Shown: in pieces, positions 1-64,000 of the stretch | How positions within the stretch are numbered: the stretch's first letter is position 1 | How the letters are laid out: each line of letters begins with the position of its first letter | Assembly (NCBI GenBank): GCA_963828495.1 | Contig: CAWHFJ010000014.1 | Location: forward strand, 105,538-169,537 | Direction of reading: 5' to 3' | Source of the DNA: Candidatus Omnitrophota bacterium | Lineage (GTDB): Bacteria > Omnitrophota > Gorgyraeia > Zapsychrales > Fredricksoniimonadaceae | DNA length: 64,000 nucleotides | Translations under genes and position numbers: made by a program | Notes under the pieces: model-generated | Seen by the model: the letters and a program-made list of their open reading frames with translations, nothing else | What the model was told of the DNA's origin: nothing | Database searches by the model: none

Positions 1-461
1 CACACATCACAAATGTCCGCCTTTTGAGAAGGCTTATAGATCACATGAAACAAGGCCCCGCATTTACGGCATAGTCGACGACCGGTCAGGCGTGCTAAAA
101 GAACTTCCACATCCGCTTCCAGGCTCAGCACACAATCTAAAGGCGCCTTGACACGCTCTAAGATCATGTCTAAATCCTGCGCTTGAGCGACCGTCCGAGG
201 AAACCCGTCAAACATAAAACCTTTACTCAAATCCAGACCATGTTCGACTTTGCCAACGACTAACTGAGTCACCAACTCATCCGAAACCAAAGCCCCTTTT
301 TCCATCAAGCTTTTAATCTCACGACCCAAGGCAGAGCCCTTCTTGGTTTCTTCACGCAACATATCGCCTGTGGCAATAGGCACCAGATGATATTTTCTTT
401 TCAAATGATCCGCCAAAGTCCCTTTGCCAACGCCCGGAGGTCCCAACAAAACTATTCTCAT
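1..461 (-). CDS. adk: adenylate kinase (partial; C-terminal end lies beyond the window start)
   Basis: Not in the ORF track because no stop lies in the window. The reverse complement of 420-461 reads MRIVLLGPPGVGKG (P-loop). The reverse complement of 3-71 reads CRKCGALFHVIYKPSQKADICDV (zinc lid). The ATG at 461-459 overlaps the secY stop at 460-458 as ATGA. Confidence 0.9.
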   Translation of the reverse strand, partial: MRIVLLGPPGVGKGTLADHLKRKYHLVPIATGDMLREETKKGSALGREIKSLMEKGALVSDELVTQLVVGKVEHGLDLSKGFMFDGFPRTVAQAQDLDMILERVKAPLDCVLSLEADVEVLLARLTGRRLCRKCGALFHVIYKPSQKADICDV

Positions 462-1816
462 CGTCTTCCCCGCAAATGTCCGCTTTTCATAAAACCCTCA
501 TAATGATGCATCTGCAAATGCGATTCAACCTGTTTCATGGTATCCAGCATAACACCGACGGTAATCAAAACGCCGGTACCTCCAAAAAAGGCAGCCACGG
601 TGTAGGGGACTTTAAAGGAAGCCATGATCCAATCCGGCATAACGGCGATAACGCATATAAACAAAGAACCCACGAGCGTAATACGGGTCAATACATAATC
701 CAGATAATCCGCGGTTTCTTTCCCCGGACGTATGCCCGGTACAAATCCGCCATGCTTCTTTAAATTCTCCGCCACATCCACGGGATTAAAAACAATGGCC
801 GTATAAAAATAACAGAAAAATATAATCAAGGTCGCGTAAATCACGTAATACGTTATCTGCCCGCGCTGGATCCAGGAAGCAATGTGCTGTAACCCGCTAT
901 GCGGCAGGAAAGATGCAATCGTGGCGGGGAACAAAATAATGGACTGCGCAAAAATGATGGCAATAATACCCGCTGTATCGACTTTCAAGGGAATAAAGGT
1001 CCCTTGGCCCACGGCTGTGGAGGTGGTCCCGGCCCGGCGTGCATACTGTACCGGAATGCGGCGCTGCCCCTGAGAAATCAAGGTCGTCGATATAATGACC
1101 GAAATTAAAAAGAACACCATCAGGACGATCGCAATCGGTTGTAATTGACCTGCACCGCTTTTAGGATCCAATAATAAACTCAGCTGATGATAGGCCGCCG
1201 GAGCCCTTGATAAAATACCGACCGTGATAATCAGTGACATCCCATTGCCTACCCCGCGCTCCTGAATGCGTTCGCCTAACCACATCAAAAAAACAGTACC
1301 CGCCGTTAAGGTCATCACCGTCGTAAAACGGAACCCCCAGCCCGGATTGGCCACGATTGACAGGCCACCAAAACTAGTCGGACTTTCAAGCCAAAGAGCG
1401 ATAAAAAACGACTGTACTATCGCCAGTCCCACCGTACCGTAGCGGGTATACTGGTTGATTTTCTTGTAACCGGCCTGGCCTTCTTTGGAAATCTTCTCCA
1501 GTGAAGGGATGACCGCCGTCAACAGCTGCATGATAATGGAACTGGAAATATACGGCATGACCCCCAGAGAGAGCACCGTCATTTTCCCCAGAGCGCCCCC
1601 TGAGAACATGTCCATGATGCCAAACACGTTGCCGCCGCCGTTGGCGCTGCTCATTTTTTGAAAGAACTCGTTTAAAGCCGCCCCATTAATGCCGGGGGTC
1701 GGGATATAACAGCCTAAACGATAAACCGCAAGGATCCCTAACGTAAAAAGGATTTTTTGGCGTAACTCAGGGACTTTAAAACAGTTTGAAAACCCTTTTA
1801 AAAATTGGGAGATCAT
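458..1816 (-). CDS. secY: preprotein translocase subunit SecY
   Basis: 452-aa polytopic membrane ORF. The N-terminus is SecY-like (ELRQKILFTLGILAVYRLG..IPTPGIN). It sits in the canonical position after rplO. Confidence 0.97.
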   Translation of the reverse strand: MISQFLKGFSNCFKVPELRQKILFTLGILAVYRLGCYIPTPGINGAALNEFFQKMSSANGGGNVFGIMDMFSGGALGKMTVLSLGVMPYISSSIIMQLLTAVIPSLEKISKEGQAGYKKINQYTRYGTVGLAIVQSFFIALWLESPTSFGGLSIVANPGWGFRFTTVMTLTAGTVFLMWLGERIQERGVGNGMSLIITVGILSRAPAAYHQLSLLLDPKSGAGQLQPIAIVLMVFFLISVIISTTLISQGQRRIPVQYARRAGTTSTAVGQGTFIPLKVDTAGIIAIIFAQSIILFPATIASFLPHSGLQHIASWIQRGQITYYVIYATLIIFFCYFYTAIVFNPVDVAENLKKHGGFVPGIRPGKETADYLDYVLTRITLVGSLFICVIAVMPDWIMASFKVPYTVAAFFGGTGVLITVGVMLDTMKQVESHLQMHHYEGFMKSGHLRGRR

Positions 1817-1822
1817 AAGATG

Positions 1823-2266
1823 TTAAGACAAAATTTCGGTTTTTCCGCCGGCTTTGGTGATTTTATCCAAAGCGACCTTGGAAAAACGATGCGCCTGCAC
1901 CGTCAATTTCTTGGCTACTTCTCCCCCGCTTAAAATTTTTACCGGTTGCAACAAAGATCTGATCAAATTGGCACTTTTTAAAAGTTCGGGGGTGACGAGT
2001 GTCCCTTCTTCAAAACAGTTAAGGCTTGCACAATTAACCACCTGATACCTGGCAGGCCACTTACTGTTAAAACCGACCTTGGGTAGCCGGCGCAGCAAAG
2101 GCATCTGACCGCCTTCATAAGCTAACAATACACCGCGCCCCGAACGGCAATTTTGACCGGTTTGACCGCGTCCGGAACGCTTCCCGTGACCGGTGCCTCG
2201 TCCGCGACCGACGATTTTCTTAGCCTTGCGGGAGCCTTCAGGGCTTCGTAACTGATGGACTTGCAT
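1823..2266 (-). CDS. rplO: 50S ribosomal protein L15
   Basis: 147 aa. [34 protein letters not shown] is the L15 N-terminal signature. Position matches spc-operon synteny. Confidence 0.95.
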   Translation of the reverse strand: MQVHQLRSPEGSRKAKKIVGRGRGTGHGKRSGRGQTGQNCRSGRGVLLAYEGGQMPLLRRLPKVGFNSKWPARYQVVNCASLNCFEEGTLVTPELLKSANLIRSLLQPVKILSGGEVAKKLTVQAHRFSKVALDKITKAGGKTEILS

Positions 2267-2945
2267 TGGATGTATCCCCTGTTTCTTGACGTACAGCCTT
2301 CAAGCGGGACAAACCGTCGAAGGTAGCCTTGACCACATTGATAGGATTATTAGAACGATGACACTTGGTTAAAATATTAGAAATACCCGCGCCATCACAA
2401 ACAGCGCGCACGGCACCCGACGCAATGACCCCGGTCCCTTCAGAAGCGGGTTTAAGCAATACAATGGCAGAGCCGCATTGACCGATAATTTCATGAGTAA
2501 TCGTCGTACCCCGACGAGCAATGACGATCATTTGTTTACGGGCCGCCGCCAGACCTTTTTTGATAGCCGTGGCCACCTCCCCGGCTTTGCCCAAACCATA
2601 ACCCGCCTTGCCTTTGCCGTCACCCACAACCACCAGCGCTGAAAATGCCAGACGCGTACCGCCCTTGGTCGTTTTAGACACCCGGTTGATAGAAACAACT
2701 TTTTCTATTAAACCACTGTCTGTCAAAGACGGCTTCTTTGTAAAAGCACGACGTTCACCCCCGCGTTTGCGACCACCTCTATTAAAAGGAGCTCCGGGGG
2801 CCGGTTGTGGCGCGGCCTCAGGTGTCTGAACAGCAACCTCTTCAGGCAGAGCCGCTGCTTCAGTTTCTTGGGCCAAAATTTGCTCGGCTTGAGCCGGGGT
2901 TTTAACAGCTAATTCTTTTTCGTCAATTTTTTTAATGTCTTTCAT
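2238..2945 (-). CDS. rpsE: 30S ribosomal protein S5 with a roughly 65-70 aa N-terminal extension
   Basis: 235 aa. The S5 core starts near residue 79 ([34 protein letters not shown]). An acidic/Pro/Ala-rich then RGG-like extension precedes it. Overlaps rplO by 29 nt, and no L30 gene lies between them. Confidence 0.93.
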
Positions 2946-2951
2946 AGATGA

Positions 2952-3314
2952 TTAAAACTCCAATCCGCCACGCCGGGCGGCTTCGGCAAACGCTTTAACA
3001 CGCCCGTGATATAAATACCCGCCACGGTCAAAAGCGACCTTTTTAATGCCTTTTTTAATGGCCTCCGCGGCCAAGATCTCTCCTAAAATGCTCGCGGCAC
3101 TGACATTCCCGCCGGATTTAATTTTCTTTTTTACATCTTTAGCCAGGGTCGATTTGCCCATCAATATTTTACCCGCCGCATCATCGATAATTTGGGCCTG
3201 CAGATTATTCAAAGATCTATGCAAACACAGACGAGGACGCTGGGGTGTTCCGCTTAAAACGTCACGGATGCGTTGATGGCGATGGAGTCTTTGTTGTTCT
3301 TTAATGTTTAACAT
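2952..3314 (-). CDS. rplR: 50S ribosomal protein L18
   Basis: 120 aa. The C-terminus FDRGGYLYHGRVKAFAEAARRGGLEF is typical of L18. Synteny supports the call. Confidence 0.95.
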   Translation of the reverse strand: MLNIKEQQRLHRHQRIRDVLSGTPQRPRLCLHRSLNNLQAQIIDDAAGKILMGKSTLAKDVKKKIKSGGNVSAASILGEILAAEAIKKGIKKVAFDRGGYLYHGRVKAFAEAARRGGLEF

Positions 3315-3315
3315 A

Positions 3316-3855
3316 TTATTTTGTCACCTGTTTACCCTGTTTGCGTCTAACTATTTCACCGGCATAACGAATGCCTTTGCCCTTATAGGGTTCCGGCGGT
3401 TTAAAGCCGCGGATTTTGGCTGCCACCAGCCCCACCAAAGATTTATCAACCCCTTCCACGGAAATCTCCGTCGGCTTGGCCGACGTCACTTTCACGTCTT
3501 TGGGAAATTCATACTCCACCGGATGAGAAAATCCGACGCTTAAAACGAGCTTACTTCCCTGTATCGCGGCACGAAAACCAACGCCCTGGATTTCCAAATC
3601 TCTTTTATGCCCCTGGCTCACACCGGCGCACATATTTTCAATCAATCGCTTGGTTGTCCCATGATTGGAACGGGCCTGCTTACTGTCGGCTTGACGATGG
3701 ACAAACAGCTTATTGTCTTTTTGTTCCAAAACCACGTCCGACGGGATCGCCATGGACAATTTGCCCTTGGGGCCTTCCACGTTCACATGGATCTTATCAA
3801 AAGAAATCTTCACATTCTTGGGTAAATCAACCGGTGTTTTTGCAAGCCTGGACAT
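3316..3855 (-). CDS. rplF: 50S ribosomal protein L6
   Basis: 179 aa, starting MSRLAKTPVDLPKNVKISF. Lies between S8 and L18 as expected. Confidence 0.95.
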   Translation of the reverse strand: MSRLAKTPVDLPKNVKISFDKIHVNVEGPKGKLSMAIPSDVVLEQKDNKLFVHRQADSKQARSNHGTTKRLIENMCAGVSQGHKRDLEIQGVGFRAAIQGSKLVLSVGFSHPVEYEFPKDVKVTSAKPTEISVEGVDKSLVGLVAAKIRGFKPPEPYKGKGIRYAGEIVRRKQGKQVTK

Positions 3856-3864
3856 AGAACATCC

Positions 3865-4260
3865 TTACCAAATATAGCAGAGTACTTCCCCGCCGATTTT
3901 TAATTTACGCGCTTCGCGGTCTGAAATCAACCCCTTGGAGCTGGAAATGACCGCCGTGCCCAGACCATTAAGAACTTTGGGGATACGGTTATTATGCGTG
4001 TACACACGCAAGCCCGGACGCGAGATACGTTTGATCCCCAGGATCAACGGCTTATTGTTTTCATATTTTAAATAGACTTTGAGGAGGCCCTGCTTGTTGT
4101 CTTTCAATAAACGGCAATCCTCAATGTAACCGTCATTCTTAAAAATAGTCATCATGCGCTCGAGTAATTTAGAAGCCGGAAATTCAACAGTCTCTTTGTG
4201 CGCGGCTATGGCGTTACGTAAAATAGTTAGTGTATCAGCGACCGGATCAGAAACAGACAT
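3865..4260 (-). CDS. rpsH: 30S ribosomal protein S8
   Basis: 131 aa. Contains DPVADTLTILRNA and ends GGEVLCYIW. Confidence 0.95.
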   Translation of the reverse strand: MSVSDPVADTLTILRNAIAAHKETVEFPASKLLERMMTIFKNDGYIEDCRLLKDNKQGLLKVYLKYENNKPLILGIKRISRPGLRVYTHNNRIPKVLNGLGTAVISSSKGLISDREARKLKIGGEVLCYIW

Positions 4261-4304
4261 TTAATTTCCTCTTTGTTACCCTTCCGGGAATGACACCTGA
4301 TAAA

Positions 4305-4490
4305 CTACCAACTGGCTTTTTTAATTCCTGGGATCTCACCCTTCCATGACAGTTCCCTAAAACAGATACGGCATATGCCAAAACGCCGCAAATACCCGCG
4401 TGGACGACCGCACAACCCGCAACGGTTATGTTGACGCACAGAAAATTTAGGGGCTGCTAAAGATTTATTAATTAAAGACTTTCTGGCCAT
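4305..4490 (-). CDS. rpsN: 30S ribosomal protein S14, zinc-binding Z type
   Basis: 61 aa from the ATG at 4490, with AAGGGAG just upstream. [17 protein letters not shown] form two CxxC pairs. The ORF-track start at 4505 is a TTG that would add 5 aa. Confidence 0.92.
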
Positions 4491-4509
4491 AACTCCCTTT
4501 CCCAACTGA

Positions 4510-4543
4510 GCCCCGCTGCTTTGGTCTAAACCCTAAGCGGGGC
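4510..4543 (-). promoter_or_regulatory. intercistronic GC-rich stem-loop between rplE and rpsN
   Basis: GCCCCGCT (4510-4517) pairs with AGCGGGGC (4536-4543): an 8-bp perfect stem with an 18-nt loop. It sits between the rplE stop (4550) and the rpsN SD/start. On the mRNA strand the U-run comes before the stem, so this is not a classical terminator. Confidence 0.45.
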
Positions 4544-4549
4544 AAAAAA

Positions 4550-5098
4550 TTACTGTTTGCTAAAAGGCATCCCTAAAAGGCGCAAGACTTCAAAATTCTG
4601 GTCTTTATTGCCGCCTTCAAAAACAAAAGAGATGTCCATGCCCTGAATGCGATGGTCCCTGGCACTCGCGTCGATCTCAGGGAAAATGCCCTGGTCGGAA
4701 ATGCCCAGCGTATAATTACCGTCGCGGTCAAAAGCCTTGCGGGAGGTCCCGTTAAAATCCCGAATACGCGGTAAGGATGCGTTCACCAAACGGTCTAAGA
4801 ATTCATACATCCGCGCACGCCGTAACGTCACTTTGCAGCCGATGGGCAGGTTCTCCCGTAACTTAAAATTGGAAATGGCCTTCTTAGCCCGACGGACCAT
4901 CGGCTTCTGACCCGTTATCGTCGCCAAATTCTCAGCGGCGCGGTCTAAAAGTTTCACATCTCCGATGGCCTCACCGACCCCCATGTTAACAACAATTTTG
5001 GACAAATGCGGCACCGCCATGGGATTCTTGATCTTAAATTTTTCCTGCATTTGAGGGATCACCTCTTTGCGATATTTTTCTAATAAACGGGCAGCCAC
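4550..5098 (-). CDS. rplE: 50S ribosomal protein L5
   Basis: 182 aa. Contains NPMAVPHLSKIVVNMGVGEA. Synteny supports the call. Confidence 0.95.
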   Translation of the reverse strand: MAARLLEKYRKEVIPQMQEKFKIKNPMAVPHLSKIVVNMGVGEAIGDVKLLDRAAENLATITGQKPMVRRAKKAISNFKLRENLPIGCKVTLRRARMYEFLDRLVNASLPRIRDFNGTSRKAFDRDGNYTLGISDQGIFPEIDASARDHRIQGMDISFVFEGGNKDQNFEVLRLLGMPFSKQ

Positions 5099-5116
5099 TT
5101 GTTCTTCCCTCTTTCT

Positions 5117-5428
5117 TTAGACGACTTCACTGGTGAGCAATGCTATGCGCTCTTTGGAACCGTCTTTTAAAACTTTGACTGAAAAACGGGTAGGGCTATT
5201 GGACTTTTTGTCCACCAACATAAGATTTGCCAACGCCACCGGTTTTTCCAACTCAACATACCCCCCCTGCGGATAGGTATCAGATTTCTTCACAGATTTT
5301 TTGACCACATTGATATTAGCAATGACCGCCGTACTTTTTTTAGGGTAAACCCGTATGACTTTACCGGTCTTGCCCTTGTCCTTGCCGGCCATGACCATCA
5401 CTGTATCATCTCGACGGATACGCAACAT
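5117..5428 (-). CDS. rplX: 50S ribosomal protein L24
   Basis: 103 aa. KOW motif VMVMAGKDKGKTGKV. Confidence 0.94.
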   Translation of the reverse strand: MLRIRRDDTVMVMAGKDKGKTGKVIRVYPKKSTAVIANINVVKKSVKKSDTYPQGGYVELEKPVALANLMLVDKKSNSPTRFSVKVLKDGSKERIALLTSEVV

Positions 5429-5429
5429 A

Positions 5430-5798
5430 TTAAACCACCTCTGGCGCTAAAGAAATTATTTTCATATATTCCATATTGCGCAACTCGCGCGCCACGGGCC
5501 CGAAAACACGCGTACCTCTGGGGTTGCCCGCGTCATCAATAATGACGACCGCATTGCTGTCAAAACGCACATACGTACCGTCCGTACGGCGAATGGATTT
5601 CTTGGTCCGCACAATAATACCTTTGGCCATACTGCCTTTTTTAACCACAGCATCCGGCGTGCTTTCTTTGACATTGACACGAACAATATCGCCCACCTGG
5701 GCCCACATCTTGCCCTTGGCTTTCAAGACGCCGATCAAAGAGGCTTTACGGGCACCGGTGTTATCTGCTACATCTAAAATTGTCTTTAATTGAATCAT
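5430..5798 (-). CDS. rplN: 50S ribosomal protein L14
   Basis: 122 aa, starting MIQLKTILDVADNTGARK. Confidence 0.96.
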   Translation of the reverse strand: MIQLKTILDVADNTGARKASLIGVLKAKGKMWAQVGDIVRVNVKESTPDAVVKKGSMAKGIIVRTKKSIRRTDGTYVRFDSNAVVIIDDAGNPRGTRVFGPVARELRNMEYMKIISLAPEVV

Positions 5799-5807
5799 AG
5801 ACGTTCC

Positions 5808-6068
5808 TCAAACCTTAGACCCCACAACCTCGCTGATAATCCAGCGCTTATCTTTCGACAAGGGCCGTGTTTCCATAATAAGAACGACATCCCCGGTTTT
5901 GGCGATATTCTTCTCGTCATGGGCTTTATATTTGACAAGATTACGCACCTGTTTTTCATACTTGGCGTGCTTATGGACTTTGCCAACTTGCACCACGCGG
6001 GTCTTGTCCATTTTATCGCTGACGACTACAGCCGTCAAAAATCTGCGACGGTTAACTCTGTTTTCCAT
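5808..6068 (-). CDS. rpsQ: 30S ribosomal protein S17
   Basis: 86 aa. Contains VVVSDKMDKTRVV. Overlaps rpmC by 17 nt. Confidence 0.93.
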   Translation of the reverse strand: MENRVNRRRFLTAVVVSDKMDKTRVVQVGKVHKHAKYEKQVRNLVKYKAHDEKNIAKTGDVVLIMETRPLSKDKRWIISEVVGSKV

Positions 6069-6255
6069 GAATTTGTCTTTCTTTTAAAACTGTTAAAATA
6101 CGGGCAATATCTCTCCTTAAATTACGGAAACTAGCCGGTTTCTCCACACGTCCCATCTGGCGGTGGGATTCCATATCAAAAATGTCTTTCTTTAACTGTT
6201 TTTCCTTTACGATCAAATCATCTTCAGTTAAATTTTCCAAATCTTTGATCTTCAT
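6052..6255 (-). CDS. rpmC: 50S ribosomal protein L29
   Basis: 67 aa helical protein ending in LRRDIARILTVLKER. Lies between L16 and S17. Confidence 0.92.
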   Translation of the reverse strand: MKIKDLENLTEDDLIVKEKQLKKDIFDMESHRQMGRVEKPASFRNLRRDIARILTVLKERQIHGKQS

Positions 6256-6265
6256 ATATACCCTT

Positions 6266-6685
6266 CTATTGACCGGCGGAGCGAATAATGAATTTGGTCC
6301 TTACCGACAGCTTAAAGGCGACTAAACGCAAAACCTGTTTCGCAAAATCTTCCGGCACGCCGCCTAATTCAAAAACGACTTTACCGCGCTTGACCACGGC
6401 CACCCAATGATCCAAATCACCCTTACCCTTACCCATACGGGTTTCCGCCGGCTTTTTGGTGATCGATTTATGCGGGAACGCATTAATCCATAATTTCCCG
6501 GAACCGCGCAATTTGCGGGCCACCACCACACGGGAAGCTTCCAGTTGTCGGGCGGGAATAAACCCGTTTTCAATGGCTTTCAAACCATATTCGCCAAAAT
6601 GCATCTGGGCGCCGGTGGTTGCAACACCTCGGGATTTACCCTTTTGGCTTTTACGGTATTTAACTCTTTTAGGCATCAACAACAT
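6266..6685 (-). CDS. rplP: 50S ribosomal protein L16
   Basis: 139 aa, starting MLLMPKRVKYRKSQKGKSRG. Confidence 0.96.
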   Translation of the reverse strand: MLLMPKRVKYRKSQKGKSRGVATTGAQMHFGEYGLKAIENGFIPARQLEASRVVVARKLRGSGKLWINAFPHKSITKKPAETRMGKGKGDLDHWVAVVKRGKVVFELGGVPEDFAKQVLRLVAFKLSVRTKFIIRSAGQ

Positions 6686-6705
6686 AAATGAAAAATCCTC
6701 TCACG

Positions 6706-7449
6706 TTATTCTGCCGCGACTACAGGCACGGCCGGCGGGACTATCGGTTCGACAGGTAAACTCACAGGGGCCGCTGCCGCTGCCACTGCGCTAGCTTGAA
6801 TTTCTTCCTGATCCTTAATCACATCCCCCTTATAAATCCAGACCTTGACCCCCAAAAGACCGTAGGTCGTCTTGGCTTCTGCAAAACCATAATCAATGTC
6901 CGCACGAAAAGTATGCAGAGGGACCTTGCCCTCGTGATATTTCTCGGTACGGGCCATTTCAGCGCCCCCCAAACGGCCGGCACAACGGATCTTGATACCT
7001 TTAGCACCGGCAGCGCGGGACTGTTCAATCGCACGTTTCATGGCACGACGAAAGGCCACCCGTTTCTCCAGCTGAAAAGCCACGGCCTGGGCCACCAATT
7101 GCGCGTCCACATTAGGATTTTTGATTTCCTGAATATCAATAACAATTTTATCCATGTCTTTCTTGGTAATATCTTTAAGCTCGGCGCGCAAACGGTCGAT
7201 GTCAGCCCCACGACGGCCGATGATAACCCCGGGACGCGCGGTATGAATACGCACTTTAACCTGCTCGGCTAAACGCTCGATAACAATCATGGAAACAGCG
7301 GCCTGCTCAAATTTTTCACGGATATATTTGCGGATCTTAAAGTCCTGCTGAATATTATCAGCATATTCACGGCGTTGGGCAAACCAAAGGCTGCGCCAAT
7401 TTTTGGTGTATCCGAGTCTTAACGCTAACGGATGAACTTTTTGACCCAC
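6706..7449 (-). CDS. rpsC: 30S ribosomal protein S3
   Basis: 247 aa with a GTG start. Starts MGQKVHPLALRLGYTKNW. Carries a roughly 35-aa Ala/Pro/Val-rich C-terminal tail. Confidence 0.95.
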   Translation of the reverse strand: MGQKVHPLALRLGYTKNWRSLWFAQRREYADNIQQDFKIRKYIREKFEQAAVSMIVIERLAEQVKVRIHTARPGVIIGRRGADIDRLRAELKDITKKDMDKIVIDIQEIKNPNVDAQLVAQAVAFQLEKRVAFRRAMKRAIEQSRAAGAKGIKIRCAGRLGGAEMARTEKYHEGKVPLHTFRADIDYGFAEAKTTYGLLGVKVWIYKGDVIKDQEEIQASAVAAAAAPVSLPVEPIVPPAVPVVAAE

Positions 7450-7470
7450 AGTGGTATCTCTCCTTTAGGA

Positions 7471-7501
7471 CCCCGCCGCTTGGCCATCTGGCCAGGCGGG
7501 G
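7471..7501 (-). promoter_or_regulatory. intercistronic GC-rich stem-loop abutting the rplV stop
   Basis: CCCCGCC (7471-7477) pairs with GGCGGGG (7495-7501). An inner TGGCC/GGCCA helix surrounds ATCT. The structure starts 1 nt after the rplV stop (7502-7504) and ends about 20 nt upstream of the rpsC GTG. Confidence 0.45.
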
Positions 7502-7837
7502 CTATTTTGTTTTAATATCTAATTCCACGGTTAAATGCGTTGTCCGACGTAAAATCGGGGTGGCCCTGCCAAATGAGGCCGCACGAAAACGTTTCCAGGC
7601 ACCGCCATGGTTGGCGCTAATCGCTTTAATATATAACTGCTCTTCGCTTAAACCTTTTTGCTTGGCATTGTTGACCGCGGAATCCAGTACTTTTTTGACC
7701 AAAGCGCTGGCCCCCTTATTGATCTGGGCCAACAGAGCCGTTGACGTCAGAACATCCTTGCCGCGGATGGCGTCAATCACCTGGCGCATTTTCATGGAAG
7801 ATACTCTTAAATACTTTCCCCTAGCAATAGCTATCAT
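7502..7837 (-). CDS. rplV: 50S ribosomal protein L22
   Basis: 111 aa. Lies between S19 and S3, with an ATGA overlap with rpsS. Confidence 0.94.
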
Positions 7838-8121
7838 TTCTTCTGCATCGCTTTCTTGGCCTTAACACCGCCATGCGCTTTAAAAGTACGGGTCGCGACA
7901 AAATCCCCTAATTTCATACCCACCATATTTTCGGTCACAAACACCGGTATATGTTTACGACCATCATGGACCGCAAACGTATACCCTACAAAATTAGGAA
8001 TAATCGTCGAACGGCGCGACCAGGTTTTGATCGGCTGGCGCTGACCGCTTTGAACAACCTTATCAAACCTGCGGGTCAAAGATTCTTCGACATACGCGCC
8101 TTTTTTAACAGAACGGCCCAT
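7834..8121 (-). CDS. rpsS: 30S ribosomal protein S19
   Basis: 95 aa from the ATG at 8121 ([15 protein letters not shown]). Contains [23 protein letters not shown]. The longer track ORF (to 8145) would overlap the rplB end. The ATG sits 1 nt after the rplB stop. Confidence 0.93.
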
Positions 8122-8122
8122 T

Positions 8123-8962
8123 TTACTTTGTCCTTCTTCTGACAATCATTTGGTTAGAATATTTACGACGACTACGCGTCTTATAACCTTTAGTCGGTTT
8201 ACCCCACGGGGTCACCGGATGAGGATTCCCTTGAGGCGCTTTACCTTCACCACCGCCATGCGGATGGTCTACCGGATTCATGACCACACCGCGTGACTGC
8301 GGACGGCGGCCCAACCAACGGCTGCGCCCGGCTTTACCAATCAAAACAGTTTCATTTTCCACATTGCTTAACTGACCGATGGTGGCACGGCAATCAATGG
8401 ACACCTTACGCACTTCACTCGAGGGTAGACGCAGATGAGCCACACTTCCCTCTTTAGCAATCAATTGCGCGGATGTACCGGCACTGCTGGCGAGTTGACC
8501 GCCATTGCCGGGTTTTAATTCAATATTATGAATGCCCGTGCCCAAAGGAATTTTAGACAGCGGCAGACAATTGCCGGCCAACATATCCACATCGGCATTA
8601 TTAGTACTGACAATCACATGGCCGACGCGTAAATCAACAGGGGCCAAAATATAAGATTTGCTTTTGTCAGTTTTGTACTGGATAAGCGCAATACGACACG
8701 TGCGGTTAGGGTCATATTCAATGCCCAGCACTTCGGCCGGATCATCCATACGGGTCCGCTTAAAATCAATGATGCGATACATACGCTTGTGCCCAGAGCC
8801 GCGGTGACGCGAGGTGATACGGCCATACGAATTACGTCCACCCGTACCCTTGATAGGTTCCAGTAACGACTTTTCAGGTTTCCCCTTGGTCAGTTCACTG
8901 AAATCCGGCAACACCGCGTGACGAACACCATTCGTGAATGGCTTAAAACGTTTGAGACCCAT
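8123..8962 (-). CDS. rplB: 50S ribosomal protein L2
   Basis: 279 aa. Contains [19 protein letters not shown] and HPHGGGEGK. Confidence 0.97.
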
Positions 8963-8963
8963 T

Positions 8964-9242
8964 TTATACGCCCTCTATTTTCTGCCCCTCTTTAAGAGAG
9001 ACAATAGCTTTTTTCCAACCCGTCGTGTAACCGGCACGGTTCCGTACGCGCTTGAGTTTACCCGGCACATGGGTCGTGTTGACCGCATCTACCTTGACCT
9101 TGTAAATCTCTTCCACCGCGCGTTTGACGTCGATCTTGCTGGCCGGGGTTGCGACACGAAAAAGATATTTGCGTTCTTTTTCCAAAGTACTGCTTTTTTC
9201 CGTCCGCACCAATGCTTTGACAATATCGTAACAAGTGATCAT
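8964..9242 (-). CDS. rplW: 50S ribosomal protein L23
   Basis: 92 aa. Lies between L4 and L2. Starts at the ATG at 9242. Confidence 0.93.
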
Positions 9243-9866
9243 TATTGGATTCTCTTTAATAAAGTTTCTAAAGCTTCTTTCGTAACCAGCACATTTTTAT
9301 TATTCATAATATCCGCGGCATTCACATCCAACGGCACGAGCCAAGGTTAAACGCGCAATATTGCGGGATGCCAATAAAGTCTTTTCATTGGTCCCATCGA
9401 GTACCGCCAAGGTGCGTCCTTCGACCTTTAAATTTTTAAGAATAGCCGCAAACTCACTGGTCTTGCCGGAGGTGACTTCCAATTGATCCACACACACAAG
9501 GCTATTGCCTAGAAATTTAGCATTCAGACTCTCGCGCAGAGCCGCCAGGCGCACTTTTTTAGGAACGCTGTATCCAAAATCGCGGGGTTTAGGACCGAAG
9601 GCGATACCGCCTTTTTTCCACAACGGAGAACGGGTCGACCCCTGACGGGAGCGGCCGGTGCCTTTTTGGGCCCATGGTTTTTTACCGCCACCGGAAACTT
9701 CAGAACGGGTCTTTGTAGACGCCGTGCCCTGACGATGATTGGCATTGTACATGACCACGGCCTGATGAATCACCGCGTCCTGCACATGCACGCCGAACTT
9801 CTCTTTGGGCAACTCAATACTCGCCGCTTTCTCACCCTTAATATCCACCACATTTAATTCTGGCAT
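9242..9866 (-). CDS. rplD: 50S ribosomal protein L4, reading frame interrupted by an apparent 1-nt insertion near 9326-9346
   Basis: Starts at the ATG at 9866 (MPELNVVDIKGEK). The track ORF stops at 9300 after an atypical tail (..LARAVGCECRGYYE). The +1 frame from 9337 down to 9245 reads VPLDVNAADIMNNKNVLVTKEALETLLKRIQ, a canonical L4 C-terminus. It ends with a TAA at 9244-9242 that overlaps the rplW ATG as TAATG. Confidence 0.85.
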
Positions 9867-9898
9867 ATCACACCTTTTGTCATCTGAGCGAGCCTCAA

Positions 9899-10621
9899 TC
9901 ACTTCTTGGCCGTTTTAACGGCAGCTGTAGCCGCCTTGCTCTGTTTCATTGGATTTTTCTTAACCGATGTTGCCTGTTCTTTCTTTTCTTCCAATGAGCG
10001 GAAGGCTTTCTTCTTCGATTTATTAATGACCACGACCCCATTCTTGTGGCCCGGAACAGCCCCTTTGACAAGGATCAAATTTTGATCAGCATCAACCCGC
10101 ATGACGCGCAGACTCTGCACGGTCACGGTCTCCATCCCCATGTGTCCCGGCATATGCTGGCCCTTGTACACGCGGGAAGGGTCCGAGCTTGAACCGATAG
10201 AACCCACTCGACGGTGATGCATGGACCCGTGGGCCGCAGGACCGCCATTCCAATTCCAGCGCACCATGCCGCCTTGAAATCCTTTGCCGATGGAGGTACC
10301 CGTTACATCCACGAAATCCCCTGCTTTAAAGAGATCCGCTTTGAGCTGGTCTCCGACTTTATAATCTTTATTATCCGCAGACTCAAACTCCTTAATATGT
10401 TTCAAAGGCGCCTGTCCCATTTTCTTGAAAAAACCCAAAACAGGCTTTTGCAAACGGGTTTCTTTGACGGGCTCATAACCTAAAACAACCTTCAACGGTT
10501 TATCTTTTAAACCCAAAACCGTGCACGGCCCCGCTTCAACAACTGTCACAGGCGTGATATTGCCCTCGTTGTCAAAAATCTGGGTCATGCCTATTTTTTT
10601 ACCCATGATACCGCGAATCAT
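9899..10621 (-). CDS. rplC: 50S ribosomal protein L3
   Basis: 240 aa, starting MIRGIMGKKIGMTQIF. Carries a roughly 35-aa Lys-rich C-terminal tail. Confidence 0.95.
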   Translation of the reverse strand: MIRGIMGKKIGMTQIFDNEGNITPVTVVEAGPCTVLGLKDKPLKVVLGYEPVKETRLQKPVLGFFKKMGQAPLKHIKEFESADNKDYKVGDQLKADLFKAGDFVDVTGTSIGKGFQGGMVRWNWNGGPAAHGSMHHRRVGSIGSSSDPSRVYKGQHMPGHMGMETVTVQSLRVMRVDADQNLILVKGAVPGHKNGVVVINKSKKKAFRSLEEKKEQATSVKKNPMKQSKAATAAVKTAKK

Positions 10622-10684
10622 TTATATGTCCTTCCTCAAATATCAATCTGTACGGGTGCCTTTAGAACCCACCCCTACGCATTA

Positions 10685-10987
10685 TTATTGTTTAATCTCA
10701 ACATCGACCCCCGCCGGCAAATTTAATTTGCGCAAGGCTTCCACGGTCTTGGACGTTGGGTTGACTAAATCAATAAGACGCTTGTGCGTCGCTAATTGAA
10801 ATTGTTCGCGAGATTTCTTATCGATGACCGGTGAACGAAGAACCGTGTATAACTCTTTCTTCGTCGGTAATGGCACCGGGCCTAAAATTTGAGCGCCCGT
10901 CCGAATGGCCGTATCCACAATTTCCTGGGTACTCTGGTCAATTAACCGGTGATCGAATGCTTTCAGTTTTATACGTATTTTTTGCAT
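10685..10987 (-). CDS. rpsJ: 30S ribosomal protein S10
   Basis: 100 aa, starting [19 protein letters not shown]. Confidence 0.96.
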
Positions 10988-11002
10988 AATTAGTCTTGAT
11001 TA

Positions 11003-11053
11003 AGATCCTTCGCCAGTTGGCTTAAGGATGACACTAACATTTCGTCAGTGTCA
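11003..11053 (-). promoter_or_regulatory. two-hairpin intergenic RNA element, copy A (covers the tuf UGA stop)
   Basis: The mRNA strand reads UGACACUGAC-GAAAU-GUUAGUGUCA, a 10-bp stem that includes the stop codon. It is followed by UCCUUAAGCCAACUGGCGAAGGAUCU. A paralogous copy lies at 22938-22991. Confidence 0.55.
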
Positions 11054-12247
11054 CTTAATAACCTCCGTAATAACACCTGCACCGACGGTATGTCCGCCTT
11101 CACGGATGGCAAAACGCAATTCCTTCTCCATGGCCACCGGTGTGATAAGCTCAACTTCCAAAATAACGTTATCCCCGGGCATGCACATCTCAACCCCCGC
11201 GGGTAATTGGGCGGTCCCGGTCACGTCCGTGGTACGGAAATAAAATTGCGGACGGTAACCCTTGAAAAACGGCGTATGACGACCGCCTTCTTCCTTAGTT
11301 AAGATATAGACCGAAGCTTTAAATTGAGTGTGCGGGGTGATGGAACCCGGTTTGGCTAAAACCATGCCGCGCTCCATATTATCTTTATCCGCGCCACGCA
11401 ATAACAACCCGACATTATCGCCGGCTTGGCCTTCATCCAATTCCTTACGGAACATTTCGACGCCGGTCACAACGGTCTTGGCAATAGCCGGACGTAAACC
11501 GACCACTTCCACTTCTTCCCCGACTTTTACACGACCGCGTTCAATACGGCCGGTCGCGACTGTTCCGCGGCCGGAGATGGAAAACACGTCTTCCACCGCC
11601 ATCGAAAATGGTTTGTCCAATTCACGCACGGGGGCGGGAATATATTCATCGACCGCTTTCATCAACTCAAGAATCGGTTTGGCTTTGCCTTCAAAATCCT
11701 TAGGATTATTCAACGCATCCAAAGCGCTACCCTTGATGATCGGGGTCTTGTCGCCGTCAAATTTATACTTTGTCAAAAGATCGCGGACTTCCAATTCGAC
11801 TAAGTCCAGTAATTCCTTGTCCTGGACCTGGTCACATTTGTTCATGAATACCACAATGCGCGGCACATTGACCTGACGGGCCAAAAGGATGTGCTCACGG
11901 GTCTGCGGCATCGGACCGTCACTCGCAGAAACAACCAGTATCGCCCCGTCCATCTGGGCAGCGCCGGTAATCATGTTCTTGATATAATCCGCGTGTCCAG
12001 GGCAATCAATGTGGGCATAGTGGCGGATTTCCGTTTCGTATTCAAGGTGCGAAATATTGATGGTGACACCACGTTCCTTTTCTTCCGGAGCGTTGTCAAT
12101 GGAATCATAGGCACGCGCCTGGGCTAAACCTTTATGACTTAAAACAGTGGTGATGGCCGCGGACAACGTGGTTTTACCATGGTCAACGTGACCAATGGTC
12201 CCGATGTTCAAGTGTGGTTTATTACGCACGAATTTTTCTTTTGCCAT
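11051..12247 (-). CDS. tuf: elongation factor Tu
   Basis: 398 aa. Contains [18 protein letters not shown] and NKCD. Confidence 0.98.
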
Positions 12248-12414
12248 AATTCTATCCTCCGTTGTAAAATGCCCAATAATTTCTGTTTAGTAACGTGGCG
12301 CCAAAGGCCAGATTAAAAATTTCCCTACTCCCCTCTATTTAAGACGCAGGGATACATGGTTGTATGGACTGCAAAAAATAGTGTATTCTCTATTTAAACA
12401 TTCAGGAATTTGCG

Positions 12415-14538
12415 TTAGCTCACTTTAGCAACGAAATCCTGACGAGAGCCGATAATTTTCTCGGCAATGCTGTTTGGAACCTGCGCATAAAACGAAGGTT
12501 CCATAGAGAATGATGCGCGTCCCTGCGTGAGGGACCGCAGCGCATTCGCGTAGCCAAACATTTCAGCCAAGGGAACATCCACCAGCGCGGTCTTAAGCTT
12601 GCCCCGGTTGCCGGTTTCCTTGATCTGTGCACGACGCTGCATCAAATTGCCAGTCACATTGCCCCAATAATCTTCGGGCACTACGATTTCCAACTTCATA
12701 ATCGGTTCCATAAATACGGAACCGGCCTTACGGAAAGCCTCTTTTATAGCATACTTTGCCGCTAATTGGAAGGAAATTTCGTCAGAGTCCACATCATGAT
12801 AAGAACCGTCAACTAACGTGGCAATAAAATCCGTCACCGGATATCCCGCCAACACGCCGTTTTGGGCGCCTATTTCTATGCCTTCACGGCAGGGCTTGAT
12901 AAATTCACGAGGAATAACTCCCCCTTTAATTTTATCTACAAATACAAAACCTGTGCCGGGCTCGCCCGGTTCCACATCAATGACCACATGCCCGTATTTA
13001 CCGCGACCGCCGCTCTGCTGAATATATTTACCGACGATATTACCGACTTTTTTAGTGATCGCTTCCTTGTAAGCCACTTCCGGACGGCCGACATTGGCTT
13101 CCAGATTATTTTCACGCTTCATGCGGTCCACAATGATTTCCAAATGCAGCTCTCCCATCCCGGAGATAATCGTTTGGGAAGTCTCGTGATCAAACTTAAC
13201 CCGTAAAGAAGGGTCTTCATCCAAGAATTTACGCAAAACCATGCCCATTTTATCCTGGTCCGCCTTGGTCTTTGGCTCAATGGCTAATGACACGACGGCC
13301 TCCGGCGGTTTTAAACCTTCCAAGACCATGGGCTTATCTTCGGCGCAAAGCGTGTCCCCTGATTTACTTTCTTTCAAACCAACAAAAGCGACAATCTCGC
13401 CCGTGGAAGCAGAGGTCACAATTTCCTGCTTGTTAGAATGCATAACAACGATCTTGGCAATCTTTTCATTCTTGCCGTTGGAAGAATTCAAATATATTTG
13501 GCCGGGCACGAAACGGCCGGCATAAACACGCGTAAAGAAAATCTTGCCTACATAAGGATCGGAAGCGATTTTAAACACCAGCCCCACCGGGGACTCACTA
13601 TCATCCGCTTTGCGGACAATAACTTCTTCTTTATTATCAGGATCGTAGCCTCTCTTGGGGGGGATATCTAACGGGGAAGGCAGAAAATCAACAATAGCAT
13701 CTAACAACATCTGTACGCCTCTGTTTCTAAGGGCGGTACCGGTCAAGACCGGAACGAATTTGGAAGCGATCACCGTGCGGCGGATGGCTTTCATCAATTG
13801 CTCTTTGCTGGGGTCTTTGCCGTTTAAAAACATATCCGCCATTTCATCGTCCACTTCAGCCAAACGTTCCACTAATGTATGACGATATTTAGCGGTTTTT
13901 TCTTTAAATTCTTCAGGCAAGGGCAAACGTTCAAATTCCATGCCGTCTGCATCTGTGTACTTAATGTACTGAGAGTTGATAACATCAATCAATCCCTTGA
14001 AGTTATCTTCCTGACCGTCATTGTAAACAATCCCCGCAGCATTAGCGCCAAAACGTTCATGCATCTCCCCGATGACACGGTCAAAATCAGCACCCATCCG
14101 GTCAATTTTATTAATAAACGCAATACGAGGCACATTATATTTATCCGCTTGACGGTAAACAGTCTCTGTTTGCGGCTGAACGCCGGAACAGGCACATAAA
14201 ACTATCACAGCCCCGTCCAACACCTTCAGAGAACGCTCAACTTCAATCGTAAAATCTACGTGGCCGGGAGTGTCGATAATATTGATACGGTGCTCCCTCC
14301 AAAAAGAGGTGATGGCCGCCGAGGTGATGGTAATCCCGCGCTCCTGCTCTTGGGGCATCCAATCCATGGTGGTGTTGCCGTCATCAATATTACCCATTTT
14401 ATGAATTTCACCCGTGTAATATAAAATGCGCTCTGTCGTCGTGGTCTTACCCGCGTCGATATGCGCAATAATACCGATATTGCGAAACATATGTAAGGGG
14501 ACTGTATTAGAAGAAGAGGCCATAGGCTTGACTACCAT
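12415..14538 (-). CDS. fusA: elongation factor G
   Basis: 707 aa. Contains [19 protein letters not shown] and DTPGHVDF. The ATG at 14538 overlaps the rpsG stop. An alternative ATG at 14523 ([10 protein letters not shown]) is equally plausible. Confidence 0.96.
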
Positions 14539-15002
14539 CTTAAATGGCTGAAGGCGCGGTTGGCCTCAGCCATTTTATGTGTTTCATCACGTTTTTTAAT
14601 AGCCTGGCCTTCGGATTTGTATGCCGCAACCAATTCTTCAGCTAGCTTGATTTCCATGGGCTTGCCCTTTTTGTTGCGGGCATAATCCCTGATCCAGCGC
14701 ATCGCCAAAGACATGCCGCGCGCCGGTATGACATCGGTCGGTACCTGATACGTCGCTCCTCCCACCCGGCGGCTTTTAACCTCCAGGCGCGGACGCACAT
14801 TGTCCACAGCTTTGTTCAAGGCCTTGACAGCACTTTCTTCCTGGGTCTTTTCCTTGAGGATGTCCAGTGCGTTATAAATAATGTTTTCAGCGATGGTCTT
14901 TTTGCCGTCAACCATCAAAATAGAAATAAACCGCGCAACTAAATCGCTGTTATATTTAGGGTCTCCGACGACTTTTCTTTTTTCTGCCCGACGTCTTCTC
15001 AT
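14532..15002 (-). CDS. rpsG: 30S ribosomal protein S7
   Basis: 156 aa. ATGA overlap with rpsL. Typical S7 sequence (..[10 protein letters not shown]..). Confidence 0.96.
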
Positions 15003-15373
15003 TTTTTGCCTCTTTTAGCGCCATACTTGGAACGCGATTTCTTGCGGTCAGAGACACCCGAGGTGTCGAGCGTGCCCCGCACAATATGATAACGCACCCC
15101 CGGTAAATCCTTGACGCGCCCGCCGCGCACCAGCACAATCGAGTGTTCCTGCAAATTGTGCCCTTCCCCCGGAATATAGGAAGTCACCTCGATCTTGTTG
15201 GAAAGCCGTACACGCGCGATTTTACGCAACGCTGAATTCGGTTTCTTCGGCGTCATAGTCTTAACTTGAAGACACACGCCGCGTCTCTGCGGACAGGATG
15301 TCAATGCCGGAGACTTACTGTGCTTGATTTTCAGCCGTCTGCGGTATCTGATCAACTGCGATATCGTTGGCAT
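14999..15373 (-). CDS. rpsL: 30S ribosomal protein S12
   Basis: 124 aa. Contains MPTISQLIR and [10 protein letters not shown]. The start lies 59 nt inside the rpoC reading frame. Confidence 0.96.
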
Positions 15374-18300
15374 ATTTTACCATTTCTACTTGATTATATT
15401 CTTTCATTCCCGTCCCTGCAGGGATCAAATGCCCGACAATGACGTTTTCTTTAAGCCCACGCAAAAGGTCAACTTTACCAGATGCTGCTGCTTCTGTCAA
15501 TACCCTTGTTGTTTCTTGGAAACTCGCCGCCGAAATAAAACTCTCCGTCGTCAAAGACACTTTTGTGATCCCCAATAATAAGGGGGTCGCCTGGGCCGGT
15601 TTGCCTTTTTTCTTAAAGACCGACTCATTGGCCTTTTTGAAAATCATGCGGTCAACCTGGTCTCCCACCAAAAAATCGGTGTCGCCGGCATCGTCGATAC
15701 GCACTTTTTTAAGCATCTGGGCGATGATGATTTCAATATGCTTATCATTGATCCGCACGCCCTGCAAACGGTAGACCTCCTGGACTTCATTGAGAAGATA
15801 TTCCTGTAAGGCCTTGTCCCCGCACACACGCAAAATATCCTGCGGCACCACAGGCCCGTCTGTCAACTGCTGACCGGCAAAGACATGGTCGCCTTTGTAC
15901 ACATTAGGATGTTTGCCGTGAGGAATGGGATATTCCTTGGCGGTGCCTGTGGCACTTTTAACAATAATGGTACGCAATCCTTTTTTATCCTCACCGAATT
16001 CACACAGCCCGTCGATTTCGGCAATGACCGCCGAATCTTTGGGACGGCGCGCTTCAAAAAGCTCGGCCACACGCGGCAAACCGCCGGTAATATCGCGGGT
16101 CTTGGAAGCGCTGCGTGGAATTTTAGCAATCAATGCGCCCGCCGCGATCGTGTCCTTATCATTGACTAAGATGTGCGCCCCTGTGGGGATCGAATAAATA
16201 CCGACAATCTCCCCCTTATCGTCACTGATGATAATCTGCGGATGAAATTCTTGTTTATGTTCAACCACGACACGCTCTACAACCCCGGTCACGGGATTTT
16301 CTTCGCGCTGGTAGGTCGTCCCTTCGATCAAATCTTCGAAAGATACCCGGCCTTTGGACTCAGTGATGATGGGGATGGTATACGGGTCCCAGGTGGCTAC
16401 GACTGAACCTTTGGGCACATCCTGTCCGTCGGCAAAAGCCAATGCCGTGCCTTGAGGCAGCAGATGGCGCTCAAACTCGCGGCCGTACTCATTGTTAATA
16501 CTCACCGAGCCGTTGCGGTTAAGGACAATGAATTCTTTACCACGGGCCACGACCCGCAAGGCATGGTATTTCAAGGTGCCATCCTGCTTGGCTTTAATAA
16601 AGGACTGTTCGATAGTTCTGGAGGCCGTACCGCCGATGTGGAAGGTGCGCATCGTCAGCTGGGTCCCCGGCTCACCGATACTCTGTGCGGCAATGGTACC
16701 GACCGCTTCCCCAACCTCAACTATACGATGAGTCGCCAAATTACGGCCGTAACATTTGACGCAAACGCCTATCCCGGCCTCACAGGTCAACACCGAGCGG
16801 ATACGCACTTTTTCAACACCTAACTGCTCGATTAAATCCGCTTTCTCTTCCGTAATTTCTTCACCGGAAGCCACCACTTGCTGATCAGTGACCACGTCCA
16901 AAATATTATCCAGCGCAACCCTACCGACGATACGCTCTTTAAGGGACACCACCATCTCATCACCTTCAGTAATAGCGGCGACCGTGATCCCGTTGACCGT
17001 GCCGCAATCCAAAGCATTGACGACCATCTCTTGGGCTACGTCCACCAGACGACGGGTAAGATAACCCGCGTCGGCCGTCTTAAGGGCCGTATCCGCCAAG
17101 CCCTTACGGGCACCGTGAGTGGAGATAAAATATTCCAAAACCGTCAACCCTTCACGGAAAGAAGCGGTAATGGGATTCTCAATAATTTCGCCCGATGGTT
17201 TGGCCATAAGCCCGCGCATACCCGAAAGCTGACGGATCTGCAATTTGGAACCGCGGGCCCCCGAATCCGCCATGATGAACACCGGATTAAATTGGTCCAT
17301 TTTCTTAAACACCAAGTCAGACAAAATCTCCGTCGTATGGGTCCAGATGTCGATGACTTTGTTGTACCGCTCGCGTCCGGTGATAATACCCTTACGGTAT
17401 TGATCGTCCACTTTGAAGACTTCCTGCTTGGCATTGGCAATAATGCCCGGCTTTTCTTCAGGGATAGTCAAATCCGCCATGCCGATGGAAATCCCTGCTT
17501 CGGTGGCTTTGATAAACCCTAAAGTTTTCACAGCATCCAGCAGTTGCACCGTCTGGTTGTGCCCAAACCGTTTATAACAATCCGCAATCACGGAACCCAC
17601 GCGTTTCTTGTCCAGCAATTCATTGACAAAACCGTAATCCTGCGGTAAAACTTCATTAAAAAATACGCGTCCGACGGTAGTTTCAATAATAGTGGAATTT
17701 GTCCCTGTCGTTGCCTTTTCTGTTTTAGGCTTATCTTTCCCCACAGGTTGAATAACCATAGAAGGTTTTTCCTGGCCCCAGACACCCGTCAATAAACGTA
17801 ATTTGACACGCGCATGCAAATCCACATAACCGTCCGCATACGCCACCTTCACCTCGTCAATGGAGCCGAACAAATGATTTTCCCCACGAGCACCCGGGCG
17901 CTCCTTGGTCAGATAATAAAGGCCCAAAACGATATCCTGAGTCGGCGACACGATGGGACGTCCGTCCGCCGGAGAAAACAAATTGTTAACGGACAACAAT
18001 TGCAAGCGGCATTCAATCTGGGCCTCCAAAGACAGAGGCACATGGACCGCCATTTGGTCCCCGTCGAAATCCGCGTTAAATGCCGTGCAGACCAAGGGAT
18101 GCAACTTAATGGCCTTACCCTCAATCAATACCGGCTGAAAAGCCTGTATCGACAAACGATGCAAGGTAGGCGCGCGGTTGAGCATCACCGGATGGTCCTG
18201 AATAACCTCATCCAGGATGTCCCACACCTCAATCTTGGCGCGCTCCACCATGCGCTTGGCCCCTTTGATCGTATGCACAAACCCTTTTTCTCTTAATTTA

Positions 18301-19427
18301 CGGATGATGAAAGGTTCGAATAATTCCAGCGCCATTTTCTTAGGCAGACCGCATTGATGCAGTTTCAACTCCGGTCCCACGACAATAACCGAACGGCCGG
18401 AATAATCAACGCGTTTACCCAAAAGGTTCATGCGGAAACGCCCTTGTTTACCTTTAAGCATATCCGACAAAGATTTCAAAGGACGATTGCCTGAGCCTAA
18501 AACAGGACGGCCATGACGACCGTTATCCAAAAGCGCATCCACGGCTTCCTGCAACATACGCTTTTCATTACGGATGATAATTTCCGGAGCATTCAGATCA
18601 ATCAATTTCTTCAGACGATTATTACGGTTAATGACCCTGCGGTATAAATCATTCAAATCTGAAGTAGCAAAACGCCCGCCCTCCAACGGCACCAGAGGCC
18701 TAAGATCCGGCGGGATCACCGGCAAAACATCCAAAACCATCCATACCGGGTTATTCCCGGAGACCCTGAAATCTTCAACGATCTTCAACGTCTTGGCTAA
18801 TTTCTTAAAATTGGTCCCGTTAGGATTGGCGTCCGCAATATCCTTGCGTAATTTTTTGCACAAGGCACTCATGTCTAATTCTTTAAGCATCTCACGCACG
18901 GCTTCCGCGCCGATACGAGCTTTAAAAGCGCCTCCGTATTTAAGCACAGCTTCCTGGTACTCATCCTCGGAAAAAAATTGTTTTTTCTTTAAAGGAGTCG
19001 TCCCCGGATCGATGACCACGTATTCTTCATAATAAATCAACTTCTCCAAATCCCGCAAGCCCACCTGCATTAAGGCCGCCAAACGAGACGGGACCGCTTT
19101 GTAAAACCAAATATGCGTGACGGGACAGGCCAGATCAATATGCCCCATGCGCTCGCGACGCACCGAAGAGCGGGTCACCAAAACCCCGCAGCGGTCACAG
19201 GTAATCCCTTTGAATTTAATCCCTTTATATTTTCCGCAATTGCATTCCCAATCGCGCATAGGCCCAAAGATCTTCTCGCAAAAAAGCCCGTCCTTCTCGG
19301 GCTTTAAAGTACGGTAATTCAAGGTCTCCGCTTTTTTGACGGGGCCTTTGGACCAGGACATAATCACTTCAGGTGAAGCAATGCGGATCGTGATACGGTC
19401 TTGTTTCGTGATATCGACTTTACTCAT
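15315..19427 (-). CDS. rpoC: DNA-directed RNA polymerase subunit beta prime
   Basis: About 1,370 aa from the ATG at 19427 ([20 protein letters not shown]), with GAGGAA upstream. Contains [12 protein letters not shown]. The track ORF starts 30 nt further upstream, at 19457. Confidence 0.97.
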
Positions 19428-22400
19428 TTGCGCTCTTTTCCTCTTTTGGCTGTTCATCTTCGCCTACCGCTTTTTCCATGCGAATATCCAGACAAAGCCC
19501 TTGCAATTCTTTAACCAAAACGTTGAAAGATTCAGGAATCCCGGGGCTTAACGCCTGTTCCCCTTTGACAATCGCTTCATAAATACGGCTTCGTCCGGTG
19601 ACGTCATCAGATTTGACCGTCAGCATTTCCTGCAAGGTATACGCCGCCCCATAAGCTTCCAGGGCCCAAACTTCCATTTCTCCGAAACGCTGACCACCGA
19701 AATGCGCTTTACCGCCTAACGGCTGCTGGGTTACTAACGAATAAGGCCCAATGGAACGGGCATGGATTTTTTCATCCACTAAATGGTTGAGCTTTAACAT
19801 ATAAATATACCCAACCGTGACCTTCTGCTCCAAAGGCAGCCCGGAAAAGCCATCACGTACAACGGTTTTGCCATCCTCCGGTAAACCCGCTTCTTTAAGC
19901 AACGCACGGATTTCACCCTCGGTCGCACCGTTAAAAACCGGCGTCTCACAATAGAGCCCAAGTAATTTCGCAGCCCAGCCCAAATGGGTTTCCAAAAGCT
20001 GCCCCACATTCATACGCGAAGGCACGCCTAATGGGTTAAGCACCACGTCCACGGAACGACCGTCTTCTAAAAACGGCATGTCCTCTTCCGGCATGATGCG
20101 CGACACAATACCTTTGTTGCCATGACGACCGGCCATTTTATCGCCGACCTGCAATTTGCGCTTGGTGGCCACATACACAACCACGCGCTTGAGTACACCG
20201 GCGGGCAGTTCATCACCCCGGCGGATCCGATCGGTTTCCTGGAGTTCTTCTTCGGTCAGCTCCGCGATTTTGTCTAAATAAAAGGCCATAATTTCACGGC
20301 CTTCCGAGCCTTCTTCAATGTCATCCAGAGTCAATTTACCCACGCGCTTTTTATCGATCCCCAGCGATTTAGACAATTTCTCGTCTTTTTCATGGATAAT
20401 AATATCGATTTCCTGTTTATAGTATTCCCTGATTTTATTGATCGCCGAAGCTTCTTTGGTTTTGTCCTGTTTGGATTTACGGCCGCGTTCGTTGCGTTGA
20501 AAAACTTCCACGTTGACCACGACCCCTTCGATGCCCGGAGACAAAGTCAAGGACGTATCACGCACGTCGGCCGCTTTTTCACCGAAGATGGCCCGCAGGA
20601 GCCTTTCTTCAGGAGATAACTCTTTTTCGCTCTTGGGAGTCACTTTCCCGACAAGAATATCCGTGGCTTTAACTTCCGCTCCCACGCGCACAATACCCTC
20701 TTCGGTCAAATCCTTGAGAGATTCTTCGGCAACATTGGGGATGTCACGGGTGATTTCTTCATTCCCCAAACGGGTCTCGCGGCATTCACATTCAAAACGC
20801 TCGATGTGAATAGAAGTAAAGGCGTCTTCACGCACAATGCGTTCATTGATCAAAATAGCGTCTTCAAAGTTATACCCGCGCCACGGCATGAACGCGACCA
20901 ACGCGTTACGGCCGAGCGCCAAACGGCCATGTTGTGTGCCGATCCCGTCGGCAATCGTTTGGCCGGCTTCCACTTTCTGTCCGAGTTTGACCAACGGACG
21001 CTGATGCACACAGGTATTGGCATTAGAACGCTGAAAATTCTTTAAGGAGTAAACCGTCTTGCCGATCGTCACTTCACGGCCGTCGACTTTAGTCACCGTT
21101 CCAGCTTCATGGGCCAAGACAACAACACCGGAGTCCCGGGCTACTTTCTCTTCCATGCCCGTACCAACAAAGGCCACTTCCGGTATCATCAAAGGCACAG
21201 ACTGGCGCTGCATGTTGGAACCCATCAACGCACGGTTAGCGTCATCATGCTCCAAAAATGGAATTAACGCCGCCGCCACAGAAACCAACTGTTTAGGAGA
21301 AACGTCCATATATTCGACTTTTGCCGGTTTGACTCGGGGGAAATCCCCTTTATAACGGCAGGACACCAGGCTCTCCGTCAATTTACCGTCTTGATCCACC
21401 GCTGAATTGGCCTGCGCGATATATTTGTTCTGGTCCACATCTGCCGTCAGGAATTCAATCTTACGGGAAATTTTGCCATCAACTACTTTGCGGTAAGGTG
21501 TTTCGATAAAACCTAGTTCGTTCACACGGGCACAGGTGGTCAAGGACGCGATCAGCCCGATGTTCGGACCTTCCGGCGTCTCAATAGGACAGACACGGCC
21601 ATAATGGGTCGGATGCACGTCGCGCACTTCGAAACCCGCGCGCTCGCGGCTTAAACCTCCGGGCCCCAAAGCGGACATACGGCGCTTGTGGGTCATTTCG
21701 GAAAGCGGATTGACCTGGTCCATAAATTGCGACAGCTGGCTACGGGCAAAGAAATCCTGGATCTGATTAGAGAAAAGTCTCGAATTGATCAAATGATGCA
21801 CCGTCAAATTCTCAAAAGAACTCATTACAACCAATCGCTCTTTGATCGAACGTTCCAGACGCGCGAGACCTATACGTACCTGATTTTGGATCAACTCACC
21901 GACAGACTTGATACGGCGGTTGCCTAAATGATCAATATCATCACATTCCCCGTTACCTTCACGCAAGGCCACCAAATATTTAATAACCGCAACCACCGTC
22001 TCAATGTCCAGCACGCGGTTGTCCATCGGCACCGTAGTATTTAACTTGCGGTTGACTATGTGACGGCCGACCTTGGAGAGATCATAGCGCTTGGGATCAA
22101 AAAAGAGACGGAAAAACAGAGTTTCAGCCACTTCCACCGTCGCCGGTTCAGTCGGGCGCATCTTACGGTAGAAATCAAGCAAGGCCTCTTCCTTAGTCGT
22201 GGTATGGTCTTTCTCAAGGGTATTTTTTAATTTATCAAAACAGTCCCCTAACATCTTTTGCATATCTTCCAGGGATGAGAGACCCATGATGCGTAATATT
22301 TGAGACGCCGGGAAATTACGGCGGCGGTCCACATAGGCAATCAACACATCATTCAGATCATATTTGATCTCAAACCACGCCCCCCTTGAGGGGATCACAC

Positions 22401-22881
22401 GACCGTAATAAATACTTTTACCTGTCGGATGGGTTTCCTCTTCAAAAGAAACACCCGGCGGACGCTGGATCTGGGAAACAACGACACGCTCATCGCCATT
22501 GATAATAAAAGTCCCCGTATCCGTCATCAGAGGGAAATCACCGAAATAAACTTCCTGTTCTTTGATGTCGACCGGTGTAATCAGGCGTAATTTGACTTTC
22601 AAGGGAGCGGCATAAGTCATCCCTCTGCGCTGGCACTCATAACGGGAATATTTTTCTTTGCCGATATTATAACTGATGTATTCCAGGCGAATCTGCGCAT
22701 CGTAGCTTTCCAGAGGGAAAACTTCGCGGAAAACCTCTTCTAACCCCTGATCCTTGCGCTTGTCCGACAACACGTTTCTTTGCAGAAACTCTTCATAAGA
22801 AAGGGTTTGAATATCAAGAAGCTTGGGCAGTTCGAAATTATCCTGAAACTTACTAAAATCTCTGACTTTTAGCTTTTCCAT
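19420..22881 (-). CDS. rpoB: DNA-directed RNA polymerase subunit beta
   Basis: 1,153 aa. Contains [15 protein letters not shown] and [12 protein letters not shown]. Confidence 0.97.
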
Positions 22882-22899
22882 ATGGTCCCGTCAATAATC

Positions 22900-22924
22900 A
22901 AAAGATGATATAAAATCATCTTTT
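22900..22924 (-). promoter_or_regulatory. AU-rich hairpin in the rplL-rpoB spacer (possible attenuator)
   Basis: AAAAGATGA (22900-22908) pairs with TCATCTTTT (22916-22924): a 9-bp perfect stem with a 7-nt loop. On the mRNA strand the 3' arm runs into UUUUGAUUAUU, 18 nt upstream of the rpoB ATG. Confidence 0.4.
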
Positions 22925-22937
22925 GGTTTTAGGTTAG

Positions 22938-22991
22938 AGATCCTTCGGCAGTTGCCTAAAGGCATGACATTCAACATTTCGTTGAACGTCA
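22938..22991 (-). promoter_or_regulatory. two-hairpin intergenic RNA element, copy B (covers the rplL UGA stop)
   Basis: The mRNA strand reads UGACGUUCAAC-GAAAU-GUUGAAUGUCA, an 11-bp stem that includes the stop codon. It is followed by UGCCUUUAGGCAACUGCCGAAGGAUCU. This is a paralogue of the element at 11003-11053. Confidence 0.55.
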
Positions 22992-23396
22992 CTTCAGCTC
23001 GACTTTAGCACCGGCAGCTTCAAGTTTTTTCTTAAGCTCTTCCGCTTCGGCTTTAGGAACAGATTCCTTAACGGTCTTAGGCGCTGATTCCACCAATGTT
23101 TTGGCTTCAGCCAAACCTAAATTAGTGACCGCGCGCACCTCTTTAATAACACCGATCTTTTTGGCAGGATCAACTTCCTTCAAAATGACATCAAAGGATG
23201 TTTTTTCCTCAACCGGTGCGGCAGCGGCAGCAGCTCCTGCGCCCGCAGCGACGGCCATAGGGGCCGCAGCCTGAATCCCAAGCCTGTCTTCCATGGCTTT
23301 GACCAACTCGGCTAACTCCAAGACGGTCAAACCAGTGACTTCCTTGTAAATCCCCTCTAATTTGGGGGCTAATTCTTTAACGGCTGTGTCAGACAT
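22989..23396 (-). CDS. rplL: 50S ribosomal protein L7/L12
   Basis: 135 aa. Has an Ala-rich hinge and ends ..[11 protein letters not shown]. Confidence 0.96.
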
Positions 23397-23398
23397 CT

Positions 23399-23893
23399 TT
23401 ACTTCCCTCCCTTTTCACTTTTCTGTTTTAAAATGGACATGAAATCACGTGTTTTGGCATTGAGCGCACCGGCAAAACGGGTCACGGGCGCTGACATCGT
23501 ACCCAAAAGTTTTGCCAACAACACTTCACGCGACGGCAGACTAGACAACGTATGGATCTGGTCTTCGCTCAAAATAACTCCGTTGAGCACGCCGCCACGA
23601 ACGACAAAACCTTGATAGTCTTTCGCAAATTTAACAAGAACTTTGGAAACTTCGGACGCATCCGCATCACTTAATATCAACGCCATCTGGCCTTCGATAC
23701 GATTAACCAAATCTTCGTATTGGGCCTCTTTAAACGCGATACGCGCCACCGATGATTTAGAAACCAAAACTTCAGCTTTTTTGCGCTTTAAATCCTTGCG
23801 CAGAATATTCATTTTAGCGGAAGAAATACCGCGGTAAGAAACCACAAAAGCGCTGGATTTCTTAGAAACGCCTTCCTTGACCGATGCAGCCAT
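23399..23893 (-). CDS. rplJ: 50S ribosomal protein L10
   Basis: 164 aa. Contains ..[30 protein letters not shown]... Lies between rplA and rplL. Confidence 0.93.
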
Positions 23894-23920
23894 TCTTGTT
23901 CTATAAAGCGTGACCTACTT

Positions 23921-24601
23921 TCATAGTGCCACCTTCACGCCAGGCCCCATAGTTGTTGCCAGGGCTAAACTTTTAATTAAATTACCTTTAACCGCCGAGG
24001 GTTTAGCATGATTGACAGCCTCAATGACATACTGAGCATTTTCTACCAGCTTATTCTCGTCGAAGGAACGTTTACCGATCCCTAAATGAATGCCACCCTG
24101 CTTGTCAGATTTAAACTCGACACGGCCGGCTTTGACTTCCCTAATAGCACGTTCCACATCAGCCGTTACAGTACCCGCCTTGGGAGTGGGCATAAGTCCA
24201 CGGGGACCCAGCACTTTCCCTAACTTGCTTAAGTCACGCATCATATCAGGGCTGGCCACCACTACGTCAAAATCCATAAACCCGCCCATCACTTTCTCGA
24301 TAAGATCATTGTCCCCGACATAATCCGCCCCTGCCGCTTGGGCACGGGCTGCAACATCCCCCTTACAGAAAACAGCCACCTTGACCTTTTTACCGATACC
24401 GTGCGGAAGCACAACGGTACCGCGCACGCCCTGGTCTGAGGCTTTTAAATCCAAATTGAGATTAAAATGCAGTTCAACGGTTTCATCAAATTTGACTTTA
24501 GGCGCACGGGCCAAGCAGTTAACCGCTTCCTGCAAAGGAAGAGGTTTTTCTATTGTGCCGATGGCCTTATGAACTTCTTTCATTCTTTTGCTAAGTTTCA
24601 T
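23921..24601 (-). CDS. rplA: 50S ribosomal protein L1
   Basis: 226 aa. Contains KFDETVELHFNLNLD and GPRGLMP. Confidence 0.96.
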   Translation of the reverse strand: MKLSKRMKEVHKAIGTIEKPLPLQEAVNCLARAPKVKFDETVELHFNLNLDLKASDQGVRGTVVLPHGIGKKVKVAVFCKGDVAARAQAAGADYVGDNDLIEKVMGGFMDFDVVVASPDMMRDLSKLGKVLGPRGLMPTPKAGTVTADVERAIREVKAGRVEFKSDKQGGIHLGIGKRSFDENKLVENAQYVIEAVNHAKPSAVKGNLIKSLALATTMGPGVKVAL

Positions 24602-24605
24602 AAGC

Positions 24606-25031
24606 TTATCCTTTGACCTCTATACCCATGGAACGGGCTGTACCGACGATGGTGGCAATCGCCTGCTTCATATCAATGGTATTTAAATCATCCATTTTCA
24701 TTTTGGCGATTTCTTCAACTTGCTTAACCGTCAAAGAACCGATGATTTCTTTGCCGGTGGTGCCGGACGCTTTCGCCAATTTAGCGCTTTTTTTAATCAA
24801 TGCCGAAGTCGGAGGCGTTTTGATGATAAAATCAAATGATTTATCCTTGTACACCGTAATAACGACAGGCAAAGGTAAAGGGTCACGGCCCTTGGTTTTG
24901 TCGTTAAAAGACTTGCAAAACATCATGATGTTGACACCATGCTGGCCTAAGGCCGGCCCGACCGGAGGCGCCGGGTTTGCCTGACCGGCGGGAACATATA
25001 ATTTGATTTGAGCGACAGCTTCTTTTGCCAT
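24606..25031 (-). CDS. rplK: 50S ribosomal protein L11
   Basis: 141 aa. Contains [30 protein letters not shown]. Confidence 0.96.
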
Positions 25032-25043
25032 ATAAATTCCGTG

Positions 25044-25568
25044 TTAAATTTTCTCCACCTGCCAATATTCGAGTTCCACGAGGGTGGAACGTCCGAAAAT
25101 AGACACACTGACTTTTAATTTACCGCGATCCGGATAAACTTCCATGACCGAACCGTTAAAATTCGCGAAAGGACCCTGCCCGATGCGAATCGCCTCACCC
25201 ACCTCAAAGACAATCTTCGGAGAAGGTTTGGTCTCAGTTTCCTGCGTACGCTTGAGGATATTGTCCACCTCGATCTCGGTCAGAGGTTGAGGCTGTCGCC
25301 CCGGGCCGATAAAACCGGTAATCCCTGGTGTCGTTTTAACCAGATACCAGCTTTCCTTGGTCATTTCCATCTTAATCAAAAGGTAGCCCGGAAAGAATTT
25401 GCGGCTGGTAATCCGTTTTTTCCCGCCGCGTACTTCGGAAACCTGCTCGGTCGGGACAACCACCTCTTCAACAAATTTCTTTAATTCTGTCGTGGCGATA
25501 CGGCTTTCGAGTCCAGCTCTTGCGCGCTCTTCTGCCCCTGTTTGCGTATGAACAACATACCATTTCAT
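25044..25568 (-). CDS. nusG: transcription termination/antitermination factor NusG
   Basis: 174 aa. MKWYVVHTQTGAEERA marks the NGN domain, followed by a C-terminal KOW domain. Lies downstream of secE. Confidence 0.95.
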   Translation of the reverse strand: MKWYVVHTQTGAEERARAGLESRIATTELKKFVEEVVVPTEQVSEVRGGKKRITSRKFFPGYLLIKMEMTKESWYLVKTTPGITGFIGPGRQPQPLTEIEVDNILKRTQETETKPSPKIVFEVGEAIRIGQGPFANFNGSVMEVYPDRGKLKVSVSIFGRSTLVELEYWQVEKI

Positions 25569-25570
25569 AA

Positions 25571-25756
25571 TTATTTGATAATTACCGCGACGCCTTTAGA
25601 AAAAACGAAGTCGATAATCCCCACAAAAAAACCCAATAAAAAAGAACTTAAAATAACAATCAACGTCGAATCCACCAGCTCGCGGCGGGTGGACCAGGAG
25701 ACTTTTCTCATCTCCGCGAAAACTTCACTGATAAATTTTTGTATTTTGGTAATCAT
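25571..25756 (-). CDS. secE: preprotein translocase subunit SecE
   Basis: 61 aa from the ATG at 25756 (MITKIQKFISEVFAEMRKVSW), with a single TM segment. The longer track ORF (to 25798) would overlap tRNA-Trp. Confidence 0.88.
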   Translation of the reverse strand: MITKIQKFISEVFAEMRKVSWSTRRELVDSTLIVILSSFLLGFFVGIIDFVFSKGVAVIIK

Positions 25757-25771
25757 TATGCAAAAATACAA

Positions 25772-25845
25772 CAGGCCTGGGAGGAATCGAACCTCCAACG
25801 CACGGTTTTGGAGACCGTCGCTCTACCAATTGGAGCTACAGGCCT
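25772..25845 (-). tRNA. trnW: tRNA-Trp (anticodon CCA)
   Basis: 74-nt cloverleaf folded by hand. Acceptor stem AGGCCTG/CAGGCCT. D stem GCTC/GAGC. Anticodon arm ACGGT-CTCCAAA-ACCGT. T arm GGAGG-TTCGATT-CCTCC. No encoded CCA. Confidence 0.93.
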
Positions 25846-25897
25846 AATATTCCCTATTGCTTCGGCTTCATTAGCCTATGCTAAGGCCGTGCTATTG

Positions 25898-26050
25898 CTA
25901 TTTTTTTGTCTCTTTATGTAACACGTGTTTACGGCAAAAAGGACAAAATTTCTTTAACTCCAGGCGCTCTGGTTTTTGTTTCTTGTCTTTAGTACTGTTG
26001 TAATTAATGCGATTGCACTCGGTGCACTGAAAATGAATTGTCTCGCGCAT
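25898..26050 (-). CDS. rpmG: 50S ribosomal protein L33
   Basis: 50 aa from the ATG at 26050: [50 protein letters not shown], with two CxxC pairs. The track ORF extends 18 codons further upstream. Confidence 0.9.
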
Positions 26051-26124
26051 ATCTATTTCTGATTCCTTGCGCTCCCCCGTTGGCCCTGCTATAAACGGAG
26101 TCACAGAAGATTTGTATTAAAAGA

Positions 26125-26197
26125 AGCCCCCGAGCGGTTTTGAACCGCTGGCCTCGTCCTTACCAAGGACGTGCTCTACCAACTGAGCTACAGGGGC
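26125..26197 (-). tRNA. trnT: tRNA-Thr (anticodon GGT)
   Basis: 73-nt cloverleaf folded by hand. Acceptor stem GCCCCTG/CGGGGGC (one G-U pair). D stem GCTC/GAGC. Anticodon arm CGTCC-TTGGTAA-GGACG. T arm AGCGG-TTCAAAA-CCGCT. Confidence 0.93.
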
Positions 26198-26270
26198 AGC
26201 ATATCCGGCCGCCTGTCATGCACATCGTTGTCGCGCCTAACTTAAAATCAGGCCAAAATAATGAACTTGA

Positions 26271-26299
26271 AGTATATCCGCAGAAGAAAATATTGTCAA
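26271..26299 (-). promoter_or_regulatory. sigma-70-type promoter upstream of tRNA-Thr/rpmG/tRNA-Trp/secE/nusG
   Basis: The minus strand reads TTGACA (26299-26294), a 17-nt spacer, then TATACT (26276-26271). An A/T-rich tract lies upstream. The promoter is about 70 nt upstream of the tRNA-Thr 5' end. Confidence 0.6.
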
Positions 26300-26313
26300 G
26301 AATATTTTTTAGA

Positions 26314-27501
26314 TTATTTGAGTTTTAAAAAACGCCTTTTCCCGACCTTCAAAACCCCTGGAATGACAAACCAATTCTCATCTTCAATGACTTGTCCTTC
26401 ATGGGTCACGGCTTTTTCTTTAAGCAAACGGCGGCCCTCATTCTTAGTGGCCACTATTTTTGTAACTGCCAATATATCAATAAGTTTTTCCCCTGGCACA
26501 ATTTTATGTTCCGGAATATCTTTTGGAATTTGGTGCTGGCTAAATGTTTTTTCAAAATGCTCACGTGCGCTATGCCCTTCGGCTTTGGGATAAAACATTT
26601 CCACCACCCTCTGGCCCAACTGCAATTTCGCTTCTTTAGGGTGCATTTTTTTAACCGCGTCTAAATCGGCTTCCGTAAGGATCTCATAATAACGCAGCAT
26701 CAACTCATCGCTGATCGACATGATTTTGCCAAAAATCTCATCAGGCTCATCATTAATACCAATGGTGTTGCCCAAAGACTTGCTCATTTTATTAATGCCA
26801 TCCGTGCCTTCCAACAAAGGCGTCATCAGCACGACCTGTGGTTTTTGACCGTACGCCTCCTGCAACTGCCGGCCCATCAGTAAATTAAATTTCTGATCGC
26901 TGCCTCCCAATTCCACATCGGCCTTCAAATGCACGGAATCATAACCTTGCAGAAGAGGATAAATAAACTCCAGCAAACTGATTTCTTTGGCCGTTTCAAA
27001 ACGTTTTTTAAAATCCGCGCGGGCCAGCATCTGGGCCACCGTCAAATGCGCAGACAATTCCAGTAAATCCTGGGGGGTAAGTTTATTAAGCCAGCGGCTG
27101 TTAAATACGACTTCGGTTTTTTTAGGATCGAGGATTTTAAAAACTTGGGCCTCGTAGGTGCGGGCATTCTTCTGAATATCCGCCATGGACATTTTCTTGC
27201 GCAGTTCATTACGCCCCGTGGGGTCTCCCACCTGGGCCGTAAAGTCCCCGATCAAAAAAATCACCCGGTGTCCCAAATCCTGGAACTGTTTCATTTTACG
27301 CAGCAAAACCGTATGGCCTAAATGAATATCCGGTGCGGTAGGGTCAAAACCAGCTTTAATAACTAAGGAGCGGCCTTCTTTGAGTTTGGCCTCAAGGTCA
27401 CCCAAGCTGATGATTTCAGTGGTGCCGCGGGAAAGCTTATGGAGGGCATCTTGAATGGACATAGGAAGAAAGTAATAAGTGACTGAATGACCGCTCGCCA
27501 T
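26314..27501 (-). CDS. tyrS: tyrosine--tRNA ligase
   Basis: 395 aa. HLGH (HIGH) and KMSKS motifs, the class-[14 protein letters not shown] motif, and a C-terminal S4-like domain. An alternative start is the ATG at 27462 ([10 protein letters not shown]). Confidence 0.94.
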
Positions 27502-27531
27502 TTAATAAATGGGCAGACTGTCACCTTTATT

Positions 27532-29076
27532 TTATAATCTAGCACTGACGCCGATTTTCATGCCTTCGACATCAACTTTAATGATTTTCACCTGAAGCTT
27601 ATCACCGGCCTTAAGTGCCGCGGCCTGGGTCTTGTCAATTTCCGAAGAATAAACCAAAGCCTCGATATCATCTTCCAATTTCACAAAAACCCCGAAATTA
27701 GAATTCATGATAACTACCGATGGCACAACAGCCCCCACCGGAAATTTCTCAGCAATGCTATTCCAGGGATTAGCCTGTAACTGTTTGAGCCCCAAAGTAA
27801 TCTTATGAGCTTCCGCTTCCACAGACAGGACGCTCACCTGGACTTCCTGGCCCTTTTGAACAACCTCCTGAGGATGATTGATCTTTTTGGTCCAGGACAT
27901 ATCAGAGACATGGATCATGCCTTCTAACCCATTGCCTAATTCTACGAAAGCCCCATAATCCGTAAATCCGCGGACAATACCTTTGACCGTGGAGCCAACA
28001 GTAAATTTAGCTGCGGCCCCACTCCAAGGATTCTCCTCCAGCTGTTTCATGCTTAAAGAAATACGCTTGGCATCTTTGTCCACATTGATCACCTGCACTT
28101 CAATGACATCCCCTAATTTAAACATTTCCTGAGGATTGACCATTTTCTTCTGCCAGGTGATTTCGGAAGAATGCAAAAGCCCTTCAATGCCTTTGTCGAT
28201 CTCAATAAAGACACCGTAAGGCATAATATTGACAACCTTACCCTTAATACGGGCACCCGGAGGGAATTTGGCTACCGACTCATCCCAGGGATTAGAGGTG
28301 ATCTGTTTGAGCCCCAAAGAAACTTTGGAATTGTCCTTGTCAAAATCCAGGATCAAAACCTCAAGCTTCTGTCCGACGGAAACGATCTCAGAAGGATGGT
28401 TAATACGGCTCCAGCTCATATCCGTAATATGCAAAAGCCCGTCCACACCGCCTAAATCAATGAAAGCCCCGAAATCGGTGATCCCCTTGACCGTACCGCG
28501 GCGTTTTTGGCCTTTTTTAAGCTCTGCCCACAGTTTTTCGCGCACTTCTTCCCTTTCCTTCTGCACCATTTCACGACGGGAAAGGATCAGATTACGGCGC
28601 TGTTTGTTCATCTTGGCTACAACAAATTTGTAATTGTGGGCGGTGATGTCATGATTAGACAAACCTTTGAAAGCGGACAAAGACATCGGTAAAAATGCCT
28701 CGATACCAAAAACATCGACGATATAACCGCCCTTGACCGCGCGCATGACCCGGCCTTCAAGGATGTCACCTTCGTTGATATCATCAGAAATTTTCTGCCA
28801 GCCTTTAAGGCGCTCGGCCTTCGCGTAAGACAGAATCAACCGGCCGTTGTCATCCTCAATATTCTCGATTAAAACCTCAATCGACTGCCCTATGGCTAAT
28901 TCAGCGGGGGCGCGGAATTCCTCAATAGGAACGAACCCTTCAGACTTAAAGCCAATGTCAACGATGACCTCCTTAGGAGTAATCGCCGCAATGGTCCCTT
29001 TGGATACCTCGCCTTCCTTAATATCCTTCAAGGTGCTGGCGTACAACTCTTCCATCAATGATCTTTCTGCATCCAT
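27532..29076 (-). CDS. rpsA: 30S ribosomal protein S1
   Basis: 514 aa made of six repeated S1/OB units (for example G.V.G.V..I..FGAFV.L..G..GL.H.S). Confidence 0.94.
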   Translation of the reverse strand: MDAERSLMEELYASTLKDIKEGEVSKGTIAAITPKEVIVDIGFKSEGFVPIEEFRAPAELAIGQSIEVLIENIEDDNGRLILSYAKAERLKGWQKISDDINEGDILEGRVMRAVKGGYIVDVFGIEAFLPMSLSAFKGLSNHDITAHNYKFVVAKMNKQRRNLILSRREMVQKEREEVREKLWAELKKGQKRRGTVKGITDFGAFIDLGGVDGLLHITDMSWSRINHPSEIVSVGQKLEVLILDFDKDNSKVSLGLKQITSNPWDESVAKFPPGARIKGKVVNIMPYGVFIEIDKGIEGLLHSSEITWQKKMVNPQEMFKLGDVIEVQVINVDKDAKRISLSMKQLEENPWSGAAAKFTVGSTVKGIVRGFTDYGAFVELGNGLEGMIHVSDMSWTKKINHPQEVVQKGQEVQVSVLSVEAEAHKITLGLKQLQANPWNSIAEKFPVGAVVPSVVIMNSNFGVFVKLEDDIEALVYSSEIDKTQAAALKAGDKLQVKIIKVDVEGMKIGVSARL

Positions 29077-29138
29077 GGATTTAAAACCTTCTTTCTTTCA
29101 ATCGGAATTCTTTGTGCGACCTTCCCACAAAGTCTGGT

Positions 29139-29167
29139 AATTATGCCAAAAAGACCCCAAATGTCAA
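29139..29167 (-). promoter_or_regulatory. sigma-70-type promoter for rpsA
   Basis: The minus strand reads TTGACA (29167-29162), a 17-nt spacer, then ATAATT (29144-29139). The predicted 5' UTR contains a 7-bp hairpin, CTTTGTG/CACAAAG, at 29110-29132. Confidence 0.55.
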
Positions 29168-29189
29168 TGAAATTTTTTTAAAAGAGAAA

Positions 29190-32100
29190 TTATACAGGAA
29201 CTGTAGGCGCAGCCGAATTCTCCTGTGCACCTAAAAACTGCCTTAAATCCGTCATCGGCTGGATATTGATAATGACCGGCACAAAGCCCGGGGCGTTACG
29301 TAACTGTTCAAGCATGGCAGGGTCAAGGCGGAATTTGATCCCTGTTCCGGCATTTTGTGTCTGTAAATTCATATGAGCAGGGGTTAAGTCAATACCGCCG
29401 GTATTTGTCTTCATCGCCCGATTTGATTCTTGCCCGGCCGATTGGGTGCTATTCCTATTTTTATCATAATTTTCAACAATTTCTTTTAAAACAGCTCCCC
29501 ACCCTTTACCGCTATCTTCATCATAAACTTTAATAAACTCTATGTCCGGCATCATTTGCTTGAATGTATCAATAAGATGGTAATAATTTGGCCCTACGAC
29601 TATATACTTAACATCACTCATAGTATTAATAGCTCTCTGATCAACCCCGCCAATCAACATAAAACTTCCCATAAAAACCGATTGCAGGGGTGCCTCCTCA
29701 ATATTCCCAATAGGACCAGTATAAAAAGCTCGCGTTGGATCGATCCCATATTTTAGAAAATAAAGAAATTTCTCCAACCGTTGCTGTTTTGCTACACCAT
29801 GCGCTTGAAATCTTATTCCTATCTCATTAATAGGACCATGGGCCCGCATTTCTTCTTCGTCATTAAATCTCTGTGTGGGGCCTTGAATACGCTGATTCAA
29901 CGAATCTACTAAATGACGGATCTCTGCTTCTCTATTATTTTTTGTCTCCAGAAAAGCTGCAATTTCGCCTTTTTTATCGAGTTGGGACCACTCTGCTCTC
30001 ATGCCGTATTGGTACAATTTAGCTATATCGGCTTCCTCCAAATCATCTCTGCGGTCAATGTCACGAAAAGAAGTAAAATCATCCAAAACGAAAACAGGCT
30101 TTCCCTCCGGGGACATAAAAACTTGAAATTGTGAAGGGTAAAAATTCCTTGCTGAAGGCACCACCTTATCTCCTATTAAATTACTTAAAACATTTATTAA
30201 TTCACGGATCTCCTCAGAGTTTAACGATTCTTTTTCACTAAGTCTTTGTCCATGGATCGCCTTCACCCTAAGATAATAATAACCTTCTTGATTCTCCTGC
30301 CAAGCTTCTGTCTGTCCATAACCAATCACACCAGGCAATAAACCTTCTTGTTGAGCCAGGCCGTATGAATGTAATAAGGATCCCAAAGGATCATACGTCC
30401 GGCTTTTTCGATCAGAAAACAAATAAATATCTTCACCATCGTGCCGGAAAATATATAAACCGCCTCCTTCATAAATTAAACTACTTCTCAGATCATGGCC
30501 ATCAATGACAAGGTCTGCACCGTTTTGGCCAAATACAACTTTTCCTTTGATTGGATTAAACGGTATTTCATCATTTAAACGCACGGCCATCGCCTGATTC
30601 ACTATAGATTCCAGTTCCGGGGACACTGCGGCAGAATGGCTTACTTGTTCAATGGCCATCCTCGAAAATGATGAACCATTAAGGTCTTTAATGATCGTTT
30701 GATGTAAATCATAATATGGCCCTAACTCTGCATCACGATACCCAAGCTTTTGATAAAATCTGTCAAAATTAAGCCTGCCGACTTGTTGAGCATAAAATTG
30801 TTCTGCTCCTTCAAAATACGCTACCCGTTCAGCCAATCCCATCAAAGAACTTCCAATACCCTTATATCCGCCTTCATAAGAGCTGGTAACTTGGGGATCA
30901 ACAAAAATGGCATCAGAAGGTTGATACCGGTCAGTCCAAGCATCGGATGGGAATCCTATATCCATTAATGCAAAAATTTTCTTCAGGTTTCTGTTTATTG
31001 TGAAATGAACATATCCGATTTTTTGACCATCTAAATACACATCAATTAAATACCGATGACGATTGGATGTCTCTTTTTTCTGATACTTAAACTCAAAATG
31101 AGTGCCATCGCTGGCCGTTAGCGTGATCCCTTCAGAACTGCCCCTAATCCACCTCTGTACGGTCTCATTAATTTCAGCATCATGCGTATTCTGGATCATC
31201 GCCTGATCAGCAGTTACTTTATCAATTTTTTGTTTTGCGGCGACGGGGTCATTCATCCAGTCCTTACTGCCTTCCTCCTGGATCATCGTCCTTGCCAGAA
31301 GCAGGGCTTTTTCGACACTTCCTGCTTTATGAACAAAATATCGAGCTAAATACAACCCGATCGAATGGGAGATGATGTAGGGATCTTCCATTTTAACTAA
31401 ATCAGGTCGGCTTTTTAAGAATGCCTCTTGGGAGAGACTTTGATTAAAAAAGTCTCTTCCTATTTGGAAAAAAATAACCGGGATATCATTACCGCCTGCA
31501 ATTCTAGCCAATGCATCAAACATCTCATGAACACTGGAGTCTTTCTTGTTTTCCCTACCTGCCAGATTTTCAAACATTAAATGCCCTACTTCCGAAATAA
31601 CACCCCGCTCTCCATTATCGGGATCTATATTCAACAGATGCCTGGAACCAATCCGGTCATCCTCTAGGAAGGAACTGCCTTTCCCAAAACTAAGGTCATC
31701 TTCCGCTGTTCGCAGGGCGATATCCCAAAATTGATCTGACATGGACAATACATCAGACAATAAGGATTCGAGATTAATATTATGAGGATCCGTTGCAAAT
31801 TGCAGGCCTTCTGTCTTTAACATTAAAATATCTACTTCTAAACTCATTCTTTGCTCTTCAGAAATACTTTGCCCCTGATAGAATATATTCAGATAATTTA
31901 GAACTGTTTGAAGGAATTCTCCCTGTTTTTTTCTTATTCCAGTCGTATTTGATTTAACGACGAGTGCTGAATTCTTTATTTCTTGAATCCTGACATTATC
32001 CAGTCCATATAAATGAGCAAGCCAATCGATAGCATGTTCCACTTGGATTTTTAATTCCTTATCTTCCAAAGTATCTACGTCGCCATGGCGCATTATGAAA

Positions 32101-35100
32101 TCTTTCGATAACTTGACCTTTCGGGTTTTCCCCCGTCTTAGAAGATAATCAAAAGCCGTGCCGCTTTTTAATAACCCGTCTTTTTGTTGATTATATAAAG
32201 AATTTAATTCTGCCCTTAAATTTGGAGGCATTGCCACAACATCATTTTCATCTTGGGTGGCTTGAGAATCTTTCCATGCCACAAATTTTGATTCTAATTC
32301 GGGAAATAAAGTGCTCACAGCATCTGTTAGACTGTTGAGAGTGGATCTGCGCCGGATTTCAGCCCCTTCCAGCGCTCTTTTAACCCTATAAAGATCCTCT
32401 TCTATCGGATGGCCCCTTCTTAGAAATCCTGTAAATGTTTGAGGATCTTTAAAAACACTCAGAGGTATATTTTGTTGAGGGGAAGAGATCTCTGCCCGAT
32501 CAAGAGCCAATTGGGCGCTGTCCCCTGCATCGCCTAAAATCTTTAAAACAGTTACCCCCGGGAATATACTGTCCACATGTTTATGTCTGTTCCGCTCCAA
32601 AATAGAGTCCGCAATGCCATCCGGACTATCGTCCTCAGAGATGACATCCTTTTTCAATTCCGGGATCCCTGATGTCATAATCACAAAATCTCCCTCATCA
32701 ACTGGAATGTTTATTGATTCTATATCTCCTGAAACACTTTTACTCTCATCATACGCTCTAAGCTCACCGGATTTCTTAAAAACATATATACGATTCATGC
32801 TTTTATTCTGAACAATCGTAACAAATTGATGACCCTCCGGATCTTGCCAAGCCCCGGCAAGGTTGATATTGACTACTGTACGCAGTGCAGTCGGATTAAC
32901 TTTATAATAACGTCCTATCTGTTCTTCCCCGGCTTGAACAGCTTTTACCAGAAAACCTTCAATCTCTTCCAGGCTTTGGGACGCCTTGGCTTTTTGCCAT
33001 TCGCCCAATTCAGAATTAAAATATTCTCCAATGATATTGTAAACCTCTTTTGTTAATACAACACTGCTTCCGCTAACCAATTTAGCCCGCCCTTGCACCC
33101 TGTCAACATTCCCGAAAGTTTTTCTTAATTTCCCCAGTTCTTTAAATACCCCCAAAATGTACGATGAATCCGGTACTGCCGTCCATTCTAAAGTGGCATC
33201 CTGATTACGACTGCGGAAATATAGTCTGTATTTGCCCTCACCGGTGGGATCAACCCGGATCCTAAACTTTTTGCCTTCTTCATGCTTCACCCCTAATGAT
33301 ACATCTTCAAAGGATTCAGTAGATTCCTCACCTTTAGCTCGAAGCTCCATCCTTACCACTCCCTCTTTAACCCTAATAATATAAACACTATCACCAACTA
33401 CCACTTTGACTCCTTTTTTACCGAAAGTGACAAAATCAGACCTCTTTCTTGGAATAGAAAGCCATTGAGCAACTTCTTGTTGGGCTTCAAGGGCCCATTT
33501 GTTCCTCTCGCCTGCTTTCCAGAACAACTGTGCCCCCCTGTCAGGAGTATCTAATACTTTTAATTTTCCTGCTAATCCTGCCTTCATCATATTTTTTTCA
33601 GGGAAAATTATGTTTAAAGCAATATGATCCACCTGAACAACCCCACCTGGTACAATAGGATAAAGAAAAACTGGAACTGTTGGAAAATATCGATGATTCC
33701 TATAATAATTCCACATCATTTCATCATTGCCGAAGTCTTCTTCATTAATCATCGCCCGATCAAGAGCCAATTGGGCGCTGTCCCCATTTTTCCCGTTTTC
33801 TCCAGCCTTATTTCCCCTTCTCAATATCCGCGCAATATTCCCTAAACGCCATTTTGAAGTGCCGGGTTCTACAGTTAAATTTACGTTATCAGCAGATGAT
33901 GAAATAAATTTTGCTCTAAGTTGGGGAGTTGCACCAATAATCCTTAAAACGAATTCTTCTGCCACATATCGACATGTGCTCCTATATTCTTCCACTACTT
34001 GTGAACCCTTTTCTCCCAATTTCTTCGCCTCAGCCGGGCTTTCCATTAATTTTTGTAAATTAGCCCAGCTAAAATTTTTGATGGCTTTTCTTTTCTCTAG
34101 CTCTGTTTTTAGTTCTATATTATTCCCCCAATCTCCTGGAAGAACCAAAGTCGGGACCCCTGTAACGGCCGGCTCCGCAACATTCCTATCATGACCCAGC
34201 ACGTTTACAGTGCCCAAATTATATAATGCAGGAAGATCTCCCATAGTATCAACTACTAAAATATTACTATCTTTCACATCAACACCATGAATCCCCATAT
34301 TAGATTCCTGATGCTTTAGAGAGTCTTCCAAATAAGCCCAAGAATGATGACTGCCATAACGTTCCTGCAACCTTCTTCTTGCTTTGAGATCGGGAGGCTT
34401 AACTACAACTCTAAAAGCAAGGATGACCAAGGGACGCTGTCCTGCAGGAAGATCTCTATATAACAACGTTTCATTATTTTCTCCCTTTGTTGTCAGCGAA
34501 TCATATGCTTGCATAATTTCATCAAGCTCATCCATCATCCTGGGCGAACCGACAACCATTACTTTCCTTTCTAAACTTATACCTAAAGATTTTTTTATAC
34601 TATTTATTTTATATGGAGGGAGTTTTTCCGGAAGATCAAATTTTAACGGAACATTAGGCGCAGAAGCATAAGTCCGTCCCACAAAGGAATATACTGATAT
34701 ATCCCCGTACGTCCTAAAACCTACTTGAATTTTCTCTTTCTTAAAATCCCGAATCTGCTTTATAACGCTCCCCGGAGAAACTGTTTCAACGCTCTGTGGG
34801 TTCGTTATTTCATCATCATAATACAATGTTATGTTCTCTTTTTGAATACCCATTTCCCTTATAAGCCCTCTTGCAGCATTGATAGAGGCTACCCTATCTA
34901 ATTTTATAGCTAATTTTACCGAACTATCATTGATCGTCATTTTGATTTTTTGCAGCATACGATCAAGGCAAATTTCCGGATTATCAAGAAACCCCGAATT
35001 TTCTCTTAACAATGCTTTTTCAATAAAATTTTCCCCTCTTCCTTCTTTTTTATAAGCAGGATCCTCGGCAACGCCTCTGTTAAGAGCATCAAATATACGG

Positions 35101-36695
35101 AATAATTCTTCCAACTGCTCAACTTTCCAGTTAGCTATTTCATATGCGGCAGCAGGTTCATCATTTAATATCGCAAGCATTTTTAAATAATAAGATAGAC
35201 GGCTTTCCGAAAGCTTTCTTCCATATACCTTTCGGAACATAGCCTCAACTTCTTCTCTGGCAACCCCTCCTTCTTTGGCAACAAGCCTTTGCGAAAAATT
35301 GCTTAACCATTCCTTAAATTTCCCATAACTAGTTTGTTCTCTACTTTCACTCTCTTGTCCTTCAGTATTTATTGCCTGCTTTTCGACCAATGGAACTTTA
35401 TTCTCTATTTCAATCTTCTTTTCTGAAGTGCGGTTAAATATTCGATCTATAACTTTTTTAATTGAAAACATGGCAAGATCTGCGCTCACTATGCTGTACT
35501 TTTGAACATCATCTGACGTCGAAGCTGGAAGATTATGAACTATCTCCATCGCAAAATTAGACTTTAAATTAGTTTCCCCGTTCATAGCAAAATCAAAATT
35601 GACTCCCCCCGAAAAATACTTTCTGGGGATCACTTGTTGGGTCAGTAGATCCGGTTCTTCTTTGATATAGTTGTAAACGCCTTTTTTAAATGCCTGTAGA
35701 TACCGCTCATAAATCTTCTGTTTTTCCTGCGGATCATCAATATTTACACCTGCGACTTTATTTTTGTCTGAATATATTTGAGACAAAATGCTATCCTTAA
35801 CTTTCTTTTTGTACCATGTGGCTAAGATGAGACTGTTGTAGGCCTGACGGAGTTTGGCGAAATTTTTGTCCTCATTAACCTCTTTGGTTAATTCGGGGAT
35901 AACAATTTCGCGGACGATTTGGGAGCCTAAAGCATTGATGCCTCCCCCTTCATGGGAGAGTGGATCATTATCCGTATGTTTTTTTAATGATAAATAATCC
36001 TCCTCCAGCATCACCTTTAATTTGCTTTCAACCACATACGCCGTCCCGGCTTGGGCATTTTCGTACACAACAGCTTTTTCTGGCACTATCCATACCTTAT
36101 TAAACGTATTGACCGGAATATTGGTTGTGCCAAATTTTTTGGCTGCTTCTTCATAGATGCGTTTCCAAAATTTCTTGCCTGTTTTATCTTCAGGATAAAT
36201 CAAACTCGCTGTGATCTGCTTAAGCATGTAGTCTTCTGCTAATAAATCCCGGCCCATTTCGGTTAGGCCAAAGCTTTGGGGAATGATACGGTCTTTTTCA
36301 TATGGGCTTAAATTGACCCACAGGTCTTTTTCGGGAATGGTTAGGCTGGCAAGGAAATACTTTATTAGTTTTGTGGCTTCCTCTTTCAAACTCCCTCTAT
36401 CCCCCTCTTTAACTAAATAGGGGGAATCTCCTTGATCTAAAATAAAATCAAAACGGAATGGGTTATCTGAATTTACTTTGATGCCTTTTAATATGGGAGG
36501 ATTAAATTCCGGGCTTAAATGAACCATGACCCCGGGGGCCGGCAAACGAAATTCCCCGCCTGCCCCACCTGTGGTGGGGCCTGTCCACGAAGCATTTTGA
36601 GCTTGGGCCGTCGGTAGTGGACCCAACGCATTAGACAGAAAGGCGAGGATTATAACTAAAGAGATAACTTTTCTTATATCTAAATTTTCTCCCAT
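29190..36695 (-). CDS. giant (2,501 aa) multidomain protein of unknown function with a signal peptide
   Basis: A single uninterrupted 7,506-nt ORF. The N-terminus MGENLDIRKVISLVIILAFLSNALGPLPTAQAQ looks like a Sec signal peptide. Embedded motifs resemble a GT30/WaaA C-terminal half (PLKFD.., ILVVDTMGDLPALY, HDRNVAEPA) and a GNAT domain (GGYKGIGSSLMGLAE..FYQKLGY). The C-terminus is GGIDLTPAHMNLQTQ..PVIINIQP..FLG. Confidence 0.9.
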   Translation of the reverse strand: MGENLDIRKVISLVIILAFLSNALGPLPTAQAQNASWTGPTTGGAGGEFRLPAPGVMVHLSPEFNPPILKGIKVNSDNPFRFDFILDQGDSPYLVKEGDRGSLKEEATKLIKYFLASLTIPEKDLWVNLSPYEKDRIIPQSFGLTEMGRDLLAEDYMLKQITASLIYPEDKTGKKFWKRIYEEAAKKFGTTNIPVNTFNKVWIVPEKAVVYENAQAGTAYVVESKLKVMLEEDYLSLKKHTDNDPLSHEGGGINALGSQIVREIVIPELTKEVNEDKNFAKLRQAYNSLILATWYKKKVKDSILSQIYSDKNKVAGVNIDDPQEKQKIYERYLQAFKKGVYNYIKEEPDLLTQQVIPRKYFSGGVNFDFAMNGETNLKSNFAMEIVHNLPASTSDDVQKYSIVSADLAMFSIKKVIDRIFNRTSEKKIEIENKVPLVEKQAINTEGQESESREQTSYGKFKEWLSNFSQRLVAKEGGVAREEVEAMFRKVYGRKLSESRLSYYLKMLAILNDEPAAAYEIANWKVEQLEELFRIFDALNRGVAEDPAYKKEGRGENFIEKALLRENSGFLDNPEICLDRMLQKIKMTINDSSVKLAIKLDRVASINAARGLIREMGIQKENITLYYDDEITNPQSVETVSPGSVIKQIRDFKKEKIQVGFRTYGDISVYSFVGRTYASAPNVPLKFDLPEKLPPYKINSIKKSLGISLERKVMVVGSPRMMDELDEIMQAYDSLTTKGENNETLLYRDLPAGQRPLVILAFRVVVKPPDLKARRRLQERYGSHHSWAYLEDSLKHQESNMGIHGVDVKDSNILVVDTMGDLPALYNLGTVNVLGHDRNVAEPAVTGVPTLVLPGDWGNNIELKTELEKRKAIKNFSWANLQKLMESPAEAKKLGEKGSQVVEEYRSTCRYVAEEFVLRIIGATPQLRAKFISSSADNVNLTVEPGTSKWRLGNIARILRRGNKAGENGKNGDSAQLALDRAMINEEDFGNDEMMWNYYRNHRYFPTVPVFLYPIVPGGVVQVDHIALNIIFPEKNMMKAGLAGKLKVLDTPDRGAQLFWKAGERNKWALEAQQEVAQWLSIPRKRSDFVTFGKKGVKVVVGDSVYIIRVKEGVVRMELRAKGEESTESFEDVSLGVKHEEGKKFRIRVDPTGEGKYRLYFRSRNQDATLEWTAVPDSSYILGVFKELGKLRKTFGNVDRVQGRAKLVSGSSVVLTKEVYNIIGEYFNSELGEWQKAKASQSLEEIEGFLVKAVQAGEEQIGRYYKVNPTALRTVVNINLAGAWQDPEGHQFVTIVQNKSMNRIYVFKKSGELRAYDESKSVSGDIESINIPVDEGDFVIMTSGIPELKKDVISEDDSPDGIADSILERNRHKHVDSIFPGVTVLKILGDAGDSAQLALDRAEISSPQQNIPLSVFKDPQTFTGFLRRGHPIEEDLYRVKRALEGAEIRRRSTLNSLTDAVSTLFPELESKFVAWKDSQATQDENDVVAMPPNLRAELNSLYNQQKDGLLKSGTAFDYLLRRGKTRKVKLSKDFIMRHGDVDTLEDKELKIQVEHAIDWLAHLYGLDNVRIQEIKNSALVVKSNTTGIRKKQGEFLQTVLNYLNIFYQGQSISEEQRMSLEVDILMLKTEGLQFATDPHNINLESLLSDVLSMSDQFWDIALRTAEDDLSFGKGSSFLEDDRIGSRHLLNIDPDNGERGVISEVGHLMFENLAGRENKKDSSVHEMFDALARIAGGNDIPVIFFQIGRDFFNQSLSQEAFLKSRPDLVKMEDPYIISHSIGLYLARYFVHKAGSVEKALLLARTMIQEEGSKDWMNDPVAAKQKIDKVTADQAMIQNTHDAEINETVQRWIRGSSEGITLTASDGTHFEFKYQKKETSNRHRYLIDVYLDGQKIGYVHFTINRNLKKIFALMDIGFPSDAWTDRYQPSDAIFVDPQVTSSYEGGYKGIGSSLMGLAERVAYFEGAEQFYAQQVGRLNFDRFYQKLGYRDAELGPYYDLHQTIIKDLNGSSFSRMAIEQVSHSAAVSPELESIVNQAMAVRLNDEIPFNPIKGKVVFGQNGADLVIDGHDLRSSLIYEGGGLYIFRHDGEDIYLFSDRKSRTYDPLGSLLHSYGLAQQEGLLPGVIGYGQTEAWQENQEGYYYLRVKAIHGQRLSEKESLNSEEIRELINVLSNLIGDKVVPSARNFYPSQFQVFMSPEGKPVFVLDDFTSFRDIDRRDDLEEADIAKLYQYGMRAEWSQLDKKGEIAAFLETKNNREAEIRHLVDSLNQRIQGPTQRFNDEEEMRAHGPINEIGIRFQAHGVAKQQRLEKFLYFLKYGIDPTRAFYTGPIGNIEEAPLQSVFMGSFMLIGGVDQRAINTMSDVKYIVVGPNYYHLIDTFKQMMPDIEFIKVYDEDSGKGWGAVLKEIVENYDKNRNSTQSAGQESNRAMKTNTGGIDLTPAHMNLQTQNAGTGIKFRLDPAMLEQLRNAPGFVPVIINIQPMTDLRQFLGAQENSAAPTVPV
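32494..32525. repeat. 32-nt exact direct repeat, copy 2 (within the giant ORF)
   Basis: gcccgatcaagagccaattgggcgctgtcccc is identical to 33754-33785. In frame on the minus strand it encodes GDSAQLALDRA (aa 1391-1401). Confidence 0.95.
33754..33785. repeat. 32-nt exact direct repeat, copy 1 (within the giant ORF)
   Basis: Identical to 32494-32525. Encodes GDSAQLALDRA (aa 971-981). The spacing is exactly 1,260 nt, or 420 codons. Confidence 0.95.
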
Positions 36696-36804
36696 AACTA
36701 AAGTATAAACTATCTATATAGAATTTGCCACTTGGTGAGAATTTTGGGGAATTGTCTGTTTTTTAAAGCGGCTTTGGAGCCAGGGCCTCCCCTCATACCG
36801 GGGA

Positions 36805-37383
36805 CTATCGCAGGTCGTAAATTCTATCTAAAATGCGTTGGGATGCTTGTTCATAGCTGGGCGCATCCTTAACGAAAAACGGCTCTCCAAAGGTGGCGGA
36901 CACCGGGCCTCTTTTGAGAAATTTAGTGCCGGGAGCCATGACTTGATTGGTCCCTTGCAGATAAACGGGCACCACCGGTACCCCGGATTTGATCGCTAAA
37001 AAACCAGCCCCGGCCTGGGCTTTGGGTAGCGCATTGCCGATACGCCTGGTCCCTTCCACAAAAATCAAAATCACCCTGCCATTTTTTAAACGCTTGAGCG
37101 CTTCTTTCATAGCGCCTAAATCCGCCTCACCCCTTTTGACCGGAAAAGACCCCAGACGGGTCAAAACAAACCCTAAAGCGCCCTTAAACAGCTCTATCTT
37201 GGCCATAAAATTAATCCGGCGCACGGAACAAATACCTAAAAGCACCGGGTCCAGATTGCTGATGTGATTACTGGCTAAGATAAAAGCGCCCTGACGCGGG
37301 ATGTTGCGGGTCTGATGGGCGCTGAAAGGAAAAAAAAGCCAGCTGACAACCTTGGTTAAGAAATAGACGATGTAATAAATCAT
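36805..37383 (-). CDS. plsC: 1-acyl-sn-glycerol-3-phosphate acyltransferase family protein
   Basis: 192 aa. Contains NHISNLDP (HX4D) and FVEGTRR. Has an N-terminal membrane anchor. Confidence 0.85.
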   Translation of the reverse strand: MIYYIVYFLTKVVSWLFFPFSAHQTRNIPRQGAFILASNHISNLDPVLLGICSVRRINFMAKIELFKGALGFVLTRLGSFPVKRGEADLGAMKEALKRLKNGRVILIFVEGTRRIGNALPKAQAGAGFLAIKSGVPVVPVYLQGTNQVMAPGTKFLKRGPVSATFGEPFFVKDAPSYEQASQRILDRIYDLR

Positions 37384-37387
37384 ACAT

Positions 37388-38806
37388 TTAATTTGGGTCT
37401 ATTTGTTGGCGGCCGAATTCCAATATGGCTTTGGAGCGTTTAAGCGTTTTAGCTTCCGAGTAAATACGCACCAGCGGTTCCGTCCCTGAGGGACGAAACA
37501 TCAGCCAGTCCTCATTATCACAGGTAAGCTTGACCCCGTCATAATCCTTGACCTCAATGACCTTCCTGCCTAAAATAGAAGTAATCGTTTTCAATTTATT
37601 TAAATCGACTTTTTGGGCATCCATCTTATAATCCAGCCGCTCATAATAATACCGCCCGAATTCACGCTCCATGTCTTGGACTAATTGCTTAAAATTTTTC
37701 TTATTATAAACCATCATCTCCAAAAGCAAAAGACCGGCCAGGGTGCCGTCACGCTCAGGGATAAAATTGGGCAGGCCCATGCCTCCGGCTTCTTCCCCGC
37801 CGGCGACGATCTTTTCAGAAATCATCAAATCCGAGATATATTTAAAGCCTACCGGCGTTTCGTAAAGTTTACGCCCAAGTTTCTTGGCAATATTGTCCAT
37901 CATGGTTGTCCCGCAAAGCGTTTTGATGATACCGCCTTCGACATTACGGTTGCGCACCAGATGCAAAACTAAAAGCCCTAAAATCTTCTGGGGAGAAACA
38001 AATTCACCTCCGGGCATGACCGCGGCGATACGATCAGCATCTCCGTCAAGCACATGGCCAAAATCAAACTTTTCTTTTTTCATACGGGACATTATTAACC
38101 CTAAACATTCCGGAATAGGTTCGGGCTTACTGCCATCGAAAGAAGGATTAACATCCTCACGCATCAGGGTAAGCTTAATGTCCGTACCTTTAAGTATCTG
38201 GCGCATCAAATCACGGCCGGAGCCATGCATAATATCAGACAACACTTTAAATTTAGCCTTTTTCATTTTCTTTAAATTCACGTAAGCGCGCAGGAACTTG
38301 ACATACCCTTTTTTAAAATCATGCACAACGATCAACCCTTGGGCCAAAGCTTCAGAAAAATTCATACGCTTCAGGGGAGTCTGACCTAGATAGCTCTCGA
38401 CGGTACCAGTAATATCTTTAGACGCGGCGCCGCCTTGGGCTGTTTTAATTTTAATCCCGTTAAATTTAGCGGGATTATGGGAGGCCGTGATCATAATACC
38501 GCATACATTCTTAAAACCCACCACACCGAAACTCAACGTAGGGGTCGGCAAAGACGTATCGGAAAGATATGTTTTGATACCATTGGCCGCAAAAACTTCC
38601 GCGACAGCTTGGGCATATTCTGCGGACAGAAAACGATTGTCATACCCCACCGAAACCGACTTATCAGGAAATTGAGGATTGTTTTTGTGAACCCAATCCG
38701 CCACCGCCTGGGCCACAATGCGCACATTCTCAAAAGTAAAAGTGTCGGAAATAACCGCGCGCCAGCCGTCGGTGCCGAATTTGATTTGTGATCTAATATC
38801 GCTCAT
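37388..38806 (-). CDS. phosphoglucomutase/phosphomannomutase (alpha-D-phosphohexomutase family)
   Basis: 472 aa from the ATG at 38806, with a GGAGAG SD. Contains FGTDGWR, the active-site loop TASHNPAKFNGIK, and DGDADR. The track ORF start at 38848 would overlap nadD. Confidence 0.88.
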   Translation of the reverse strand: MSDIRSQIKFGTDGWRAVISDTFTFENVRIVAQAVADWVHKNNPQFPDKSVSVGYDNRFLSAEYAQAVAEVFAANGIKTYLSDTSLPTPTLSFGVVGFKNVCGIMITASHNPAKFNGIKIKTAQGGAASKDITGTVESYLGQTPLKRMNFSEALAQGLIVVHDFKKGYVKFLRAYVNLKKMKKAKFKVLSDIMHGSGRDLMRQILKGTDIKLTLMREDVNPSFDGSKPEPIPECLGLIMSRMKKEKFDFGHVLDGDADRIAAVMPGGEFVSPQKILGLLVLHLVRNRNVEGGIIKTLCGTTMMDNIAKKLGRKLYETPVGFKYISDLMISEKIVAGGEEAGGMGLPNFIPERDGTLAGLLLLEMMVYNKKNFKQLVQDMEREFGRYYYERLDYKMDAQKVDLNKLKTITSILGRKVIEVKDYDGVKLTCDNEDWLMFRPSGTEPLVRIYSEAKTLKRSKAILEFGRQQIDPN

Positions 38807-38819
38807 ATGACTCTCCTCA

Positions 38820-39428
38820 TTAAAAATATAATCGATGACGATTAACATAACGTATAACAGCCTTGGGCGTCAAATACCAGATGGACTTCTTATGTTTAAG
38901 GCGCTGGCGGATGTCACTGGAAGAAATATCAACAGCCGGCATATTGATTTTTAAATAAGGCCAGCGCTTAGGATAATTTTTGTCAAATCCAGGGCGGTTT
39001 AATATGACCAAGGTGGCTAAACGTAAAATGCCCTGTGGGTCCTTCCAGCGGTGGAACTCCCTTAAACTATCCTCTCCCATCAATAAATAAAATTTGGCCC
39101 GAGGATAGTTGTTGCTAAGTTCTTTTAATGTGTCGATGGTGTAAGACACGCCTTTGCGGCGCAACTCGCCATCGTACAATTTAAAAGCCCTGTTACCTTT
39201 GATGGCCTCTTTGACCATCACTAAACGTTTATCCGCCGCCGGCAGACGATGATGGGCCTTAAATGGTGACCGATTCGCCGGCACAAAAAACACCCCATCA
39301 AGCTTCAAAGTCTCCGTGGCACTTTGGGCCATGAGCAAGTGACCAAAATGAATAGGATCAAAGCTGCCGCCTAATACACCAATCTTCATTCTTGGACCGT
39401 TTCTACGCATCTTGTTATTAGAACTCAA
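38820..39428 (-). CDS. nadD: nicotinate-nucleotide adenylyltransferase
   Basis: Contains GGSFDPIHFGHL (HxGH). The start is uncertain: TTG at 39428, ATG at 39410, or ATG at 39389. Confidence 0.88.
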   Translation of the reverse strand: MSSNNKMRRNGPRMKIGVLGGSFDPIHFGHLLMAQSATETLKLDGVFFVPANRSPFKAHHRLPAADKRLVMVKEAIKGNRAFKLYDGELRRKGVSYTIDTLKELSNNYPRAKFYLLMGEDSLREFHRWKDPQGILRLATLVILNRPGFDKNYPKRWPYLKINMPAVDISSSDIRQRLKHKKSIWYLTPKAVIRYVNRHRLYF

Positions 39429-39536
39429 GTTGCAACAGAACTGTCCCTGATCTATCCTTTGAATAAAGGGACACTTCCATCAGAACTCATTCAGGTTATT
39501 AAAGTTAGATGAAAGTTAGATGGACCCGGTCCAAGT

Positions 39537-40796
39537 TTAGATGCGAATTTGGCCGGTACCATACACTTCATATTTATAACTAGTCAACCCTTCTAAGGCC
39601 ATGGGGCCGCGTACATGCAATTTGTCGGTGCTGATGCCTACCTCCGCCCCAAAACCAAATTCATATCCATCGGTGAAACGGGTCGAGGCATTGACATAGA
39701 CGCACGCCGAATCAACGGCATCCAAGAAAATCTGCGCCTTCTTTTTATCTTGAGTCACAATGGTGTCCGAATGACGCGATCCGTAAGTATTGATATGTTC
39801 AATAGCGTCCTGAAGGCCATCCACCACCCTAATCGAAAGAATCAAATCCAAATACTCCGTGCGCCAGTCCTCTGCGGTGGCTTTTTTAACGCCGCCCTTG
39901 ACAATGACACGCGTGGCCGCATCACCGCGGATCTCACAGCCGGCCTTTTGTAAATCAGCCACTATCGACGGCAAAAACTTCCGGGCCACGGTACAATCGA
40001 CCAGCAGGGTTTCCATGGCATTGCATACGCCAGGCTTCTGGAGCTTGGCATTCAGGGTGATGGTGCGTGCCATATTTAAATCGGCTTGACTATGAACATA
40101 AACATGACAAACACCCTTATAATGCTTAATGACCGGAATGCGCGAATGCTCAGCCACAAAACGAATCAATGCTTCGCCCCCGCGCGGGACAATCACATCT
40201 AAATACTCATCGAGTTTCAAAAGTTCCTGCACGGCCTGACGGTCGGTTGACTCTATCAATTGCAAAGCCTCCAGAGGGATTTTGGTTTTCTTCAGTTCAT
40301 CTTTAAGAATTTTAAAGATCGCTTTATTGGAATGAATCGCTTCCCGGCCGCCTTTGAGTATAGCGGCATTACCGGATTTCAGGCATAAGGCCGCGCAATC
40401 AGCGGTCACATTCGGACGTGATTCATAAATAATGCCCACCACCCCTAAAGGCACACGGATTTTTTTAATCAACAAGCCATTAGGCCGACGGATAGTTTCC
40501 AGTAATTGGCCCACCGGGTCTTTGAGTTTGGCGCACTCACGCAGGCCTTTCGCCATGGCCGTGATGCGCTTGGGATTAAGGGTCAGACGGTCGATAAGCG
40601 CTGTGGCATATTTGGCTTTCACGGCGGCCGCCAAATCCTTGGCGTTCTCCTTTAAAAGATACGCCTGCCGGGATTCCAAGGCTTTGGCCATTTGCATCAG
40701 CGCGCAGTTTTTCTCTGCTGTGCTGACTAAAGCCATTGAATAGGAGGCTTTTTTAGCCGCCTTTGCCATTTTTAAAATATGAGCGGATAAATTCAT
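39537..40796 (-). CDS. proA: glutamate-5-semialdehyde dehydrogenase
   Basis: 419 aa from the ATG at 40796 (MNLSAHILKMAKAAKKASYSMALVS), with a GGAGA SD about 10 nt upstream. Contains ..IYESRPNVT.. and NASTRFTDGYEFGFGAE. Overlaps proB by 44 nt. Confidence 0.93.
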   Translation of the reverse strand: MNLSAHILKMAKAAKKASYSMALVSTAEKNCALMQMAKALESRQAYLLKENAKDLAAAVKAKYATALIDRLTLNPKRITAMAKGLRECAKLKDPVGQLLETIRRPNGLLIKKIRVPLGVVGIIYESRPNVTADCAALCLKSGNAAILKGGREAIHSNKAIFKILKDELKKTKIPLEALQLIESTDRQAVQELLKLDEYLDVIVPRGGEALIRFVAEHSRIPVIKHYKGVCHVYVHSQADLNMARTITLNAKLQKPGVCNAMETLLVDCTVARKFLPSIVADLQKAGCEIRGDAATRVIVKGGVKKATAEDWRTEYLDLILSIRVVDGLQDAIEHINTYGSRHSDTIVTQDKKKAQIFLDAVDSACVYVNASTRFTDGYEFGFGAEVGISTDKLHVRGPMALEGLTSYKYEVYGTGQIRI

Positions 40797-41601
40797 GTTC
40801 CAAATCTCCGGGTAATAATTTCTCCTGCTTCTCAATAAAATGAGTGCCGATACGCTCGCCCCTAACCAAGCGCACCAGAACATTTTTAATGTGGCCTGCC
40901 GTAATCACGCAAGGTGTATGCGCATGGGTGGCAATCTTGACCGCGTCAATTTTGGTTTTCATACCGCCGCGGGCCATATGAATATTTTTAGTGTCCCCGG
41001 CTATGCCTTCGATTTCAGGAGTGATCTGTTTAACTTCTTCATATACTCTTTTATTGGTATCGTACAAGCCTTCTACATCCGAGAGGATAACCAGCAAATC
41101 CGCATGTAAAAGGCTGGCCACCAAAGCGGATAATTTGTCATTGTCCCCGAATTTAATTTCTTCGGTAGAGGTGGTATCATTTTCATTAATAATAGGGACC
41201 ACCCCTTTTTTCAAAATAGCTTCCAGCGTATGGCGGGCGTTTAAAAAACGGATCTGGTCATCAAAATCATCCCAAGACAACAGCACCTGGCCGCATTTAA
41301 GACGGACCTTATGGAAAATTTCGATGTAAAGACACATCAGAGCCGCCTGGCCGATCGCCGCACGCGCCTGCAAAAAAGGCAATTCAGACAATCGCTTTGT
41401 TTCGCCCAACTTCCCCATACCCAAAGCAATGGCACCGGAAGAAACCAACACCACCTCAATGCCTGCCTTATGCAATAGACTAATCTGCTTAGACAGCTCC
41501 TTTAACTGAGCTGTCTTCGGCCTCATTTTAGAGTCCGCAATCTGGCTGGAGCCGAGTTTAACGACAATGCGTTTTATAGGTCTTTTAAATGTGCGTGTCA
41601 T
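40753..41601 (-). CDS. proB: glutamate 5-kinase (short form, no PUA domain)
   Basis: 282 aa. Contains KRIVVKLGSSQIAD and an amino-acid kinase fold. Ends shortly after ..GERIGTHF. Confidence 0.92.
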   Translation of the reverse strand: MTRTFKRPIKRIVVKLGSSQIADSKMRPKTAQLKELSKQISLLHKAGIEVVLVSSGAIALGMGKLGETKRLSELPFLQARAAIGQAALMCLYIEIFHKVRLKCGQVLLSWDDFDDQIRFLNARHTLEAILKKGVVPIINENDTTSTEEIKFGDNDKLSALVASLLHADLLVILSDVEGLYDTNKRVYEEVKQITPEIEGIAGDTKNIHMARGGMKTKIDAVKIATHAHTPCVITAGHIKNVLVRLVRGERIGTHFIEKQEKLLPGDLEHEFIRSYFKNGKGG

Positions 41602-41657
41602 ATGTAATTAAATCCTTTTGGCCTTCCCCCGAAAGCGGGAATGACAGTAAGTCTTTA

Positions 41658-42623
41658 TTATAACAACAATCTTATCGATGCCAATAGCTTATCTAAACCT
41701 CGGCTTTCCAGCGCTGAAATGCTCAGGATGTCTTTGGTCACCTTGCGCTTGAAACGCGTCAGGTTCTTTTTGGCATCCGGTAAATCCATTTTGTTGGCCA
41801 CGAGTATGCGATGTTTATGCAACAGTTCTTCGCTGTACAAATTCAGCTCTTCGCAAATATGATGATAATCTTCAACCGGATCGCGGCCTTCGCTGCCGGC
41901 CATGTCAATCACATGCACCAGGATTTTGGTGCGCTCGGCGTGTTTAAGAAACTCATAGCCCAACCCCTTGCCTTCATGGGCCCCCTCAATCAAACCCGGC
42001 AAATCCGCCATCACAAAATTCTTTTTCTCATCATCGTCATCTTTGACAATGCCTAAAATCGGCGCTTTAGTACTAAACGGATATTCGGCAATCTTGGATT
42101 TAACATGGGATACAGCGCAAATGAGCGTTGATTTGCCTGCGTTGGGAAACCCCACCAACCCTACGTCGGCGATAATTTTTAATTCCAGGCGTATCATGCG
42201 CACTTCGCCCGGCTTGGGCGGCAGCACCGTACGGTTATGGTTATTGCCCCGGCCACCTTCACCGCCACGGGCCACGATCACACTATCGTCATGCTCCACT
42301 AAATCCCTGATCAATAAACCATTGTCATAATCCCATAGGATCGTCCCCACGGGAACGCGTAAAATACAGTCCTCGCCTCTTTTGCCGGTTTTATTATTAC
42401 TACTGGCATGCCCGCCGCTCTGGGCCACATAATGCTGTTTGAAACGGTAATCCAAAAGCGTATGCAAATTACGGTCCGCCATGAAAACCACATTCCCGCC
42501 GCGCCCGCCGTCGCCGCCGTTGGGGATGGGATAACGCGTGTATTTATCACTGTAATGGCTTTCGCAACCTTTGCCGCCGTTGCCTGCCTGCACCTGAATA
42601 CGTGCCTTATCCACAAATGCCAT
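41658..42623 (-). CDS. obg: GTPase Obg
   Basis: 321 aa. The Obg fold is marked by GGDGGRGGNV. The G domain has GFPNAGKST, DLPGLIEGA and NKMD. Confidence 0.95.
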   Translation of the reverse strand: MAFVDKARIQVQAGNGGKGCESHYSDKYTRYPIPNGGDGGRGGNVVFMADRNLHTLLDYRFKQHYVAQSGGHASSNNKTGKRGEDCILRVPVGTILWDYDNGLLIRDLVEHDDSVIVARGGEGGRGNNHNRTVLPPKPGEVRMIRLELKIIADVGLVGFPNAGKSTLICAVSHVKSKIAEYPFSTKAPILGIVKDDDDEKKNFVMADLPGLIEGAHEGKGLGYEFLKHAERTKILVHVIDMAGSEGRDPVEDYHHICEELNLYSEELLHKHRILVANKMDLPDAKKNLTRFKRKVTKDILSISALESRGLDKLLASIRLLL

Positions 42624-42645
42624 AGGGAAATCTCTCCTAAAACTG

Positions 42646-42668
42646 GTCTGCCGCTCCCTGCGGCAGAC
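42646..42668 (-). promoter_or_regulatory. GC hairpin in the obg leader
   Basis: GTCTGCCGC (42646-42654) pairs with GCGGCAGAC (42660-42668): a 9-bp perfect stem with a 5-nt loop. On the mRNA strand it is followed by CAGUUUUAGGAGAGA, which holds the obg SD. Confidence 0.45.
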
Positions 42669-42732
42669 ACGTTATCAAATTTGTGACCAACGATAATACC
42701 CGGTATGAGGGTACAATAGTATAAACTGAAAA

Positions 42733-42761
42733 TCCCGGCATCCCGCCAACCTAAGCCGGGA
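42733..42761 (-). terminator. possible intrinsic terminator after rplU
   Basis: On the mRNA strand, UCCCGGC (15-nt loop) GCCGGGA is followed by UUUUCAGUUU. It lies about 30 nt downstream of the rplU stop. The stem is only 7 bp and the loop is large. Confidence 0.35.
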
Positions 42762-42789
42762 AACCGGGACTTTAAAATTTCAAAAATAA

Positions 42790-43101
42790 TTACGCACTAA
42801 TTTTTGCAATTTTAACGGTTGTCAAATCCTGGCGATGACCGTGCGTGCGCGCTGAATCTTTGCGCTTGCGGTATTTAAAAGCGACCACTTTGGGGGCGCG
42901 AATCTGAGCGACCACCTCAGCTTTGATTTCCACATCTTTCAAATACGGCTGGCCTAATTTAACGGTTTTACCATCGGCATAAAGCAAAACTTTATCCAAA
43001 ACGATGCTCTGGCCTTTCTCAAAATCCAAACGGTTGGCCTTGATCACATCGCCTTCGCTGACTCTAAACTGACTGTTGCCTACCTGAACCACTGCAAACA
43101 T
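42790..43101 (-). CDS. rplU: 50S ribosomal protein L21
   Basis: 103 aa, starting MFAVVQVGNSQFRVSEGDVI. Confidence 0.95.
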   Translation of the reverse strand: MFAVVQVGNSQFRVSEGDVIKANRLDFEKGQSIVLDKVLLYADGKTVKLGQPYLKDVEIKAEVVAQIRAPKVVAFKYRKRKDSARTHGHRQDLTTVKIAKISA

Positions 43102-43134
43102 ATCATCCTCCCTTTACATTCCTAGAAAGTGCGT

Positions 43135-43162
43135 ATTATACATTGAATCAATACTTAGTCAA
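43135..43162 (-). promoter_or_regulatory. sigma-70-type promoter for rplU
   Basis: The minus strand reads TTGACT (43162-43157), a 16-nt spacer, then TATAAT (43140-43135). An AAGGGAGG SD follows before the rplU ATG. Confidence 0.55.
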
Positions 43163-43168
43163 AATATT

Positions 43169-44518
43169 TTAATTGATCTTCACCTTGCCCCTGCCTTCAC
43201 AATAAGGACAGGCATGAAATTCCAGAGACTCTATGGTCTTGCCGGTACGCGCCCGCGTCATTTCCACAAGCCCCAGCTGGGAAATACGGTTGACCTCGGT
43301 CTTGGCATGGTCTTTGACTAACCCGTCACGCAAGGCATTAAGCACCTTACGCTTGTGGTCTTCGCGGTTCATGTCGATAAAATCAATAACAATGATACCG
43401 CCCAAATCCCTTAAGCGCAACTGGCGCGCGATTTCAGGGGCCGCTTCCATATTCACGGCAAAAGCCGCGTCTTCAGGAGTGCCGCGACTTTTAAAACGAC
43501 CGCTGTTAACATCAACGACCGTCACCCCTTCCGTCGGTTCAATAACGATATAGGCGCCGGATTTCAAATACACTTTCGGCTCATAAATCTTATCCAGCTC
43601 GCGGGCCACGTTCATGGCCTCAAATACAGACTGCGGCCCCGCGTGATACTGGATTTTTTCCACCACTTCACGGCCAATCAAATTCTGCGCGAATCTGCGC
43701 ATTTTAATGAATTCCTCCTGAGAATCAATGACCACGCGTGTCACATCATCCTTGAGTAGGTCCCGAATGACTTTCCAAATCAAAGACCCTTCTTCATAAA
43801 TAAGGGCCGGCGGCTGCTTTTTCTTGGACAATTCACGGATCTCCTGCCACTTATTGACCAAAAATGTAGAGTCACGGACAATTTCTTTTTCCCCCTGCTC
43901 CATCGAGGCCGTGCGGATGATGAAACCGCCGCTTTTGACAAAAGTAAATTTTCTTAAAATATCCCGCAGGCGCTGGCGTTCTTCAGGTTTATCAATCTTT
44001 TTAGAAATACCGCTGTGCTTGTCCACAGGCATATACACCACAAAACGCCCGGCCAAACTGACATGGGTCGTCAGCCTCGCCCCCTTGGTACCAAAAGGGT
44101 CTTTAACGACCTGTACTAAAATTTCCTGGTCCTTTTTTAAAGGCAGTTCATTTTTATCCTTTTTGGCAGGACGAACTTCGTGGCCCTGCGGCGGGACATT
44201 GTTCGCCGATGCGGGCTTGGGGAAAATCATATTGATGATTTTTTGAGGCGCACTGGGCTCATCTTCAATGGTCTCGATATCATTTAAAAAAGGATTGTCA
44301 GCGTCCGTCAAATACAAAAAACCGTTTTTCCCCTGACCGATGTTGACAAAAGCCCCGTTAATCGAAGGCAAAATAGACTCGACACGGCCCTTGTAAATGT
44401 TGCCCAGCATCGATTGATGCCGGTCAAGCTCAATATAAAAATCATCCAGCTTACCGTCCACCAAAACCGCCACACGCCTCTCGTCTTGAGCGACTTGAAT
44501 AAGAATTTCTTTAGACAC
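43169..44518 (-). CDS. rng: Rne/Rng-family ribonuclease (RNase G-like)
   Basis: 449 aa with a GTG start and an AAGGAGGG SD. Has an N-terminal S1 domain (IYKGRVESILPSINGAFVNIG), an RNase E/G catalytic core, and the ending CPYCEGRGKV. Confidence 0.9.
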   Translation of the reverse strand: MSKEILIQVAQDERRVAVLVDGKLDDFYIELDRHQSMLGNIYKGRVESILPSINGAFVNIGQGKNGFLYLTDADNPFLNDIETIEDEPSAPQKIINMIFPKPASANNVPPQGHEVRPAKKDKNELPLKKDQEILVQVVKDPFGTKGARLTTHVSLAGRFVVYMPVDKHSGISKKIDKPEERQRLRDILRKFTFVKSGGFIIRTASMEQGEKEIVRDSTFLVNKWQEIRELSKKKQPPALIYEEGSLIWKVIRDLLKDDVTRVVIDSQEEFIKMRRFAQNLIGREVVEKIQYHAGPQSVFEAMNVARELDKIYEPKVYLKSGAYIVIEPTEGVTVVDVNSGRFKSRGTPEDAAFAVNMEAAPEIARQLRLRDLGGIIVIDFIDMNREDHKRKVLNALRDGLVKDHAKTEVNRISQLGLVEMTRARTGKTIESLEFHACPYCEGRGKVKIN

Positions 44519-44594
44519 AGTTTCCCTCCTTGAACATGTTTAATAAAAAATTGACCATGCGTGCGGAAGAAACTATTGGACTTGGCCCTGCAGC

Positions 44595-46010
44595 CTAGGC
44601 CGATGTTTTCTCAACCGTAATGATGTGCGGCGTCAAAAAAATCAGCAATTCGGTCCTGGTGACCGTGGTGTTGGTGCTGCTGAAAAAAAGCTTGCCCAGC
44701 CAAGGGATGTCCCCCAAGAGAGGGACTTTGTTCTTGACGACGACCTTGTTATCGCTAATCAAGCCCGCGATCACCAGGGTTTTGCCGTTTTCCACCATCA
44801 CCCTGGTTTGGGTTTCTTGATCATTGATTTCCGGTATTTGTACCGGCGGATTCGTCGTCGTGCCCTGCGCCAAAGTCACCATTTGGTTAATCGCTGATAT
44901 CTGAGGATGCAAATCCAATGTTATCAATCCCGCGTTGTTCACATGTGGTGTAACCTCAAAAATAATACCTATAGGTTTATACGTAAATCCATCAATTTCT
45001 TGCTGCCCCGTCTGGGAATTAAACGTATAATTCGGCAACGGATATTCAACCCCCACGTTAAATGTCGCCTTCTGATTGTCCAGCGTCACGATACGCGGAT
45101 TGGAAAGGGTTTTCGTATGCTGATGATTGCTCAAAGCGGCCAGGGTGGCGGAAAATGTTGAAGCATTGATTGTCCCATAAGTAAATCCCGGCGTTGTTGA
45201 AGTGGATAAAACTGGGGCAGGCGCTTGTGCAAAAGTATTATTGGCCGGAAAAAATGAACCGCTCCCACCGCTATTGCTTCCAAAACCTTTTGATGTAAAA
45301 GGGAAAGTCGTCGGTTGCGTGGCCCCTGTTATACTCACCTGGGCCACCCAATCTATCCCCAAAGTATCCGTATTGTTGATATCTGTTTCAATGACCTTGG
45401 TTTCAATCAACACCTGCGGCGTGATGGTGTCAATAGATTTGATCACTTCCGCTATCAATTCCACATTGCTTTCCGGATCCCTGACAATAAGTGCATTTGT
45501 GCGCTCATCAAAATTGACAAAACCGCGGGCACTTTTCATTTTCTCAACGACCTTCATCACGTCCGCGGCTTTGGCAAAGGAAAGAACGAACGTTCTAGAA
45601 ACCAGGGACTCTTCGGCTTGCAGGGTTGTAGAATCTTCACGGTATTTTTTTAGATTTTCAACGGTCATGACCGTGATGATATTGCCACGGCGTTCATAGC
45701 CATACCCATAAGTGGATAGAATCACATCCAACGCCTTCTGCCAGGGCACATCGTTTAATTGAATGGTGACCACACCGGTCACATCGGGCGCGGCCACAAT
45801 ATTCACCCCGCTTTTAAAGGCCAGCACCTTCAAAACGCTTTTGATGTCCGCGTCCTGAAAATCCAGACTGACAATCCCGCTGTCGGACATCTTAACCTGG
45901 TCAGCAGCGGAAGACGTATTATCCGCCCCCGCAAAGACCCAACCTGCAGACAAAAAAGCCACCGTCCCTACTATCAACCGCACAGTATTCAATACAGGTA
46001 TCCGCATCAC
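44595..46010 (-). CDS. pilQ: type IV pilus secretin PilQ
   Basis: 471 aa with a signal peptide. The N0-like domain contains SLDFQDADIKSVLKVLA. The secretin C-terminus contains VPLLGDIPWLGKLF..RTELLIFLTPHII. Confidence 0.92.
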   Translation of the reverse strand: MMRIPVLNTVRLIVGTVAFLSAGWVFAGADNTSSAADQVKMSDSGIVSLDFQDADIKSVLKVLAFKSGVNIVAAPDVTGVVTIQLNDVPWQKALDVILSTYGYGYERRGNIITVMTVENLKKYREDSTTLQAEESLVSRTFVLSFAKAADVMKVVEKMKSARGFVNFDERTNALIVRDPESNVELIAEVIKSIDTITPQVLIETKVIETDINNTDTLGIDWVAQVSITGATQPTTFPFTSKGFGSNSGGSGSFFPANNTFAQAPAPVLSTSTTPGFTYGTINASTFSATLAALSNHQHTKTLSNPRIVTLDNQKATFNVGVEYPLPNYTFNSQTGQQEIDGFTYKPIGIIFEVTPHVNNAGLITLDLHPQISAINQMVTLAQGTTTNPPVQIPEINDQETQTRVMVENGKTLVIAGLISDNKVVVKNKVPLLGDIPWLGKLFFSSTNTTVTRTELLIFLTPHIITVEKTSA

Positions 46011-46354
46011 ATACCTCCCTTTTTCAATCCCAATGTAACCCTTTGTGTCCCTTGTAAGAATTCTACACGATCAGAAGCAATCACATCAACGACATAAGGA
46101 CCGATGTGGTCATGGACCTTAACGACTTTGCCGTTGACGATAGCCACGTTATTCCCCTTCGCGTCCGCCACAATCCCCTCTAAAGTCAAATCAGTGACGG
46201 TCAAATCCGCATCATAAGCCACTAACATCCCTGCCGAAGATACCAACGGCGCAAAAGGATCACGCTTGGCGTGATCATCGTACACGAAGCTCTGTTCTTG
46301 GGCATAACTGAAAGGGACCGCTATGAATGCTATCAAAAAAATAAAAACTCTCAT
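46007..46354 (-). CDS. PilP-like small periplasmic pilus assembly protein
   Basis: 115 aa with signal peptide MRVFIFLIAFIAVPFSYAQE. The pattern LTLEGIVADAKGNNVAIVNGKVVKVHDHIG resembles the PilP/GspC HR domain. Start and stop are both 4-nt coupled, to pilO and pilQ. Confidence 0.65.
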   Translation of the reverse strand: MRVFIFLIAFIAVPFSYAQEQSFVYDDHAKRDPFAPLVSSAGMLVAYDADLTVTDLTLEGIVADAKGNNVAIVNGKVVKVHDHIGPYVVDVIASDRVEFLQGTQRVTLGLKKGGM

Positions 46355-46962
46355 AAATTTTTAGATGGGGCTGTTGGCTTATCCACCAAGATAATGTTGA
46401 TCGTCAAAGAAAATAAATGTATACGCGGGTTTTTCTCATCGTCTTGGACAAGCAGGTCCTTCAAGCTAAAATATAAATCTTCATTCTCCAACTTGTTTAA
46501 GAAACGCCCAAACATATGATACCCGCAACGCGCCTGAATCACAATAGGTAAAGCATAATAATGACCGTCCTCTGATTTGGTCAAACTTTCCTGTTCTTGC
46601 TTTTGCGGCACCAACTTGTCGATTTTAACGTCATATTCATTGGCAATGCGGGAAATAGTCTCCAGAATGGCCGGGACTTCCTGCAGGGGCCTGATCTTGA
46701 TGTTCATCGCCTCCAATGTTAAACGGGTCTGCTCCAAGCTTTTTTTAAGCTGATCGATTCTTTGTTTATCCGTCACAACCTGCGCGGTATCTGTCGACAA
46801 TGTCTTGATTTGATCATTAATATCGGAGATGCTCCCGCATTGAGGCAAAACCAATAAAAACACATCCAAAAGCAAAACCAACACAACCACACCGCCGAGT
46901 ATGGAATAACGTGCCTGCTCGTTTAAATTGTTAAAAGCCTCAAAAATTTTACTCAAGTCCAT
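46351..46962 (-). CDS. pilO: type IV pilus assembly protein PilO
   Basis: 203 aa. One N-terminal TM segment, then a coiled coil, then a ferredoxin-like C-terminal region. Position lies between pilN and the pilP-like gene. Confidence 0.8.
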   Translation of the reverse strand: MDLSKIFEAFNNLNEQARYSILGGVVVLVLLLDVFLLVLPQCGSISDINDQIKTLSTDTAQVVTDKQRIDQLKKSLEQTRLTLEAMNIKIRPLQEVPAILETISRIANEYDVKIDKLVPQKQEQESLTKSEDGHYYALPIVIQARCGYHMFGRFLNKLENEDLYFSLKDLLVQDDEKNPRIHLFSLTINIILVDKPTAPSKNL

Positions 46963-46990
46963 TTTTATATTCCCTAAAGACCCTTCGGGG

Positions 46991-47575
46991 TCATTTTAAT
47001 TTCGCCATGACGGTAAAATCCGCCACCTCAATAGAGTTCCTTTTGCCCCGCTGGATGGAATTGACTTCCAGCGAGGAAAAATCCTTCATAAAAACTTCAT
47101 TTTTCTTTAAAGCGGACACAAAATTCCCCACATTGGTAATTTCGTCATGATTTTTGGATACGGCACTCCCCTCCATCGTCAGACTGCTTTTATCTAAAAC
47201 CATTTTCCTCAACCACAAGCCTCTGGGCAAAGCATCACTGATGGCATTAAGCTTGGGAGACCACACTAAGGTTTTCTTGACCGCCATATCAGAAATGGCG
47301 TTGATTTTCTTTCTTAATTCCCGGGACTTACCGGAAATAGCGTCCAATTCATTTTTATCGGATGCCACCTTCTGCCATTGTAACTTCTCCAAAGACAAAT
47401 GCCCGGCGGTCATCAACCACCACGCCCCTAGAACCAAATGGACCGTTAAAATCAAAAAAACCACCCCTCCCGCCACCCCCAAAAGAATTTCCTGGGGGAT
47501 GTTAATCGAGAGAACCGACAGCCCGCCGCCGCTCTTTTTTCTAAGCGCAAGGGGAATTAAATTAATATTAATCAT
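46991..47575 (-). CDS. pilN: type IV pilus assembly protein PilN
   Basis: The ATG at 47575 (MININLIPLALRKK) forms an ATGA overlap with the pilM stop. One TM segment. The track ORF begins at the GTG at 47584. Confidence 0.82.
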   Translation of the reverse strand: MININLIPLALRKKSGGGLSVLSINIPQEILLGVAGGVVFLILTVHLVLGAWWLMTAGHLSLEKLQWQKVASDKNELDAISGKSRELRKKINAISDMAVKKTLVWSPKLNAISDALPRGLWLRKMVLDKSSLTMEGSAVSKNHDEITNVGNFVSALKKNEVFMKDFSSLEVNSIQRGKRNSIEVADFTVMAKLK

Positions 47576-48624
47576 GGATTGCACCCCAATCCTAAGGCAA
47601 CAGAAAACTGTACGGCATGACTCTGCATGTCGCCGGAACCCTCAGGCGTATGTAAATGCGCATGGGCCAGGGGGTCCCAAATTTTGACCCGCACTCCCAA
47701 ATTTTTCTCAAAGACGCCTTCCATGCCCTTCAATAATGAACCTCCGCCGCTTAAAAACAGCTCGTCCACCTGAACATTTTTCTCGGTCATAAAATAGTCC
47801 ATCGACAAACGGATTTCGGTGATCAGATTATTGATCGGCGTATCGCATGCATCCATGACTTGCTCTAACTTGTCCCCCGGATTGCATTTGATGGTCTCCG
47901 CTTGTTTGTCATCCACCCCCAAAGTATTGGCAATTTGCTTAGTCAACTCTTGACTGCCGACGAATATATCCCTGGCAAAACGCATGGATGAATTTTTAAA
48001 AATCATCAGAGAACTGATGGAACTGCCGATATCCAATACGGCTTGAGCATTGCCCGGGACACCCGCCGCCGGCCCCAGACACTTAAAGGCATTGGCTATA
48101 GCAATGGAGTTGAGGGTCAAACGATCCAACTCCAGACCTGCTTCTTTAAACAATTTTAAACGTTCATCCACCATTTCTTTTTTGACAGCCGCCAGCAAAA
48201 CAAACATTTTTTTATCTTTGCTTTCGGGATCTAAAATGGCACAGTCCGTATAAATGCTCTGGGGTTCAAAAGGAAGATATTTGTCCAAATCAAACACAAA
48301 AGATTTGCGTAAATCATCCAACGACATCCGGGGCATATCCAAATAGCGGAGCAATGAGCCTTTACCGGAAACCGCGGAAACCAAAACCTGATCATTCAAA
48401 TGCAGACGTTCGACAATTTTTTTTAAAGCCGCTTTTGAGTCGCCCCCTGCAATAGGCTCGATGGCCCAGCGGCGTATCTCCATCTTCCCGGCCAATGTCT
48501 CCACTTCCACCGCTTTGACGAAGCTGGTACCGATATCAATACCGACAACAGGAAGGGCTGCCGGCTTGGGGACCAAACGGTTGATTACTGTCAAGTATTG
48601 ATCAAATAAATTTTTAAAATTCAT
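47572..48624 (-). CDS. pilM: type IV pilus assembly protein PilM (actin-like ATPase fold)
   Basis: 350 aa. Contains VGIDIGTSFVKAVEV and ..LSGGGSLLKG... Confidence 0.9.
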   Translation of the reverse strand: MNFKNLFDQYLTVINRLVPKPAALPVVGIDIGTSFVKAVEVETLAGKMEIRRWAIEPIAGGDSKAALKKIVERLHLNDQVLVSAVSGKGSLLRYLDMPRMSLDDLRKSFVFDLDKYLPFEPQSIYTDCAILDPESKDKKMFVLLAAVKKEMVDERLKLFKEAGLELDRLTLNSIAIANAFKCLGPAAGVPGNAQAVLDIGSSISSLMIFKNSSMRFARDIFVGSQELTKQIANTLGVDDKQAETIKCNPGDKLEQVMDACDTPINNLITEIRLSMDYFMTEKNVQVDELFLSGGGSLLKGMEGVFEKNLGVRVKIWDPLAHAHLHTPEGSGDMQSHAVQFSVALGLGCNP

Positions 48625-48654
48625 AAATATATTCTAACAGTGTTGAGGTGATTT

Positions 48655-49614
48655 TCAAGGTTGCTGTTTAATTAACATTTCCAAAGAGGATTTACGTTTG
48701 TCTAAAACAACCATTTGAGAACGTAAATCATCCAAATCAGCTTTTAATCCGGCCTCCTGGCGCTTCAAATCATTCACACTGCCCTCCAATTGGCCCTGTT
48801 CGGCATGCTGACTGCCGGTCATCTGAGTCCTTGGGAATTTTGGGCCCATTTGTTTTAATAAATTCTTAAGCTGAGTATAATTTTGTTCCAATTTTCTTAA
48901 CTCCAACTCCAAAGCACCAAGCTGTGTATCATCCCATTGGGAGGAAGGTGAAGTCACGATTTGGCCTTCCAAATCCTTGATCTGTTCTTTTAAGACCTGC
49001 TGGTACGCCAAAAGACCGGCCGCAGAGGGCACAGGTGTTTGTTTTTCATAATCCAGGATGGAGGCATGCAGCGACTCTTGCCTGGCTTGGCTATCATAAA
49101 TCATTTTCATCAATTGTAATTTTTCTTTCTGTCGACGAGCTTCAAGCGGAGATTCTGCGTTTGGGGAAGACGGCAGGCCTTGCATGTCATTCATCTGCCG
49201 GAGTAACTGTTCGCGCTCTTGGTAGCCTGCCTGCAGGGCACCTTGAAGGGACTTGATCGCCTCAAGGGTCTTTTGAGTACGGTTATCTAAATCAAGGCTT
49301 TCTTCTTGTAAACGGGAAATCTGTTGGGCGCGGCGGGGATTATCACTGCGCAATCTCGCCGCCGTTTTATTTAAAAGGTCCTCTTGCTGCCGCAATTGCC
49401 CCAACTGGGCCTGCCATTGCTCAATGTCTTGTTTGACGGCATTGTTTTGAAGTGTTAGTCGCTGGTTATCCGCAGTCAATTGTTCGACGCTTTGTTTTAA
49501 ATGAGACAACACCTCTTGCAAGGCATCCGTCGCATAGGTCACATCATCCTGGGCCCAACAGCCCACAGGAAGCCCCGCCAATAGTACCGCCAGAAAAAAT
49601 TTACTGTATTTCAT
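48655..49614 (-). CDS. exported Gln/Leu-rich coiled-coil protein, function unknown
   Basis: 319 aa with signal peptide MKYSKFFLAVLLAGLPVGCWAQDD. The rest is almost entirely heptad-like (..QLRQQEDLLNKTAARLR.., ..LELELRKLEQNYTQLKNLLKQ..). Lies between pilC and pilM. Confidence 0.8.
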   Translation of the reverse strand: MKYSKFFLAVLLAGLPVGCWAQDDVTYATDALQEVLSHLKQSVEQLTADNQRLTLQNNAVKQDIEQWQAQLGQLRQQEDLLNKTAARLRSDNPRRAQQISRLQEESLDLDNRTQKTLEAIKSLQGALQAGYQEREQLLRQMNDMQGLPSSPNAESPLEARRQKEKLQLMKMIYDSQARQESLHASILDYEKQTPVPSAAGLLAYQQVLKEQIKDLEGQIVTSPSSQWDDTQLGALELELRKLEQNYTQLKNLLKQMGPKFPRTQMTGSQHAEQGQLEGSVNDLKRQEAGLKADLDDLRSQMVVLDKRKSSLEMLIKQQP

Positions 49615-49619
49615 AAATT

Positions 49620-50840
49620 TTATTTTTGAAGGGCCGATGTCATGCTCAAAATCGGCATAAACAACGCAATAACAACAAATCCTATCACAATCCCTAAAAA
49701 TCCTATAATTAAGGGTTCAATCAATTTGGTCAAGCCCTCCACCGCCGTATCCACCTGATCGTCGTAAAACTCCGCTACCTTAGCCAGCATCTTTTCTAAT
49801 TGCCCGGATTTTTCTCCTATCGCAATCATGCGCGTGACCATCAGCGGGAAAATGGGACTTTTAGATAAAGGCACCGCGATACTCTCGCCTCCCCTGACAC
49901 TGACTTTGATCTCATCGACTAAAAGTTCAATCACACGGTTCCCGCAAGTCTTGCCGACGATATCCAAGGATTCCAAAATAGGCACGCCGCTTTGACTTAA
50001 AGTGGCGAAGGTCCTGCAAAAACGGCTGACCGAAACCTTACAAATCAAATCCCCAAAAATCGGCAGCTTCAAAAGCCAAGTGTCTACCTGAAGATGGCCG
50101 ACAGGTGTCTGCCTATACTTGTTAAAGAAAAAACCCAAAACAACAATACCGGCAATGAGAAATAGAAGGTCATGTTGCAATAAACTGCTAAAATTGATCA
50201 ACAATTGGGTCATGGCCGGCAGCTCTTGCCCCAAAGAGGCATAAATCTGGGCAAAAGTAGGAACGACTTTCACTAACAGCCCTATCGTGATGATCATCGC
50301 CATGCTCACCACCACCGCCGGATAAATCATGGCCCCCTGCACCTTTTGACGCAGCTTATTGCTTTTTTCTAAATACCCGGATATCCGCTCAAGAATGTCC
50401 GTCAAAATACCGGCGCTTTCCCCGACCCGGATCATGTTGACATACAATGGGTCAAAAATCTTGGGATGTTTAGAAAAAGCACTGGAAAGGCTGCTGCCTA
50501 ATTGTATGTCTTCCCGGATAGAAAGAAGCGCCTGTCGGAATGAAACATTCGAGGTTTGTTCACTCAGAGCTTCCAAGGACTGCAAAATGGGTATCCCTGC
50601 ATCCACCATCGTGGCAAACTGGCGGGTGAAAACAACTAAATCTTCCGGCTTAACTTTTTTACCCCCACGGGATTTGACGCCGGATTTTTTAAAACCCGAT
50701 TCTTTTTCTTCCGCAATACCGAGAATGATCAAATTGCGCTTGCGCAGCTCGGCAACGATCATCGCTTCGCTTTCCGCGGCAATTTTACCGCTGACGTTTT
50801 TACCCTCTTGGTCACGCGCTGTATATTTATACGTTGGCAT
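49620..50840 (-). CDS. pilC: type IV pilus platform protein PilC (GspF family)
   Basis: 406 aa. Duplicated GspF domains with three TM segments. Confidence 0.92.
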   Translation of the reverse strand: MPTYKYTARDQEGKNVSGKIAAESEAMIVAELRKRNLIILGIAEEKESGFKKSGVKSRGGKKVKPEDLVVFTRQFATMVDAGIPILQSLEALSEQTSNVSFRQALLSIREDIQLGSSLSSAFSKHPKIFDPLYVNMIRVGESAGILTDILERISGYLEKSNKLRQKVQGAMIYPAVVVSMAMIITIGLLVKVVPTFAQIYASLGQELPAMTQLLINFSSLLQHDLLFLIAGIVVLGFFFNKYRQTPVGHLQVDTWLLKLPIFGDLICKVSVSRFCRTFATLSQSGVPILESLDIVGKTCGNRVIELLVDEIKVSVRGGESIAVPLSKSPIFPLMVTRMIAIGEKSGQLEKMLAKVAEFYDDQVDTAVEGLTKLIEPLIIGFLGIVIGFVVIALFMPILSMTSALQK

Positions 50841-50884
50841 TTTGGGCCCTCAACTGCCTTGCCCCCTCTCTAACAGGGGAATAT

Positions 50885-51367
50885 TCAATAGTGGCGCAGA
50901 ATGGCTTCTTGGATTTCCGTTTTAGTGGAAATAAAAGTCACAATGCGACATTGAGTTAAAGATTCTAAAAATATTTTTTTATCCTCAGTCAAAGGATTAA
51001 TCATCACCACACTTAAGATATCCCCGATACGGTCTAAGGCAATCACTTTTTCCTTTTGGGCTACCTCAAGAGGAATTAAACGGACAATCGTCGGGTCAAT
51101 AGTATATTTATTAACCGCAATATACGGCAGGCCCAGCTGTATGACCAGAGCCGCCACAATGTCCTGCTCATCAAGATAACCCAATTTAACTAAAATTTCA
51201 CCAATAAAATCATTTTCTAATTTGTCATCGAGTGAAGCGGGGCCCTGCGTATTCATGCGCAAAGACCGGTCTTTCTTCTGCAGGGCTAAGGCAGTTTCCA
51301 GCTGCTCGCGGGTAATCCTCTTGCGCTGGACCAAAATCTCTCCTAACAAAACATTATAGGCATCCAT
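50885..51367 (-). CDS. stand-alone GspE-N/MshEN domain protein
   Basis: 160 aa with no ATPase domain. Contains LLGEILVQRKRITREQLETALALQ and FIGEILVKLGYLDEQDIVAALVIQ, which match the MshEN 24-residue motif skeleton. Confidence 0.8.
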   Translation of the reverse strand: MDAYNVLLGEILVQRKRITREQLETALALQKKDRSLRMNTQGPASLDDKLENDFIGEILVKLGYLDEQDIVAALVIQLGLPYIAVNKYTIDPTIVRLIPLEVAQKEKVIALDRIGDILSVVMINPLTEDKKIFLESLTQCRIVTFISTKTEIQEAILRHY

Positions 51368-51391
51368 ACAAACGCCCCTAACCCTTCTTTT

Positions 51392-53089
51392 TTATTCATC
51401 TTCGGAGGCCACCCGAAAAACTTCTGTCAGCGAGGTTTCCCCCGCACACATTTTATCGACTACATCGTCAAAAAGCAATTTCATCCCCTGATTTTTTTGG
51501 GCATAGCGGGAAATGTCCCCGGATGATTTCCCTTTCAGGAGCATTTCACGGATCGTGTCATCGATTTGCAGGATTTCGGTCACGCCGACCCGTCCCAAAT
51601 ACCCTGTCCCCCGGCAGCGGTCGCAGCCTTGGCCCTCATAAAAAACAGTGTCCGCCTTGATTCTGTGCTGTATTCTTTTCAAAACCTCCGCAGAGATGTC
51701 CACGGGTTTTTTACAATGCGAACAAATGCGCCGGCAGAGGCGCTGGGCGCAGACTAAAATCAAACTGGAAGCCACCAAAAAAGGCTCCAGGCCCATATCG
51801 ATCAGACGCGTCACAGCACCCGAAGCATTATTGGTATGCAGGGTCGAAAGCACTAACTGACCCGTGAGGGACGCTTTAATGGCGATGTCCGCCGTCTCCG
51901 AATCACGGATTTCGCCCACCATCACCACATCCGGCGATTGGCGCAGGATCGCGCGTAACCCCGTTGCAAAATTAAGCCCTATATCCGGCTTGACTTCAAT
52001 TTGAGTCAGACCATCGACTAAATATTCCACCGGCTCTTCAATGGTAATGATATTCCTGTCCGGTGTATTGAGCTTATTAACCAATGAATACAACGTTGTG
52101 GATTTACCGCTGCCGGTCGGGCCCGTCACTAAAATCATCCCAAAAGGTCTATAGACTGATGCTTCCAGAACACTCACGGCATTGGGAGAAAAACCTAATT
52201 TGGACAAGCCCACCGATAGATTATTTTTATCCAATACCCGCATGACTATTTTTTGGCCGAAAGTCGTCGGCAGTAAAGACACGCGAAAATCGACTTCCTG
52301 CGCACCCACCCGCATTTTGAAACGCCCGTCCTGGGGGGTTTGAAAATTAGTAATATCCAAACCCGCCATGATTTTAATGCGTACCCCTACCGCATTCTTG
52401 CTTTCCTTAGGAATAGTCAATATGTCCTGTAATATCCCGTCGATGCGGAACCTCACACGCATCCCCTGCTCTAAAGGTTCCATGTGAATATCGGACGCCC
52501 TCTGACGAATCGCTTCCTTGATGACCAAATTGACGATACGAATAACCGGGGCCTGCTCGGCGACCTGCACATCCTCATCCTCTGAGGAAGTCTTCTGCAC
52601 GATTTCAAAGTCCGCCCCCTCCAAGTGTTGGGTCGCCTCAGCCATGGCCTCGATGGCGGAAACATAAAATTGGTCAATGGCCCGCATGATCTGACTTCCA
52701 GAGGCAATCACAATGTCAATTTCCTTGCCCGTCAGATTACGCAAATCATCCAGAATAAAAACGTTCAAAGGATCGCTAATGGCTATCGTCAGGGTATTGC
52801 CCAACAAAGACAGAGGCATCACCTGATACTGACGGGCGATTTTTTCTCCGATAATATGCTTGAGCCGTTCATCAAAACGGTATTTAGTCAAGTCAATGGA
52901 GGGTAGATGCAGCTCACGCATCAGCAGTACCAGCAAATCCTGCTCGGAAATAAGCCCCTGTTTAATCAGGGACTTGACCAACCCCAAGTTTTTGTCCCGC
53001 TGAGTATAGACCAGGGCGTCAACATCCGCCGGATTAATATTCGGCAGTGATTTGAGCGTCTTTAAAATTCTTTCCTGGATGGTATTCAT
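51392..53089 (-). CDS. PilB/GspE-family pilus assembly ATPase (copy 2)
   Basis: 565 aa. N-terminal GspE-N domain, Walker A GPTGSGKSTTLYS, and a tetracysteine site (CSHCKKP..GCDRCRGTGYLGRVG). Confidence 0.92.
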   Translation of the reverse strand: MNTIQERILKTLKSLPNINPADVDALVYTQRDKNLGLVKSLIKQGLISEQDLLVLLMRELHLPSIDLTKYRFDERLKHIIGEKIARQYQVMPLSLLGNTLTIAISDPLNVFILDDLRNLTGKEIDIVIASGSQIMRAIDQFYVSAIEAMAEATQHLEGADFEIVQKTSSEDEDVQVAEQAPVIRIVNLVIKEAIRQRASDIHMEPLEQGMRVRFRIDGILQDILTIPKESKNAVGVRIKIMAGLDITNFQTPQDGRFKMRVGAQEVDFRVSLLPTTFGQKIVMRVLDKNNLSVGLSKLGFSPNAVSVLEASVYRPFGMILVTGPTGSGKSTTLYSLVNKLNTPDRNIITIEEPVEYLVDGLTQIEVKPDIGLNFATGLRAILRQSPDVVMVGEIRDSETADIAIKASLTGQLVLSTLHTNNASGAVTRLIDMGLEPFLVASSLILVCAQRLCRRICSHCKKPVDISAEVLKRIQHRIKADTVFYEGQGCDRCRGTGYLGRVGVTEILQIDDTIREMLLKGKSSGDISRYAQKNQGMKLLFDDVVDKMCAGETSLTEVFRVASEDE

Positions 53090-53091
53090 AT

Positions 53092-54813
53092 CTATAGTGA
53101 ATCAGCCGCGGTCAAACGCACTACTTCCTCTAAAGTTGTCAGACCTTGGGAGGCCTTAATGACCGCATCCTCGCGCATGGTCGTCATTCCCTCGCTGCGC
53201 GCGACACTCTTGACTTCAGCCTCGGACGCTGAGGCCAAAATTAATTCTTTAATTTTATTGGTCAAAACCAATATTTCGGTGACCCCCACACGCCCCTTAT
53301 AGCCGGTATTCAGACATTTCTCACACCCTTTGGCCTTAAAAAAGATCCCGTCATGGTCCGGTATCAGTTCTTTAAGACGAAACTGCCGTACCATTTCAGG
53401 AGACGCCGTATAGCCCTCGCGGCATTTCAGGCATACACGTCTGACCAACCGCTGGGCCACAATGGCCACCACGGAGGATGTGATTAAAAACGGCTCAATC
53501 CCCATATTGATCATACGGGTAATAGATCCCGGCCCGGTGGTCGTGTGCAAAGAACTAACCACCAAATGCCCGGTCAAAGCCGCTTTAACCGCAATATCCA
53601 AAGTTTCCGAATCCCGGATTTCACCGATCAAAATCACATCCGGGTCCTGACGCAAAATCGAACGCAATGCCGCCGGAAAAGACAGGCCGAATTCAGAACG
53701 TATGTTCACCTGGTTAAATCCTTTGACCTGAAATTCCACCGGGTCTTCCACCGTCACGATATTTCTTCCCGGCGAATCGATATGTTTAAGGATCGAATAT
53801 AAGGTGGTCGTCTTTCCACTGCCGGTAGGCCCGCAGGCCAAAATCATGCCGTGAGGGCGCCCACAGCATTCTTTTAAACGCTTGATGGCCTTCGGTTCAA
53901 ACCCCAGCTTATCAATGTCCGCCATGTCCTGGTTCTTGTCCAAAACGCGCAAAACAATTTTTTCCCCCATGGCCGTCGGCAGCACATTGACCCGAAAATC
54001 CACTTCTTTATTTTGGGTCGTCTGTATCCTGAAACGCCCATCCTGCGGCAGACGGTGTTCGGCAATATCCAGACTCGAAATGACTTTGACGCGAGAGATC
54101 ACGGGAAAATGAAGGTTCTTGGACATACGGTCGATTTCCCGGATAAATCCGTCAATACGATAACGGATGCGTAAGCAGTTTTCCATAGGCTCAATAAACA
54201 CATCACTGGCCTTGGCCGCCACCGCCTGCTGGATGATCGTATTAGTCAAGATGATGATCGGGGCCTCTTCACTAAGGCTCTCAATTTCTTTTTTGTTCAG
54301 GTCCCTGCTGTCTTTAACTAACTCCAGATCTTCCGCCTCTTTGATGTCTTTAAGGATTTCCGCCAAATCCGAAGACGTGTCTTGGCCCCAACAACGGTCA
54401 ATGGTCACACGCATATCTTTAGGCCTGGCCAAAACAATACTCACGGACATGCCTGTCATGGCTTTAATATTATCAAGGGTAAACATATCCAGCGGATCAA
54501 CCACGGCAACGGTCATCTGGTCCTTGAGCCGGGAGATAGGGATAACTAAAAATTTCTCGGCCACTTCTTTAGGGATTAATTTCACCAGGGAGGGATCAAT
54601 TTTCAATAAATTCAAATTGATCAAGGGTAAATGCAGGGCTTCGCTTAAAACAACACTCAACTGATCTTCGGGTATCAGTTTGAGTTTGAGCAAAATACGG
54701 CTTAACTCCCCGCCAAATTTTTTCTGTTCCTCAAGGGCCCGCTTGAGATTCTCGGGGCTGACTAATTTATCCCGCAAAAGAATTTCTTTAAGTGTTTCTT
54801 GTATGGGCAACAT
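53092..54813 (-). CDS. pilB: PilB/GspE-family pilus assembly ATPase (copy 1)
   Basis: 573 aa. N-terminal GspE-N domain, Walker A GPTGSGKTTTLYS, and a tetracysteine site (CLKCREG..GCEKCLNTGYKGRVG). Confidence 0.92.
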   Translation of the reverse strand: MLPIQETLKEILLRDKLVSPENLKRALEEQKKFGGELSRILLKLKLIPEDQLSVVLSEALHLPLINLNLLKIDPSLVKLIPKEVAEKFLVIPISRLKDQMTVAVVDPLDMFTLDNIKAMTGMSVSIVLARPKDMRVTIDRCWGQDTSSDLAEILKDIKEAEDLELVKDSRDLNKKEIESLSEEAPIIILTNTIIQQAVAAKASDVFIEPMENCLRIRYRIDGFIREIDRMSKNLHFPVISRVKVISSLDIAEHRLPQDGRFRIQTTQNKEVDFRVNVLPTAMGEKIVLRVLDKNQDMADIDKLGFEPKAIKRLKECCGRPHGMILACGPTGSGKTTTLYSILKHIDSPGRNIVTVEDPVEFQVKGFNQVNIRSEFGLSFPAALRSILRQDPDVILIGEIRDSETLDIAVKAALTGHLVVSSLHTTTGPGSITRMINMGIEPFLITSSVVAIVAQRLVRRVCLKCREGYTASPEMVRQFRLKELIPDHDGIFFKAKGCEKCLNTGYKGRVGVTEILVLTNKIKELILASASEAEVKSVARSEGMTTMREDAVIKASQGLTTLEEVVRLTAADSL

Positions 54814-55262
54814 CAGCGAATTTCGTAATAACGTTTGATGGCATTGTTGATATCCGTCGCTGTACTGACAAATGCCTGCACCGAGCAGCCGGTCACACGT
54901 TCGATCTCCTCCAGGGCTTGCATATTCAAAGGATTACTCATCGCTAAAGTCAAACTTCTGCCGATTTTATCGATGGGAACAAGGCCATACTGCCTGCAAA
55001 GGTTAAGGGGAACAATGGCCACAACCTCAGGCGCAATTTCATAATTAGACAAAGGCAGGTAGGGAAAGCCATATTGACAGGTCAACGCCTGCACCACATC
55101 CTCTTCGGTCGCTAAGTGCAGCTGGACTAAAGCCTCTCCTAAAAGAATACCTTTGTCTTTTTGGTAAATCAACACTTCTTCCAGTTTGGCGCGGGTGATG
55201 GTCCCCCGCTCAACTAAAATTTCACCTAACTGCTTATTGACTGTTTTACTCAAATGTCTCAT
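54813..55262 (-). CDS. stand-alone GspE-N/MshEN domain protein
   Basis: 149 aa with no ATPase domain. QLGEILVERGTITRAKLEEVLIYQ, a 5-aa spacer (KDKGI), then LLGEALVQLHLATEEDVVQALTCQ. Confidence 0.8.
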   Translation of the reverse strand: MRHLSKTVNKQLGEILVERGTITRAKLEEVLIYQKDKGILLGEALVQLHLATEEDVVQALTCQYGFPYLPLSNYEIAPEVVAIVPLNLCRQYGLVPIDKIGRSLTLAMSNPLNMQALEEIERVTGCSVQAFVSTATDINNAIKRYYEIR

Positions 55263-55269
55263 ATCCTTT

Positions 55270-55298
55270 ACTATACTGATTCCCTAAGATATTGTCCA
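55270..55298 (-). promoter_or_regulatory. candidate promoter for the pilus cluster (leaderless geometry)
   Basis: The minus strand reads TGGACA (55298-55293), a 17-nt spacer, TATAGT (55275-55270), then 7 nt (AAAGGAT), then the ATG at 55262. Confidence 0.3.
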
Positions 55299-55307
55299 GT
55301 CCTGGTT

Positions 55308-56420
55308 TTAAAAAATAGTCCGTTTTTTACCCAAATTCAATAAAAACCCCAGCATGATGGCAAAAATCATAAAAGAGGTACGGCCATAACTGACTAAAGG
55401 CAGCGTAATCCCCACCACCGGCAAAAGCCCCATGACCATGCCGATATTAATCACCACCTGCATCGCTAAAATGCTGACAATGCCCACCGCCACCAATTGG
55501 CCAAAAGGATCTTTATTATGCCGGGCGATTTCAAAACCACAATAAATAATAATCCCGTAGCAATAGACTAAGAAGAGCCCGCCTAAAAGCCCCCATTCCT
55601 CGCCAATGACTGAAAAAATAAAATCTGTATGCCTCTCGGGCAAAAAATTTAATTGATTCTGCGTGCCGGAAAGCCAGCCCTTCCCCCACAATTCTCCGGA
55701 CCCGACCGCGATTTTTGACTGGGTAATGGTATATCCCGCGCCCAACGGGTCGAGGCTCGGATTAAGAAATACCAGCAGCCGATCTTTTTGATACGGTTTT
55801 AAAACATGCCAGGCCAGCGGGACCAGTAACCCGAAGCTCCCCAGCAAACAAAAAAACAAACGATGGGCCACACCGCTGGCATAAAGCATCACCAAAAAAA
55901 TACCCAGCAGCAAAATAGCTGTTCCCAAATCCGGCTGTTTAAAAACAAGGACCATGGAAATACTCATCAGCATCAAAGGCAAAACCAAATCTCCCCAAAT
56001 CTCGCGCACAGAGGAAGATAGACTAAAAGACAGTTTCGTCCGCCGCTGGCTGAAATAACGGCCCAAAAAAAAGATCATCGCCAATTTGCTGAGTTCCGAA
56101 GGCTGAAAGCTAAAACCGCCTATGGAAAACCAACGGGTGGCCCCCAGAGCCTGGCGTCCCATAAACAGCACCAAAAGCAAAAAACCCACACTGACGCCGT
56201 ATACAATATAAGCCACATCAAAAAATTTACGGTAATCCCCATGCCCCAGAAGCAGCATCAGCAAAATCCCAAGCCCGGCGCAAAAAAGCTGGTCGTAAAA
56301 CACGGATTGGTCCACCACATTATTATTAAAAGAAGCGCTGTACAGCGCCAGAAGGCCAAAGGCGATGATGATGAGGGTGTGGGTCCAAATGATTCTAGGT
56401 ATATGGCGCGCGGAAATCAT
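55308..56420 (-). CDS. SEDS-family peptidoglycan glycosyltransferase (FtsW/RodA/SpoVE)
   Basis: 370 aa with about 10 TM segments. Contains ..PERHTDFIFSVIGEEWG.. and ..LPLVSYGRTSF... Confidence 0.9.
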   Translation of the reverse strand: MISARHIPRIIWTHTLIIIAFGLLALYSASFNNNVVDQSVFYDQLFCAGLGILLMLLLGHGDYRKFFDVAYIVYGVSVGFLLLVLFMGRQALGATRWFSIGGFSFQPSELSKLAMIFFLGRYFSQRRTKLSFSLSSSVREIWGDLVLPLMLMSISMVLVFKQPDLGTAILLLGIFLVMLYASGVAHRLFFCLLGSFGLLVPLAWHVLKPYQKDRLLVFLNPSLDPLGAGYTITQSKIAVGSGELWGKGWLSGTQNQLNFLPERHTDFIFSVIGEEWGLLGGLFLVYCYGIIIYCGFEIARHNKDPFGQLVAVGIVSILAMQVVINIGMVMGLLPVVGITLPLVSYGRTSFMIFAIMLGFLLNLGKKRTIF

Positions 56421-56426
56421 AATAGT

Positions 56427-58376
56427 TTACTGATCTCTCCCTGATGCCTTCTTAAGTTCATTGATAAAATTAGGATCAACACTGGCCCCTAATCCTTCTG
56501 CTTGATGCACATCGCCCCAAGCCTTGTCATATTCTTCTAGCTGAGAATAAATAAAAGCCCGGTTGTATAAAGCCTCGGGGAACTTAGGATTTATTTCAAT
56601 GGCTTTATTATAATCAACTATAGCTTGAGTTAAATTGCCTTGTTTGATCCAGGCAACGCCACGGTCGTAAAAAGCCTGTGCAGACTGAGGATTTATTTCA
56701 ATAGCTCTATTATAATCAACCATCGCTTGAGGGAAGTTGCCTTGTTGACTATAAATATTCCCACGGTTAATAAATGGTTCCGGCTGCCCCGGGGTTACTT
56801 CAATCTCCTTGCTATAATCCCACAGAGCTTGGGGTAAATTACCTTGTTTGTTATGGATAAGGCCAAGGTTAAAATAAGCCGGATACTTAGGATTGATGGC
56901 AATAGCTTTATGATAATCAGACAAAGCTTGGGACCAATGACCTTGATTGTAATAGATAACACCCCGATTATTATAAGCACTATCATAGTTAGGATTGATT
57001 TCAATGGCCTTATTATAAGCCCACAGAGCTTGAGCAAAATTACCTTGTTTGTAGTAAAAAATACCGCATCTGTCATATGGTCTTGCTTTATGCGGAGATT
57101 TTTGGACTGCGTCATTCCATAAAGTGAAATCATCCCTCCAAACTTTGTTTCTTTGATAAGTCAATACAGAATACCAGGCTATTATCATCATTAAAGCAAT
57201 AACCATCGTTTGAATAGTCTTCTTTTCCAAAAGATAATACACGCCGCTGACTAAAAACATGCTATACCCCACTAAAGGTAAATAAAGTCTGTGTTCAAAA
57301 ATGACATCCTGGGCCGGTAAAAGACTTGATTCAGGCGCCAGGGTCAAGAAAAACCAAAAGATGGAAAAAGATACCCATCTGTACTTGAGGAACAATCGTT
57401 TGGCGCAAAAAAGAATAGTTATCAAAAACACAAAGCTGATGAATACCGGCCATTCAAAAATACTTCTAAAAACGGGATAATCATAATCCAAGTTCTGGTT
57501 AAACGGCAGGAAGGCCAATCTTATATAGGTGACAACTACCCTGAATTGAGTCAAAAGATAATGCATAGGAGATATGCCGCCAGGCCCCTGGGTGACATCC
57601 TGGATCTCATGCAATAAACTTGACTTGGTCAACCACATGGTGAAGGGAATAATAAATAAAGTCAGCAAGAATGGGCCTATACGCTTCCAATCTAAATTTT
57701 TCTTAGTTTCAAAAAAGCTAAACTCATAAAATACAATCATCAGCGGTAAAGTGACGGCTATTTCTTTAGTAAACATAGCCGCAACGACTGTTATCAGTGA
57801 AAAAATGTAATACAATCTTCCCAGCCCCGAACTTGGTCTGTCATCTTGTAGCAACCTCGATTGGGCATAAAAACTTAAAGAGGCTAAGTAAAACAACGTC
57901 GCCATTGAAGCAGCCCGTTGATAAATATATGTTACCGCTTCGGTTTGAAGGGGGTGTGCTACAAATACCAGGCCTGCACATAAAGCCATGAGATTGGCAT
58001 GGCGAGTGATCCTTTGCTCTTTCATGGCAGGGGTCGAAAGAGTCAAAAGAACAAGCCACCAGACTAAAATGGCTGTGGCCACGTGGACCATCAGATTAAA
58101 CACATGATAGCCAAACACATCGAGCTGATGAAAATGATAGTTAAGGGCCAATGAAAGTAACGTGACAAAACGGCAAGGATAAAATGCCCAGACCTCCGAC
58201 AGATGATGGATATTTCTTATAGCAAAATTATCGGTTATATTCTGGTCATCCAGATGAAATGAGCAATAAAAAGTATTGGCATAAACGCTAATGCCTAGAC
58301 AAGAAATAATAATTATTGAAAACAATCTAATATAAGACGATCTCAAAATTAATTTCCATTCGTGTTGATAAACCAT
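56427..58376 (-). CDS. GT-C-type membrane protein with C-terminal TPR repeats (TMTC/PMT-like)
   Basis: 649 aa with about 10-11 TM segments. The first loop carries FHLDDQNITDN (the acidic DD motif of GT-C enzymes). The C-terminus has about 7 TPR units (for example AYNKAIEINPNYDSAYNNRGVIYYNQG). Confidence 0.8.
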   Translation of the reverse strand: MVYQHEWKLILRSSYIRLFSIIIISCLGISVYANTFYCSFHLDDQNITDNFAIRNIHHLSEVWAFYPCRFVTLLSLALNYHFHQLDVFGYHVFNLMVHVATAILVWWLVLLTLSTPAMKEQRITRHANLMALCAGLVFVAHPLQTEAVTYIYQRAASMATLFYLASLSFYAQSRLLQDDRPSSGLGRLYYIFSLITVVAAMFTKEIAVTLPLMIVFYEFSFFETKKNLDWKRIGPFLLTLFIIPFTMWLTKSSLLHEIQDVTQGPGGISPMHYLLTQFRVVVTYIRLAFLPFNQNLDYDYPVFRSIFEWPVFISFVFLITILFCAKRLFLKYRWVSFSIFWFFLTLAPESSLLPAQDVIFEHRLYLPLVGYSMFLVSGVYYLLEKKTIQTMVIALMMIIAWYSVLTYQRNKVWRDDFTLWNDAVQKSPHKARPYDRCGIFYYKQGNFAQALWAYNKAIEINPNYDSAYNNRGVIYYNQGHWSQALSDYHKAIAINPKYPAYFNLGLIHNKQGNLPQALWDYSKEIEVTPGQPEPFINRGNIYSQQGNFPQAMVDYNRAIEINPQSAQAFYDRGVAWIKQGNLTQAIVDYNKAIEINPKFPEALYNRAFIYSQLEEYDKAWGDVHQAEGLGASVDPNFINELKKASGRDQ

Positions 58377-58384
58377 CGGGCGGA

Positions 58385-59860
58385 CTATTTTTCTGAAAAT
58401 ACATCAGCAGTAAAAACGTACAGGGATACGTTAGGGTCTTTCCATGCGTCCGGAGGCAGGCCTGCTTTTTGACTGCAGAGCTCTGATAGAAACTCTTCTT
58501 TGCTCCATCCGGTTTCATCCGCCACCTGCGGCAGAAAAACCCCTTGACGATTGCCGTCGCTGACAATCACTCCATGCTTGCCTAATACAATGTCCGAGGC
58601 GTCCACAACCTTGCGGGGTTTCGAGAGAACAGAAATCTCCACGTCAATGTCTTTTAATTCCGCCGGTGTCACGGGGCTAAAACGCGGGTCCTGAGAGCTG
58701 GCAGCAACTGCCATATCACGCACTGTTTCATACAAAGGCTGTTGCCCGATGATATTGCCGATGCATCCGCGCAAAGCCCCATGCTTGCGGATAGTGACAA
58801 AGGCCCCTTCAATCTCATTAAGCCTTGCATCCTGCGTCGTCACGTCAGGCACCTTGCCGGTTTTAACAAAAGCCTCGATGGTGCCACGGGCGATTTTCAA
58901 AAGTTCCTTTTTCTGCGCCGGGCTTAATGCCGCAACCCCCTGGTCTTGACGTTTCCCCTGCCCTAAAAGGTCCGAATAAAAAATGATCGATGAATAGCCC
59001 ACCACACGGGTTTTGTCACCCGCCGTGTCTCCGGAATTAGCGTGCTTTAAAACTTCCACGTGTCGGATCCCTCGTAATCGGGCCAGAATCAAGGCCGTGG
59101 TCACCGGTACAAATCCGCACATTTCCATTTTGCGGCTGATACACCCTTCAAAAAATTTCTTAGGGTCAATGTCCTGGATAGCCTTGAGGGTACGCGCATC
59201 CATGCTGTTAGCTACATCGTAGGTAAAATAATGAGACATATCTGAACTGATTAAAACCAAAACATCATCCCGCTGGCCTATAAGTTTATCCAAAGCGACG
59301 GCCAAATCCCGACAGACTTTTGCGTCGGGGTCTCCCATCAGGATAGGCACAATATGTATACCCTTAAAGGTTTTCTGCAAAAACGGCAATTCTACTTCAA
59401 CAGAATGCTCGCGCTCAAAAACCTGCGGCAAAAATTGAAATTCAGGATTTTCCTTTAAAAGAGCTTGGGCAAAATCTTCATCCACCGGCAGCGTCCCTAA
59501 AGGTGTCTTAAATCCACCGGCACGCCATACGGAAATACCTTCAAAAGGAAAATAATGACTGGGGCCGATAACAACCACGGTCTTATAGGGGTTACGGGCA
59601 ATGGCCTTAAAGGTATACGCGGCAACCGGCCCAGAATATATATAACCCGCATGCGGGGCAATAGCTATCAAAACTTTCCGGTTAGCAGGGACACCGCCGG
59701 CGGATTGCTCAAAATAATCAATGGAGTCCGATAGTTCTTTTGGATCGGCGCTATAAAAACCACCAGCGACATTAGGTTCTTTGATCATATCCCCACCCCA
59801 AGATTGAATGGAAAAACCCATAAGTCCTATCAATAGAAAAATAATATTCTTCATACCCAA
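58385..59860 (-). CDS. Memo-like (AmmeMemoRadiSam B) and AMMECR1 (A) fusion protein with a hydrophobic N-terminal leader
   Basis: 491 aa. The leader MGMKNIIFLLIGLMGFSIQSWGG is followed by NVAGGFYSADPKEL..AIAPHAGYIYSG (Memo). The C-terminal half contains GAFVTIRKHGALRGCIGN (AMMECR1). Confidence 0.85.
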   Translation of the reverse strand: MGMKNIIFLLIGLMGFSIQSWGGDMIKEPNVAGGFYSADPKELSDSIDYFEQSAGGVPANRKVLIAIAPHAGYIYSGPVAAYTFKAIARNPYKTVVVIGPSHYFPFEGISVWRAGGFKTPLGTLPVDEDFAQALLKENPEFQFLPQVFEREHSVEVELPFLQKTFKGIHIVPILMGDPDAKVCRDLAVALDKLIGQRDDVLVLISSDMSHYFTYDVANSMDARTLKAIQDIDPKKFFEGCISRKMEMCGFVPVTTALILARLRGIRHVEVLKHANSGDTAGDKTRVVGYSSIIFYSDLLGQGKRQDQGVAALSPAQKKELLKIARGTIEAFVKTGKVPDVTTQDARLNEIEGAFVTIRKHGALRGCIGNIIGQQPLYETVRDMAVAASSQDPRFSPVTPAELKDIDVEISVLSKPRKVVDASDIVLGKHGVIVSDGNRQGVFLPQVADETGWSKEEFLSELCSQKAGLPPDAWKDPNVSLYVFTADVFSEK

Positions 59861-59875
59861 AAATACCTAGCATCC

Positions 59876-60313
59876 TCACTTCTTATCAAAATAAGAATCC
59901 AGACTGAATTTCCCCGCGCGGGGTATGTTGCGTAATAATAAAAACGTCAACAACAAACTGGCGCTGTCTAAAACAATCTCCATCCGGGGTTTTAAATGGA
60001 TCAAGTCGCCGAAACAGCCGCAATTTTCAAGCGGCAGTCCTCGCATCAGCGCCTGCCCCAGCATCACCACAAAAATGCCGAAACAAATTAATGCACCTCT
60101 TAACGCCCACGGCGTCCATAACCCTATAAAAATAAAGACCCCCATGATCAATTCTATCCACGGGAAAATTTGAGCCACCAAAACCTCGATGGGAGACGGT
60201 AACGCCTGATAGGCCTGAATGGCATACAAAAAATTCTGGTAAGGGCTCAAGAGTTTTTCTAAGCCTGAAACTAAAAAAATACTGCCGATTATTAGACGTA
60301 CTAAAACCCACAT
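59876..60313 (-). CDS. MauE/DoxX-family membrane protein
   Basis: 145 aa from the ATG at 60313, 1 nt after the DsbA-like stop. Has 4 TM segments and an ENCGCFG motif. The track ORF's upstream extension overlaps the preceding gene. Confidence 0.75.
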   Translation of the reverse strand: MWVLVRLIIGSIFLVSGLEKLLSPYQNFLYAIQAYQALPSPIEVLVAQIFPWIELIMGVFIFIGLWTPWALRGALICFGIFVVMLGQALMRGLPLENCGCFGDLIHLKPRMEIVLDSASLLLTFLLLRNIPRAGKFSLDSYFDKK

Positions 60314-60314
60314 A

Positions 60315-60929
60315 TTATTTACCGGAAGGAAAATATTGGTTAAGCTCTTCTTCCAAAGATTTAGTCCCCACGACCATTTTATTATTAATAAAATAGGTCG
60401 GTGTAGAGCTAATCCCCAAAGACTGCCCCAAAGCCTTCTCATCGTTAATGGCACGACGCGCATCATCCGATGCCAGGCAACCCTCGAGCTTGGGTATGTC
60501 TATCCCGGCTTGCAGGGCCATCGACTTAAACACCGGTTCAGCGCTAATTAATTGCGCCCACTGGCTTTGCTGAGGCATCATCAGATCATTCAAAGCCCAA
60601 AATTTTCCCTGGCGCGCGGCGCATTCACTGTAAAGAGCGCTGACCATGGCATGACGGTGCATATTGGTCAGCGGAAAATATTTGACCTGCAAATGGATAT
60701 CATTCGGATACTTATCAAGATATGTGCCTAAAATTCTTACCCCGTTAGCACAAGCCGGGCATTGAAAATCAATAAATTCCACGACTTTGACACGGGCCTG
60801 GGGATTGCCTTTAGAACGCGCCTGCTTGAGATCAAGCTCCTGATGCCGGGCGCCCAGAAAAAATTTAGCCCCCCCTATAAGTACCACTAAAACCAACACA
60901 ATCAAAAAAGTCAATCGTTGTTTATTCAT
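60315..60929 (-). CDS. DsbA-like thioredoxin-fold thiol:disulfide oxidoreductase
   Basis: 204 aa with an N-terminal anchor or signal (RLTFLIVLVLVVLIGGA). The active site reads FIDFQCPACANG. Confidence 0.85.
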   Translation of the reverse strand: MNKQRLTFLIVLVLVVLIGGAKFFLGARHQELDLKQARSKGNPQARVKVVEFIDFQCPACANGVRILGTYLDKYPNDIHLQVKYFPLTNMHRHAMVSALYSECAARQGKFWALNDLMMPQQSQWAQLISAEPVFKSMALQAGIDIPKLEGCLASDDARRAINDEKALGQSLGISSTPTYFINNKMVVGTKSLEEELNQYFPSGK

Positions 60930-62469
60930 AGCGCAACCTGCCTGTCTTTTTCATCATACGAGCAATCTTGCGGCTTAACAATGGGGTCAGCGCATTAGCA
61001 CGAAGACGCCATTGCCAATTATGGGCCTTAGTGGCCGGAGTATTCATACGTCCTTCTTCCCCTAAACCCAAAAAATCCGCCATAGGAATGACCACGGTAT
61101 CCGCACGAGAACGCATCAAAACCTCAATCATGATCCAGTGCAAATCCCGCAGGACAACTCTTTTCTGCAAAACCATGGCGATATTAACACGCTCATGGGG
61201 TTTAGCTTCTCCATAATACCATCCCTGGATGGTGTTATTATCATGCGTCCCGGTATAAGCGACACAATTCGCCGGATAATTGGCCGGCACGTGCGGATTG
61301 GTGTAAGGGTCTCCGCCGAAAGCGAACAATAATACCCGCATGCCCGGAAACCCGAATTTTTTCATAAGCTCAACGACATCCGGCGTTATTTCTCCCAAAT
61401 CTTCTGCAATAATGGGCAAAGACTTGAACCGACGCCCCAGCACCCTGAAGAAATGCGCTCCCGGGCCTTTGGCCCAACGGCCGAAAACCGCCAATTTCTC
61501 ATGCGCCGGAATTTGCCAAAAGGCGGCAAACCCGCGAAAATGATCAATGCGCAAATAATCAAACATCTGCAAGGCATGCATGATACGCGCGATCCACCAG
61601 GCGTACCCGGTCCTTTTCAAATGCACCCAGTCATAAACAGGATTGCCCCAGCGCTGTCCGGTCCTGGAAAAATAATCCGGAGGACATCCGCTGATAAATT
61701 TCAGGCGCCCTTCATCGTCAAGTTTAAAAAACGAGGGATGCCGCCAGACATCAATGCTATCGTAATTGACATAAATAGGGATGTCCCCGATAATGGCAAT
61801 ATGCTTAAGCCCCGCATAGGCTTTAAGCTTGTGCCATTGACGAAAAAACAGATATTGAATAAATTTAACCCGATCTATATCGGCACAGTACTTACGGGAA
61901 AATCTCTTTAAAGCGTCAGGCTTGCGATTTTTGAGCGACGGTGGCCATTCATTCCAACAGCGACCGCCATACACCGATTTAATGACCGAAAACAAAGCAA
62001 AATCATCCAACCAGTCTTTCTGAGCCTTAATAAAACAATCGAAATCCTCAACTACCGTCCCCTGAGCGCCCCCACGCGACTGAATAATAGGCCTGGCGGG
62101 GTTTTTTTGAAACCGCCCAAAGGCCCGCTTAAAAATTCTTTCTTTAAAAACCCTCACCTTAGGATAATCCACCTCTCCCCCCTCAAAAGATGCCGGGGGC
62201 CTGACATCAGACGCGGATAGAAAACCTTCAATAACCATCATCTCAGGAGAGATTAATAAAGGATTTCCGGCAAAAACGCAAGAACAGCTATACGGCGAAT
62301 TGCCGTTAATGCCGTCGGTGGGATTGATCGGCAAAATCTGCCAGTATCTTTGTTGGGCTACGACTAAAAAATCCACAAAGGCATAGGCAAAAGAGCCCAT
62401 GTCCCCAATGCCATACTTGGAGGGGAGCGATGTAATGTGCAGTAAAATACCGCTTTGACGTTTATCCAT
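60922..62469 (-). CDS. malQ: 4-alpha-glucanotransferase (amylomaltase, GH77)
   Basis: 515 aa. Contains SGILLHITSLPSKYGIGDMG and ..YWQILPINPT.. as well as ..TGTHDNNT... Confidence 0.92.
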   Translation of the reverse strand: MDKRQSGILLHITSLPSKYGIGDMGSFAYAFVDFLVVAQQRYWQILPINPTDGINGNSPYSCSCVFAGNPLLISPEMMVIEGFLSASDVRPPASFEGGEVDYPKVRVFKERIFKRAFGRFQKNPARPIIQSRGGAQGTVVEDFDCFIKAQKDWLDDFALFSVIKSVYGGRCWNEWPPSLKNRKPDALKRFSRKYCADIDRVKFIQYLFFRQWHKLKAYAGLKHIAIIGDIPIYVNYDSIDVWRHPSFFKLDDEGRLKFISGCPPDYFSRTGQRWGNPVYDWVHLKRTGYAWWIARIMHALQMFDYLRIDHFRGFAAFWQIPAHEKLAVFGRWAKGPGAHFFRVLGRRFKSLPIIAEDLGEITPDVVELMKKFGFPGMRVLLFAFGGDPYTNPHVPANYPANCVAYTGTHDNNTIQGWYYGEAKPHERVNIAMVLQKRVVLRDLHWIMIEVLMRSRADTVVIPMADFLGLGEEGRMNTPATKAHNWQWRLRANALTPLLSRKIARMMKKTGRLRYE

Positions 62470-64000
62470 GCATGATTAACTTATTAGGGGCGATATTGAC
62501 CTCCAGGATCTCCCCCAGATGTTCAAAAAGCTTCACCCAGCGGCCTGCTAATTCATCCGATGATGCCTGAGCAATGATGCCGGGATAAATTTTGCGGCCC
62601 ATGGCGAAATAAATATTTTGCGTCTTCCACAAATCCAGGTCCAGATTCAGTTGCCCTAAAAATTCCAAAATGGCGATGATTTTCTCCATGAGCAGAATGT
62701 TTTCAGGGTACTCGGCTAAACGCTTCATCAGGCTGCTGATCCGCTGGCTGGCCAGAAAGGTGAAATTCGCCTGATCACGTTTGAAAGACCAGCGCTTCAT
62801 CTCCTCAACCAGCTTTTTAAAACGCTCAATATCCACCTCCTCGGCTTCGAGGACGGCAAAAATGTCGCGATTGAGAATAAATTCCACCACCGTCATCAAC
62901 ATACGCGGCAGCGGCAGACGGATTTCATTCTTGATCTGCATCAAAGGATAATGGTGATCATAAATCTGGCGGAAACTCGTTTCAATATCATCCATCGTCG
63001 ATGACAAAACCTGGTTGAGAATTTTTTTCTGCTCCTCTTTAAACAGATGCCAAAGAGAATAATTGTTATATTTAAAATAGTCTTTAATAAAACCTATGAG
63101 ATTAGGAATATCACTCTCTAAAAAAGCGTTGATCAGGCGCGTGCGCATTTTCCCATATTCATCGGCATTTAAATAGTCAACCCCACCGATAAAATTATGG
63201 TCCCCTAAATGCAAGACCGCGAAACAAATGTGCGCCATCTCCCAAGTTTCTTTGGAACGCACCAGCGCACGACCCACCGCCAACCGCAGGCGTCCCGCCT
63301 CTTTAAGATCATACTGTTCGCTGGTGACGGTATAACTATACATGTTTGTTTTGGCCGCATATTGTTCAAATAAAGACGTCATCGCATAATGGGCCCCCAC
63401 ACGCAAAAGGTCTACGACGGAAGGCTTGACCATGGTGCGGTAAATATGTGCACCGTCTTTTAATTCGGGCACATTACTGACCGCCAACGACAAACGGCTT
63501 AAAAATTTCTCTTCCAGCTCCGCCCCGGCGACATCATGGGCCAATTGGATCGTGCGTGCGGCATATTTAAGGATTTGCACCGTCTCTATCCCGGAAATCT
63601 CGTTAAAAAACCAGCCGCAAGAAGTATACATCAGCATGGCATTGGTCTGCATTTCCAACAGTTTGAGAATCTTAATTTTCTCGACTTCCTTGAGGGGGCG
63701 GCCCGCAACGTTTTGCAAAAACCGCTCCATATTCTCTTCACGTCTATCTAAGATGACTGAAATATACCCATCCCGTATGCCCCAAGGGTCCTTTGTAAAA
63801 TCAGCCATTTGAGTTTCATATAAAGACACGATACTATCACGCAGCCAATCCAAAGCCTGGCGTAAAGGGGAGCGCCATTTTTGATTCCACCCCGTCCCCC
63901 CTCCGGTCTTACAACCACAATCCGAACGCCAGCGCTCAATACCATGAACGCAACTCCAGGAAGAATGTTCAACGATTTCTACATCTTGGAGGGGCGGGCA
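62462..64000 (-). CDS. GH57-type alpha-glucan enzyme, C-terminal part (N-terminal part lies beyond the window end)
   Basis: The track ORF starts at the TTG at 63853. The same frame stays open to 64000 and reads CPPLQDVEIVEHSSWSCVHGIERWRSDCGCKTGGGTGWNQKWRSPLRQALDWLRDS. The SSWSC.HG.ERWR.DCGC block is one I associate with GH57/DUF3536-type proteins. Confidence 0.75.
   Translation of the reverse strand, partial: CPPLQDVEIVEHSSWSCVHGIERWRSDCGCKTGGGTGWNQKWRSPLRQALDWLRDSIVSLYETQMADFTKDPWGIRDGYISVILDRREENMERFLQNVAGRPLKEVEKIKILKLLEMQTNAMLMYTSCGWFFNEISGIETVQILKYAARTIQLAHDVAGAELEEKFLSRLSLAVSNVPELKDGAHIYRTMVKPSVVDLLRVGAHYAMTSLFEQYAAKTNMYSYTVTSEQYDLKEAGRLRLAVGRALVRSKETWEMAHICFAVLHLGDHNFIGGVDYLNADEYGKMRTRLINAFLESDIPNLIGFIKDYFKYNNYSLWHLFKEEQKKILNQVLSSTMDDIETSFRQIYDHHYPLMQIKNEIRLPLPRMLMTVVEFILNRDIFAVLEAEEVDIERFKKLVEEMKRWSFKRDQANFTFLASQRISSLMKRLAEYPENILLMEKIIAILEFLGQLNLDLDLWKTQNIYFAMGRKIYPGIIAQASSDELAGRWVKLFEHLGEILEVNIAPNKLIMHG

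Follow-up and report, generated by a model that had tools for sequence, protein, structure and literature searches.

Copies A and B, two paralogous hairpin elements at the tuf-rpsJ and rplL-rpoB junctions of the analyzed DNA (a stretch of 64,000 nucleotides, hereafter the window), are probably recent insertions of an Ssn-type hairpin repeat, and their sequence and structure are probably conserved because a small GIY-YIG nuclease, encoded at another place in the genome, recognizes them as single-stranded DNA. Rather than a riboregulator specific to these junctions, the element is a dispersed DNA repeat whose kind is known. It represents a divergent variant of that kind, and it is placed precisely on stop codons. 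Comparison of RpoC, L7/L12, and EF-G showed that the window belongs to the Omnitrophota, where EF-G identity defines a tight clade (81-100%) and the next relatives are at 69%. The features concerned are as follows.

10685-10987, minus strand: rpsJ, coding for S10, with its AUG at 10987.
10988-11002, minus strand: 3' tail of copy A, UAAUCAAGACUAAUU, which reaches the rpsJ AUG (10987) and is missing from the empty sites of the relatives.
11032-11003, minus strand: hairpin 2 unit of copy A, within GUCAUCCUUAAGCCAACUGGCGAAGGAUCU, based on the sequence, the family pattern match, and family covariation.
11053-11029, minus strand: hairpin 1 of copy A, UGACACUGAC / GAAAU / GUUAGUGUCA, based on the sequence, the folds, and covariation.
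11051-12247, minus strand: tuf, coding for EF-Tu (398 aa), with the stop UGA at 11053-11051.
19420-22881, minus strand: rpoB, downstream of copy B.
22900-22924, minus strand: native AT-rich hairpin AAAAGAUGAUUUUAUAUCAUCUUUU, upstream of rpoB and separate from the inserted element.
22938-22968, minus strand: hairpin 2 unit of copy B, based on the sequence and the family pattern match.
22965-22991, minus strand: hairpin 1 of copy B, UGACGUUCAAC-GAAAU-GUUGAAUGUCA, based on the sequence, the folds, and covariation.
22989-23396, minus strand: rplL, coding for L7/L12 (135 aa), upstream of copy B, with the stop UGA at 22991-22989.

The first-pass annotation had described both copies as starting at a Lys-UGA stop with a 10-11 bp helix and a GAAAU loop. 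The two copies read exactly as quoted there (minus strand, gene sense), and the sequence and folds bear out this description. The copies are 90% identical across 62 columns, and RNA folding gave two adjacent hairpins per copy (-23.8 and -24.3 kcal/mol), with z-scores of about -5 and none of 200 shuffles equally stable. The helix interiors do differ yet remain paired, as had been noticed: between the copies, one pair of hairpin 1 is altered on both sides (C-G to U-A), a further C-G pair is present as a paired insertion, and two differences are one-sided and lead to G-U. The swap of flanks reported for the second part proved to be a single G-C/C-G exchange in hairpin 2, whose form in RNA is CCUU..GSC-AACU-GSC..AAGG in both copies. 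The fold z-scores, the similarity of the copies, and the compensatory changes indicate that the observation is real and not a product of chance. When folded as single-stranded DNA, the same strand gave z-scores of -4.9 and -4.3 and the complementary strand -3.7 and -3.4, and with DNA parameters both strands form these hairpins. Copies A and B were used to build a covariance model, which detected no third copy in the 64-kb window (next match 13 bits, E = 0.24). The model also had no match in 1.5 Mb of loci retrieved with RpoC, which came mostly from distant phyla, with two Omnitrophota-like loci among the matches listed.

In the predicted fold of copy A, the last tuf codons UUAAG (11054-11058) can pair with CUUAA (10999-11003) on the minus strand, which makes both hairpins part of a three-way junction; nothing comparable exists in copy B. 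A 395-aa reading frame at 26314-27501, considered as a second "tuf", was rejected because it is unrelated to EF-Tu.

Six relatives whose EF-G is 91-95% identical (L082, L083, L084, L205, L206, and L207) were compared over syntenic 20-kb regions. In L082, L083, L084, L205, and L207 the tuf stop overlaps the rpsJ start (AAGTAATG, AAGTAATGCAAAA, or similar), and in L206 the two genes are separated by an 8-nt spacer. In the window, 63 nt of element lie between the tuf stop and rpsJ. The element was found at tuf-rpsJ in none of the six close relatives, and because this site is empty in all of them, copy A represents an insertion of about 60-63 nt specific to the window lineage. The length of EF-Tu in the window equals that in most of the relatives compared; since its C-terminus is of unchanged length, the element starts exactly past the last sense codon. 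Judging from the sequences, the 3' tail of copy A also belongs to the inserted DNA. The empty sites of L082, L083, L084, L205, and L207 lack it, and a similar tail, UUAAUCAAGGAUUAGAU, lies 3' of the copy between rplC and rplD in L084. In a more distant relative, L002 (RpoC 64% identical), rpsJ directly follows fusA without tuf between them (11775-14207).

After rplL, the element is absent in L082, L084, L205, and L206, which have a different, shorter spacer. In this spacer, the rpoB-proximal hairpin alone is common to the window and the relatives. L083 contains a diverged two-hairpin analogue at the rplL-rpoB junction, which could indicate some persistence at that site. The rpoB-proximal hairpin is also present in L082, L083, L084, L205, and L206 with stems differing in sequence, for example GACCUAGUC...GACUAGGGGGUC in L082 and UUUGCCUUCGGCAAA in L084. 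It has A and U runs on its flanks, followed by a conserved UUAUUGACGGGACCAUAUGG, and shows compensatory changes of its own. This hairpin looks like a native rplL-rpoB attenuator or leader.

The relatives carry the element at other positions in the same operons. L084 has sense copies between rpsS and rplV (51.8 bits) and between rplC and rplD, each beginning at a UGA stop, and L082 has a sense copy close to the end of rplF. L083 has antisense copies between rplX and rplE and between rpsC and rplP. The window lacks the element at the sites filled in the relatives; for example, its rpsS and rplV overlap as AAATGATAGC. Because presence, position, and orientation vary among close relatives, the element behaves as a mobile or dispersing DNA repeat and not as a conserved regulator. 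Three pairs of filled and empty sites are compatible with insertion immediately before the original TAA or TGA. The rpsS-rplV pair fits a duplication of ATGA, a duplication of TGA, or no target duplication, and the other two pairs agree with an insertion between the last codon and TAA only on the assumption that small changes followed later.

Two of these relatives showed further peculiarities. The ribosomal-protein operon of L083 has many enlarged spacers, two of which contain the antisense units (18100-18270 and 19980-20130, minus strand of the locus). On their left these units share a longer flank, GAAAATTGGGCCTTTTGTC..., and they have an inverted AGATTCTTCGCT partner, which suggests, from the sequence, that they may form a second composite subfamily. 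In L082 (1645-9208), rpoB and rpoC were each called as two genes, probably owing to assembly frameshift errors.

The second hairpin is the unit of a large repeat family. Metagenome contigs were scanned with the exact pattern GTCAT-N0-1-CCT-N1-2-AG-N8-CGAAGGATCT, and matches were found in at least 120 contigs (727 kb among the matches listed) with a GC content of 0.32-0.69. Further copies and homologues, which the first-pass annotation had proposed to look for, exist in large numbers. The family unit, about 30 nt long, reads GTCAT-CCTGAG-stem/loop-CGAAGG-ATCT, and the subtype structure comprises an outer stem ATCCT/AGGAT, an internal loop GA/GA (or AA/G), a 3-bp inner stem that covaries freely, and a 4-nt loop. 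The unit of copy A is GTCAT-CCTTAAG-CC-AACT-GG-CGAAGG-ATCT, which shows the GTC tag, an AT...AT stem, and a C following the palindrome, and that of copy B is GTCATG-CCTTTAG-GC-AACT-GC-CGAAGG-ATCT, whose GTCATGCCTTYAG sub-variant is also present in the metagenome contig L113. The eight free positions of the pattern correspond to a 2-bp stem extension and the 4-nt loop. In 70 distinct units, the two free pairs are formed in 59 and 63, with both-sided changes in 30 and 23, respectively. Covariation of this strength did not arise in any of 500 shuffles and was far weaker in slid controls. Several of the listed contigs contain at least four units on both strands. Among the matches listed, 60 of the 117 fully flanked units have an inverted tail-to-tail partner within 110 nt (often AGATTCTTCGC..GCTCAGAATGAC), and 10 have a head-to-head partner. 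With inverted pairing this frequent, half of the units would be antisense in any transcript. Similar units are located on plasmids of the cyanobacteria Planktothrix, Calothrix, and Oscillatoria and of the acidobacterium Granulicella.

Judged by its sequence, the unit belongs, as a divergent variant, to the CGTC/TGTC-tagged REP superfamily, whose members are also called NTS or Ssn-related motifs (SRMs). It matches CGTC-tagged REPs and SRMs in its GTC tag, in the AT...AT ends of its stem, and in the C that follows. CGTC-tagged REPs, among them dRS3 of Neisseria and RPE-4 and RPE-6 of Rickettsia, have a CGTC or TGTC tag, A/T stem ends, and a short tail, and no dedicated transposase was found for them (Di Nocera, De Gregorio and Rocco 2013, PMC3733652). 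They have been listed from five phyla, mostly from Alphaproteobacteria (PMC3733652). The units described here resemble them in the tag (CGTC, often TGTC), in the complementary A and T at the first two stem positions, in the short unpaired tail, and in their inverted dimers and location downstream of coding regions. However, the known CGTC-tagged REPs have a continuous stem of 8-9 bp, a loop of 4-5 nt, and a CCA tail, whereas the window subtype has 5 bp, a 2x2 or 2x1 internal loop, 3 bp, a 4-nt loop, and a CT tail. In addition, the known dimers are mainly head-to-head, in contrast to the tail-to-tail predominance in our matches listed (60 vs. 10 of 117).

The likeness to the SRM/NTS group (CGTCATTCCCGCGMAVGCGGGAATCYRG; Chenal et al. 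2025, PMC11893778) extends to several features. The (C/T)GTC tag lies directly 5' of the palindrome, as gTGTCAT in copy A and aTGTCAT in copy B; GTCAT was fixed in our search pattern, yet it also occurs in the ssn-flanking units found independently. In SRMs the palindrome forms a hairpin of about 20-50 nt that starts and ends with AT, and the units agree with this (ATCCTT...AAGGAT in copy A and AT(G)CCTT...AAGGAT, with one bulge, in copy B), and a C lies just 3' of it (GGAT-C-T in both copies), as it does in the Spirosoma, Rhizobium, and Photobacterium units. Like SRMs, the units are about 30 nt long, multi-copy, intergenic, and often paired. Unlike SRMs, the window subtype has a stem broken by a GA/GA internal loop with an inner stem free to vary, its tail is CT and not CYRG, and the window copies add an upstream hairpin that pairs with the tag and holds the stop codon. 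The published SRM pattern, HGTCWYN(0-2)YYVSBRHN(0-5)WNVSBRGN(0-2)RNCYNB, matched none of 135 subtype units and nothing in the window, whereas the NTS consensus and the units of Rhizobium and Photobacterium are recognized by it. The first-pass annotation had not recognized the element as a named motif. It has no Rfam match; hairpin 2 is a known kind of repeat (CGTC REP/SRM).

The association of the units with ssn-like genes points in the same direction. SsnA is a 94-aa GIY-YIG protein that binds and cuts the NTS hairpin only as single-stranded DNA, not as RNA or double-stranded DNA, and its cleavage falls a few nucleotides upstream of the hairpin (PMC11893778). Cutting needs three bases (the GTC tag) before the palindrome, binding hinges on the C after the palindrome, which is the most critical base, and ssn genes are typically flanked by repeats in an SRM-ssn-SRM architecture (PMC11893778). 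Such exclusive binding and cutting of single-stranded DNA is documented only for the Neisseria and Wolbachia homologues (PMC11893778). On a Planktothrix plasmid (L208, NZ_LR882964.1), unit arrays lie on both sides of a 94-aa GIY-YIG gene. The protein was searched against the six-frame translation of all loci retrieved, and small GIY-YIG genes were found only in L208, L161, L182, L145, and L117; there were none in 1.5 Mb of unrelated control loci. CTGAG...CGAAG units, the subtype of the window, directly flank the small stand-alone ssn-like gene in L208, L161, L182, and L145. The small GIY-YIG proteins consist of a single domain, PF01541 alone. Homologues on Spirosoma, Rhizobium, and Photobacterium plasmids have GTCAT-headed hairpins as flanks, that of Photobacterium being the Neisseria dRS3/NTS sequence, and the hairpin flanking a Novosphingobium plasmid homologue is headed GTCGC, with the same GTC tag. 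Within the Omnitrophota, ssn-like genes are present in L216 (CP070780.1) and L117, flanked by GTCATTCC... units. The 64-kb window contains no GIY-YIG reading frame.

The arrangement of some of these loci deserves mention. In L117 (9080-9500), the ssn-like gene lies between mutS and mutL and is flanked by an inverted pair of GTCATTCCGGCGAAAGCCGGAATCT; this contig also has a composite copy after L27, and so carries two unit subtypes. In L208 (4300-5250) and L161 (170-600 and 1000-1300), two or three truncated heads (GTCATTCTGAG plus about 12 nt) precede full units near the GIY-YIG gene. The heads are regularly spaced and mirrored on the far side, with variable spacers of 25-30 nt, so that the arrays are superficially CRISPR-like. 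This pattern suggests nested insertion or slippage.

By analogy with the characterized members of the family, the unit would be recognized as single-stranded DNA by a stand-alone Ssn encoded elsewhere in the genome, and we infer that an Ssn protein of this organism would act on copies A and B. This recognition constraint, and not an RNA function at the junctions, would preserve the hairpin and its flanks. In this Omnitrophota lineage, the unit travels with hairpin 1, whose TGA lands just past the last sense codon and becomes the stop of the upstream gene. As the copies are transcribed within operons, their hairpins may well stabilize the upstream message. Such effects on RNA, namely a stabilized upstream mRNA and broken translational coupling of tuf and rpsJ, are plausible on the basis of position and folding, but they would be secondary and incidental, and they are not needed to explain the existence of the copies.

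The hairpin 1 module has the form TGAC-arm-RAAAT-arm'-GTCA and pairs with the tag of the unit itself. We collected 11 composite copies from 8 sources. In their alignment, which was fitted to the model so that the pairing and covariation counts are biased towards structure, 97.9% of cells were paired, 7 of 18 pairs were changed on both sides, and none of 500 shuffles reached the observed level of covariation; for hairpin 1 alone, 96.6% of cells were paired and 5 of 11 pairs were changed on both sides. The earlier view that the structure is selected and not fortuitous is sustained. In 10 of the 11 composite copies, the TGA of hairpin 1 is the in-frame stop of a real upstream gene, the genes being tuf, rplL, rpsS, and those for S18, L25, Prs, L27, SecA, an MTAP-like phosphorylase, and transketolase-N. 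The codon before the TGA is AAR or AAT in 9 of 10, and every downstream gene that could be read runs in the same direction. This placement suggests targeted insertion. At some junctions the spacer is long enough that selection by itself would not have confined the element to the stop codon, and a preference for the boundary between last codon and stop is implied. It is possible, though we put this forward only tentatively, that the composite is a distinct SRM lineage that integrates at the AAR|TRA boundary and supplies its own UGA within the hairpin. If this were true, the repeat could colonize even translationally coupled ribosomal-protein genes and leave the proteins unaltered, with uncoupling of the downstream gene as a side effect. 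For Ssn-associated repeats, it would also be the first case in which a target-site rule and insertion footprints are available.

The first-pass annotation had read the copies as an RNA element at junctions where expression steps between units (tuf to the S10 operon and rplL to rpoBC). According to this reading, a cis-acting RNA would be kept at operon junctions and set expression steps by blocking 3' exonucleases, serving as a processing site, or uncoupling downstream translation. Several observations agree with it: the window has only two copies, both in sense orientation and directly after highly expressed genes, and they form stable RNA folds. The stop codon lies within hairpin 1 in nearly all composites, ahead of co-directional genes where these are readable, and the insertion disrupts the tuf/rpsJ stop-start overlap of the relatives. 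REP-type repeats in general are mostly located downstream of coding regions and are plausibly transcribed (PMC3733652). We nevertheless consider this reading unlikely. The closest relatives lack the element at tuf-rpsJ (all six) and after rplL (four), copies lie elsewhere, and those of L083 are antisense within the same operons; half of the units among the matches listed have an inverted partner. Moreover, the flanks are conserved across contigs of diverse GC content, which fits protein recognition of DNA, although the sample was picked by an exact pattern and conserved flanks are over-represented in it. The family is documented to act as single-stranded DNA, and SsnA does not bind RNA (PMC11893778). 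No intrinsic terminator was reported at 10988-11053 or 22938-22991, where the tails are UUAAUCAAG and CUAACCUAA, a terminator-type U-tract is absent after the hairpins at both sites, and neither site resembles a promoter.

The remaining readings fare worse. Regulatory leaders and attenuators exist upstream of rpsJ and rpoB in model bacteria, and the position of the element upstream of these two genes could suggest a ribosomal-protein autoregulatory leader (of the S10-leader/L4 or L10-leader type) or an rplL-rpoB attenuator. We regard this as hardly credible, as the positions are not conserved in relatives with 91-95% identical EF-G, the same element follows S18, L25, Prs, L27, SecA, and others, it has neither a U-tract nor an Rfam match, and the hairpin before rpoB is a separate feature. 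A gathering-threshold search of the window against Rfam returned two tRNAs and nothing at the copies, and an E-value search of six repeat-rich loci returned only tRNAs and chance mir-239 matches on long palindromes. Very little probability attaches to a classical GTAG-type REP/REPIN moved by a RAYT (an IS200/IS605-like tyrosine transposase). The short palindromes, often in inverted pairs, their intergenic position, and their variable presence between relatives are shared with such systems, as are single-stranded hairpins bound by the protein whose gene they flank; the filled and empty sites are also compatible with IS200/IS605-type insertion beside a short target without target duplication. 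However, the tag is GTC(AT) and not GTAG, the genes found beside the units encode a protein of the GIY-YIG fold and not an HUH tyrosine enzyme, and SRMs are not known to transpose. CGTC repeats are reported not to flank tyrosine transposase genes (PMC3733652). Chance resemblance or a local duplication without wider meaning, to which the presence of only two copies in 64 kb might point, is refuted by the occurrence in at least 120 contigs, the 11 composites from 8 sources, and the strong covariation, and its probability is practically nil.

Elements like these mimic covarying structured RNAs, and they will be mistaken for riboregulators repeatedly unless they are recognized as Ssn-type DNA repeats. 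Among Ssn-related repeats, the CTGAG...CGAAG subtype has a very wide distribution but is missed by the search pattern published for them. Its insertions distinguish close Omnitrophota relatives within the most conserved operons of the genome, and the composite at stop codons provides clean pairs of filled and empty sites for working out how these repeats spread.

Several further candidates were considered and rejected, in most cases by eye. In-frame translations past the two UGAs have nothing in common, which disfavors read-through or coding. The core lacks the NGA and the fourth A of a hammerhead, and there is no 3-nt bulge ahead of the GA pairs as in a K-turn. The likeness of copy B to an integron attC (RYYYAAC/GTTRRRY) is just the palindrome. 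A Shine-Dalgarno role of AAGGA was dismissed on distance, as the start codons lie 18 and about 60 nt away. Looking up the sequences and peptide strings in the literature returned primers and unrelated text only.

Other repeats and hairpins were observed in the window. A hairpin GACCC-CGAA-GGGUC at 46975-46992 (minus strand) begins at the UGA stop of the reading frame 46991-47584, with the next frame about 13 nt further on; it has no GTCAT tag, and only the CGAAGG core is common with the repeat. Within the 2501-aa reading frame at 29190-36695, a 32-nt sequence recurs exactly, at 32494 and 33754. A 649-aa frame (56427-58376) contains, at 56560-57049, five direct repeats with 65-82% identity and a length of about 100 nt, which probably encode protein repeats.

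What the first reader, a model, noticed from the sequence alone, without database searches (positions are those of the whole stretch)
33936..34649. WaaA/KdtA (GT30)-like C-terminal half-domain inside the giant protein
Residues about 683-920 align by eye to the second half of Kdo transferase.
- PLKFDLPE matches G(S/N)LKFD.
- ERKVMVVGSPRMMDELDE matches RPVWIAASTHEGEE.
- RPLVILAFRVVVKPPD matches LLLILVPRHPERF.
- ILVVDTMGDLPALYNLG matches VVVGDTMGELMLLYGIA.
- GHDRNVAEPAVTGVPTLV matches GGHNPLEAAAHAIPVLMG.

I cannot recognise the N-terminal (acceptor-side) Rossmann half upstream of this region. A nucleotide-sugar-binding half fused into an exported giant protein is not a standard arrangement.
Basis: partly seen in the sequence, partly recalled or inferred. 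Interest (0 to 1): 0.55.

Follow-up and report, generated by a model that had tools for sequence, protein, structure and literature searches.

The report
WaaA-like module in Omnitrophota polyprotein
A 2,501-residue exported protein of an Omnitrophota-type bacterium carries a conserved, unannotated domain whose second half is a true but distant relative of the sugar-donor-binding half of the lipopolysaccharide enzyme WaaA, joined to a shrunken first half; it is one of many swappable enzyme cassettes in this protein family.

Summary
Residues 683-905 of the 2,501-aa ORF (window 29190-36695, minus strand) are homologous to the C-terminal CMP-Kdo-binding domain of WaaA (GT30). Profile-profile probability is 99.6%, E 1.6e-24. 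The module profile hits PDB 2XCI at E 2.3e-9 and true WaaAs at E 1e-15 in 5.8 billion proteins. A confident AF2 model has WaaA as its top Foldseek hit.

It is not an isolated half-domain. It is the C-half of a ~440-aa module (aa ~470-935): a helical bundle, a reduced alpha/beta N-subdomain and the WaaA-like Rossmann domain.

I found 64 copies. Some sit in other long Omnitrophota-type proteins and some are stand-alone ~330-aa proteins inside glycan gene clusters (GT2, GT4, GT9, ABC-2 exporter). No Pfam model covers the module.

All WaaA CMP-contacting residues are kept (R762, M818/G819/L821, N838, E841), as is the LKFD lysine (K685). The WaaA N-domain SxGE motif is absent.

The host protein has a signal peptide, is almost cysteine-free, and belongs to a family of over 2,500 proteins with conserved ends and shuffled enzyme cargo.

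Most likely function: a divergent CMP-sugar-dependent transferase cargo domain. Its acceptor and site of action are unknown.

The parts
29190..36695 (-). Host ORF, 2501 aa: signal peptide, conserved N-domain, five cargo cassettes, conserved C-terminal tail
   Evidence: The identical protein is present in NCBI/ENA assemblies (P0199).
36597..36695 (-). Sec-type signal peptide, aa 1-33 (MGENLDIRKVISLVIILAFLSNALGPLPTAQA|Q). It is the only hydrophobic segment in the protein.
   Evidence: Hydropathy scan. The same n-h-AxA pattern occurs in relatives. This is an inference; no dedicated predictor was run.
35496..36596 (-). Family-defining N-terminal domain, aa ~34-400 (48-80% identical in relatives). 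Fold unknown.
   Evidence: The AF2 model was poor (pLDDT 50). No PDB or Pfam match.
34926..35288 (-). Helical bundle at the start of the module, aa 470-590. Present in the ~20 closest (long-protein) copies and absent from stand-alone copies.
   Evidence: Model helices H11-120, pLDDT 75-93.
34650..34925 (-). Reduced alpha/beta N-subdomain, aa 591-682 (beta-alpha-beta-alpha-beta-alpha-beta plus hairpin). It holds 'RVASINAA' where WaaA has SxGE.
   Evidence: Model strands E126-130, 153-157, 175-178, 187-192, 198-211, pLDDT 85-95. No significant match to the WaaA N-domain. Forced local alignment gives E 0.0033, Prob 9.8%.
33891..34649 (-). WaaA-like C-terminal Rossmann domain plus closing helices, aa 683-935. 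The finding's 33936-34649 lies within it.
34641..34643 (-). K685 of PLKFD. It aligns with the invariant K208 of E. coli WaaA (LKFD) and is kept in 63/64 copies.
34410..34412 (-). R762 (LAFR). It aligns with R212 of A. aeolicus WaaA, a CMP phosphate ligand, and is kept in 57/64 copies.
   Evidence: Residue roles are from review PMC6286764.
34233..34250 (-). DTMGDL, aa 816-821. M818/G819/L821 align with the F247/G248/L250 cytosine pocket. G819 is kept in 64/64 copies. Position 820 is E in 63/64 copies and D only in this one.
34170..34187 (-). RNVAEP, aa 837-842. N838 aligns with N273 (phosphate) and E841 with E276 (ribose). It is preceded by a 6-7-residue deletion relative to the WaaA GG(S/T)xxxxGGHN loop.
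33754..33785 (.). First copy of a perfect 32-nt direct repeat. It encodes the junction peptide GDSAQLALDRA (aa 971-981) just after the module.
   Evidence: 0 expected by chance
32494..32525 (.). Second copy of the 32-nt repeat (aa 1391-1401). The two copies bracket cassette B.
29193..29438 (-). Conserved C-terminal tail (NRAMKTNTGGIDL...), aa 2420-2501. It is always at the extreme C-terminus in relatives.

Best explanation
Residues ~470-935 of the ORF form one conserved cargo module. Its core (aa ~591-935) is a divergent GT-B-type enzyme descended from, or sharing ancestry with, the Kdo transferase WaaA (GT30).

Shown:
- The C-terminal Rossmann domain is homologous to the WaaA CMP-Kdo-binding domain.
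- It keeps every residue that contacts CMP in A. aeolicus WaaA: R762, M818/G819/L821, N838 and E841. It also keeps the LKFD lysine, K685.
- These positions are near-invariant across 64 copies.
- The acceptor-side half is replaced by a much smaller alpha/beta subdomain without the WaaA SxGE, ETELWP or membrane-binding features.
- The module is a recurrent cassette in signal-peptide-bearing, cysteine-purged Omnitrophota proteins with conserved N- and C-terminal ends.
- Stand-alone ~330-aa versions lie in glycan-assembly gene clusters.

Inferred:
- The module binds a cytidine-monophosphate-activated ulosonic-acid-type sugar (CMP-Kdo or a relative) in the cleft between the two subdomains.
- It transfers the sugar to an acceptor that is not lipid A. 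In the stand-alone enzymes the acceptor would be a glycan intermediate. In the long proteins it is unknown.
- The host protein is exported and no CMP-sugar exists outside a cytoplasm. The cargo version would therefore have to act inside another cell (prey or host) after delivery, or otherwise serve as a binding module.
- This particular copy may have altered or weakened activity. It deviates at positions conserved in its relatives (E601R, R789L, E820D) and sits in an atypical place in the protein.

The confidence of 0.55 is for the whole statement. By step it is about 0.95 for homology and fold, 0.6 for nucleotide binding, 0.5 for catalysis by the family, 0.35 for catalysis by this copy, and 0.15-0.2 for action inside another cell.
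For: Homology:
- hhalign Prob 99.6%, E 1.6e-24.
- PDB profile hits 2xci at 2.3e-9 and 4bfc at 1.1e-7.
- 27/27 members hit NCBIfam WaaA models, best 6.6e-15.
- The profile finds PF04413-bearing WaaAs at 1e-15.

Fold:
- AF2 mean pLDDT 84.7, pTM 0.82.
- Foldseek top hit is WaaA 2xci at E 1.7e-6. The 4bfc C-domain gives TM 0.71. All 46 hits with E<=1e-3 are GT-B enzymes.

Active-site retention:
- K685 63/64, R762 57/64, G819 64/64, E/D820 64/64, L821 56/64, N838 61/64, E841 62/64.
- Residue roles are from PMC6286764.

Family:
- 81 representatives with E<=1e-3, and several proteins carry two copies.

Glycan context of stand-alone members, in three independent contigs:
- GT2, GNAT, polysaccharide deacetylase, GT9 and GT4 genes nearby.
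- An ABC_tran plus ABC2_membrane pair directly downstream of one of them.

Export signature:
- Signal peptide and no other hydrophobic segment.
- Cys is 0.08% in this protein against 0.86% in the window's other proteins (p 2e-7). The family mean is 0.12%, and the stand-alone enzymes are at 0.69%.
Against: - No biochemical data exist for any member.
- The WaaA residues needed on the acceptor side (G30/E31 of SxGE, E98) have no demonstrable counterpart. The forced alignment puts S/A at the E31 position.
- The 6-7-residue deletion in the glycine loop before N838 could change or abolish donor binding.
- This copy deviates at 4 of 31 strongly conserved columns, while its nearest relatives deviate at 0-1. 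It also lacks the E601 found in 44/64 copies.
- An exported protein has no access to CMP-sugars unless it is delivered into another cell, and nothing here shows delivery.
Confidence: 0.55

Rival explanations
1. Pseudo-enzyme or binding module. The WaaA-derived domain no longer catalyses transfer. It serves in the exported protein as a nucleotide-, Kdo- or glycan-binding unit, or as a structural unit, for example to recognise envelope glycans of a prey cell.
For: - No equivalent of the WaaA E31/G30 catalytic motif, and the acceptor domain is shrunken.
- The host protein is Sec-exported and Cys-purged, so donor sugar would be unavailable.
- This copy has lost E601, R789 and E820.
Against: - The residues that are most strictly conserved are exactly the phosphate and ribose ligands (R762, N838, E841, K685). 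A glycan-binding role does not require them.
- Stand-alone relatives sit among glycosyltransferase genes, as enzymes do.
Confidence: 0.25
2. It is the organism's ordinary lipid A Kdo transferase (WaaA) that happens to be fused into a large protein.
For: The closest characterised family by sequence and by fold is WaaA.
Against: - Scores are far below the family cut-offs: 27 bits against 438.
- No PF04413 N-domain, no N-terminal membrane helix, and no SxGE or ETELWP motifs.
- The module occurs twice in some proteins and in only a small minority of family members.
- It lies behind a signal peptide, on the wrong side of the membrane for lipid IVA and CMP-Kdo.
Confidence: 0.03
3. It is a generic GT-B glycosyltransferase (GT4, GT1 or GT9-like, or a TagF-like CDP-glycerol transferase), with only incidental resemblance to WaaA.
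For: - Foldseek also returns EarP, TreT, TagF, OGT, WaaG and MurG at E 1e-6 to 1e-3.
- One member has a marginal Glyco_trans_1_2 hit at E 0.047.
Against: - Every significant sequence hit is to WaaA models or structures. Other GT families reach at best E 0.003-0.07, and only in single members.
- The WaaA-specific motifs LKFD, DTxGEL and (H/R)NxxEP are aligned in register.
Confidence: 0.07
4. The resemblance is chance, or the ORF is an artefact.
For: Pfam gives no hit, and the word-indexed search of the region found nothing.
Against: - Multiple independent significant statistics.
- 64 conserved copies.
- An intact 7.5-kb ORF recovered identically in independent assemblies.
Confidence: 0.01

Closest known systems
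[quoted passage not shown]
   Same: - Homologous C-terminal Rossmann domain.
- The motifs LKFD, (P/F)R, DTxGEL and (H/R)NxxEP are in register.
- All CMP-contacting residues are kept.
- It is the best hit by both sequence profile and fold.
   Different: - The N-domain is about half the size and not detectably homologous. There is no PF04413, no SxGE or ETELWP motif, and no membrane anchor.
- A 6-7-residue deletion in the glycine loop before the conserved Asn.
- The module has conserved residues of its own: DRN, W856, N859 and F660.
- It is embedded behind a signal peptide in a multi-cassette protein.
- Scores are about 10-fold below the family cut-offs.
Omnitrophota long or giant 'multi-enzyme' proteins (Nielsen & Lui 2026, bioRxiv 10.64898/2026.06.07.730766; West-Roberts et al. 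2023, bioRxiv 10.1101/2023.11.21.568195; Seymour et al. 2023, PMC10066038)
   Same: - Signal peptide or membrane targeting combined with many cytoplasmic-type enzyme domains in one polypeptide (methyltransferase, GNAT, HATPase, glycosyltransferase, PGM).
- Large Pfam-dark regions.
- A type IV pilus/T2SS cluster nearby.
   Different: - This protein is 2.5 kaa, below the >=10 kaa cut-offs of those surveys.
- Its family is defined by a conserved ~370-aa N-domain and ~75-aa C-tail, which I did not find described in the passages I read.
- The WaaA-like module has no Pfam model, so it is invisible to those catalogues.
Other Kdo transferases acting on non-lipid-A acceptors with ABC-transporter-dependent glycans (WbbB GT99; KpsS/KpsC GT107). 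This comparison is from general knowledge and from PMC12887879 and PMC11231755, which appeared; I read only their titles and abstract openings.
   Same: Stand-alone relatives of the module sit next to ABC-2 exporter genes and GT clusters. This is the genomic setting in which those enzymes work.
   Different: Those enzymes are retaining beta-Kdo transferases unrelated in sequence to GT30. No similarity to them was detected here, and they were not specifically tested.
Modular polymorphic toxins and effectors (MARTX, Rhs/CDI-type cassette proteins). This is an analogy from general knowledge.
   Same: Conserved delivery-type ends with highly variable enzymatic cargo. Repeats at cassette junctions could mediate cassette exchange.
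   Different: No sequence or domain similarity to those systems. No cognate immunity gene, processing protease or secretion system was identified.

Membership tests
GT30 / WaaA (Kdo transferase) | C-terminal donor domain with the LKFD Lys, PRH Arg, DTxGEL and GGHNxxEP motifs that bind CMP | tested here: met
   K685, R762, T817-L821, N838 and E841 align in register and are near-invariant in 64 copies. Modifications: FR in place of PR, DRN in place of GHN, and a loop shortened by 6-7 residues.
GT30 / WaaA (Kdo transferase) | N-terminal domain Pfam PF04413 (Glycos_transf_N) with SxGE, ETELWP and the E98-equivalent | tested here: not met
   No Pfam hit in this copy or in any of 27 members. hhalign aligns only the C-half. 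A forced local alignment is not significant (Prob 9.8%) and puts RVAS/EVAS opposite SVGE.
GT30 / WaaA (Kdo transferase) | Reaches the curated family score (NCBIfam equivalog cut-offs 363-524 bits) | tested here: not met
   27.2 bits against a cut-off of 438.
GT30 / WaaA (Kdo transferase) | N-terminal membrane anchor or hydrophobic patch, acting at the cytoplasmic face on lipid IVA | tested here: not met
   No hydrophobic segment in or next to the module. The only one in the protein is the N-terminal signal peptide.
GT30 / WaaA (Kdo transferase) | Transfers Kdo from CMP-Kdo | not testable with these tools
   Needs biochemistry.
GT-B fold glycosyltransferases | Two facing Rossmann-like alpha/beta domains with C-terminal helices crossing back | tested here: inconclusive
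   The C-domain clearly meets this (4bfc TM 0.71). Whole-model Foldseek alignments to GT-B enzymes span 380-450 columns, and all 46 significant hits are GT-B. The N-subdomain has only about 4 parallel strands plus a hairpin by DSSP, and I could not superpose coordinates.
Omnitrophota signal-peptide / N-domain / cargo / C-tail protein family (unnamed) | Conserved N-terminal ~370 aa after a signal peptide, and a conserved ~75-aa tail at the extreme C-terminus | tested here: met
   2546 hits share the N-domain at 50-80% identity. Of ~195 proteins held, about 133 match the N-domain and about 108 match the tail.
Mini-WaaA module family (defined here) | Module-specific conserved columns (31 columns at >=80% identity) | tested here: met
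   The window copy matches 27 of 31. Its deviations are I713M, R789L, L815V and E820D.

The most novel reading that the evidence does not exclude
The module represents an undescribed family of 'mini-WaaA' transferases with a complete CMP-ulosonic-acid donor site and a minimal acceptor domain. Omnitrophota have recruited it, purged of cysteines, as an exchangeable cargo cassette of Sec-exported effector polyproteins. These would be delivered into prey or host cells and use the victim's CMP-Kdo-type pool to modify or sabotage envelope or protein targets. Cassettes would be swapped by recombination at conserved junction-coding repeats ([D/N]xA[Q/M]; a perfect 32-nt repeat pair in this gene) and possibly released by cleavage at those junctions.
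Probability: 0.12. Interest if true: 0.8.

Novelty: new variant of a known kind. Interest (0 to 1): 0.45.

Why it matters
- It puts a name and a testable ligand hypothesis (a CMP-activated sugar) on a stretch of Pfam-dark sequence. That stretch recurs in the enigmatic long proteins of Omnitrophota, a phylum of ultra-small, probably predatory or parasitic bacteria whose big proteins are largely unannotated.
- It defines a compact relative of the essential LPS enzyme WaaA that keeps the donor site but has a minimal acceptor domain. This is useful for understanding how GT-B acceptor specificity evolves. It also gives a small scaffold for studying CMP-Kdo recognition.
- Three observations together give concrete handles on how these polyproteins are built and where they act: the cysteine-purged cargo copies against the normal stand-alone copies, the junction motif, and the 32-nt repeats bracketing a cassette.

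Tried and rejected
- Pfam on the whole protein, on aa 600-950 and on 27 family members gave no family.
- Single-sequence phmmer against the PDB gave only noise, peroxiredoxins at E~1.
- The word-indexed homologue search of aa 500-980 found nothing. With the module alignment it found only three true WaaAs and none of the family. Family members were reached only by the exhaustive HMMER search.
- PDB searches for cassettes B, C and D/E of the protein found nothing significant.
- The AF2 model of the family N-terminal domain was too poor to use (pLDDT 50). Its profile has no PDB relative. Export therefore rests on the signal-peptide pattern and the cysteine depletion only.
The narrower alignment used one strict pattern (G[HNY]DRN[LI]FEP) and returned only 7 loci. 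That is a lower bound and is biased towards close relatives.
- Contexts of two stand-alone or short homologues (P0167, P0185) and of one ~540-aa homologue (P0174) were uninformative. Pfam on ten ~540-600-aa homologues found nothing in their N-terminal extensions.
- I considered that 'GGIDL' was a general linker motif. I rejected this because it is simply the start of the C-terminal tail, which directly follows the module in most relatives.
Full report
**1. What is at the coordinates**

The finding lies inside a single intact ORF, window 29190..36695 on the minus strand, 2501 aa. Residues 683-920 map exactly to 33936-34649.

The flanking genes are housekeeping. Downstream of the ORF are ribosomal protein S1, a class I W/Y-family tRNA synthetase (PF00579), NusG, L1, rpoB/C-sized ORFs and EF-G/EF-Tu-sized ORFs. 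Upstream are a PlsC-type acyltransferase, phosphoglucomutase, a cytidylyltransferase-like protein (PF01467), an aldehyde-dehydrogenase-family protein (PF00171), an amino-acid-kinase-family protein (PF00696) and Obg. A type IV pilus cluster (PilQ/M/C and two PilB) lies 8-18 kb further on. The gene is lower in G+C (0.38-0.41) than its surroundings (0.45-0.51).

**2. Is the WaaA resemblance real?**

Yes, by several independent measures.

- Pfam finds nothing in the protein apart from a sub-threshold GNAT match at aa 1870-1987.
- NCBIfam's WaaA equivalog model NF004388 matches aa 808-907 at E 1.3e-6.
- BLASTP against E. coli K-12 WaaA aligns ILVVDTMGDLPALYNLG...GHDRNVAEPAVTGVPTLVLP with VVVGDTMGELMLLYGIA...GGHNPLEAAAHAIPVLMGP at E 0.002.
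- An exhaustive phmmer search of aa 470-970 against 1.84 billion representatives found 81 proteins at E<=1e-3. One is a bona fide 437-aa WaaA (P0188), at E 8e-5, matched collinearly in two stretches: LKFD...GSxxxxE and DTxGEL...GGHNxxEP.
- I aligned 27 copies of the region (A1). All 27 hit NCBIfam WaaA models, best 6.6e-15, and none hits any Pfam family.
- The A1 profile hits PDB 2xci_A (A. aeolicus WaaA) at E 2.3e-9 and 4bfc_A (A. baumannii WaaA C-terminal CMP-Kdo-binding domain) at 1.1e-7.
- In a 5.8-billion-protein database the A1 profile retrieves PF04413-bearing Kdo transferases at E 1e-15.
- Profile-profile comparison with five true WaaAs (A2) gives probability 99.6%, E 1.6e-24 over 189 columns: module aa 683-905 against E. 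coli WaaA 206-406.
- tblastn of true WaaAs against the whole window hits only this region. No canonical waaA is in the window.

**3. Structure**

AlphaFold2 on A1 (aa 470-960) gave mean pLDDT 84.7 and pTM 0.82, with pLDDT above 90 over most of aa 590-930.

Foldseek against the PDB puts A. aeolicus WaaA first (2xci, E 1.7e-6). The isolated WaaA C-domain 4bfc aligns with TM 0.71 normalised to the target. All 46 hits at E<=1e-3 are GT-B enzymes, including EarP, TreT, TagF, OGT, WaaG, MurG and UDP-GlcNAc 2-epimerase.

Alignments to full-length GT-B proteins span 380-450 columns, so both halves of the targets are covered. The model's secondary structure has three parts:

- a helical bundle (aa ~470-590);
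- a small beta-alpha-beta-alpha-beta-alpha-beta unit plus a hairpin (aa ~595-680);
- a classical Rossmann domain with long closing helices (aa ~683-931).

**4. The N-half**

There is no PF04413, and hhalign aligns only the C-half.

A forced local hhalign of the N-subdomain against the WaaA N-domain is not significant (E 0.0033 for one comparison, probability 9.8%). It does put strand 1, the loop and helix 1 in register, with module (E/R)VAS opposite WaaA SVGE. The Gly30/Glu31 pair that mutagenesis showed to be important in A. aeolicus WaaA (review PMC6286764) therefore has no counterpart. The family instead has a Glu two residues earlier (E601 in 44/64 copies), and in the window copy this is Arg.

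**5. Donor site**

Residue roles below come from the review's summary of the 2XCU complex. Numbering follows the 2xci chain, which is native numbering plus 21, worked out.

| A. aeolicus WaaA | Role | This ORF | Conservation in 64 copies |
|---|---|---|---|
| P211 | cytosine N4 (backbone O) | F761 | variable side chain (backbone contact) |
| R212 | phosphate | R762 | 57/64 |
| F247 / G248 / L250 | cytosine pocket | M818 / G819 / L821 | position 818 variable; G819 64/64; L821 56/64 |
| N273 | phosphate | N838 | 61/64 |
| E276 | ribose | E841 | 62/64 |

The invariant Lys of LKFD (E. coli K208) corresponds to K685, kept in 63/64 copies. I presume this is A. aeolicus K162.

Differences from WaaA:

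- a 6-7-residue deletion of the GG(S/T)xxxxGG loop, leaving G-x-D-R-N;
- family-specific conserved residues F660, R710, E723, R754/P755, D836/R837, W856 and N859.

Selection has therefore preserved a CMP-type nucleotide pocket.

**6. The module family**

The conserved unit is ~440 aa in the closest relatives (30-43% identity). Its ~320-aa core also occurs in three other settings:

- in other very long proteins, up to 5094 aa;
- as the C-terminal domain of ~530-810-aa proteins whose N-terminal extensions have no Pfam match;
- as stand-alone 320-345-aa proteins.

Some proteins carry two copies (P0005, P0009, P0139).

Three stand-alone members from independent contigs lie in glycan-assembly clusters.

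- P0175 sits beside GT9, PqqD, GT2, a ~520-aa GNAT, a polysaccharide deacetylase and GT4.
- P0190 is followed directly by ABC_tran plus ABC2_membrane and a large GT2, with GT9, a TylF-type methyltransferase, a sulfotransferase and GT4 nearby.
- A 'Planctomycetia'-labelled MAG has GT2, GNAT, deacetylase, GT2, the mini-WaaA, GNATs and GT9 in that order.

This is the setting expected for a working glycosyltransferase. The link with GT9 (the heptosyltransferase family that follows WaaA in LPS core synthesis) and with ABC-2 exporters fits a Kdo-like donor, but that is inference.

A strict-pattern scan of GTDB representative genomes found 7 loci, in Omnitrophota and PVC-labelled MAGs. This is a lower bound.

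**7. The host protein**

A search with the whole protein returned 2546 hits, largely unnamed; those that carry a source name are Candidatus Omnitrophica/Omnitrophota MAG proteins. They share only the first ~16% of the query at 50-80% identity. Their middles carry very different Pfam domains, including methyltransferases, GNAT, HATPase_c, GGDEF, PEP-utilising, M48/ABC1, HEAT, WD40 and GT4.

Mapping all held proteins onto the ORF shows three features:

- a conserved N-domain (aa ~30-390);
- a conserved ~75-aa tail that is always at the extreme C-terminus (aa ~2420-2495);
- cassettes in between that are shared with only a few relatives each.

The cassettes are:

| Cassette | Residues | Shared with |
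|---|---|---|
| WaaA-like | 470-935 | the 64-copy family above |
| B | ~984-1390 | six of the held proteins |
| C | ~1404-1829 | one of the held proteins (P0060) |
| D (GNAT-like) | ~1837-2032 | four of the held proteins |
| E | ~2040-2424 | none |

The only hydrophobic segment is an N-terminal signal peptide ending AQA|Q, a pattern shared by relatives.

The protein has 2 Cys in 2501 residues (0.08%). The other 40 ORFs of the window have 0.86% (binomial p 2e-7). The family mean is 0.12%, whereas the stand-alone mini-WaaAs have a normal 0.69%. Cysteine purging is what one expects of proteins that function outside the cytoplasm or are translocated unfolded.

In 9 of 11 relatives where both are detected, the WaaA-like module directly abuts the C-tail. 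In many others it is the last domain of the protein. In the window protein it is instead the first cassette, ~1500 residues from the tail. It also deviates at 4 of 31 strongly conserved columns (I713M, R789L, L815V, E820D), while its closest relatives deviate at 0-1.

**8. How it most likely works**

Shown: a GT30-related donor domain with an intact CMP pocket, a minimal partner subdomain, a recurrent cassette, an exported and Cys-poor carrier, and stand-alone relatives in glycan clusters.

Inferred: the module binds a CMP-activated ulosonic-acid sugar between its two subdomains and transfers it to a non-lipid-A acceptor.

CMP-sugars exist only in a cytoplasm. An exported cargo copy could therefore work only after delivery into another cell. 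That would suit the proposed predatory or parasitic lifestyle of Omnitrophota (PMC10066038; 10.1101/2023.11.21.568195). Otherwise it acts as a binding module.

My confidence in each step:

| Claim | Confidence |
|---|---|
| Homology and fold | ~0.95 |
| Nucleotide binding | ~0.6 |
| Catalytic transfer by the family | ~0.5 |
| Catalytic transfer by this particular copy | ~0.35 |
| Action inside another cell | ~0.15-0.2 |

**9. Comparison with what is known**

Membership in GT30 proper fails on three tested criteria: the N-domain, the family score and the membrane anchor. It passes on the donor-domain motifs. I therefore call it a distinct family related to GT30, not a WaaA.

Cytoplasm-type enzymes, glycosyltransferases among them, inside signal-peptide-bearing long proteins are already documented for Omnitrophota (10.64898/2026.06.07.730766). 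The fusion as such is not new. What is new is the identification of this Pfam-dark cassette, its stand-alone relatives, and the contrast in cysteine content and position.

**10. Verdict**

I rate it a new variant of a known kind, of moderate interest.

Noticed in passing
window 32494-32525 and 33754-33785: A perfect 32-nt direct repeat (GCCCGATCAAGAGCCAATTGGGCGCTGTCCCC; none expected by chance), with copies 1260 nt apart. On the coding strand both copies encode GDSAQLALDRA (aa 971-981 and 1391-1401) and they bracket cassette B exactly. This looks like a footprint of cassette insertion or a substrate for cassette loss by recombination.
   Followed up: partly
giant ORF aa 368-410, 971-983, 1391-1403, ~1830, ~2033, ~2425 (window ~35466-35592, 33747-33785, 32487-32525, ~31206, ~30597, ~29421): Every cassette border carries a short [D/N]-x-A-[Q/M] motif: DFAM, NFAM, DLAM, DSAQ...DRAM, DSAQ...DRAE, DQAM, NQAM, NRAM. 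Relatives show DSAQ, DPAQ and DKAQ at the equivalent borders. It may be a processing site or a recombination joint. This was not tested.
   Followed up: partly
giant ORF aa 30-390 and 2420-2495 (window 35526-36608 and 29211-29438): These ends define a very large, apparently undescribed protein family: more than 2500 hits, largely unnamed, the named ones from Candidatus Omnitrophica/Omnitrophota. Members have a conserved N-domain and a conserved C-terminal tail (TGGIDL...FRLDPAMLEQL...) around highly variable enzyme cargo. Neither end matches Pfam, NCBIfam or the PDB, and AF2 could not fold the N-domain.
   Followed up: partly
whole giant ORF, window 29190-36695: Extreme cysteine depletion. There are 2 Cys in 2501 aa (0.08%), against 0.86% in the other 40 ORFs of the window (p 2e-7). 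The mean of 120 family members is 0.12%, and stand-alone homologues of the WaaA-like module have 0.69%.
   Followed up: yes
window ~36395-36425 (minus strand), aa ~90-103: An in-frame palindrome, TCCCCCT-N11-AGGGGGA, encodes SPYLVKEGDRGS in a variable loop of the N-domain. Relatives carry other palindrome-like peptides in the same or other loops (SPSLVKEGDRGS, VIPAKAGIQ, LPLVGRVREGG). This suggests small repeat elements inserted in frame.
   Followed up: no
giant ORF aa 470-935 compared with relatives: In 9 of 11 relatives with a detectable tail, the WaaA-like module directly precedes the C-terminal tail, and in many others it is the last domain. Here it is the first cassette. This copy also deviates at conserved positions (E601R, R789L, E820D, I713M, L815V) and has private insertions (aa ~733-745 and ~775-800, the latter with low pLDDT).
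   Followed up: yes
L002 8001-8996, L004/L005 8001-9008, L017 5977-6996: Stand-alone ~330-aa homologues sit in a recurring neighbourhood: GT2, a ~520-aa GNAT, a polysaccharide deacetylase, the mini-WaaA, then GNATs, GT9 and GT4, with a PqqD-like gene. One is followed by an ABC-2 exporter pair, with a sulfotransferase and a TylF methyltransferase nearby. This looks like an uncharacterised glycan pathway in PVC-type bacteria.
   Followed up: partly
proteins P0145, P0148, P0153, P0161, P0170, P0174, P0178, P0180, P0193; L011: A class of 530-600-aa proteins carries the module at the C-terminus behind a ~200-aa helical, Pfam-free extension. Several have Lys/Asn/Ile-rich, low-complexity sequences suggestive of low-G+C genomes, and they look effector-like. 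Their taxonomy and context are unresolved.
   Followed up: partly
window 44595-54813: A type IV pilus/T2SS-like cluster (PilQ secretin, PilM, PilC/GspF, two PilB/GspE ATPases) lies 8-18 kb from the long gene. Published surveys report such clusters next to Omnitrophota giant genes.
   Followed up: no
window 30001-36000: The long gene is markedly lower in G+C (0.38-0.41) and has stronger negative GC skew than the flanking housekeeping genes (0.45-0.51). This could mean foreign origin or relaxed codon or compositional constraint.
   Followed up: no
giant ORF aa 1870-1987 (window ~30735-31088): A sub-threshold GNAT acetyltransferase match (PF13508 E 0.03, PF00583 E 0.066) in cassette D. This cassette is shared with P0008, P0011 and P0074, and P0008 carries precomputed GNAT Pfam domains. 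Cassette D is therefore probably a real, divergent GNAT.
   Followed up: partly

Follow-up and report, generated by a model that had tools for sequence, protein, structure and literature searches.

Two identical copies of a 32-nt sequence in a gene of Candidatus Omnitrophota bracket exactly one mobile module, predicted to have a PP2C-like fold, and at the DNA level they are recent copies of one another. At the protein level they represent one form of a short element, D-x-A-[M/Q], which serves as inter-module punctuation and is located in linkers, outside the folded cores of the modules, at essentially every module border of the family to which the gene product belongs. On balance, and with some caution, we favour the view that the repeat is a pair of junction elements of a module-shuffling family, that recombination at the junctions has left the sequence identity behind and that the motif is recognised by a conserved factor.

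The repeat pair and its host gene

The sequence GCCCGATCAAGAGCCAATTGGGCGCTGTCCCC is present at positions 32494-32525 and 33754-33785, the identical copies being spaced by 1,260 nt. The window, i.e. the whole 64-kb stretch of DNA that was analysed, contains no other exact direct repeat of 20 nt or more, and no third copy of the 32-mer was found with up to three mismatches. The flanks differ immediately on both sides (t/c at 32493/33753, t/a at 32526/33786). Both copies start on a codon boundary and are in frame within the ORF 29190-36695 (2,501 aa). The exact in-frame repeat described in the original prediction is thus real in its coordinates, spacing, flanks and encoded peptide, GDSAQLALDRA; the strand, which had not been given, is minus. 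Copy 1 and the ATG codon next to it form a complete two-part motif, DSAQL-AL-DRAM, and the peptide continues with MINEEDF. In copy 2 the identity stops within the second half-motif (DRA-E versus DRA-M in copy 1) and EISSPQQ follows. The G+C content is 66% in the repeat block as compared to 40% in the gene. In a shuffle control, two matches to the 32-mer were obtained in 0 of 100 shuffles. Given the codon usage of the gene, the chance that 10 complete codons for the same residues agree in every nucleotide when encoded independently is P ~9e-6, and because of this low chance the two copies are regarded as recent copies of each other. Both copies and their spacing are kept in two sister-sample assemblies, one of them 100% identical (L001) and the other 99.08% identical (L099).

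The protein begins with a predicted signal peptide and the conserved N-domain, continues with the cargo modules A to E and ends with the GGIDL domain. Its features in the window are the following:

29190..36695, minus strand: gene of the 2,501-aa modular protein (ORF list and translation)
35604..36695, minus strand: signal-like hydrophobic segment (aa 1-33, ends ..AQAQ) and N-domain (aa 34-364)
35469..35594, minus strand: DFAM (aa 368-371), NFAM (aa 380-383) and DLAM (aa 406-409), right after YFSGG, where the N-domain ends
33819..35354, minus strand: module A (aa ~448-959); in other family proteins it occupies different positions, and D(S/P)AQL usually comes next
33754..33785, minus strand: repeat copy 1, junction A/B, encoding G971-A981 (GDSAQLALDRA)
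32526..33752, minus strand: module B (aa 982-1390), bracketed by the repeat, 409 aa; supported by blastp borders, AlphaFold and Foldseek
32494..32525, minus strand: repeat copy 2, junction B/C, encoding G1391-A1401 (GDSAQLALDRA)
31158..32492, minus strand: module C (aa ~1402-1846), homologous to aa 466-923 of protein P0060
31197..31208, minus strand: junction motif DQAM (aa 1830-1833), where module C meets the GNAT-like module
30588..30599, minus strand: motif NQAM (aa 2033-2036)
29412..29423, minus strand: junction motif NRAM (aa 2425-2428), starting 8 and ending 4 residues before GGIDL
29193..29438, minus strand: C-terminal domain GGIDL...F-x-L-DPAML-x-QL-x-NAPGF, which holds a D-P-A-M of its own

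Ten motif sites of the protein fall on module borders. The N-terminal segment is predicted to be a signal peptide, which would make this a Sec-type N-terminus. Module A has a weak KdtA-like match over aa 808-907, the GNAT-like module has weak GNAT matches over aa 1870-1987, and the GGIDL...DPAML.QL.NAPGF domain is found at aa 2433-2501. The NRAM site, which had been pointed out earlier as a related junction ahead of GGIDL, turned out in the motif survey to be a true member of the D-x-A-[M/Q] class. The gene neighbours encode ribosomal protein S1, TyrRS, PlsC and PGM; no plasmid similarity was found.

The module between the copies had been suspected to be PP2C-related. Its predicted folded core covers aa ~990-1388 in the AlphaFold model (mean pLDDT 68.5, core 70-93). 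Foldseek against the PDB matched this model to tPphA (2j82, E 5.5e-8, TM 0.70 on the target) and further to PstP, MspP and PPM1K (1txo, 2jfr, 2iq1), 3w40 and 3t9q. The match to PP2C/PPM proteins covers the C-terminal ~230 residues at a sequence identity of 9-14%. An alignment of seven module B sequences shows invariant Asp/Gly columns. Pfam gave neither a PP2C nor a SpoIIE match for module B; the suspicion is borne out at the level of the modelled fold. We conclude that a PP2C/PPM-like fold of module B is supported by the model: it appears similar in fold to phosphatases such as tPphA, PstP, RsbX and SpoIIE and to Legionella SidD and Lem3, and differs from them by an extra beta-rich N-terminal part of ~170 aa. 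Both junction copies have pLDDT <50 and form low-confidence linkers right outside the core; short helices of low confidence begin at the Asp of both copies.

Relatives of module B are few. Among 1.84 billion representatives phmmer found only 7, every one a family protein; a word-indexed search with the module gave no match at all, owing to the sensitivity of the tool. The blastp matches end at the same borders (981-1389/1409 in P0001, P0004 and others). The homologues occupy other positions in family proteins and carry the same motifs at both ends, and no stand-alone occurrence was seen among the relatives found. There is no sign of an old tandem duplication, module B having no homology to the remaining protein.

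The junction motif in an Omnitrophota family

The family is unnamed, belongs to Candidatus Omnitrophota and has more than 2,500 database matches. Its members are 0.7-3.6 kaa in size. Only the N-terminal and C-terminal parts are shared family-wide, a predicted signal peptide among them, and the cargo in the middle differs, including methyltransferases, GNATs, HATPases and others. All 120 of the 120 best matches align to the conserved ~370-aa N-domain, which ends with ..RKYFSGG (aa ~1-410, 52-81% identity), and 118-119 of the best 120 align to the C-terminal GGIDL domain. There are 106 invariant columns in an N-domain alignment of 26 sequences. The N-domain has no sequence match in Pfam, NCBIfam, PHROG, PADLOC or PDB, and Foldseek with its poor AlphaFold model (pLDDT 54) returned nothing below E 0.1; the search with the C-terminal domain gave short unnamed fragments only. 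A conserved neighbour gene, for instance for a protease or for secretion, was not found when 636 neighbouring ORFs were clustered all-against-all, the best cluster, an ABC-F ATPase, being present in 7 of 79 loci. In the literature searched there is no description of the N-domain/GGIDL family or of the D-x-A-M junction motif.

The motif is strongly enriched in this family. In 74 genes D-x-A-[QM] was observed 232 times versus 27 expected, and D-x-A-M alone reaches 216 versus 10 expected in family ORFs (~21-fold), whereas neighbouring non-family ORFs show no enrichment (10 versus 17 expected); these counts are drawn from ~20 MAGs, every one of which has many paralogues, and the sites are not independent. 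Among 656 junction-zone motifs in 186 proteins, conservation is limited to D, A, M/Q and, at +2 after M/Q, a small residue. Gln replaces Met at 16% of the sites; 23 cases are two-part and 46 are tandem. The position of the motif is also conserved: in 88% of family proteins the 60 aa that follow YFSGG contain it, and in 73% it starts at most 30 aa upstream of GGIDL. In four of four multi-enzyme homologues it is located between Pfam domains, with one loose exception. The idea of a conserved linker holds, and its scope is wider than first suggested: DSAQL..DRAM belongs to the D-x-A-[M/Q] forms, and motifs of this type mark the module borders in hundreds of homologues.

Origin of the identical junctions and role of the motif

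Several observations point to exchange of modules in this family. The position PGM-PlsC-[X]-S1-TyrRS holds seven genes with flanks 80-95% identical and cargo almost wholly unrelated. Modules A and B of the 2,501-aa protein are each shared with a different set of homologues. Exact junction repeats recur around one module each in two other family genes, 43 nt long in L051 and 28 nt long in L047. Junctions identical in register over 24 nt or more were found in 4 of 554 same-gene pairs and in none of the between-gene junction pairs. The paralogues of one MAG have no long junction words in common, so that identical junctions do not form a genome-wide pool as far as is seen. It had been proposed earlier that the repeat reflects gene conversion or is a recombination substrate. 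The recent origin of the copies, the recurrence in L051 and L047 and the shuffled cargo speak for this indirectly; a deletion or duplication variant of the repeat-bracketed unit, the other part of the proposal, was not found in three assemblies of the gene.

Following the view that we favour, the 32-nt identity would be the footprint of recombination at the junctions, either by insertion or exchange of a module through junction-to-junction homology or by intragenic conversion. Note that RecA-dependent recombination has its lower length limit at about 32 nt. The identical junctions of L051 are followed by paralogous modules with 27% identity, and this pattern fits local conversion better than insertion. 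Recombination of this kind would keep the cargo of the family hypervariable. In the protein, the motif would most likely be recognised by a conserved factor. It is possible, and we say it tentatively, that this factor cleaves the motif, which would then be the processing site proposed earlier, and that the family proteins are exported polyproteins. That the family consists of exported polyproteins in which D-x-A-M/Q is a protease release site and in which, in addition, the words GGGGACAGCGCCCAATTGGC and GAYCNGGCGATG supply the homology for in-frame exchange seems unlikely to be right in all its parts. If this is true, polyprotein organisation together with junction homology would account for the exact repeats around single modules as well as for the hypervariable cargo at one locus. 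A protease or autoprocessing fold was not found in Pfam, NCBIfam, PHROG, PADLOC, PDB and Foldseek searches or by neighbour clustering of the 79 loci.

Alternatively, the motif could be a structural or docking element that is not cleaved, such as a helix N-cap, a short helix in the linker or a peptide to which the N- or C-domain, a chaperone or a secretion factor binds. The 32-nt identity would then have arisen neutrally, as a side effect of gene conversion within the gene. The lack of a detected protease agrees with this, and so do the modelled helices beginning at the Asp of both copies, the string D-P-A-M-L-x-Q-L inside the apparently folded C-domain and the L051 junctions, which are identical ahead of diverged paralogous modules as expected from conversion. 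However, a cap or linker has no need for a near-invariant Met/Gln or for the two-part and tandem doubling, and conversion of 32 nt without flanking homology would be mechanistically awkward. We consider this alternative rather unlikely.

It is improbable that the function resides in the nucleotide word as such, i.e. in a DNA site for in-frame cassette recombination or an mRNA/translation signal such as a rare-codon pause, although codon usage at the motif is unusual. At D[SN]AQ[LV] sites of 12 genes, Asp is GAC in 10 of 12 (background 26%) and Ser is AGY in 12 of 12 (background 36%), with the consensus GGG GAC AGC GCC CAA TTG GCC. At D-x-A-M sites Ala is GCG in 41% versus 16% elsewhere, Arg is CGG in 61% versus 19% and Gln is CAG in 79% versus 42% (p from 1e-8 to 6e-6). 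This bias is limited to the motif codons and hints at a constraint at the nucleotide level, which the protein-level reading leaves unexplained. On the other hand, Asp codons of the general motif follow background usage, and Met and Gln alternate despite codons differing at 2-3 positions, which argues for selection at the peptide level. There is no RNA structure at the repeats (fold z 0.37, 1.01, -1.06) and no Rfam match, two sub-threshold chance matches being located elsewhere in the gene. In JGI metagenomes the exact 20-mer is rare (18 loci, 3 of them, in 2 genes, in the family), and a degenerate search for DNA coding for DSAQLALDRA gave 0 matches. A trio of tyrosine recombinases lies 5.5 kb from the L047 gene, as would suit a recombination site, but it is not a conserved neighbour: the trio is present in L025 and L047, its homologues occur in 5 of 79 loci, and it probably represents an element without relation to the family. 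A broad GC-biased conversion tract at the junctions was also considered and rejected, GC3 being raised solely at two motif codons.

The near-invariant Met, and the Leu after DSAQ that is encoded by TTG or GTG in most genes, could mean that the motif is an internal translation start (ATG, or TTG after DSAQ) that yields the downstream modules as proteins of their own in addition. This is highly improbable: Shine-Dalgarno-like sequences precede 11% of junction ATGs versus 12% of other internal ATGs, Gln takes the place of Met at the fraction of sites given above, and module B is never a stand-alone protein. Short exact repeats can cause mis-joining in de Bruijn graphs, but an assembly chimera or a chance coincidence can practically be dismissed in view of the identical structure in three assemblies from different samples (one a 99.08% variant), of contig names and frameshifted neighbours that suggest long-read assembly, and of the shuffle and codon-identity results.

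Comparison with known systems and implications

In organisation the family resembles the MARTX toxins of Vibrio and other bacteria. Both would be large exported proteins (export of the family is predicted from the N-terminal sequence) with conserved N- and C-terminal regions, both carry in between a series of mutually unrelated effector or enzyme modules, which varies from strain to strain through recombination, as appears probable for the family, and in both the modules are separated by unstructured linkers with a short processing signal, for which D-x-A-M/Q is the candidate in the family. Unlike MARTX, the family protein has neither RTX/glycine-rich repeats nor a cysteine protease domain (Pfam/NCBIfam, E up to 0.1), a type I secretion context was not detected at the gene and the predicted N-terminus is of the Sec type, and the putative cleavage site D-x-A-M/Q differs from Leu-(Ala/Ser/Gly).

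Polymorphic toxin systems (CdiA-CT, Rhs, MafB) reportedly carry demarcation motifs such as VENN and PxxxxDPxGL, described by Zhang and colleagues in 2012. The coding sequence of such motifs probably supplies homology for cassette exchange. The likeness appears to be one of organisation and not of sequence: a short motif at the border of constant and variable parts, and cargo that varies in close relatives. In contrast to those toxins, the variable part of the family is internal and multi-module, with the C-terminus as a conserved part; S1 and TyrRS lie downstream of the gene, with no immunity gene and no orphan cassettes; and the cargo belongs to ordinary enzyme families and not to recognised toxins. 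The 3C and 3C-like proteases of viral polyproteins cut with Gln at P1, and a motif of a small residue and Gln/Met at the domain borders of a long multi-enzyme chain recalls them, while here we deal with a bacterial chromosomal gene family and no protease domain was found. Integron- or shufflon-like cassettes have a dedicated recombinase and conserved DNA sites at their flanks, and for a likeness to them the observations are mixed: identical direct repeats flank module B and the junction words show synonymous-site conservation, and no recombinase is a conserved neighbour among the 79 loci.

The Omnitrophota, bacteria of ultra-small size that probably live as predators or parasites, are known for huge multi-enzyme proteins whose function is unknown. 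Giant multi-enzyme proteins of at least 10,000 aa have been described from the phylum (West-Roberts et al. 2023, bioRxiv 10.1101/2023.11.21.568195; bioRxiv 10.64898/2026.06.07.730766). In the available text of these preprints the cargo is the same as in the family (methyltransferase, HATPase_c, GNAT, HAD, PGM, HEAT), and that text contains no description of the N-domain/GGIDL scaffold or of the junction motif. According to the same available text, it is unknown whether the giants are cleaved, and missing cleavage points blocked their structural analysis (bioRxiv 10.1101/2023.11.21.568195; 10.64898/2026.06.07.730766). D-x-A-M/Q punctuation may extend to the giant proteins of 10-150 kaa in the phylum, and the motif is a concrete candidate for cleavage points in related Omnitrophota giants.

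D-x-A-M/Q also gives a simple in silico rule for splitting family proteins into modules. The joint occurrence of exact repeats at junctions, of variable cargo in syntenic genes and of codon-level conservation of the junctions suggests in-frame module shuffling similar to cassette exchange in polymorphic toxins. Even if the motif is a linker only, a large and apparently undescribed family has been defined and its domain grammar given. The repeat marks where modules of this family join, probably where they are exchanged and possibly where they are cut.

The duplicated junction element and the module it encloses

Two identical copies of the 32-mer GCCCGATCAAGAGCCAATTGGGCGCTGTCCCC, at 32494-32525 and at 33754-33785, are spaced 1,260 nt apart; nothing else in the 64-kb window is repeated exactly and in direct orientation over 20 nt or more. 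A third copy was absent even with three mismatches permitted, and two copies were obtained in 0 of 100 shuffles. On the minus strand the block reads GGG GAC AGC GCC CAA TTG GCT CTT GAT CGG GC; both copies are in frame and begin on a codon boundary, each giving GDSAQLALDRA (G971-A981 and G1391-A1401).

29190-36695, minus strand: the gene, 2,501 aa, carrying both repeat copies
33754-33785, minus strand: repeat copy 1, border of modules A and B
32526-33752, minus strand: module B, delimited exactly by the repeat copies
32494-32525, minus strand: repeat copy 2, border of modules B and C

With the gene's own codon usage, the chance that two independent encodings of ten codons give identical DNA is ~9e-6. 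The repeat described in the original prediction is real and non-random. The family motif leaves several of the eleven residues free, and these too are identical, so the two blocks are recent copies of one another and not a product of convergence under peptide selection. Identity stops abruptly at both edges, one of them within the second half-motif (DRA-M vs DRA-E), which looks like a breakpoint more than a selected peptide.

One sister-sample assembly (L001, ERZ25039473 contig_118073) carries the gene intact, with 100% identity to the window; in another (L099, ERZ25039472 contig_7465) it is 99.08% identical, and both 32-mers are kept 1,260 nt apart. Since the same structure is found in both, an assembly chimera is excluded for practical purposes. 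Note that in these two loci the neighbours S1, PGM, TyrRS and rpoB are split into several short ORFs, like uncorrected long-read assemblies. A 155-aa TTG-started ORF on the plus strand (33727-34194) overlaps copy 1 and is nested entirely within the gene; it has no support and is most likely spurious.

Module map of the 2,501-aa protein, with borders from blastp against its best 120 homologues (P numbers are homologous family proteins)
N-domain; aa 1 to ~410; in all matches
Module A; aa ~448-959; also, elsewhere in the chain, in P0002, P0003, P0005 (twice), P0007, P0009, P0057
Module B; aa 981-1389/1409; also in P0001, P0004, P0010, P0018, P0019, P0034
Module C; aa 1390-1846; also in P0060
GNAT-like module; aa ~1834-2133; also in P0008, P0011, P0074
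Unassigned stretch; aa ~2134-2410; nearly without homologue among the best 120 matches
C-domain; aa ~2420-2501; in nearly all matches

Module B has no detectable homology with the remainder of the protein. Among 1.84 billion representative proteins phmmer found only seven relatives, each within a family protein. A word-indexed search with module B was empty despite P0001, which is 45-49% identical and was recovered by exhaustive phmmer, so negatives of the indexed search are not to be taken as absence. In an AlphaFold model of aa 940-1440 (mean pLDDT 68.5, built on a shallow 7-sequence alignment) aa ~990-1388 are confidently folded, and both junction copies have pLDDT <50 and weak helices. The core of module B matches PP2C/PPM phosphatases, with tPphA on top (E 5.5e-8, TM 0.70 on target), then PstP, MspP, PPM1K, RsbX and SpoIIE; Legionella SidD and Lem3 were also matched. 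The earlier impression of a PP2C-like segment thus holds at the level of the predicted fold, and the unit between the repeats is a mobile module with a modelled PP2C fold.

The junction motif in a shuffling family

The homologue search gave >2,500 matches out of 8,000 scored candidates. The best 120 of these are 1,376-3,586 aa long, and wherever a source names their taxon it is Candidatus Omnitrophica/Omnitrophota. Only two parts of the query are common to these best 120: the N-terminal ~410 residues (aligned in 120/120, identity 52-81%) and the C-terminal ~100 residues (GGIDL...DPAML.QL.NAPGF). Between them the Pfam domains of the homologues differ widely, and include methyltransferases, HATPase_c, GNAT, GGDEF, HEAT and His-phosphatase domains, as well as ROK, DHQ synthase, helicases and M48 peptidase. 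In the 2,501-aa protein itself Pfam, NCBIfam, PHROGs and PADLOC gave only weak GNAT matches (aa 1870-1987) and a weak KdtA-like match (aa 808-907). A hydrophobic stretch at its N-terminus, closing with AQAQ, appears to be a signal peptide. A low-confidence model of the N-domain (35286-36695) has long helices and a beta-hairpin region; its best Foldseek matches, not significant at E 0.1-2, include V-ATPase stalk subunits, colicin Ia and ClyA-type pore-forming toxins (MakA/B/E, NheA, SmhA), a lead only and not evidence.

The junction motif, D-x-A-[M/Q], is strongly enriched in the family. Specifically, D-x-A-[QM] was observed 232 times vs 27 expected by shuffling, D-x-A-M 195 vs 9.6 and N-x-A-[QM] 78 vs 26 in 74 family genes from 79 GTDB loci, which represent about 20 MAGs with many paralogues in each. 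Counted over family ORFs, D-x-A-M is found 216 times vs 10 expected, and 10 times vs 17 expected in 385 adjoining non-family ORFs. The cargo zones of 186 non-identical family proteins hold 656 motifs (3.5 per protein, 2.6 per 1,000 aa) with the consensus D-[RQSLA]-A-[M 84% / Q 16%]-x-[AST] and no conservation upstream of the motif.

In 88% of proteins a motif is found no more than 60 aa beyond YFSGG, the end of the N-domain, and in 73% no more than 30 aa before GGIDL. In four multi-enzyme homologues motifs lie between Pfam domains, with one exception, a loose N-x-A-Q match. The ten motif sites in the 2,501-aa protein match the module borders, among them the NRAM junction before GGIDL that the original prediction pointed out. 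The suggested conserved linker is right, and general to a large family. Modules of this shuffling family are joined by linkers that carry the motif, a short linear motif at the protein level, and the repeat is such a junction element in duplicate.

Two-part motifs (D.AQh-x2-8-D.AM) occur in 23 cases and tandem D.AM pairs in 46. Module B homologues start with D-x-A-M-x-x-E-[DE] and end in ..VLKI.. followed by D.AM or DSAQL...D.AM, and D(S/P)AQL comes after module A homologues. The two-part junction thus looks like the tail of the upstream module (DSAQL) joined to the head of the downstream one (D-x-A-M). DFAM (35583-35594) stands directly after YFSGG, the C-domain begins with GGIDL, and it carries its own D-P-A-M-L-x-Q-L string (DPAM 29313-29324), similar to the DSAQLA..Q junction form; the end domains may be kin to, or partners of, the motif.

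Proposed recombination at the junctions

Family paralogues are dispersed among housekeeping genes, many per MAG (a single MAG contributed up to 11 of the 79 loci fetched). Around the gene studied here, PGM and PlsC stand to one side, ribosomal protein S1 and TyrRS to the other. Seven family genes share this position (L102 (P0082), L042, L055, L057, L058, L060 and window 26314-38848). Their flanking proteins are 80-95% identical and their N-domains 63-73%, but the genes encode 1,603 to >3,200 aa and their cargo is almost wholly unrelated. By this comparison the locus is a hypervariable gene within a conserved housekeeping neighbourhood. Module A of the studied protein recurs in one group of homologues, module B in a different group.

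Exact junction repeats recur in two other family genes. In L051 a 43-nt stretch coding for GDSAQLAKQADQAM is found both at aa 397 and at aa 702, and an 18-nt GDRAM repeat is also present; in L047 a 28-nt stretch coding for NEGMDRAMK is found both at aa 1914 and at aa 2162. Across the family, 4 of 554 motif-site pairs lying in the same gene match exactly and in register over at least 24 nt. The modules behind the identical junctions in L051 are paralogues with 27% identity, a point for local conversion rather than for insertion. L051 also holds older module copies, 27% identical and each preceded by the motif, and a recent internal duplication of a module (aa 730-1030 vs 1454-1741; 63% aa identity, with stretches of exact nucleotide identity reaching 47 nt). 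A tyrosine recombinase trio, recombinase-in-trio-like, lies ~5.5 kb upstream of the L047 gene (L047 1204-4400) and also in L025, with homologues in 5/79 loci; it is probably an unrelated mobile element.

We lean, though not strongly, towards the 32-nt identity being a trace of recent recombination at the junctions, which could be module insertion or exchange, or intragenic conversion. The recurrence in L051 and L047 and the shuffled cargo support it indirectly and convergently. Against it, the module deletion or duplication variants that the original prediction proposed to look for were absent from the three assemblies of the gene, and a stretch of 32 nt is on the short side for exchange by RecA. 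Paralogues of one MAG also lack long common junction words. Over 2,289 same-MAG and 40,228 different-MAG motif-site pairs between genes, none at cargo junctions reaches 24 nt of exact in-register identity. The few longer between-gene matches are at the conserved N-domain site NFAQL, and the longest between-MAG junction match is 22 nt, between the studied gene and L051.

Codon choice is biased at the junction motif sites of loci L002-L104 and of the studied gene (32494-32525 and 33750-33785). At D[SN]AQ[LV] junctions of 12 different genes from different genomes, Asp is GAC in 10/12 (26% background) and Ser is AGY in 12/12 (36%). The DSAQLA consensus is GGG GAC AGC GCC CAA TTG GCC, and five of the 12 genes, including the studied gene and syntenic L102, have at least 20 identical nt in common within unrelated surrounding modules. 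At D-x-A-M sites (consensus GAY-C[G/A]G-GCG-ATG) Ala before Met is GCG in 41% vs 16% elsewhere (p = 1e-8), Arg is CGG in 61% vs 19% (p = 2e-7) and Gln is CAG in 79% vs 42% (p = 6e-6). This bias is restricted to the two motif codons with no wider GC3 peak around them, and Asp codon use in the general motif equals background. Common ancestry of junction words spread by recombination is a possible cause, as are a rare-codon pause and a DNA- or RNA-level signal. RNA structure or a known RNA family at the junction repeats was excluded, and internal Shine-Dalgarno-led initiation at junctions was not supported.

Possible processing and related systems

The motif might also be a processing recognition site, in which case the proteins would be exported polyproteins; we hold this tentatively. 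D, A and M(Q) are near-invariant within otherwise free, disordered linkers, and the motif is often doubled and stands at every border, also beside both conserved end domains. However, a protease, an autoprocessing fold and a conserved neighbour were looked for and none was found (neighbours in 79 loci), and the same string is present within the conserved C-domain. An uncleaved linker or docking motif, the main rival reading, is rather unlikely in our judgement.

In organisation the family would come closest to MARTX toxins and to those polymorphic toxins that carry demarcation motifs, VENN among them (PMC3482391); it belongs to neither. MARTX toxins have conserved ends and an internal recombining effector array, and their linkers are processed, but the family lacks RTX repeats and CPD. 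Unlike polymorphic toxins, it has no C-terminal toxin and immunity pair, and its neighbours are housekeeping genes. The giant multi-enzyme proteins of Omnitrophota (West-Roberts et al. 2023, bioRxiv 10.1101/2023.11.21.568195; bioRxiv 10.64898/2026.06.07.730766) share phylum and cargo repertoire with the family, and the authors leave their cleavage and cleavage points explicitly open. Neither the family nor its junction motif was found described in the literature searched.

What the first reader, a model, noticed from the sequence alone, without database searches (positions are those of the whole stretch)
50885..55262. Stand-alone MshEN domains match the c-di-GMP-binding motif better than the ATPases' own N-domains
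**The reference motif.** The published MshEN motif is RLGxx(L/V/I)(L/V/I)xxG(L/V/I)(L/V/I)xxxxLxxxLxxQ, present twice with a 5-aa spacer.

**The small proteins.**
- Protein 54813-55262 has QLGEILVERGTITRAKLEEVLIYQ, then KDKGI, then LLGEALVQLHLATEEDVVQALTCQ. Both G/L/Q skeletons and the 5-aa spacer are present.
- Protein 50885-51367 has LLGEILVQRKRITREQLETALALQ and FIGEILVKLGYLDEQDIVAALVIQ. They are separated by a 23-aa insertion.

**The ATPases.**
- Copy 1 has TLKEILLRDKLVSPENLKRALEEQ and ELSRILLKLKLIPEDQLSVVLSEA. Both Gly positions are lost.
- Copy 2 is also degenerate.

**Hypothesis.** c-di-GMP sensing is delegated to separate adaptor proteins, one bracketing each ATPase.
Basis: partly seen in the sequence, partly recalled or inferred. 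Interest (0 to 1): 0.55.

Follow-up and report, generated by a model that had tools for sequence, protein, structure and literature searches.

The report
Stand-alone c-di-GMP sensor proteins beside pilus motors
In an Omnitrophota type IV pilus operon, two small single-domain proteins keep the residues needed to bind the messenger c-di-GMP while the two pilus motor ATPases beside them have lost those residues, so the signal is probably sensed by separate proteins rather than by the motors.

Summary
The window comes from Candidatus Omnitrophota. Its minus-strand operon reads rodA, smallA (149 aa), PilB-like ATP1, PilB-like ATP2, smallB (160 aa), pilC, pilMNOPQ. Both small ORFs are complete MshEN/GSPII domains.

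Across 80 species-level genomes, the ligand-contacting Gly at motif position 3 is kept in smallA (79/80 and 80/80) and smallB (47/47 twice). It is lost in ATP1 (0/71, 3/71) and ATP2 (0/67, about 4/67). Gly-to-Leu/Ile at this position abolishes binding in V. cholerae MshE.

The small proteins lack the motif's first Arg. Thermus PilF GSPII-B binds at 6 nM with Lys/Leu there.

In some relatives, a REC-GGDEF cyclase, a REC-HD-GYP phosphodiesterase and a large AGDEF protein lie between ATP2 and smallB. In 17/80 genomes a HAMP-GAF-degenerate-GGDEF gene abuts smallA.

Trans c-di-GMP sensing is therefore well supported by context but not shown biochemically. The "one adaptor per ATPase" pairing is not supported: smallB is absent in 18/62 loci and sits closer to pilC. 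This is a new variant of a known kind.

The parts
54813..55262 (-). smallA: stand-alone MshEN/GSPII protein, 149 aa (4-helix MshEN_N plus alpha/beta MshEN_C). Its stop codon overlaps the ATP1 start by 1 nt (TGATG).
   Evidence: AF2 pLDDT 89. Foldseek TM 0.75-0.81 to 5HTL and 9G1W. More than 2000 homologs, about 149 aa, in Ca. Omnitrophota.
55161..55232 (-). smallA half-motif I (residues 11-34), QLGEILVERGTITRAKLEEVLIYQ
   Evidence: Gly3 in 79/80 orthologs, Gln24 in 75/80.
55074..55145 (-). smallA half-motif II (residues 40-63), LLGEALVQLHLATEEDVVQALTCQ, after the 5-aa spacer KDKGI
   Evidence: Gly3 80/80, Gln24 80/80, Leu1 79/80.
53092..54813 (-). ATP1: PilB-type ATPase, 573 aa, with canonical Walker A, TGH His box and CxxC..CxxC
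54637..54795 (-). ATP1 degenerate MshEN_N motif region (residues 7-59). Position 3 is K then S; position 24 is Q then A.
   Evidence: Across orthologs Gly3 is 0/71 and 3/71.
51392..53089 (-). ATP2: second PilB/GspE-type ATPase, 565 aa. Its His box reads TGQ instead of TGH.
52913..53071 (-). ATP2 degenerate MshEN_N motif region (residues 7-59). Position 3 is L then V; position 24 is Q then E.
   Evidence: Gly3 is 0/67 in motif I. Motif II is D/V/E/I, with about 4 Gly. No NF053729 hit.
50885..51367 (-). smallB: second stand-alone MshEN protein, 160 aa, 41% identical to smallA
   Evidence: AF2 pLDDT 84.7.
51278..51349 (-). smallB half-motif I (residues 7-30), LLGEILVQRKRITREQLETALALQ
   Evidence: Gly3 47/47, Gln24 47/47.
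51209..51277 (-). smallB 23-aa spacer. It carries an 18-aa lineage-specific insert and is predicted to be disordered.
   Evidence: present only in the window, P0272 and P0273. (pLDDT below 50 at residues 43-52).
51137..51208 (-). smallB half-motif II (residues 54-77), FIGEILVKLGYLDEQDIVAALVIQ
   Evidence: Gly3 47/47, Gly10 46/47, Gln24 47/47.
49620..50840 (-). PilC/T2SSF platform protein
48655..49614 (-). Coiled-coil protein with an N-terminal signal/lipobox-like sequence, conserved between pilC and pilM
44595..48624 (-). pilM (47572-48624), pilN (46991-47584), pilO (46351-46962), a pilP-sized ORF (46007-46354) and the pilQ secretin (44595-46010)
55308..56420 (-). rodA (FtsW/RodA/SpoVE family), the conserved upstream neighbour of smallA

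Best explanation
SmallA and smallB are genuine, strongly conserved single-domain MshEN (GSPII) proteins. [quoted passage not shown]

They retain the c-di-GMP pocket in the arginine-less, hydrophobic-stacking version known from Thermus PilF GSPII-B. The two tandem PilB-like ATPases of the same operon have lost the indispensable position-3 glycines in both half-motifs.

The most likely mechanism is that c-di-GMP is read in trans by the small proteins. Local REC-GGDEF, HD-GYP and related enzymes make and degrade it. The small proteins carry an N1-type (MshEN_C) subdomain, the part that docks on PilM/GspL-type platform proteins in homologs. Through it they would engage the ATPases and/or the PilM/PilC platform and tune pilus assembly.

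In effect this is a split version of multi-GSPII ATPases such as PilF, and a functional analogue of FimX-PilZ-PilB.

Shown here: the genes, the fold, the residue pattern, its conservation and the gene context. Inferred: ligand binding, the physical partners and the direction of regulation.
For: Family and fold.
- AF2 gives pLDDT 89 for smallA and 84.7 for smallB. Foldseek matches MshE 5HTL and the PilF GSPII domains.

Residue pattern across the phylum.
- The synteny rodA-smallA-ATP1-ATP2-(smallB)-pilC holds in 80 species-level Omnitrophota genomes.
- Gly3 and Gln24 are invariant in both half-motifs of smallA and smallB. Gly3 is absent from ATP1 and ATP2.
- The 'structural' Gly10 is variable in one half-motif of each small protein while the ligand-contact Gly3 never varies. 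That points to selection on the pocket rather than on the fold.
- SmallA is 64-69% conserved. That is close to the ATPase cores (71%) and above the ATPases' own N-domains (46-59%).

Published biochemistry.
- G11L and G40I abolish binding in MshE, and XpsE with G11V/G40L does not bind (PMC5013675).
- PilF GSPII-B binds at 6 nM with K/L at position 1, and its K167L variant at 2 nM. A hydrophobic position 1 predicts high affinity (PMC11731258).

Gene context.
- The smallA stop overlaps the ATP1 start by 1 nt in 32/71 loci.
- In L038, L090 and L092, three genes lie between ATP2 and smallB: REC-GGDEF (GGEEF plus an RxxD I-site), REC-HD-GYP and AGDEF-AAA16-HEAT.
- A HAMP-GAF-GGDEF(degenerate) gene sits directly upstream of smallA in 17/80 loci, with a 4-nt overlap in 7 of them.
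- REC-GGDEF cyclases are common in Ca. Omnitrophota.

Beyond the core clade and in the literature.
- The same pattern (intact stand-alone MshEN next to a degenerate ATPase N-domain) recurs in more distant contigs L081 and L086. It also occurs in cis in the fused protein P0132.
- Delegated sensing with a degenerate PilB N-domain has a precedent in X. citri PilB-PilZ-FimX (PMC8389850).
Against: - No binding data exist.
- A consensus motif is not sufficient. PilF GSPII-A does not bind even after the consensus is restored (PMC12002112).
- SmallA motif I starts with Q/H and smallB motif II with F/Y. Neither is among the tested R/K/L residues.
- Position 10 is H/K in smallA motif II and K/N in smallB motif I. 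That is outside even the relaxed 2016 pattern [GAS].
- The best structural match of the AF2 model is the non-binding GSPII-A (TM 0.81). The model shows a long helix alpha1 spanning residues 2-18. However, the first 10 residues have pLDDT 53, and apo GSPII-B also has an extended alpha1.
- ATP1 passes NCBIfam's c-di-GMP motif model at 43.2 bits against a cutoff of 38.
- The 64-kb window has no GGDEF, EAL, HD-GYP or PilZ gene.
- The GGDEF gene abutting smallA in 17 genomes has a degenerate active site (GDHEF/AEHEF/SDREF).
- No interaction evidence of any kind could be computed.
Confidence: 0.55

Rival explanations
1. The small proteins are non-binding structural MshEN paralogs, like PilF GSPII-A. 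They would act as c-di-GMP-independent subunits or adaptors of the pilus motor, for example an extra N-terminal ring or a PilM-docking piece.
For: - GSPII-A has a near-consensus motif yet does not bind, even after the consensus is restored.
- The best Foldseek hit of the smallA model is GSPII-A.
- Position 1 (Q/H, F/Y) and position 10 (H/K) fall outside the tested sets.
Against: - Gly3 and Gln24, which contact the ligand, are invariant in all four half-motifs over 47-80 species. The structural Gly10 is allowed to vary.
- c-di-GMP synthase and phosphodiesterase genes are inserted in the cassette in some lineages.
- The Ncap signature that blocks the GSPII-A pocket ([T/S/D] five residues before position 1, with E/Q/D at -2) is not present in register in smallA (K6 and N9). 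This rests on sequence inspection.
Confidence: 0.2
2. The small proteins bind c-di-GMP but do not serve the ATPases. They would act on the PilC/PilM platform as competitive docking factors, serve as local c-di-GMP buffers, or signal to another output such as the adjacent elongasome (rodA).
For: - SmallB lies closer to pilC than to ATP2 and is dispensable in 18/62 loci.
- The MshEN_C/N1 subdomain of homologs binds GspL- or PilM-type proteins (PDB 2BH1 and 4PHT; PilF binds PilM).
- rodA-smallA synteny is conserved.
- Orphan stand-alone MshEN genes exist away from pilus genes (L088, L089).
Against: - SmallA is translationally coupled to ATP1.
- In distant arrangements the stand-alone MshEN gene always stays immediately upstream of the ATPase (L081, L086).
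- rodA is separated from smallA by 37 nt or more, and by an inserted gene in 17 loci.
Confidence: 0.15
3. There is no delegation. [quoted passage not shown]
For: - ATP1 scores 43.2 bits on NF053729 against a cutoff of 38.
- The hydrophobic skeleton and motif I Gln24 are kept in ATP1 (68/71).
- Ser at position 3 of motif II is a small residue.
Against: - Position 3 of motif I is K/Q/L/R in ATP1 and L/I/F/V in ATP2. Motif II Gln24 is replaced by G/A/S or E.
- G11L, G11I or G40I alone abolish binding in MshE.
- XpsE and Xanthomonas and Pseudomonas PilB, which have similar losses, do not bind.
Confidence: 0.07
4. This is an artefact. SmallA would be the 5' part of a frameshifted or split (MshEN)2-ATPase gene, or the ORFs would be spurious.
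For: - The smallA stop overlaps the ATP1 start.
- Fused (MshEN)2-T2SSE proteins exist elsewhere.
Against: - A separate gene of about 149 aa with its own stop is found in all 80 species and in more than 2000 database proteins.
- The spacing to ATP1 varies from -26 to +74 nt, so there is no conserved frameshift site.
- SmallA has its own Shine-Dalgarno-like AAGGA.
Confidence: 0.01

Closest known systems
Thermus thermophilus PilF, (GSPII/MshEN)3-T2SSE traffic ATPase (PDB 6F8L, 8PDK, 9G1W)
   Same: - Several MshEN domains serve one pilus motor, and individual domains differ in whether they bind c-di-GMP.
- GSPII-B binds without any Arg (K/L at position 1), like the L/F/Q/H at position 1 here.
- It is the best PDB sequence and structure match of smallA.
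   Different: - In PilF all the domains are fused in cis to the ATPase, and the ATPase-proximal GSPII-C binds c-di-GMP.
- Here the predicted binders are separate polypeptides and the ATPase-attached domains are the degenerate ones.
- Here there are two ATPases.
Vibrio cholerae MshE / MshEN domain (PDB 5HTL)
   Same: - Same fold.
- Same tandem 24-residue motifs with a 5-aa spacer.
- Same Gly3, Leu and Gln24 contact residues.
   Different: - MshEN is the N-terminus of the ATPase itself.
- MshE uses Arg at position 1 of both motifs, which the small proteins lack.
Xanthomonas citri / Pseudomonas PilB-PilZ-FimX
   Same: PilB has an MshEN-fold N-domain that has lost the c-di-GMP motif. The signal is read by a separate protein that docks on that N-domain (PDB 7LKM).
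   Different: - There the receptor is a degenerate EAL domain (FimX) bridged by a non-binding PilZ protein.
- No PilZ, EAL or FimX homolog is in this operon.
- Here the putative receptor is itself an MshEN paralog.
Pseudomonas aeruginosa PA3740 (MshEN_N plus a diverged N1 domain, no ATPase)
   Same: It is an MshEN protein without an ATPase domain that is reported to bind c-di-GMP and affect surface motility.
   Different: - PA3740 has a highly diverged C-terminal subdomain.
- The sources read here do not describe it as encoded beside pilB.
- Here both subdomains are canonical and the genes are embedded in the pilus motor cassette.
Fused (MshEN)2-T2SSE ATPases (e.g. Cthe_1107; representative P0132)
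   Same: In P0132 the distal MshEN domain is intact (R,G,Q / R,G,Q). The ATPase-proximal domain is degenerate (R,I,Q / S,L,G), the same pattern as smallA plus ATP1.
   Different: These are a single polypeptide. The Omnitrophota version is split into two translationally coupled genes.

Membership tests
MshEN/GSPII c-di-GMP receptor domain (small proteins) | Two-subdomain fold: a 4-helix MshEN_N plus an alpha/beta MshEN_C (T2SSE_N1) | tested here: met
   PF05157 covers residues 64-147 of smallA and 78-160 of smallB. NF053729 covers the N-terminal bundle. AF2 plus Foldseek gives TM 0.75-0.81 to 5HTL and 9G1W.
MshEN/GSPII c-di-GMP receptor domain (small proteins) | Two tandem 24-residue motifs joined by a short (about 5-7 aa) spacer | tested here: met
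   SmallA has a 5-aa spacer; its orthologs have 5-6 aa. SmallB orthologs have 5-7 aa. The window's smallB has 23 aa because of an 18-aa lineage-specific, low-pLDDT insert.
MshEN/GSPII c-di-GMP receptor domain (small proteins) | Gly at position 3 of both half-motifs (backbone amides contact the guanine; G11L and G40I abolish binding) | tested here: met
   SmallA 79/80 and 80/80. SmallB 47/47 and 47/47.
MshEN/GSPII c-di-GMP receptor domain (small proteins) | Gln at position 24 of both half-motifs | tested here: met
   SmallA 75/80 and 80/80. SmallB 47/47 and 47/47.
MshEN/GSPII c-di-GMP receptor domain (small proteins) | R/K/L at position 1 (stacks on the guanine) | tested here: inconclusive
   Leu in smallA motif II (79/80) and smallB motif I (43/47), which fits the extended 2024 consensus. 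Q/H in smallA motif I and F/Y in smallB motif II have not been tested in the literature.
MshEN/GSPII c-di-GMP receptor domain (small proteins) | Gly (or A/S) at position 10, the helix turn | tested here: inconclusive
   Kept in one half-motif of each protein (smallA I 77/80; smallB II 46/47). Replaced by K/H/N in the other.
MshEN/GSPII c-di-GMP receptor domain (small proteins) | Measured c-di-GMP binding | not testable with these tools
   Needs ITC, DRaCALA or DSF. PilF GSPII-A shows that the motif alone is not sufficient.
MshEN c-di-GMP receptor (N-domains of ATP1 and ATP2) | Gly at position 3 and Gln at position 24 in both half-motifs | tested here: not met
   In the window ATP1 reads K,Q / S,A and ATP2 reads L,Q / V,E. 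Across orthologs Gly3 is 0/71 and 3/71 in ATP1, and 0/67 and about 4/67 in ATP2. The fold and the MshEN_C subdomain are retained.
PilB/GspE-type secretion ATPase (ATP1, ATP2) | T2SSE core with Walker A, His box and a tetracysteine Zn motif | tested here: met
   PF00437 gives E=1e-130 and 1e-128. TIGR02538 gives 613 and 603 bits, below the equivalog cutoff of 675. GPTGSGK[TS] and CxxC..CxxC are present in all orthologs. The His box is TGH in ATP1 (72/72) but TGQ in ATP2 (64/66).
FimX-PilZ-PilB regulatory complex | PilZ-family adaptor and a FimX (GGDEF-EAL) receptor | tested here: not met
   No PilZ or EAL domain was found in any operon gene or elsewhere among the window ORFs that were scanned. 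The resemblance is functional only.

The most novel reading that the evidence does not exclude
Omnitrophota run their type IV pilus with a split, two-receptor and two-motor module. Very-high-affinity stand-alone MshEN proteins would read locally produced c-di-GMP. They would decide which of two PilB paralogs engages the PilC/PilM platform: the canonical ATP1 or the His-box-variant (TGQ) ATP2. This would be a second-messenger-controlled motor exchange, replacing the PilB/PilT antagonism, since no PilT is encoded in the operon or the window. This mode of pilus control has not been described.
Probability: 0.15. Interest if true: 0.8.

Novelty: new variant of a known kind. Interest (0 to 1): 0.6.

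Why it matters
MshEN is one of only a few broadly distributed c-di-GMP receptor domains. So far it has been studied as a cis-regulatory N-terminus of ATPases or glycosyltransferases.

A conserved, phylum-wide case with these features would add a new type of PilB cofactor:
- the receptor is a free-standing protein;
- the motors' own copies of the domain are dead;
- cyclase and phosphodiesterase genes sit inside the same cassette in some lineages.

It would be a clean example of local c-di-GMP signalling. It would also give a handle on pilus control in Omnitrophota, an uncultured phylum for which pili are thought to be central to host or partner attachment.

There is a practical warning as well. 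HMM-based annotation calls ATP1 a c-di-GMP binder and names the small proteins 'PilB'. That hides the functional split, and residue-level checks are needed to see it.

Tried and rejected
(1) Chance match. Rejected: these are homologous domains with strong E-values.

(2) Split, frameshifted or pseudogene origin. Rejected because the separate ORF is conserved and the spacing is variable.

(3) Looked for GGDEF, EAL, HD-GYP and PilZ in the window by regex and by Pfam on about 40 ORFs. At phylum level the criterion is answered positively.

(4) Tested whether the ATPases regain the motif when smallB is absent. They do not, so no pairing of smallB with ATP2 can be inferred.

(5) Looked for PilT in the window and in the 80 loci. 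None was found apart from ATP2 fragments.

(6) Overall similarity scores (NF053729, phmmer against 5HTL) do not separate the small proteins from ATP1. Only position-specific analysis does.

(7) Literature searches for a described stand-alone MshEN PilB cofactor or an Omnitrophota c-di-GMP/pilus study found none. The library lacks most subscription journals, so absence is not proof.

(8) Complex prediction of a small protein with an ATPase, PilM or PilC was not possible with the single-chain predictor.

(9) A mapping of MshE Asp108 onto the small proteins was not verified and is not used.

Full report
WHAT IS THERE

The region lies in a minus-strand operon. In order it encodes:
- rodA (55308-56420);
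- smallA (54813-55262, 149 aa);
- ATP1 (53092-54813, 573 aa);
- ATP2 (51392-53089, 565 aa);
- smallB (50885-51367, 160 aa);
- pilC (49620-50840);
- a coiled-coil protein (48655-49614);
- pilM, pilN, pilO, a pilP-sized ORF and the pilQ secretin (44595-48624);
- RNase G.

The smallA stop codon overlaps the ATP1 start by one base (TGATG), and smallA has its own AAGGA ribosome-binding site. Homolog names and locus titles place the window in Candidatus Omnitrophota.

CHECK OF THE OBSERVATION

The spacer is 5 aa in smallA and 23 aa in smallB.

Both small ORFs are complete MshEN/GSPII domains.
- Pfam PF05157 covers their C-terminal alpha/beta subdomain.
- NCBIfam NF053729 ('c-di-GMP_motif') covers the N-terminal four-helix part, at 51.8 and 46.0 bits against a cutoff of 38.
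- AlphaFold2 models are confident (pLDDT 89 and 84.7).
- The smallA model superposes on V. cholerae MshE (5HTL) and the Thermus PilF GSPII domains with TM 0.75-0.81.

- Matches to the 22 specified motif positions are 16 and 15 for the small proteins, against 15 and 12 for the ATPases.
- ATP1 also passes NF053729, at 43.2 bits.
- ATP1's N-domain is as similar overall to MshE as smallA is.

The difference is concentrated in the ligand-contact residues. Position-3 Gly and position-24 Gln read G,Q,G,Q in both small proteins, K,Q,S,A in ATP1 and L,Q,V,E in ATP2.

WHY THOSE RESIDUES MATTER

In the MshEN:c-di-GMP structure, the backbone amides of Gly3 and the next residue bind the guanine Hoogsteen edge, and Gln24 binds the ribose and phosphate.
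- G11L and G40I abolish binding.
- G11I gives the strongest in-vivo defect.
- Arg9 changes cost less than five-fold.
- XpsE, with G11V/G40L and related changes, does not bind (PMC5013675).

All four half-motifs of the small proteins lack the first Arg (Q, L, L, F). The 2024 PilF GSPII-B work shows this is compatible with binding.
- That domain binds at 6 nM with Lys and Leu at these positions.
- Its K167L variant binds at 2 nM.
- The consensus was extended to (R/K/L)LG..., and a hydrophobic first residue was proposed as a predictor of very high affinity (PMC11731258).

A consensus motif is nonetheless not sufficient. PilF GSPII-A does not bind even after its consensus is restored, because a stable N-capped helix turn blocks the pocket (PMC12002112). 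By sequence inspection, that N-cap signature is not present in register in smallA.

COMPARATIVE EVIDENCE

SmallA has more than 2000 database relatives, nearly all about 149 aa long. In 80 species-level Omnitrophota genomes the order rodA-smallA-ATP1-ATP2-(smallB)-pilC is conserved.

Residue counts across these genomes:

| Protein | Gly3, motif I | Gly3, motif II | Gln24, motif I | Gln24, motif II |
|---|---|---|---|---|
| smallA | 79/80 | 80/80 | 75/80 | 80/80 |
| smallB | 47/47 | 47/47 | 47/47 | 47/47 |
| ATP1 | 0/71 (K/Q/L/R) | 3/71 (mostly S) | 68/71 | 0/71 (G/A/S) |
| ATP2 | 0/67 (L/I/F/V) | about 4/67 (D/V/E/I) | 46/67 | 1/67 (mostly E) |

The turn-forming Gly10 is allowed to vary in one half-motif of each small protein, while Gly3 never varies. 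That argues for selection on the pocket rather than on the fold.

SmallA is 64-69% conserved. That is close to the ATPase catalytic cores (71%) and above the ATPases' own N-domains (46-59%).

SmallA and smallB are 41% identical to each other but only 26% identical to the ATPase N-domains.

GENE-CONTEXT LINK TO c-di-GMP

The 64-kb window has no GGDEF, EAL, HD-GYP or PilZ gene. Relatives do.
- In 17 of the 80 loci, a HAMP-GAF-GGDEF gene lies immediately upstream of smallA. Its active site is degenerate (GDHEF, AEHEF or SDREF). In seven of these loci it overlaps smallA by 4 nt.
- In L038, L090 and L092, three genes are inserted between ATP2 and smallB:
  - a REC-GGDEF cyclase with GGEEF and an RxxD I-site;
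  - a REC-HD-GYP phosphodiesterase;
  - a 1383-aa AGDEF-AAA16-HEAT protein.
- Homologs of the REC-GGDEF protein are annotated as diguanylate cyclases in many Ca. Omnitrophota assemblies.

The phylum therefore makes c-di-GMP, and in some lineages the turnover enzymes sit inside the cassette bracketed by the two stand-alone MshEN genes.

BEYOND THE CORE CLADE

A search of 1.8 billion representatives returned about 20,000 MshEN hits. Among the best 150, roughly 65 are stand-alone proteins of 145-215 aa, and most have Gly3 and Gln24 intact. Sampled contexts include:
- MshEN-MshEN-ATPase with a degenerate ATPase N-domain (L081);
- rodA-pilT-MshEN-ATPase with a degenerate N-domain (L086);
- an MshEN gene followed by a PilZ gene (L089);
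- an orphan MshEN gene (L088).

A fused (MshEN)2-ATPase, P0132, shows the same split of labour in cis. Its distal domain is intact and its ATPase-proximal domain is degenerate. Multi-MshEN ATPases and PA3740, an MshEN protein without an ATPase, were already listed in 2016.

'One adaptor bracketing each ATPase' is not supported.
- SmallB is truly absent in 18 of 62 loci that contain both ATP2 and pilC.
- The ATPases are equally degenerate with or without smallB.
- SmallB is usually closer to pilC (often -1 to 15 nt) than to ATP2 (median about 80 nt). SmallA, by contrast, is tightly coupled to ATP1: a 1-nt overlap in 32/71 loci.

The 23-aa spacer in the window's smallB is an 18-aa insert found only in its nearest relatives. 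It is predicted to be disordered, and the family norm is 142 aa with a 5-aa spacer.

MECHANISM

The best-supported reading has three steps.
1. The small proteins are the c-di-GMP receptors of this pilus machine, and the ATPase-attached MshEN domains have become ligand-blind docking modules.
2. The MshEN_C (N1) subdomain of homologs binds GspL- or PilM-type platform proteins (PDB 2BH1 and 4PHT; PilF binds PilM), and the X. citri PilB N-domain is the docking site for its regulator PilZ.
3. The small proteins therefore most plausibly act by binding the ATPase N-domains and/or PilM/PilC in a ligand-dependent way.

This is a split version of PilF-like multi-GSPII ATPases and a functional analogue of FimX-PilZ-PilB.

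Ligand binding, the partners and the sign of regulation are inferences. None could be tested here.

VERDICT

No description of stand-alone MshEN proteins as PilB cofactors or of this Omnitrophota arrangement was found in the searchable literature. I rate it a new variant of a known kind, of moderate-to-good interest, and directly testable with simple binding assays.

Noticed in passing
window 29190-36695 (-): A 2501-aa ORF with no Pfam hit at E<=0.001, in the lowest-GC stretch of the window (0.38-0.41 against about 0.47 elsewhere).
   Followed up: no
window 51392-53089 (-) and orthologs in L001-L080: ATP2 carries TGQ instead of the canonical TGH in the His box in 64/66 orthologs, whereas ATP1 has TGH in 72/72. 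The two tandem PilB-like ATPases are therefore consistently differentiated. No PilT-type ATPase is in the window or in the flanks of the 80 loci.
   Followed up: partly
window 55308-56420; L082, L090, L092: The pilus ATPase cassette sits directly downstream of the cell-elongation genes. The order is mreB-mreC-mreD-PBP2-rodA in L082 and PBP2-rodA in L090 and L092. In the window, rodA is preceded instead by a 649-aa membrane/TPR protein (56427-58376).
   Followed up: partly
L027-L029, L038, L040, L043, L045, L048, L049, L052, L053, L055, L060, L064, L067, L072, L077 (gene ending just before smallA): A roughly 475-aa HAMP-GAF-GGDEF protein with a degenerate active site (GDHEF, AEHEF or SDREF) is inserted between rodA and smallA in 17/80 species. 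It often overlaps the smallA start by 4 nt. Its role (receptor, scaffold or GTP sensor) is unknown.
   Followed up: partly
L090 9007-13158; L092 9002-13111: A 1369-1383-aa protein combining an N-terminal AGDEF-type GGDEF domain (with an RxxD I-site), an AAA_16/STAND-like NTPase and HEAT repeats. It is encoded between the HD-GYP gene and smallB.
   Followed up: no
window 48655-49614 (-): A 319-aa Gln/Leu-rich coiled-coil protein with a signal/lipobox-like N-terminus (…LAGLPVGCWAQ) lies between pilC and pilM. It is conserved at this position in many of the 80 loci and has only a weak crescentin-rod hit.
   Followed up: no
L089 1279-2119: A stand-alone MshEN gene (154 aa, with Val instead of Gln at motif I position 24) is immediately followed by a 123-aa PilZ-domain gene. 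Two different c-di-GMP receptor folds are paired.
   Followed up: no
representatives P0121-P0270 (e.g. P0123, P0128, P0130, P0166): Proteins of 1000-1345 aa carry up to seven MshEN-like repeats, many of them degenerate. Only the repeat around residue 700 is usually intact.
   Followed up: no
window 58385-59860 (-): A single 491-aa ORF fuses a Memo-like domain with an AMMECR1 domain.
   Followed up: no
window 51209-51277 (-): An 18-aa insert in the loop between the two half-motifs of smallB. It is variable in sequence, present only in the window and its two nearest database relatives, and has low pLDDT.
   Followed up: yes
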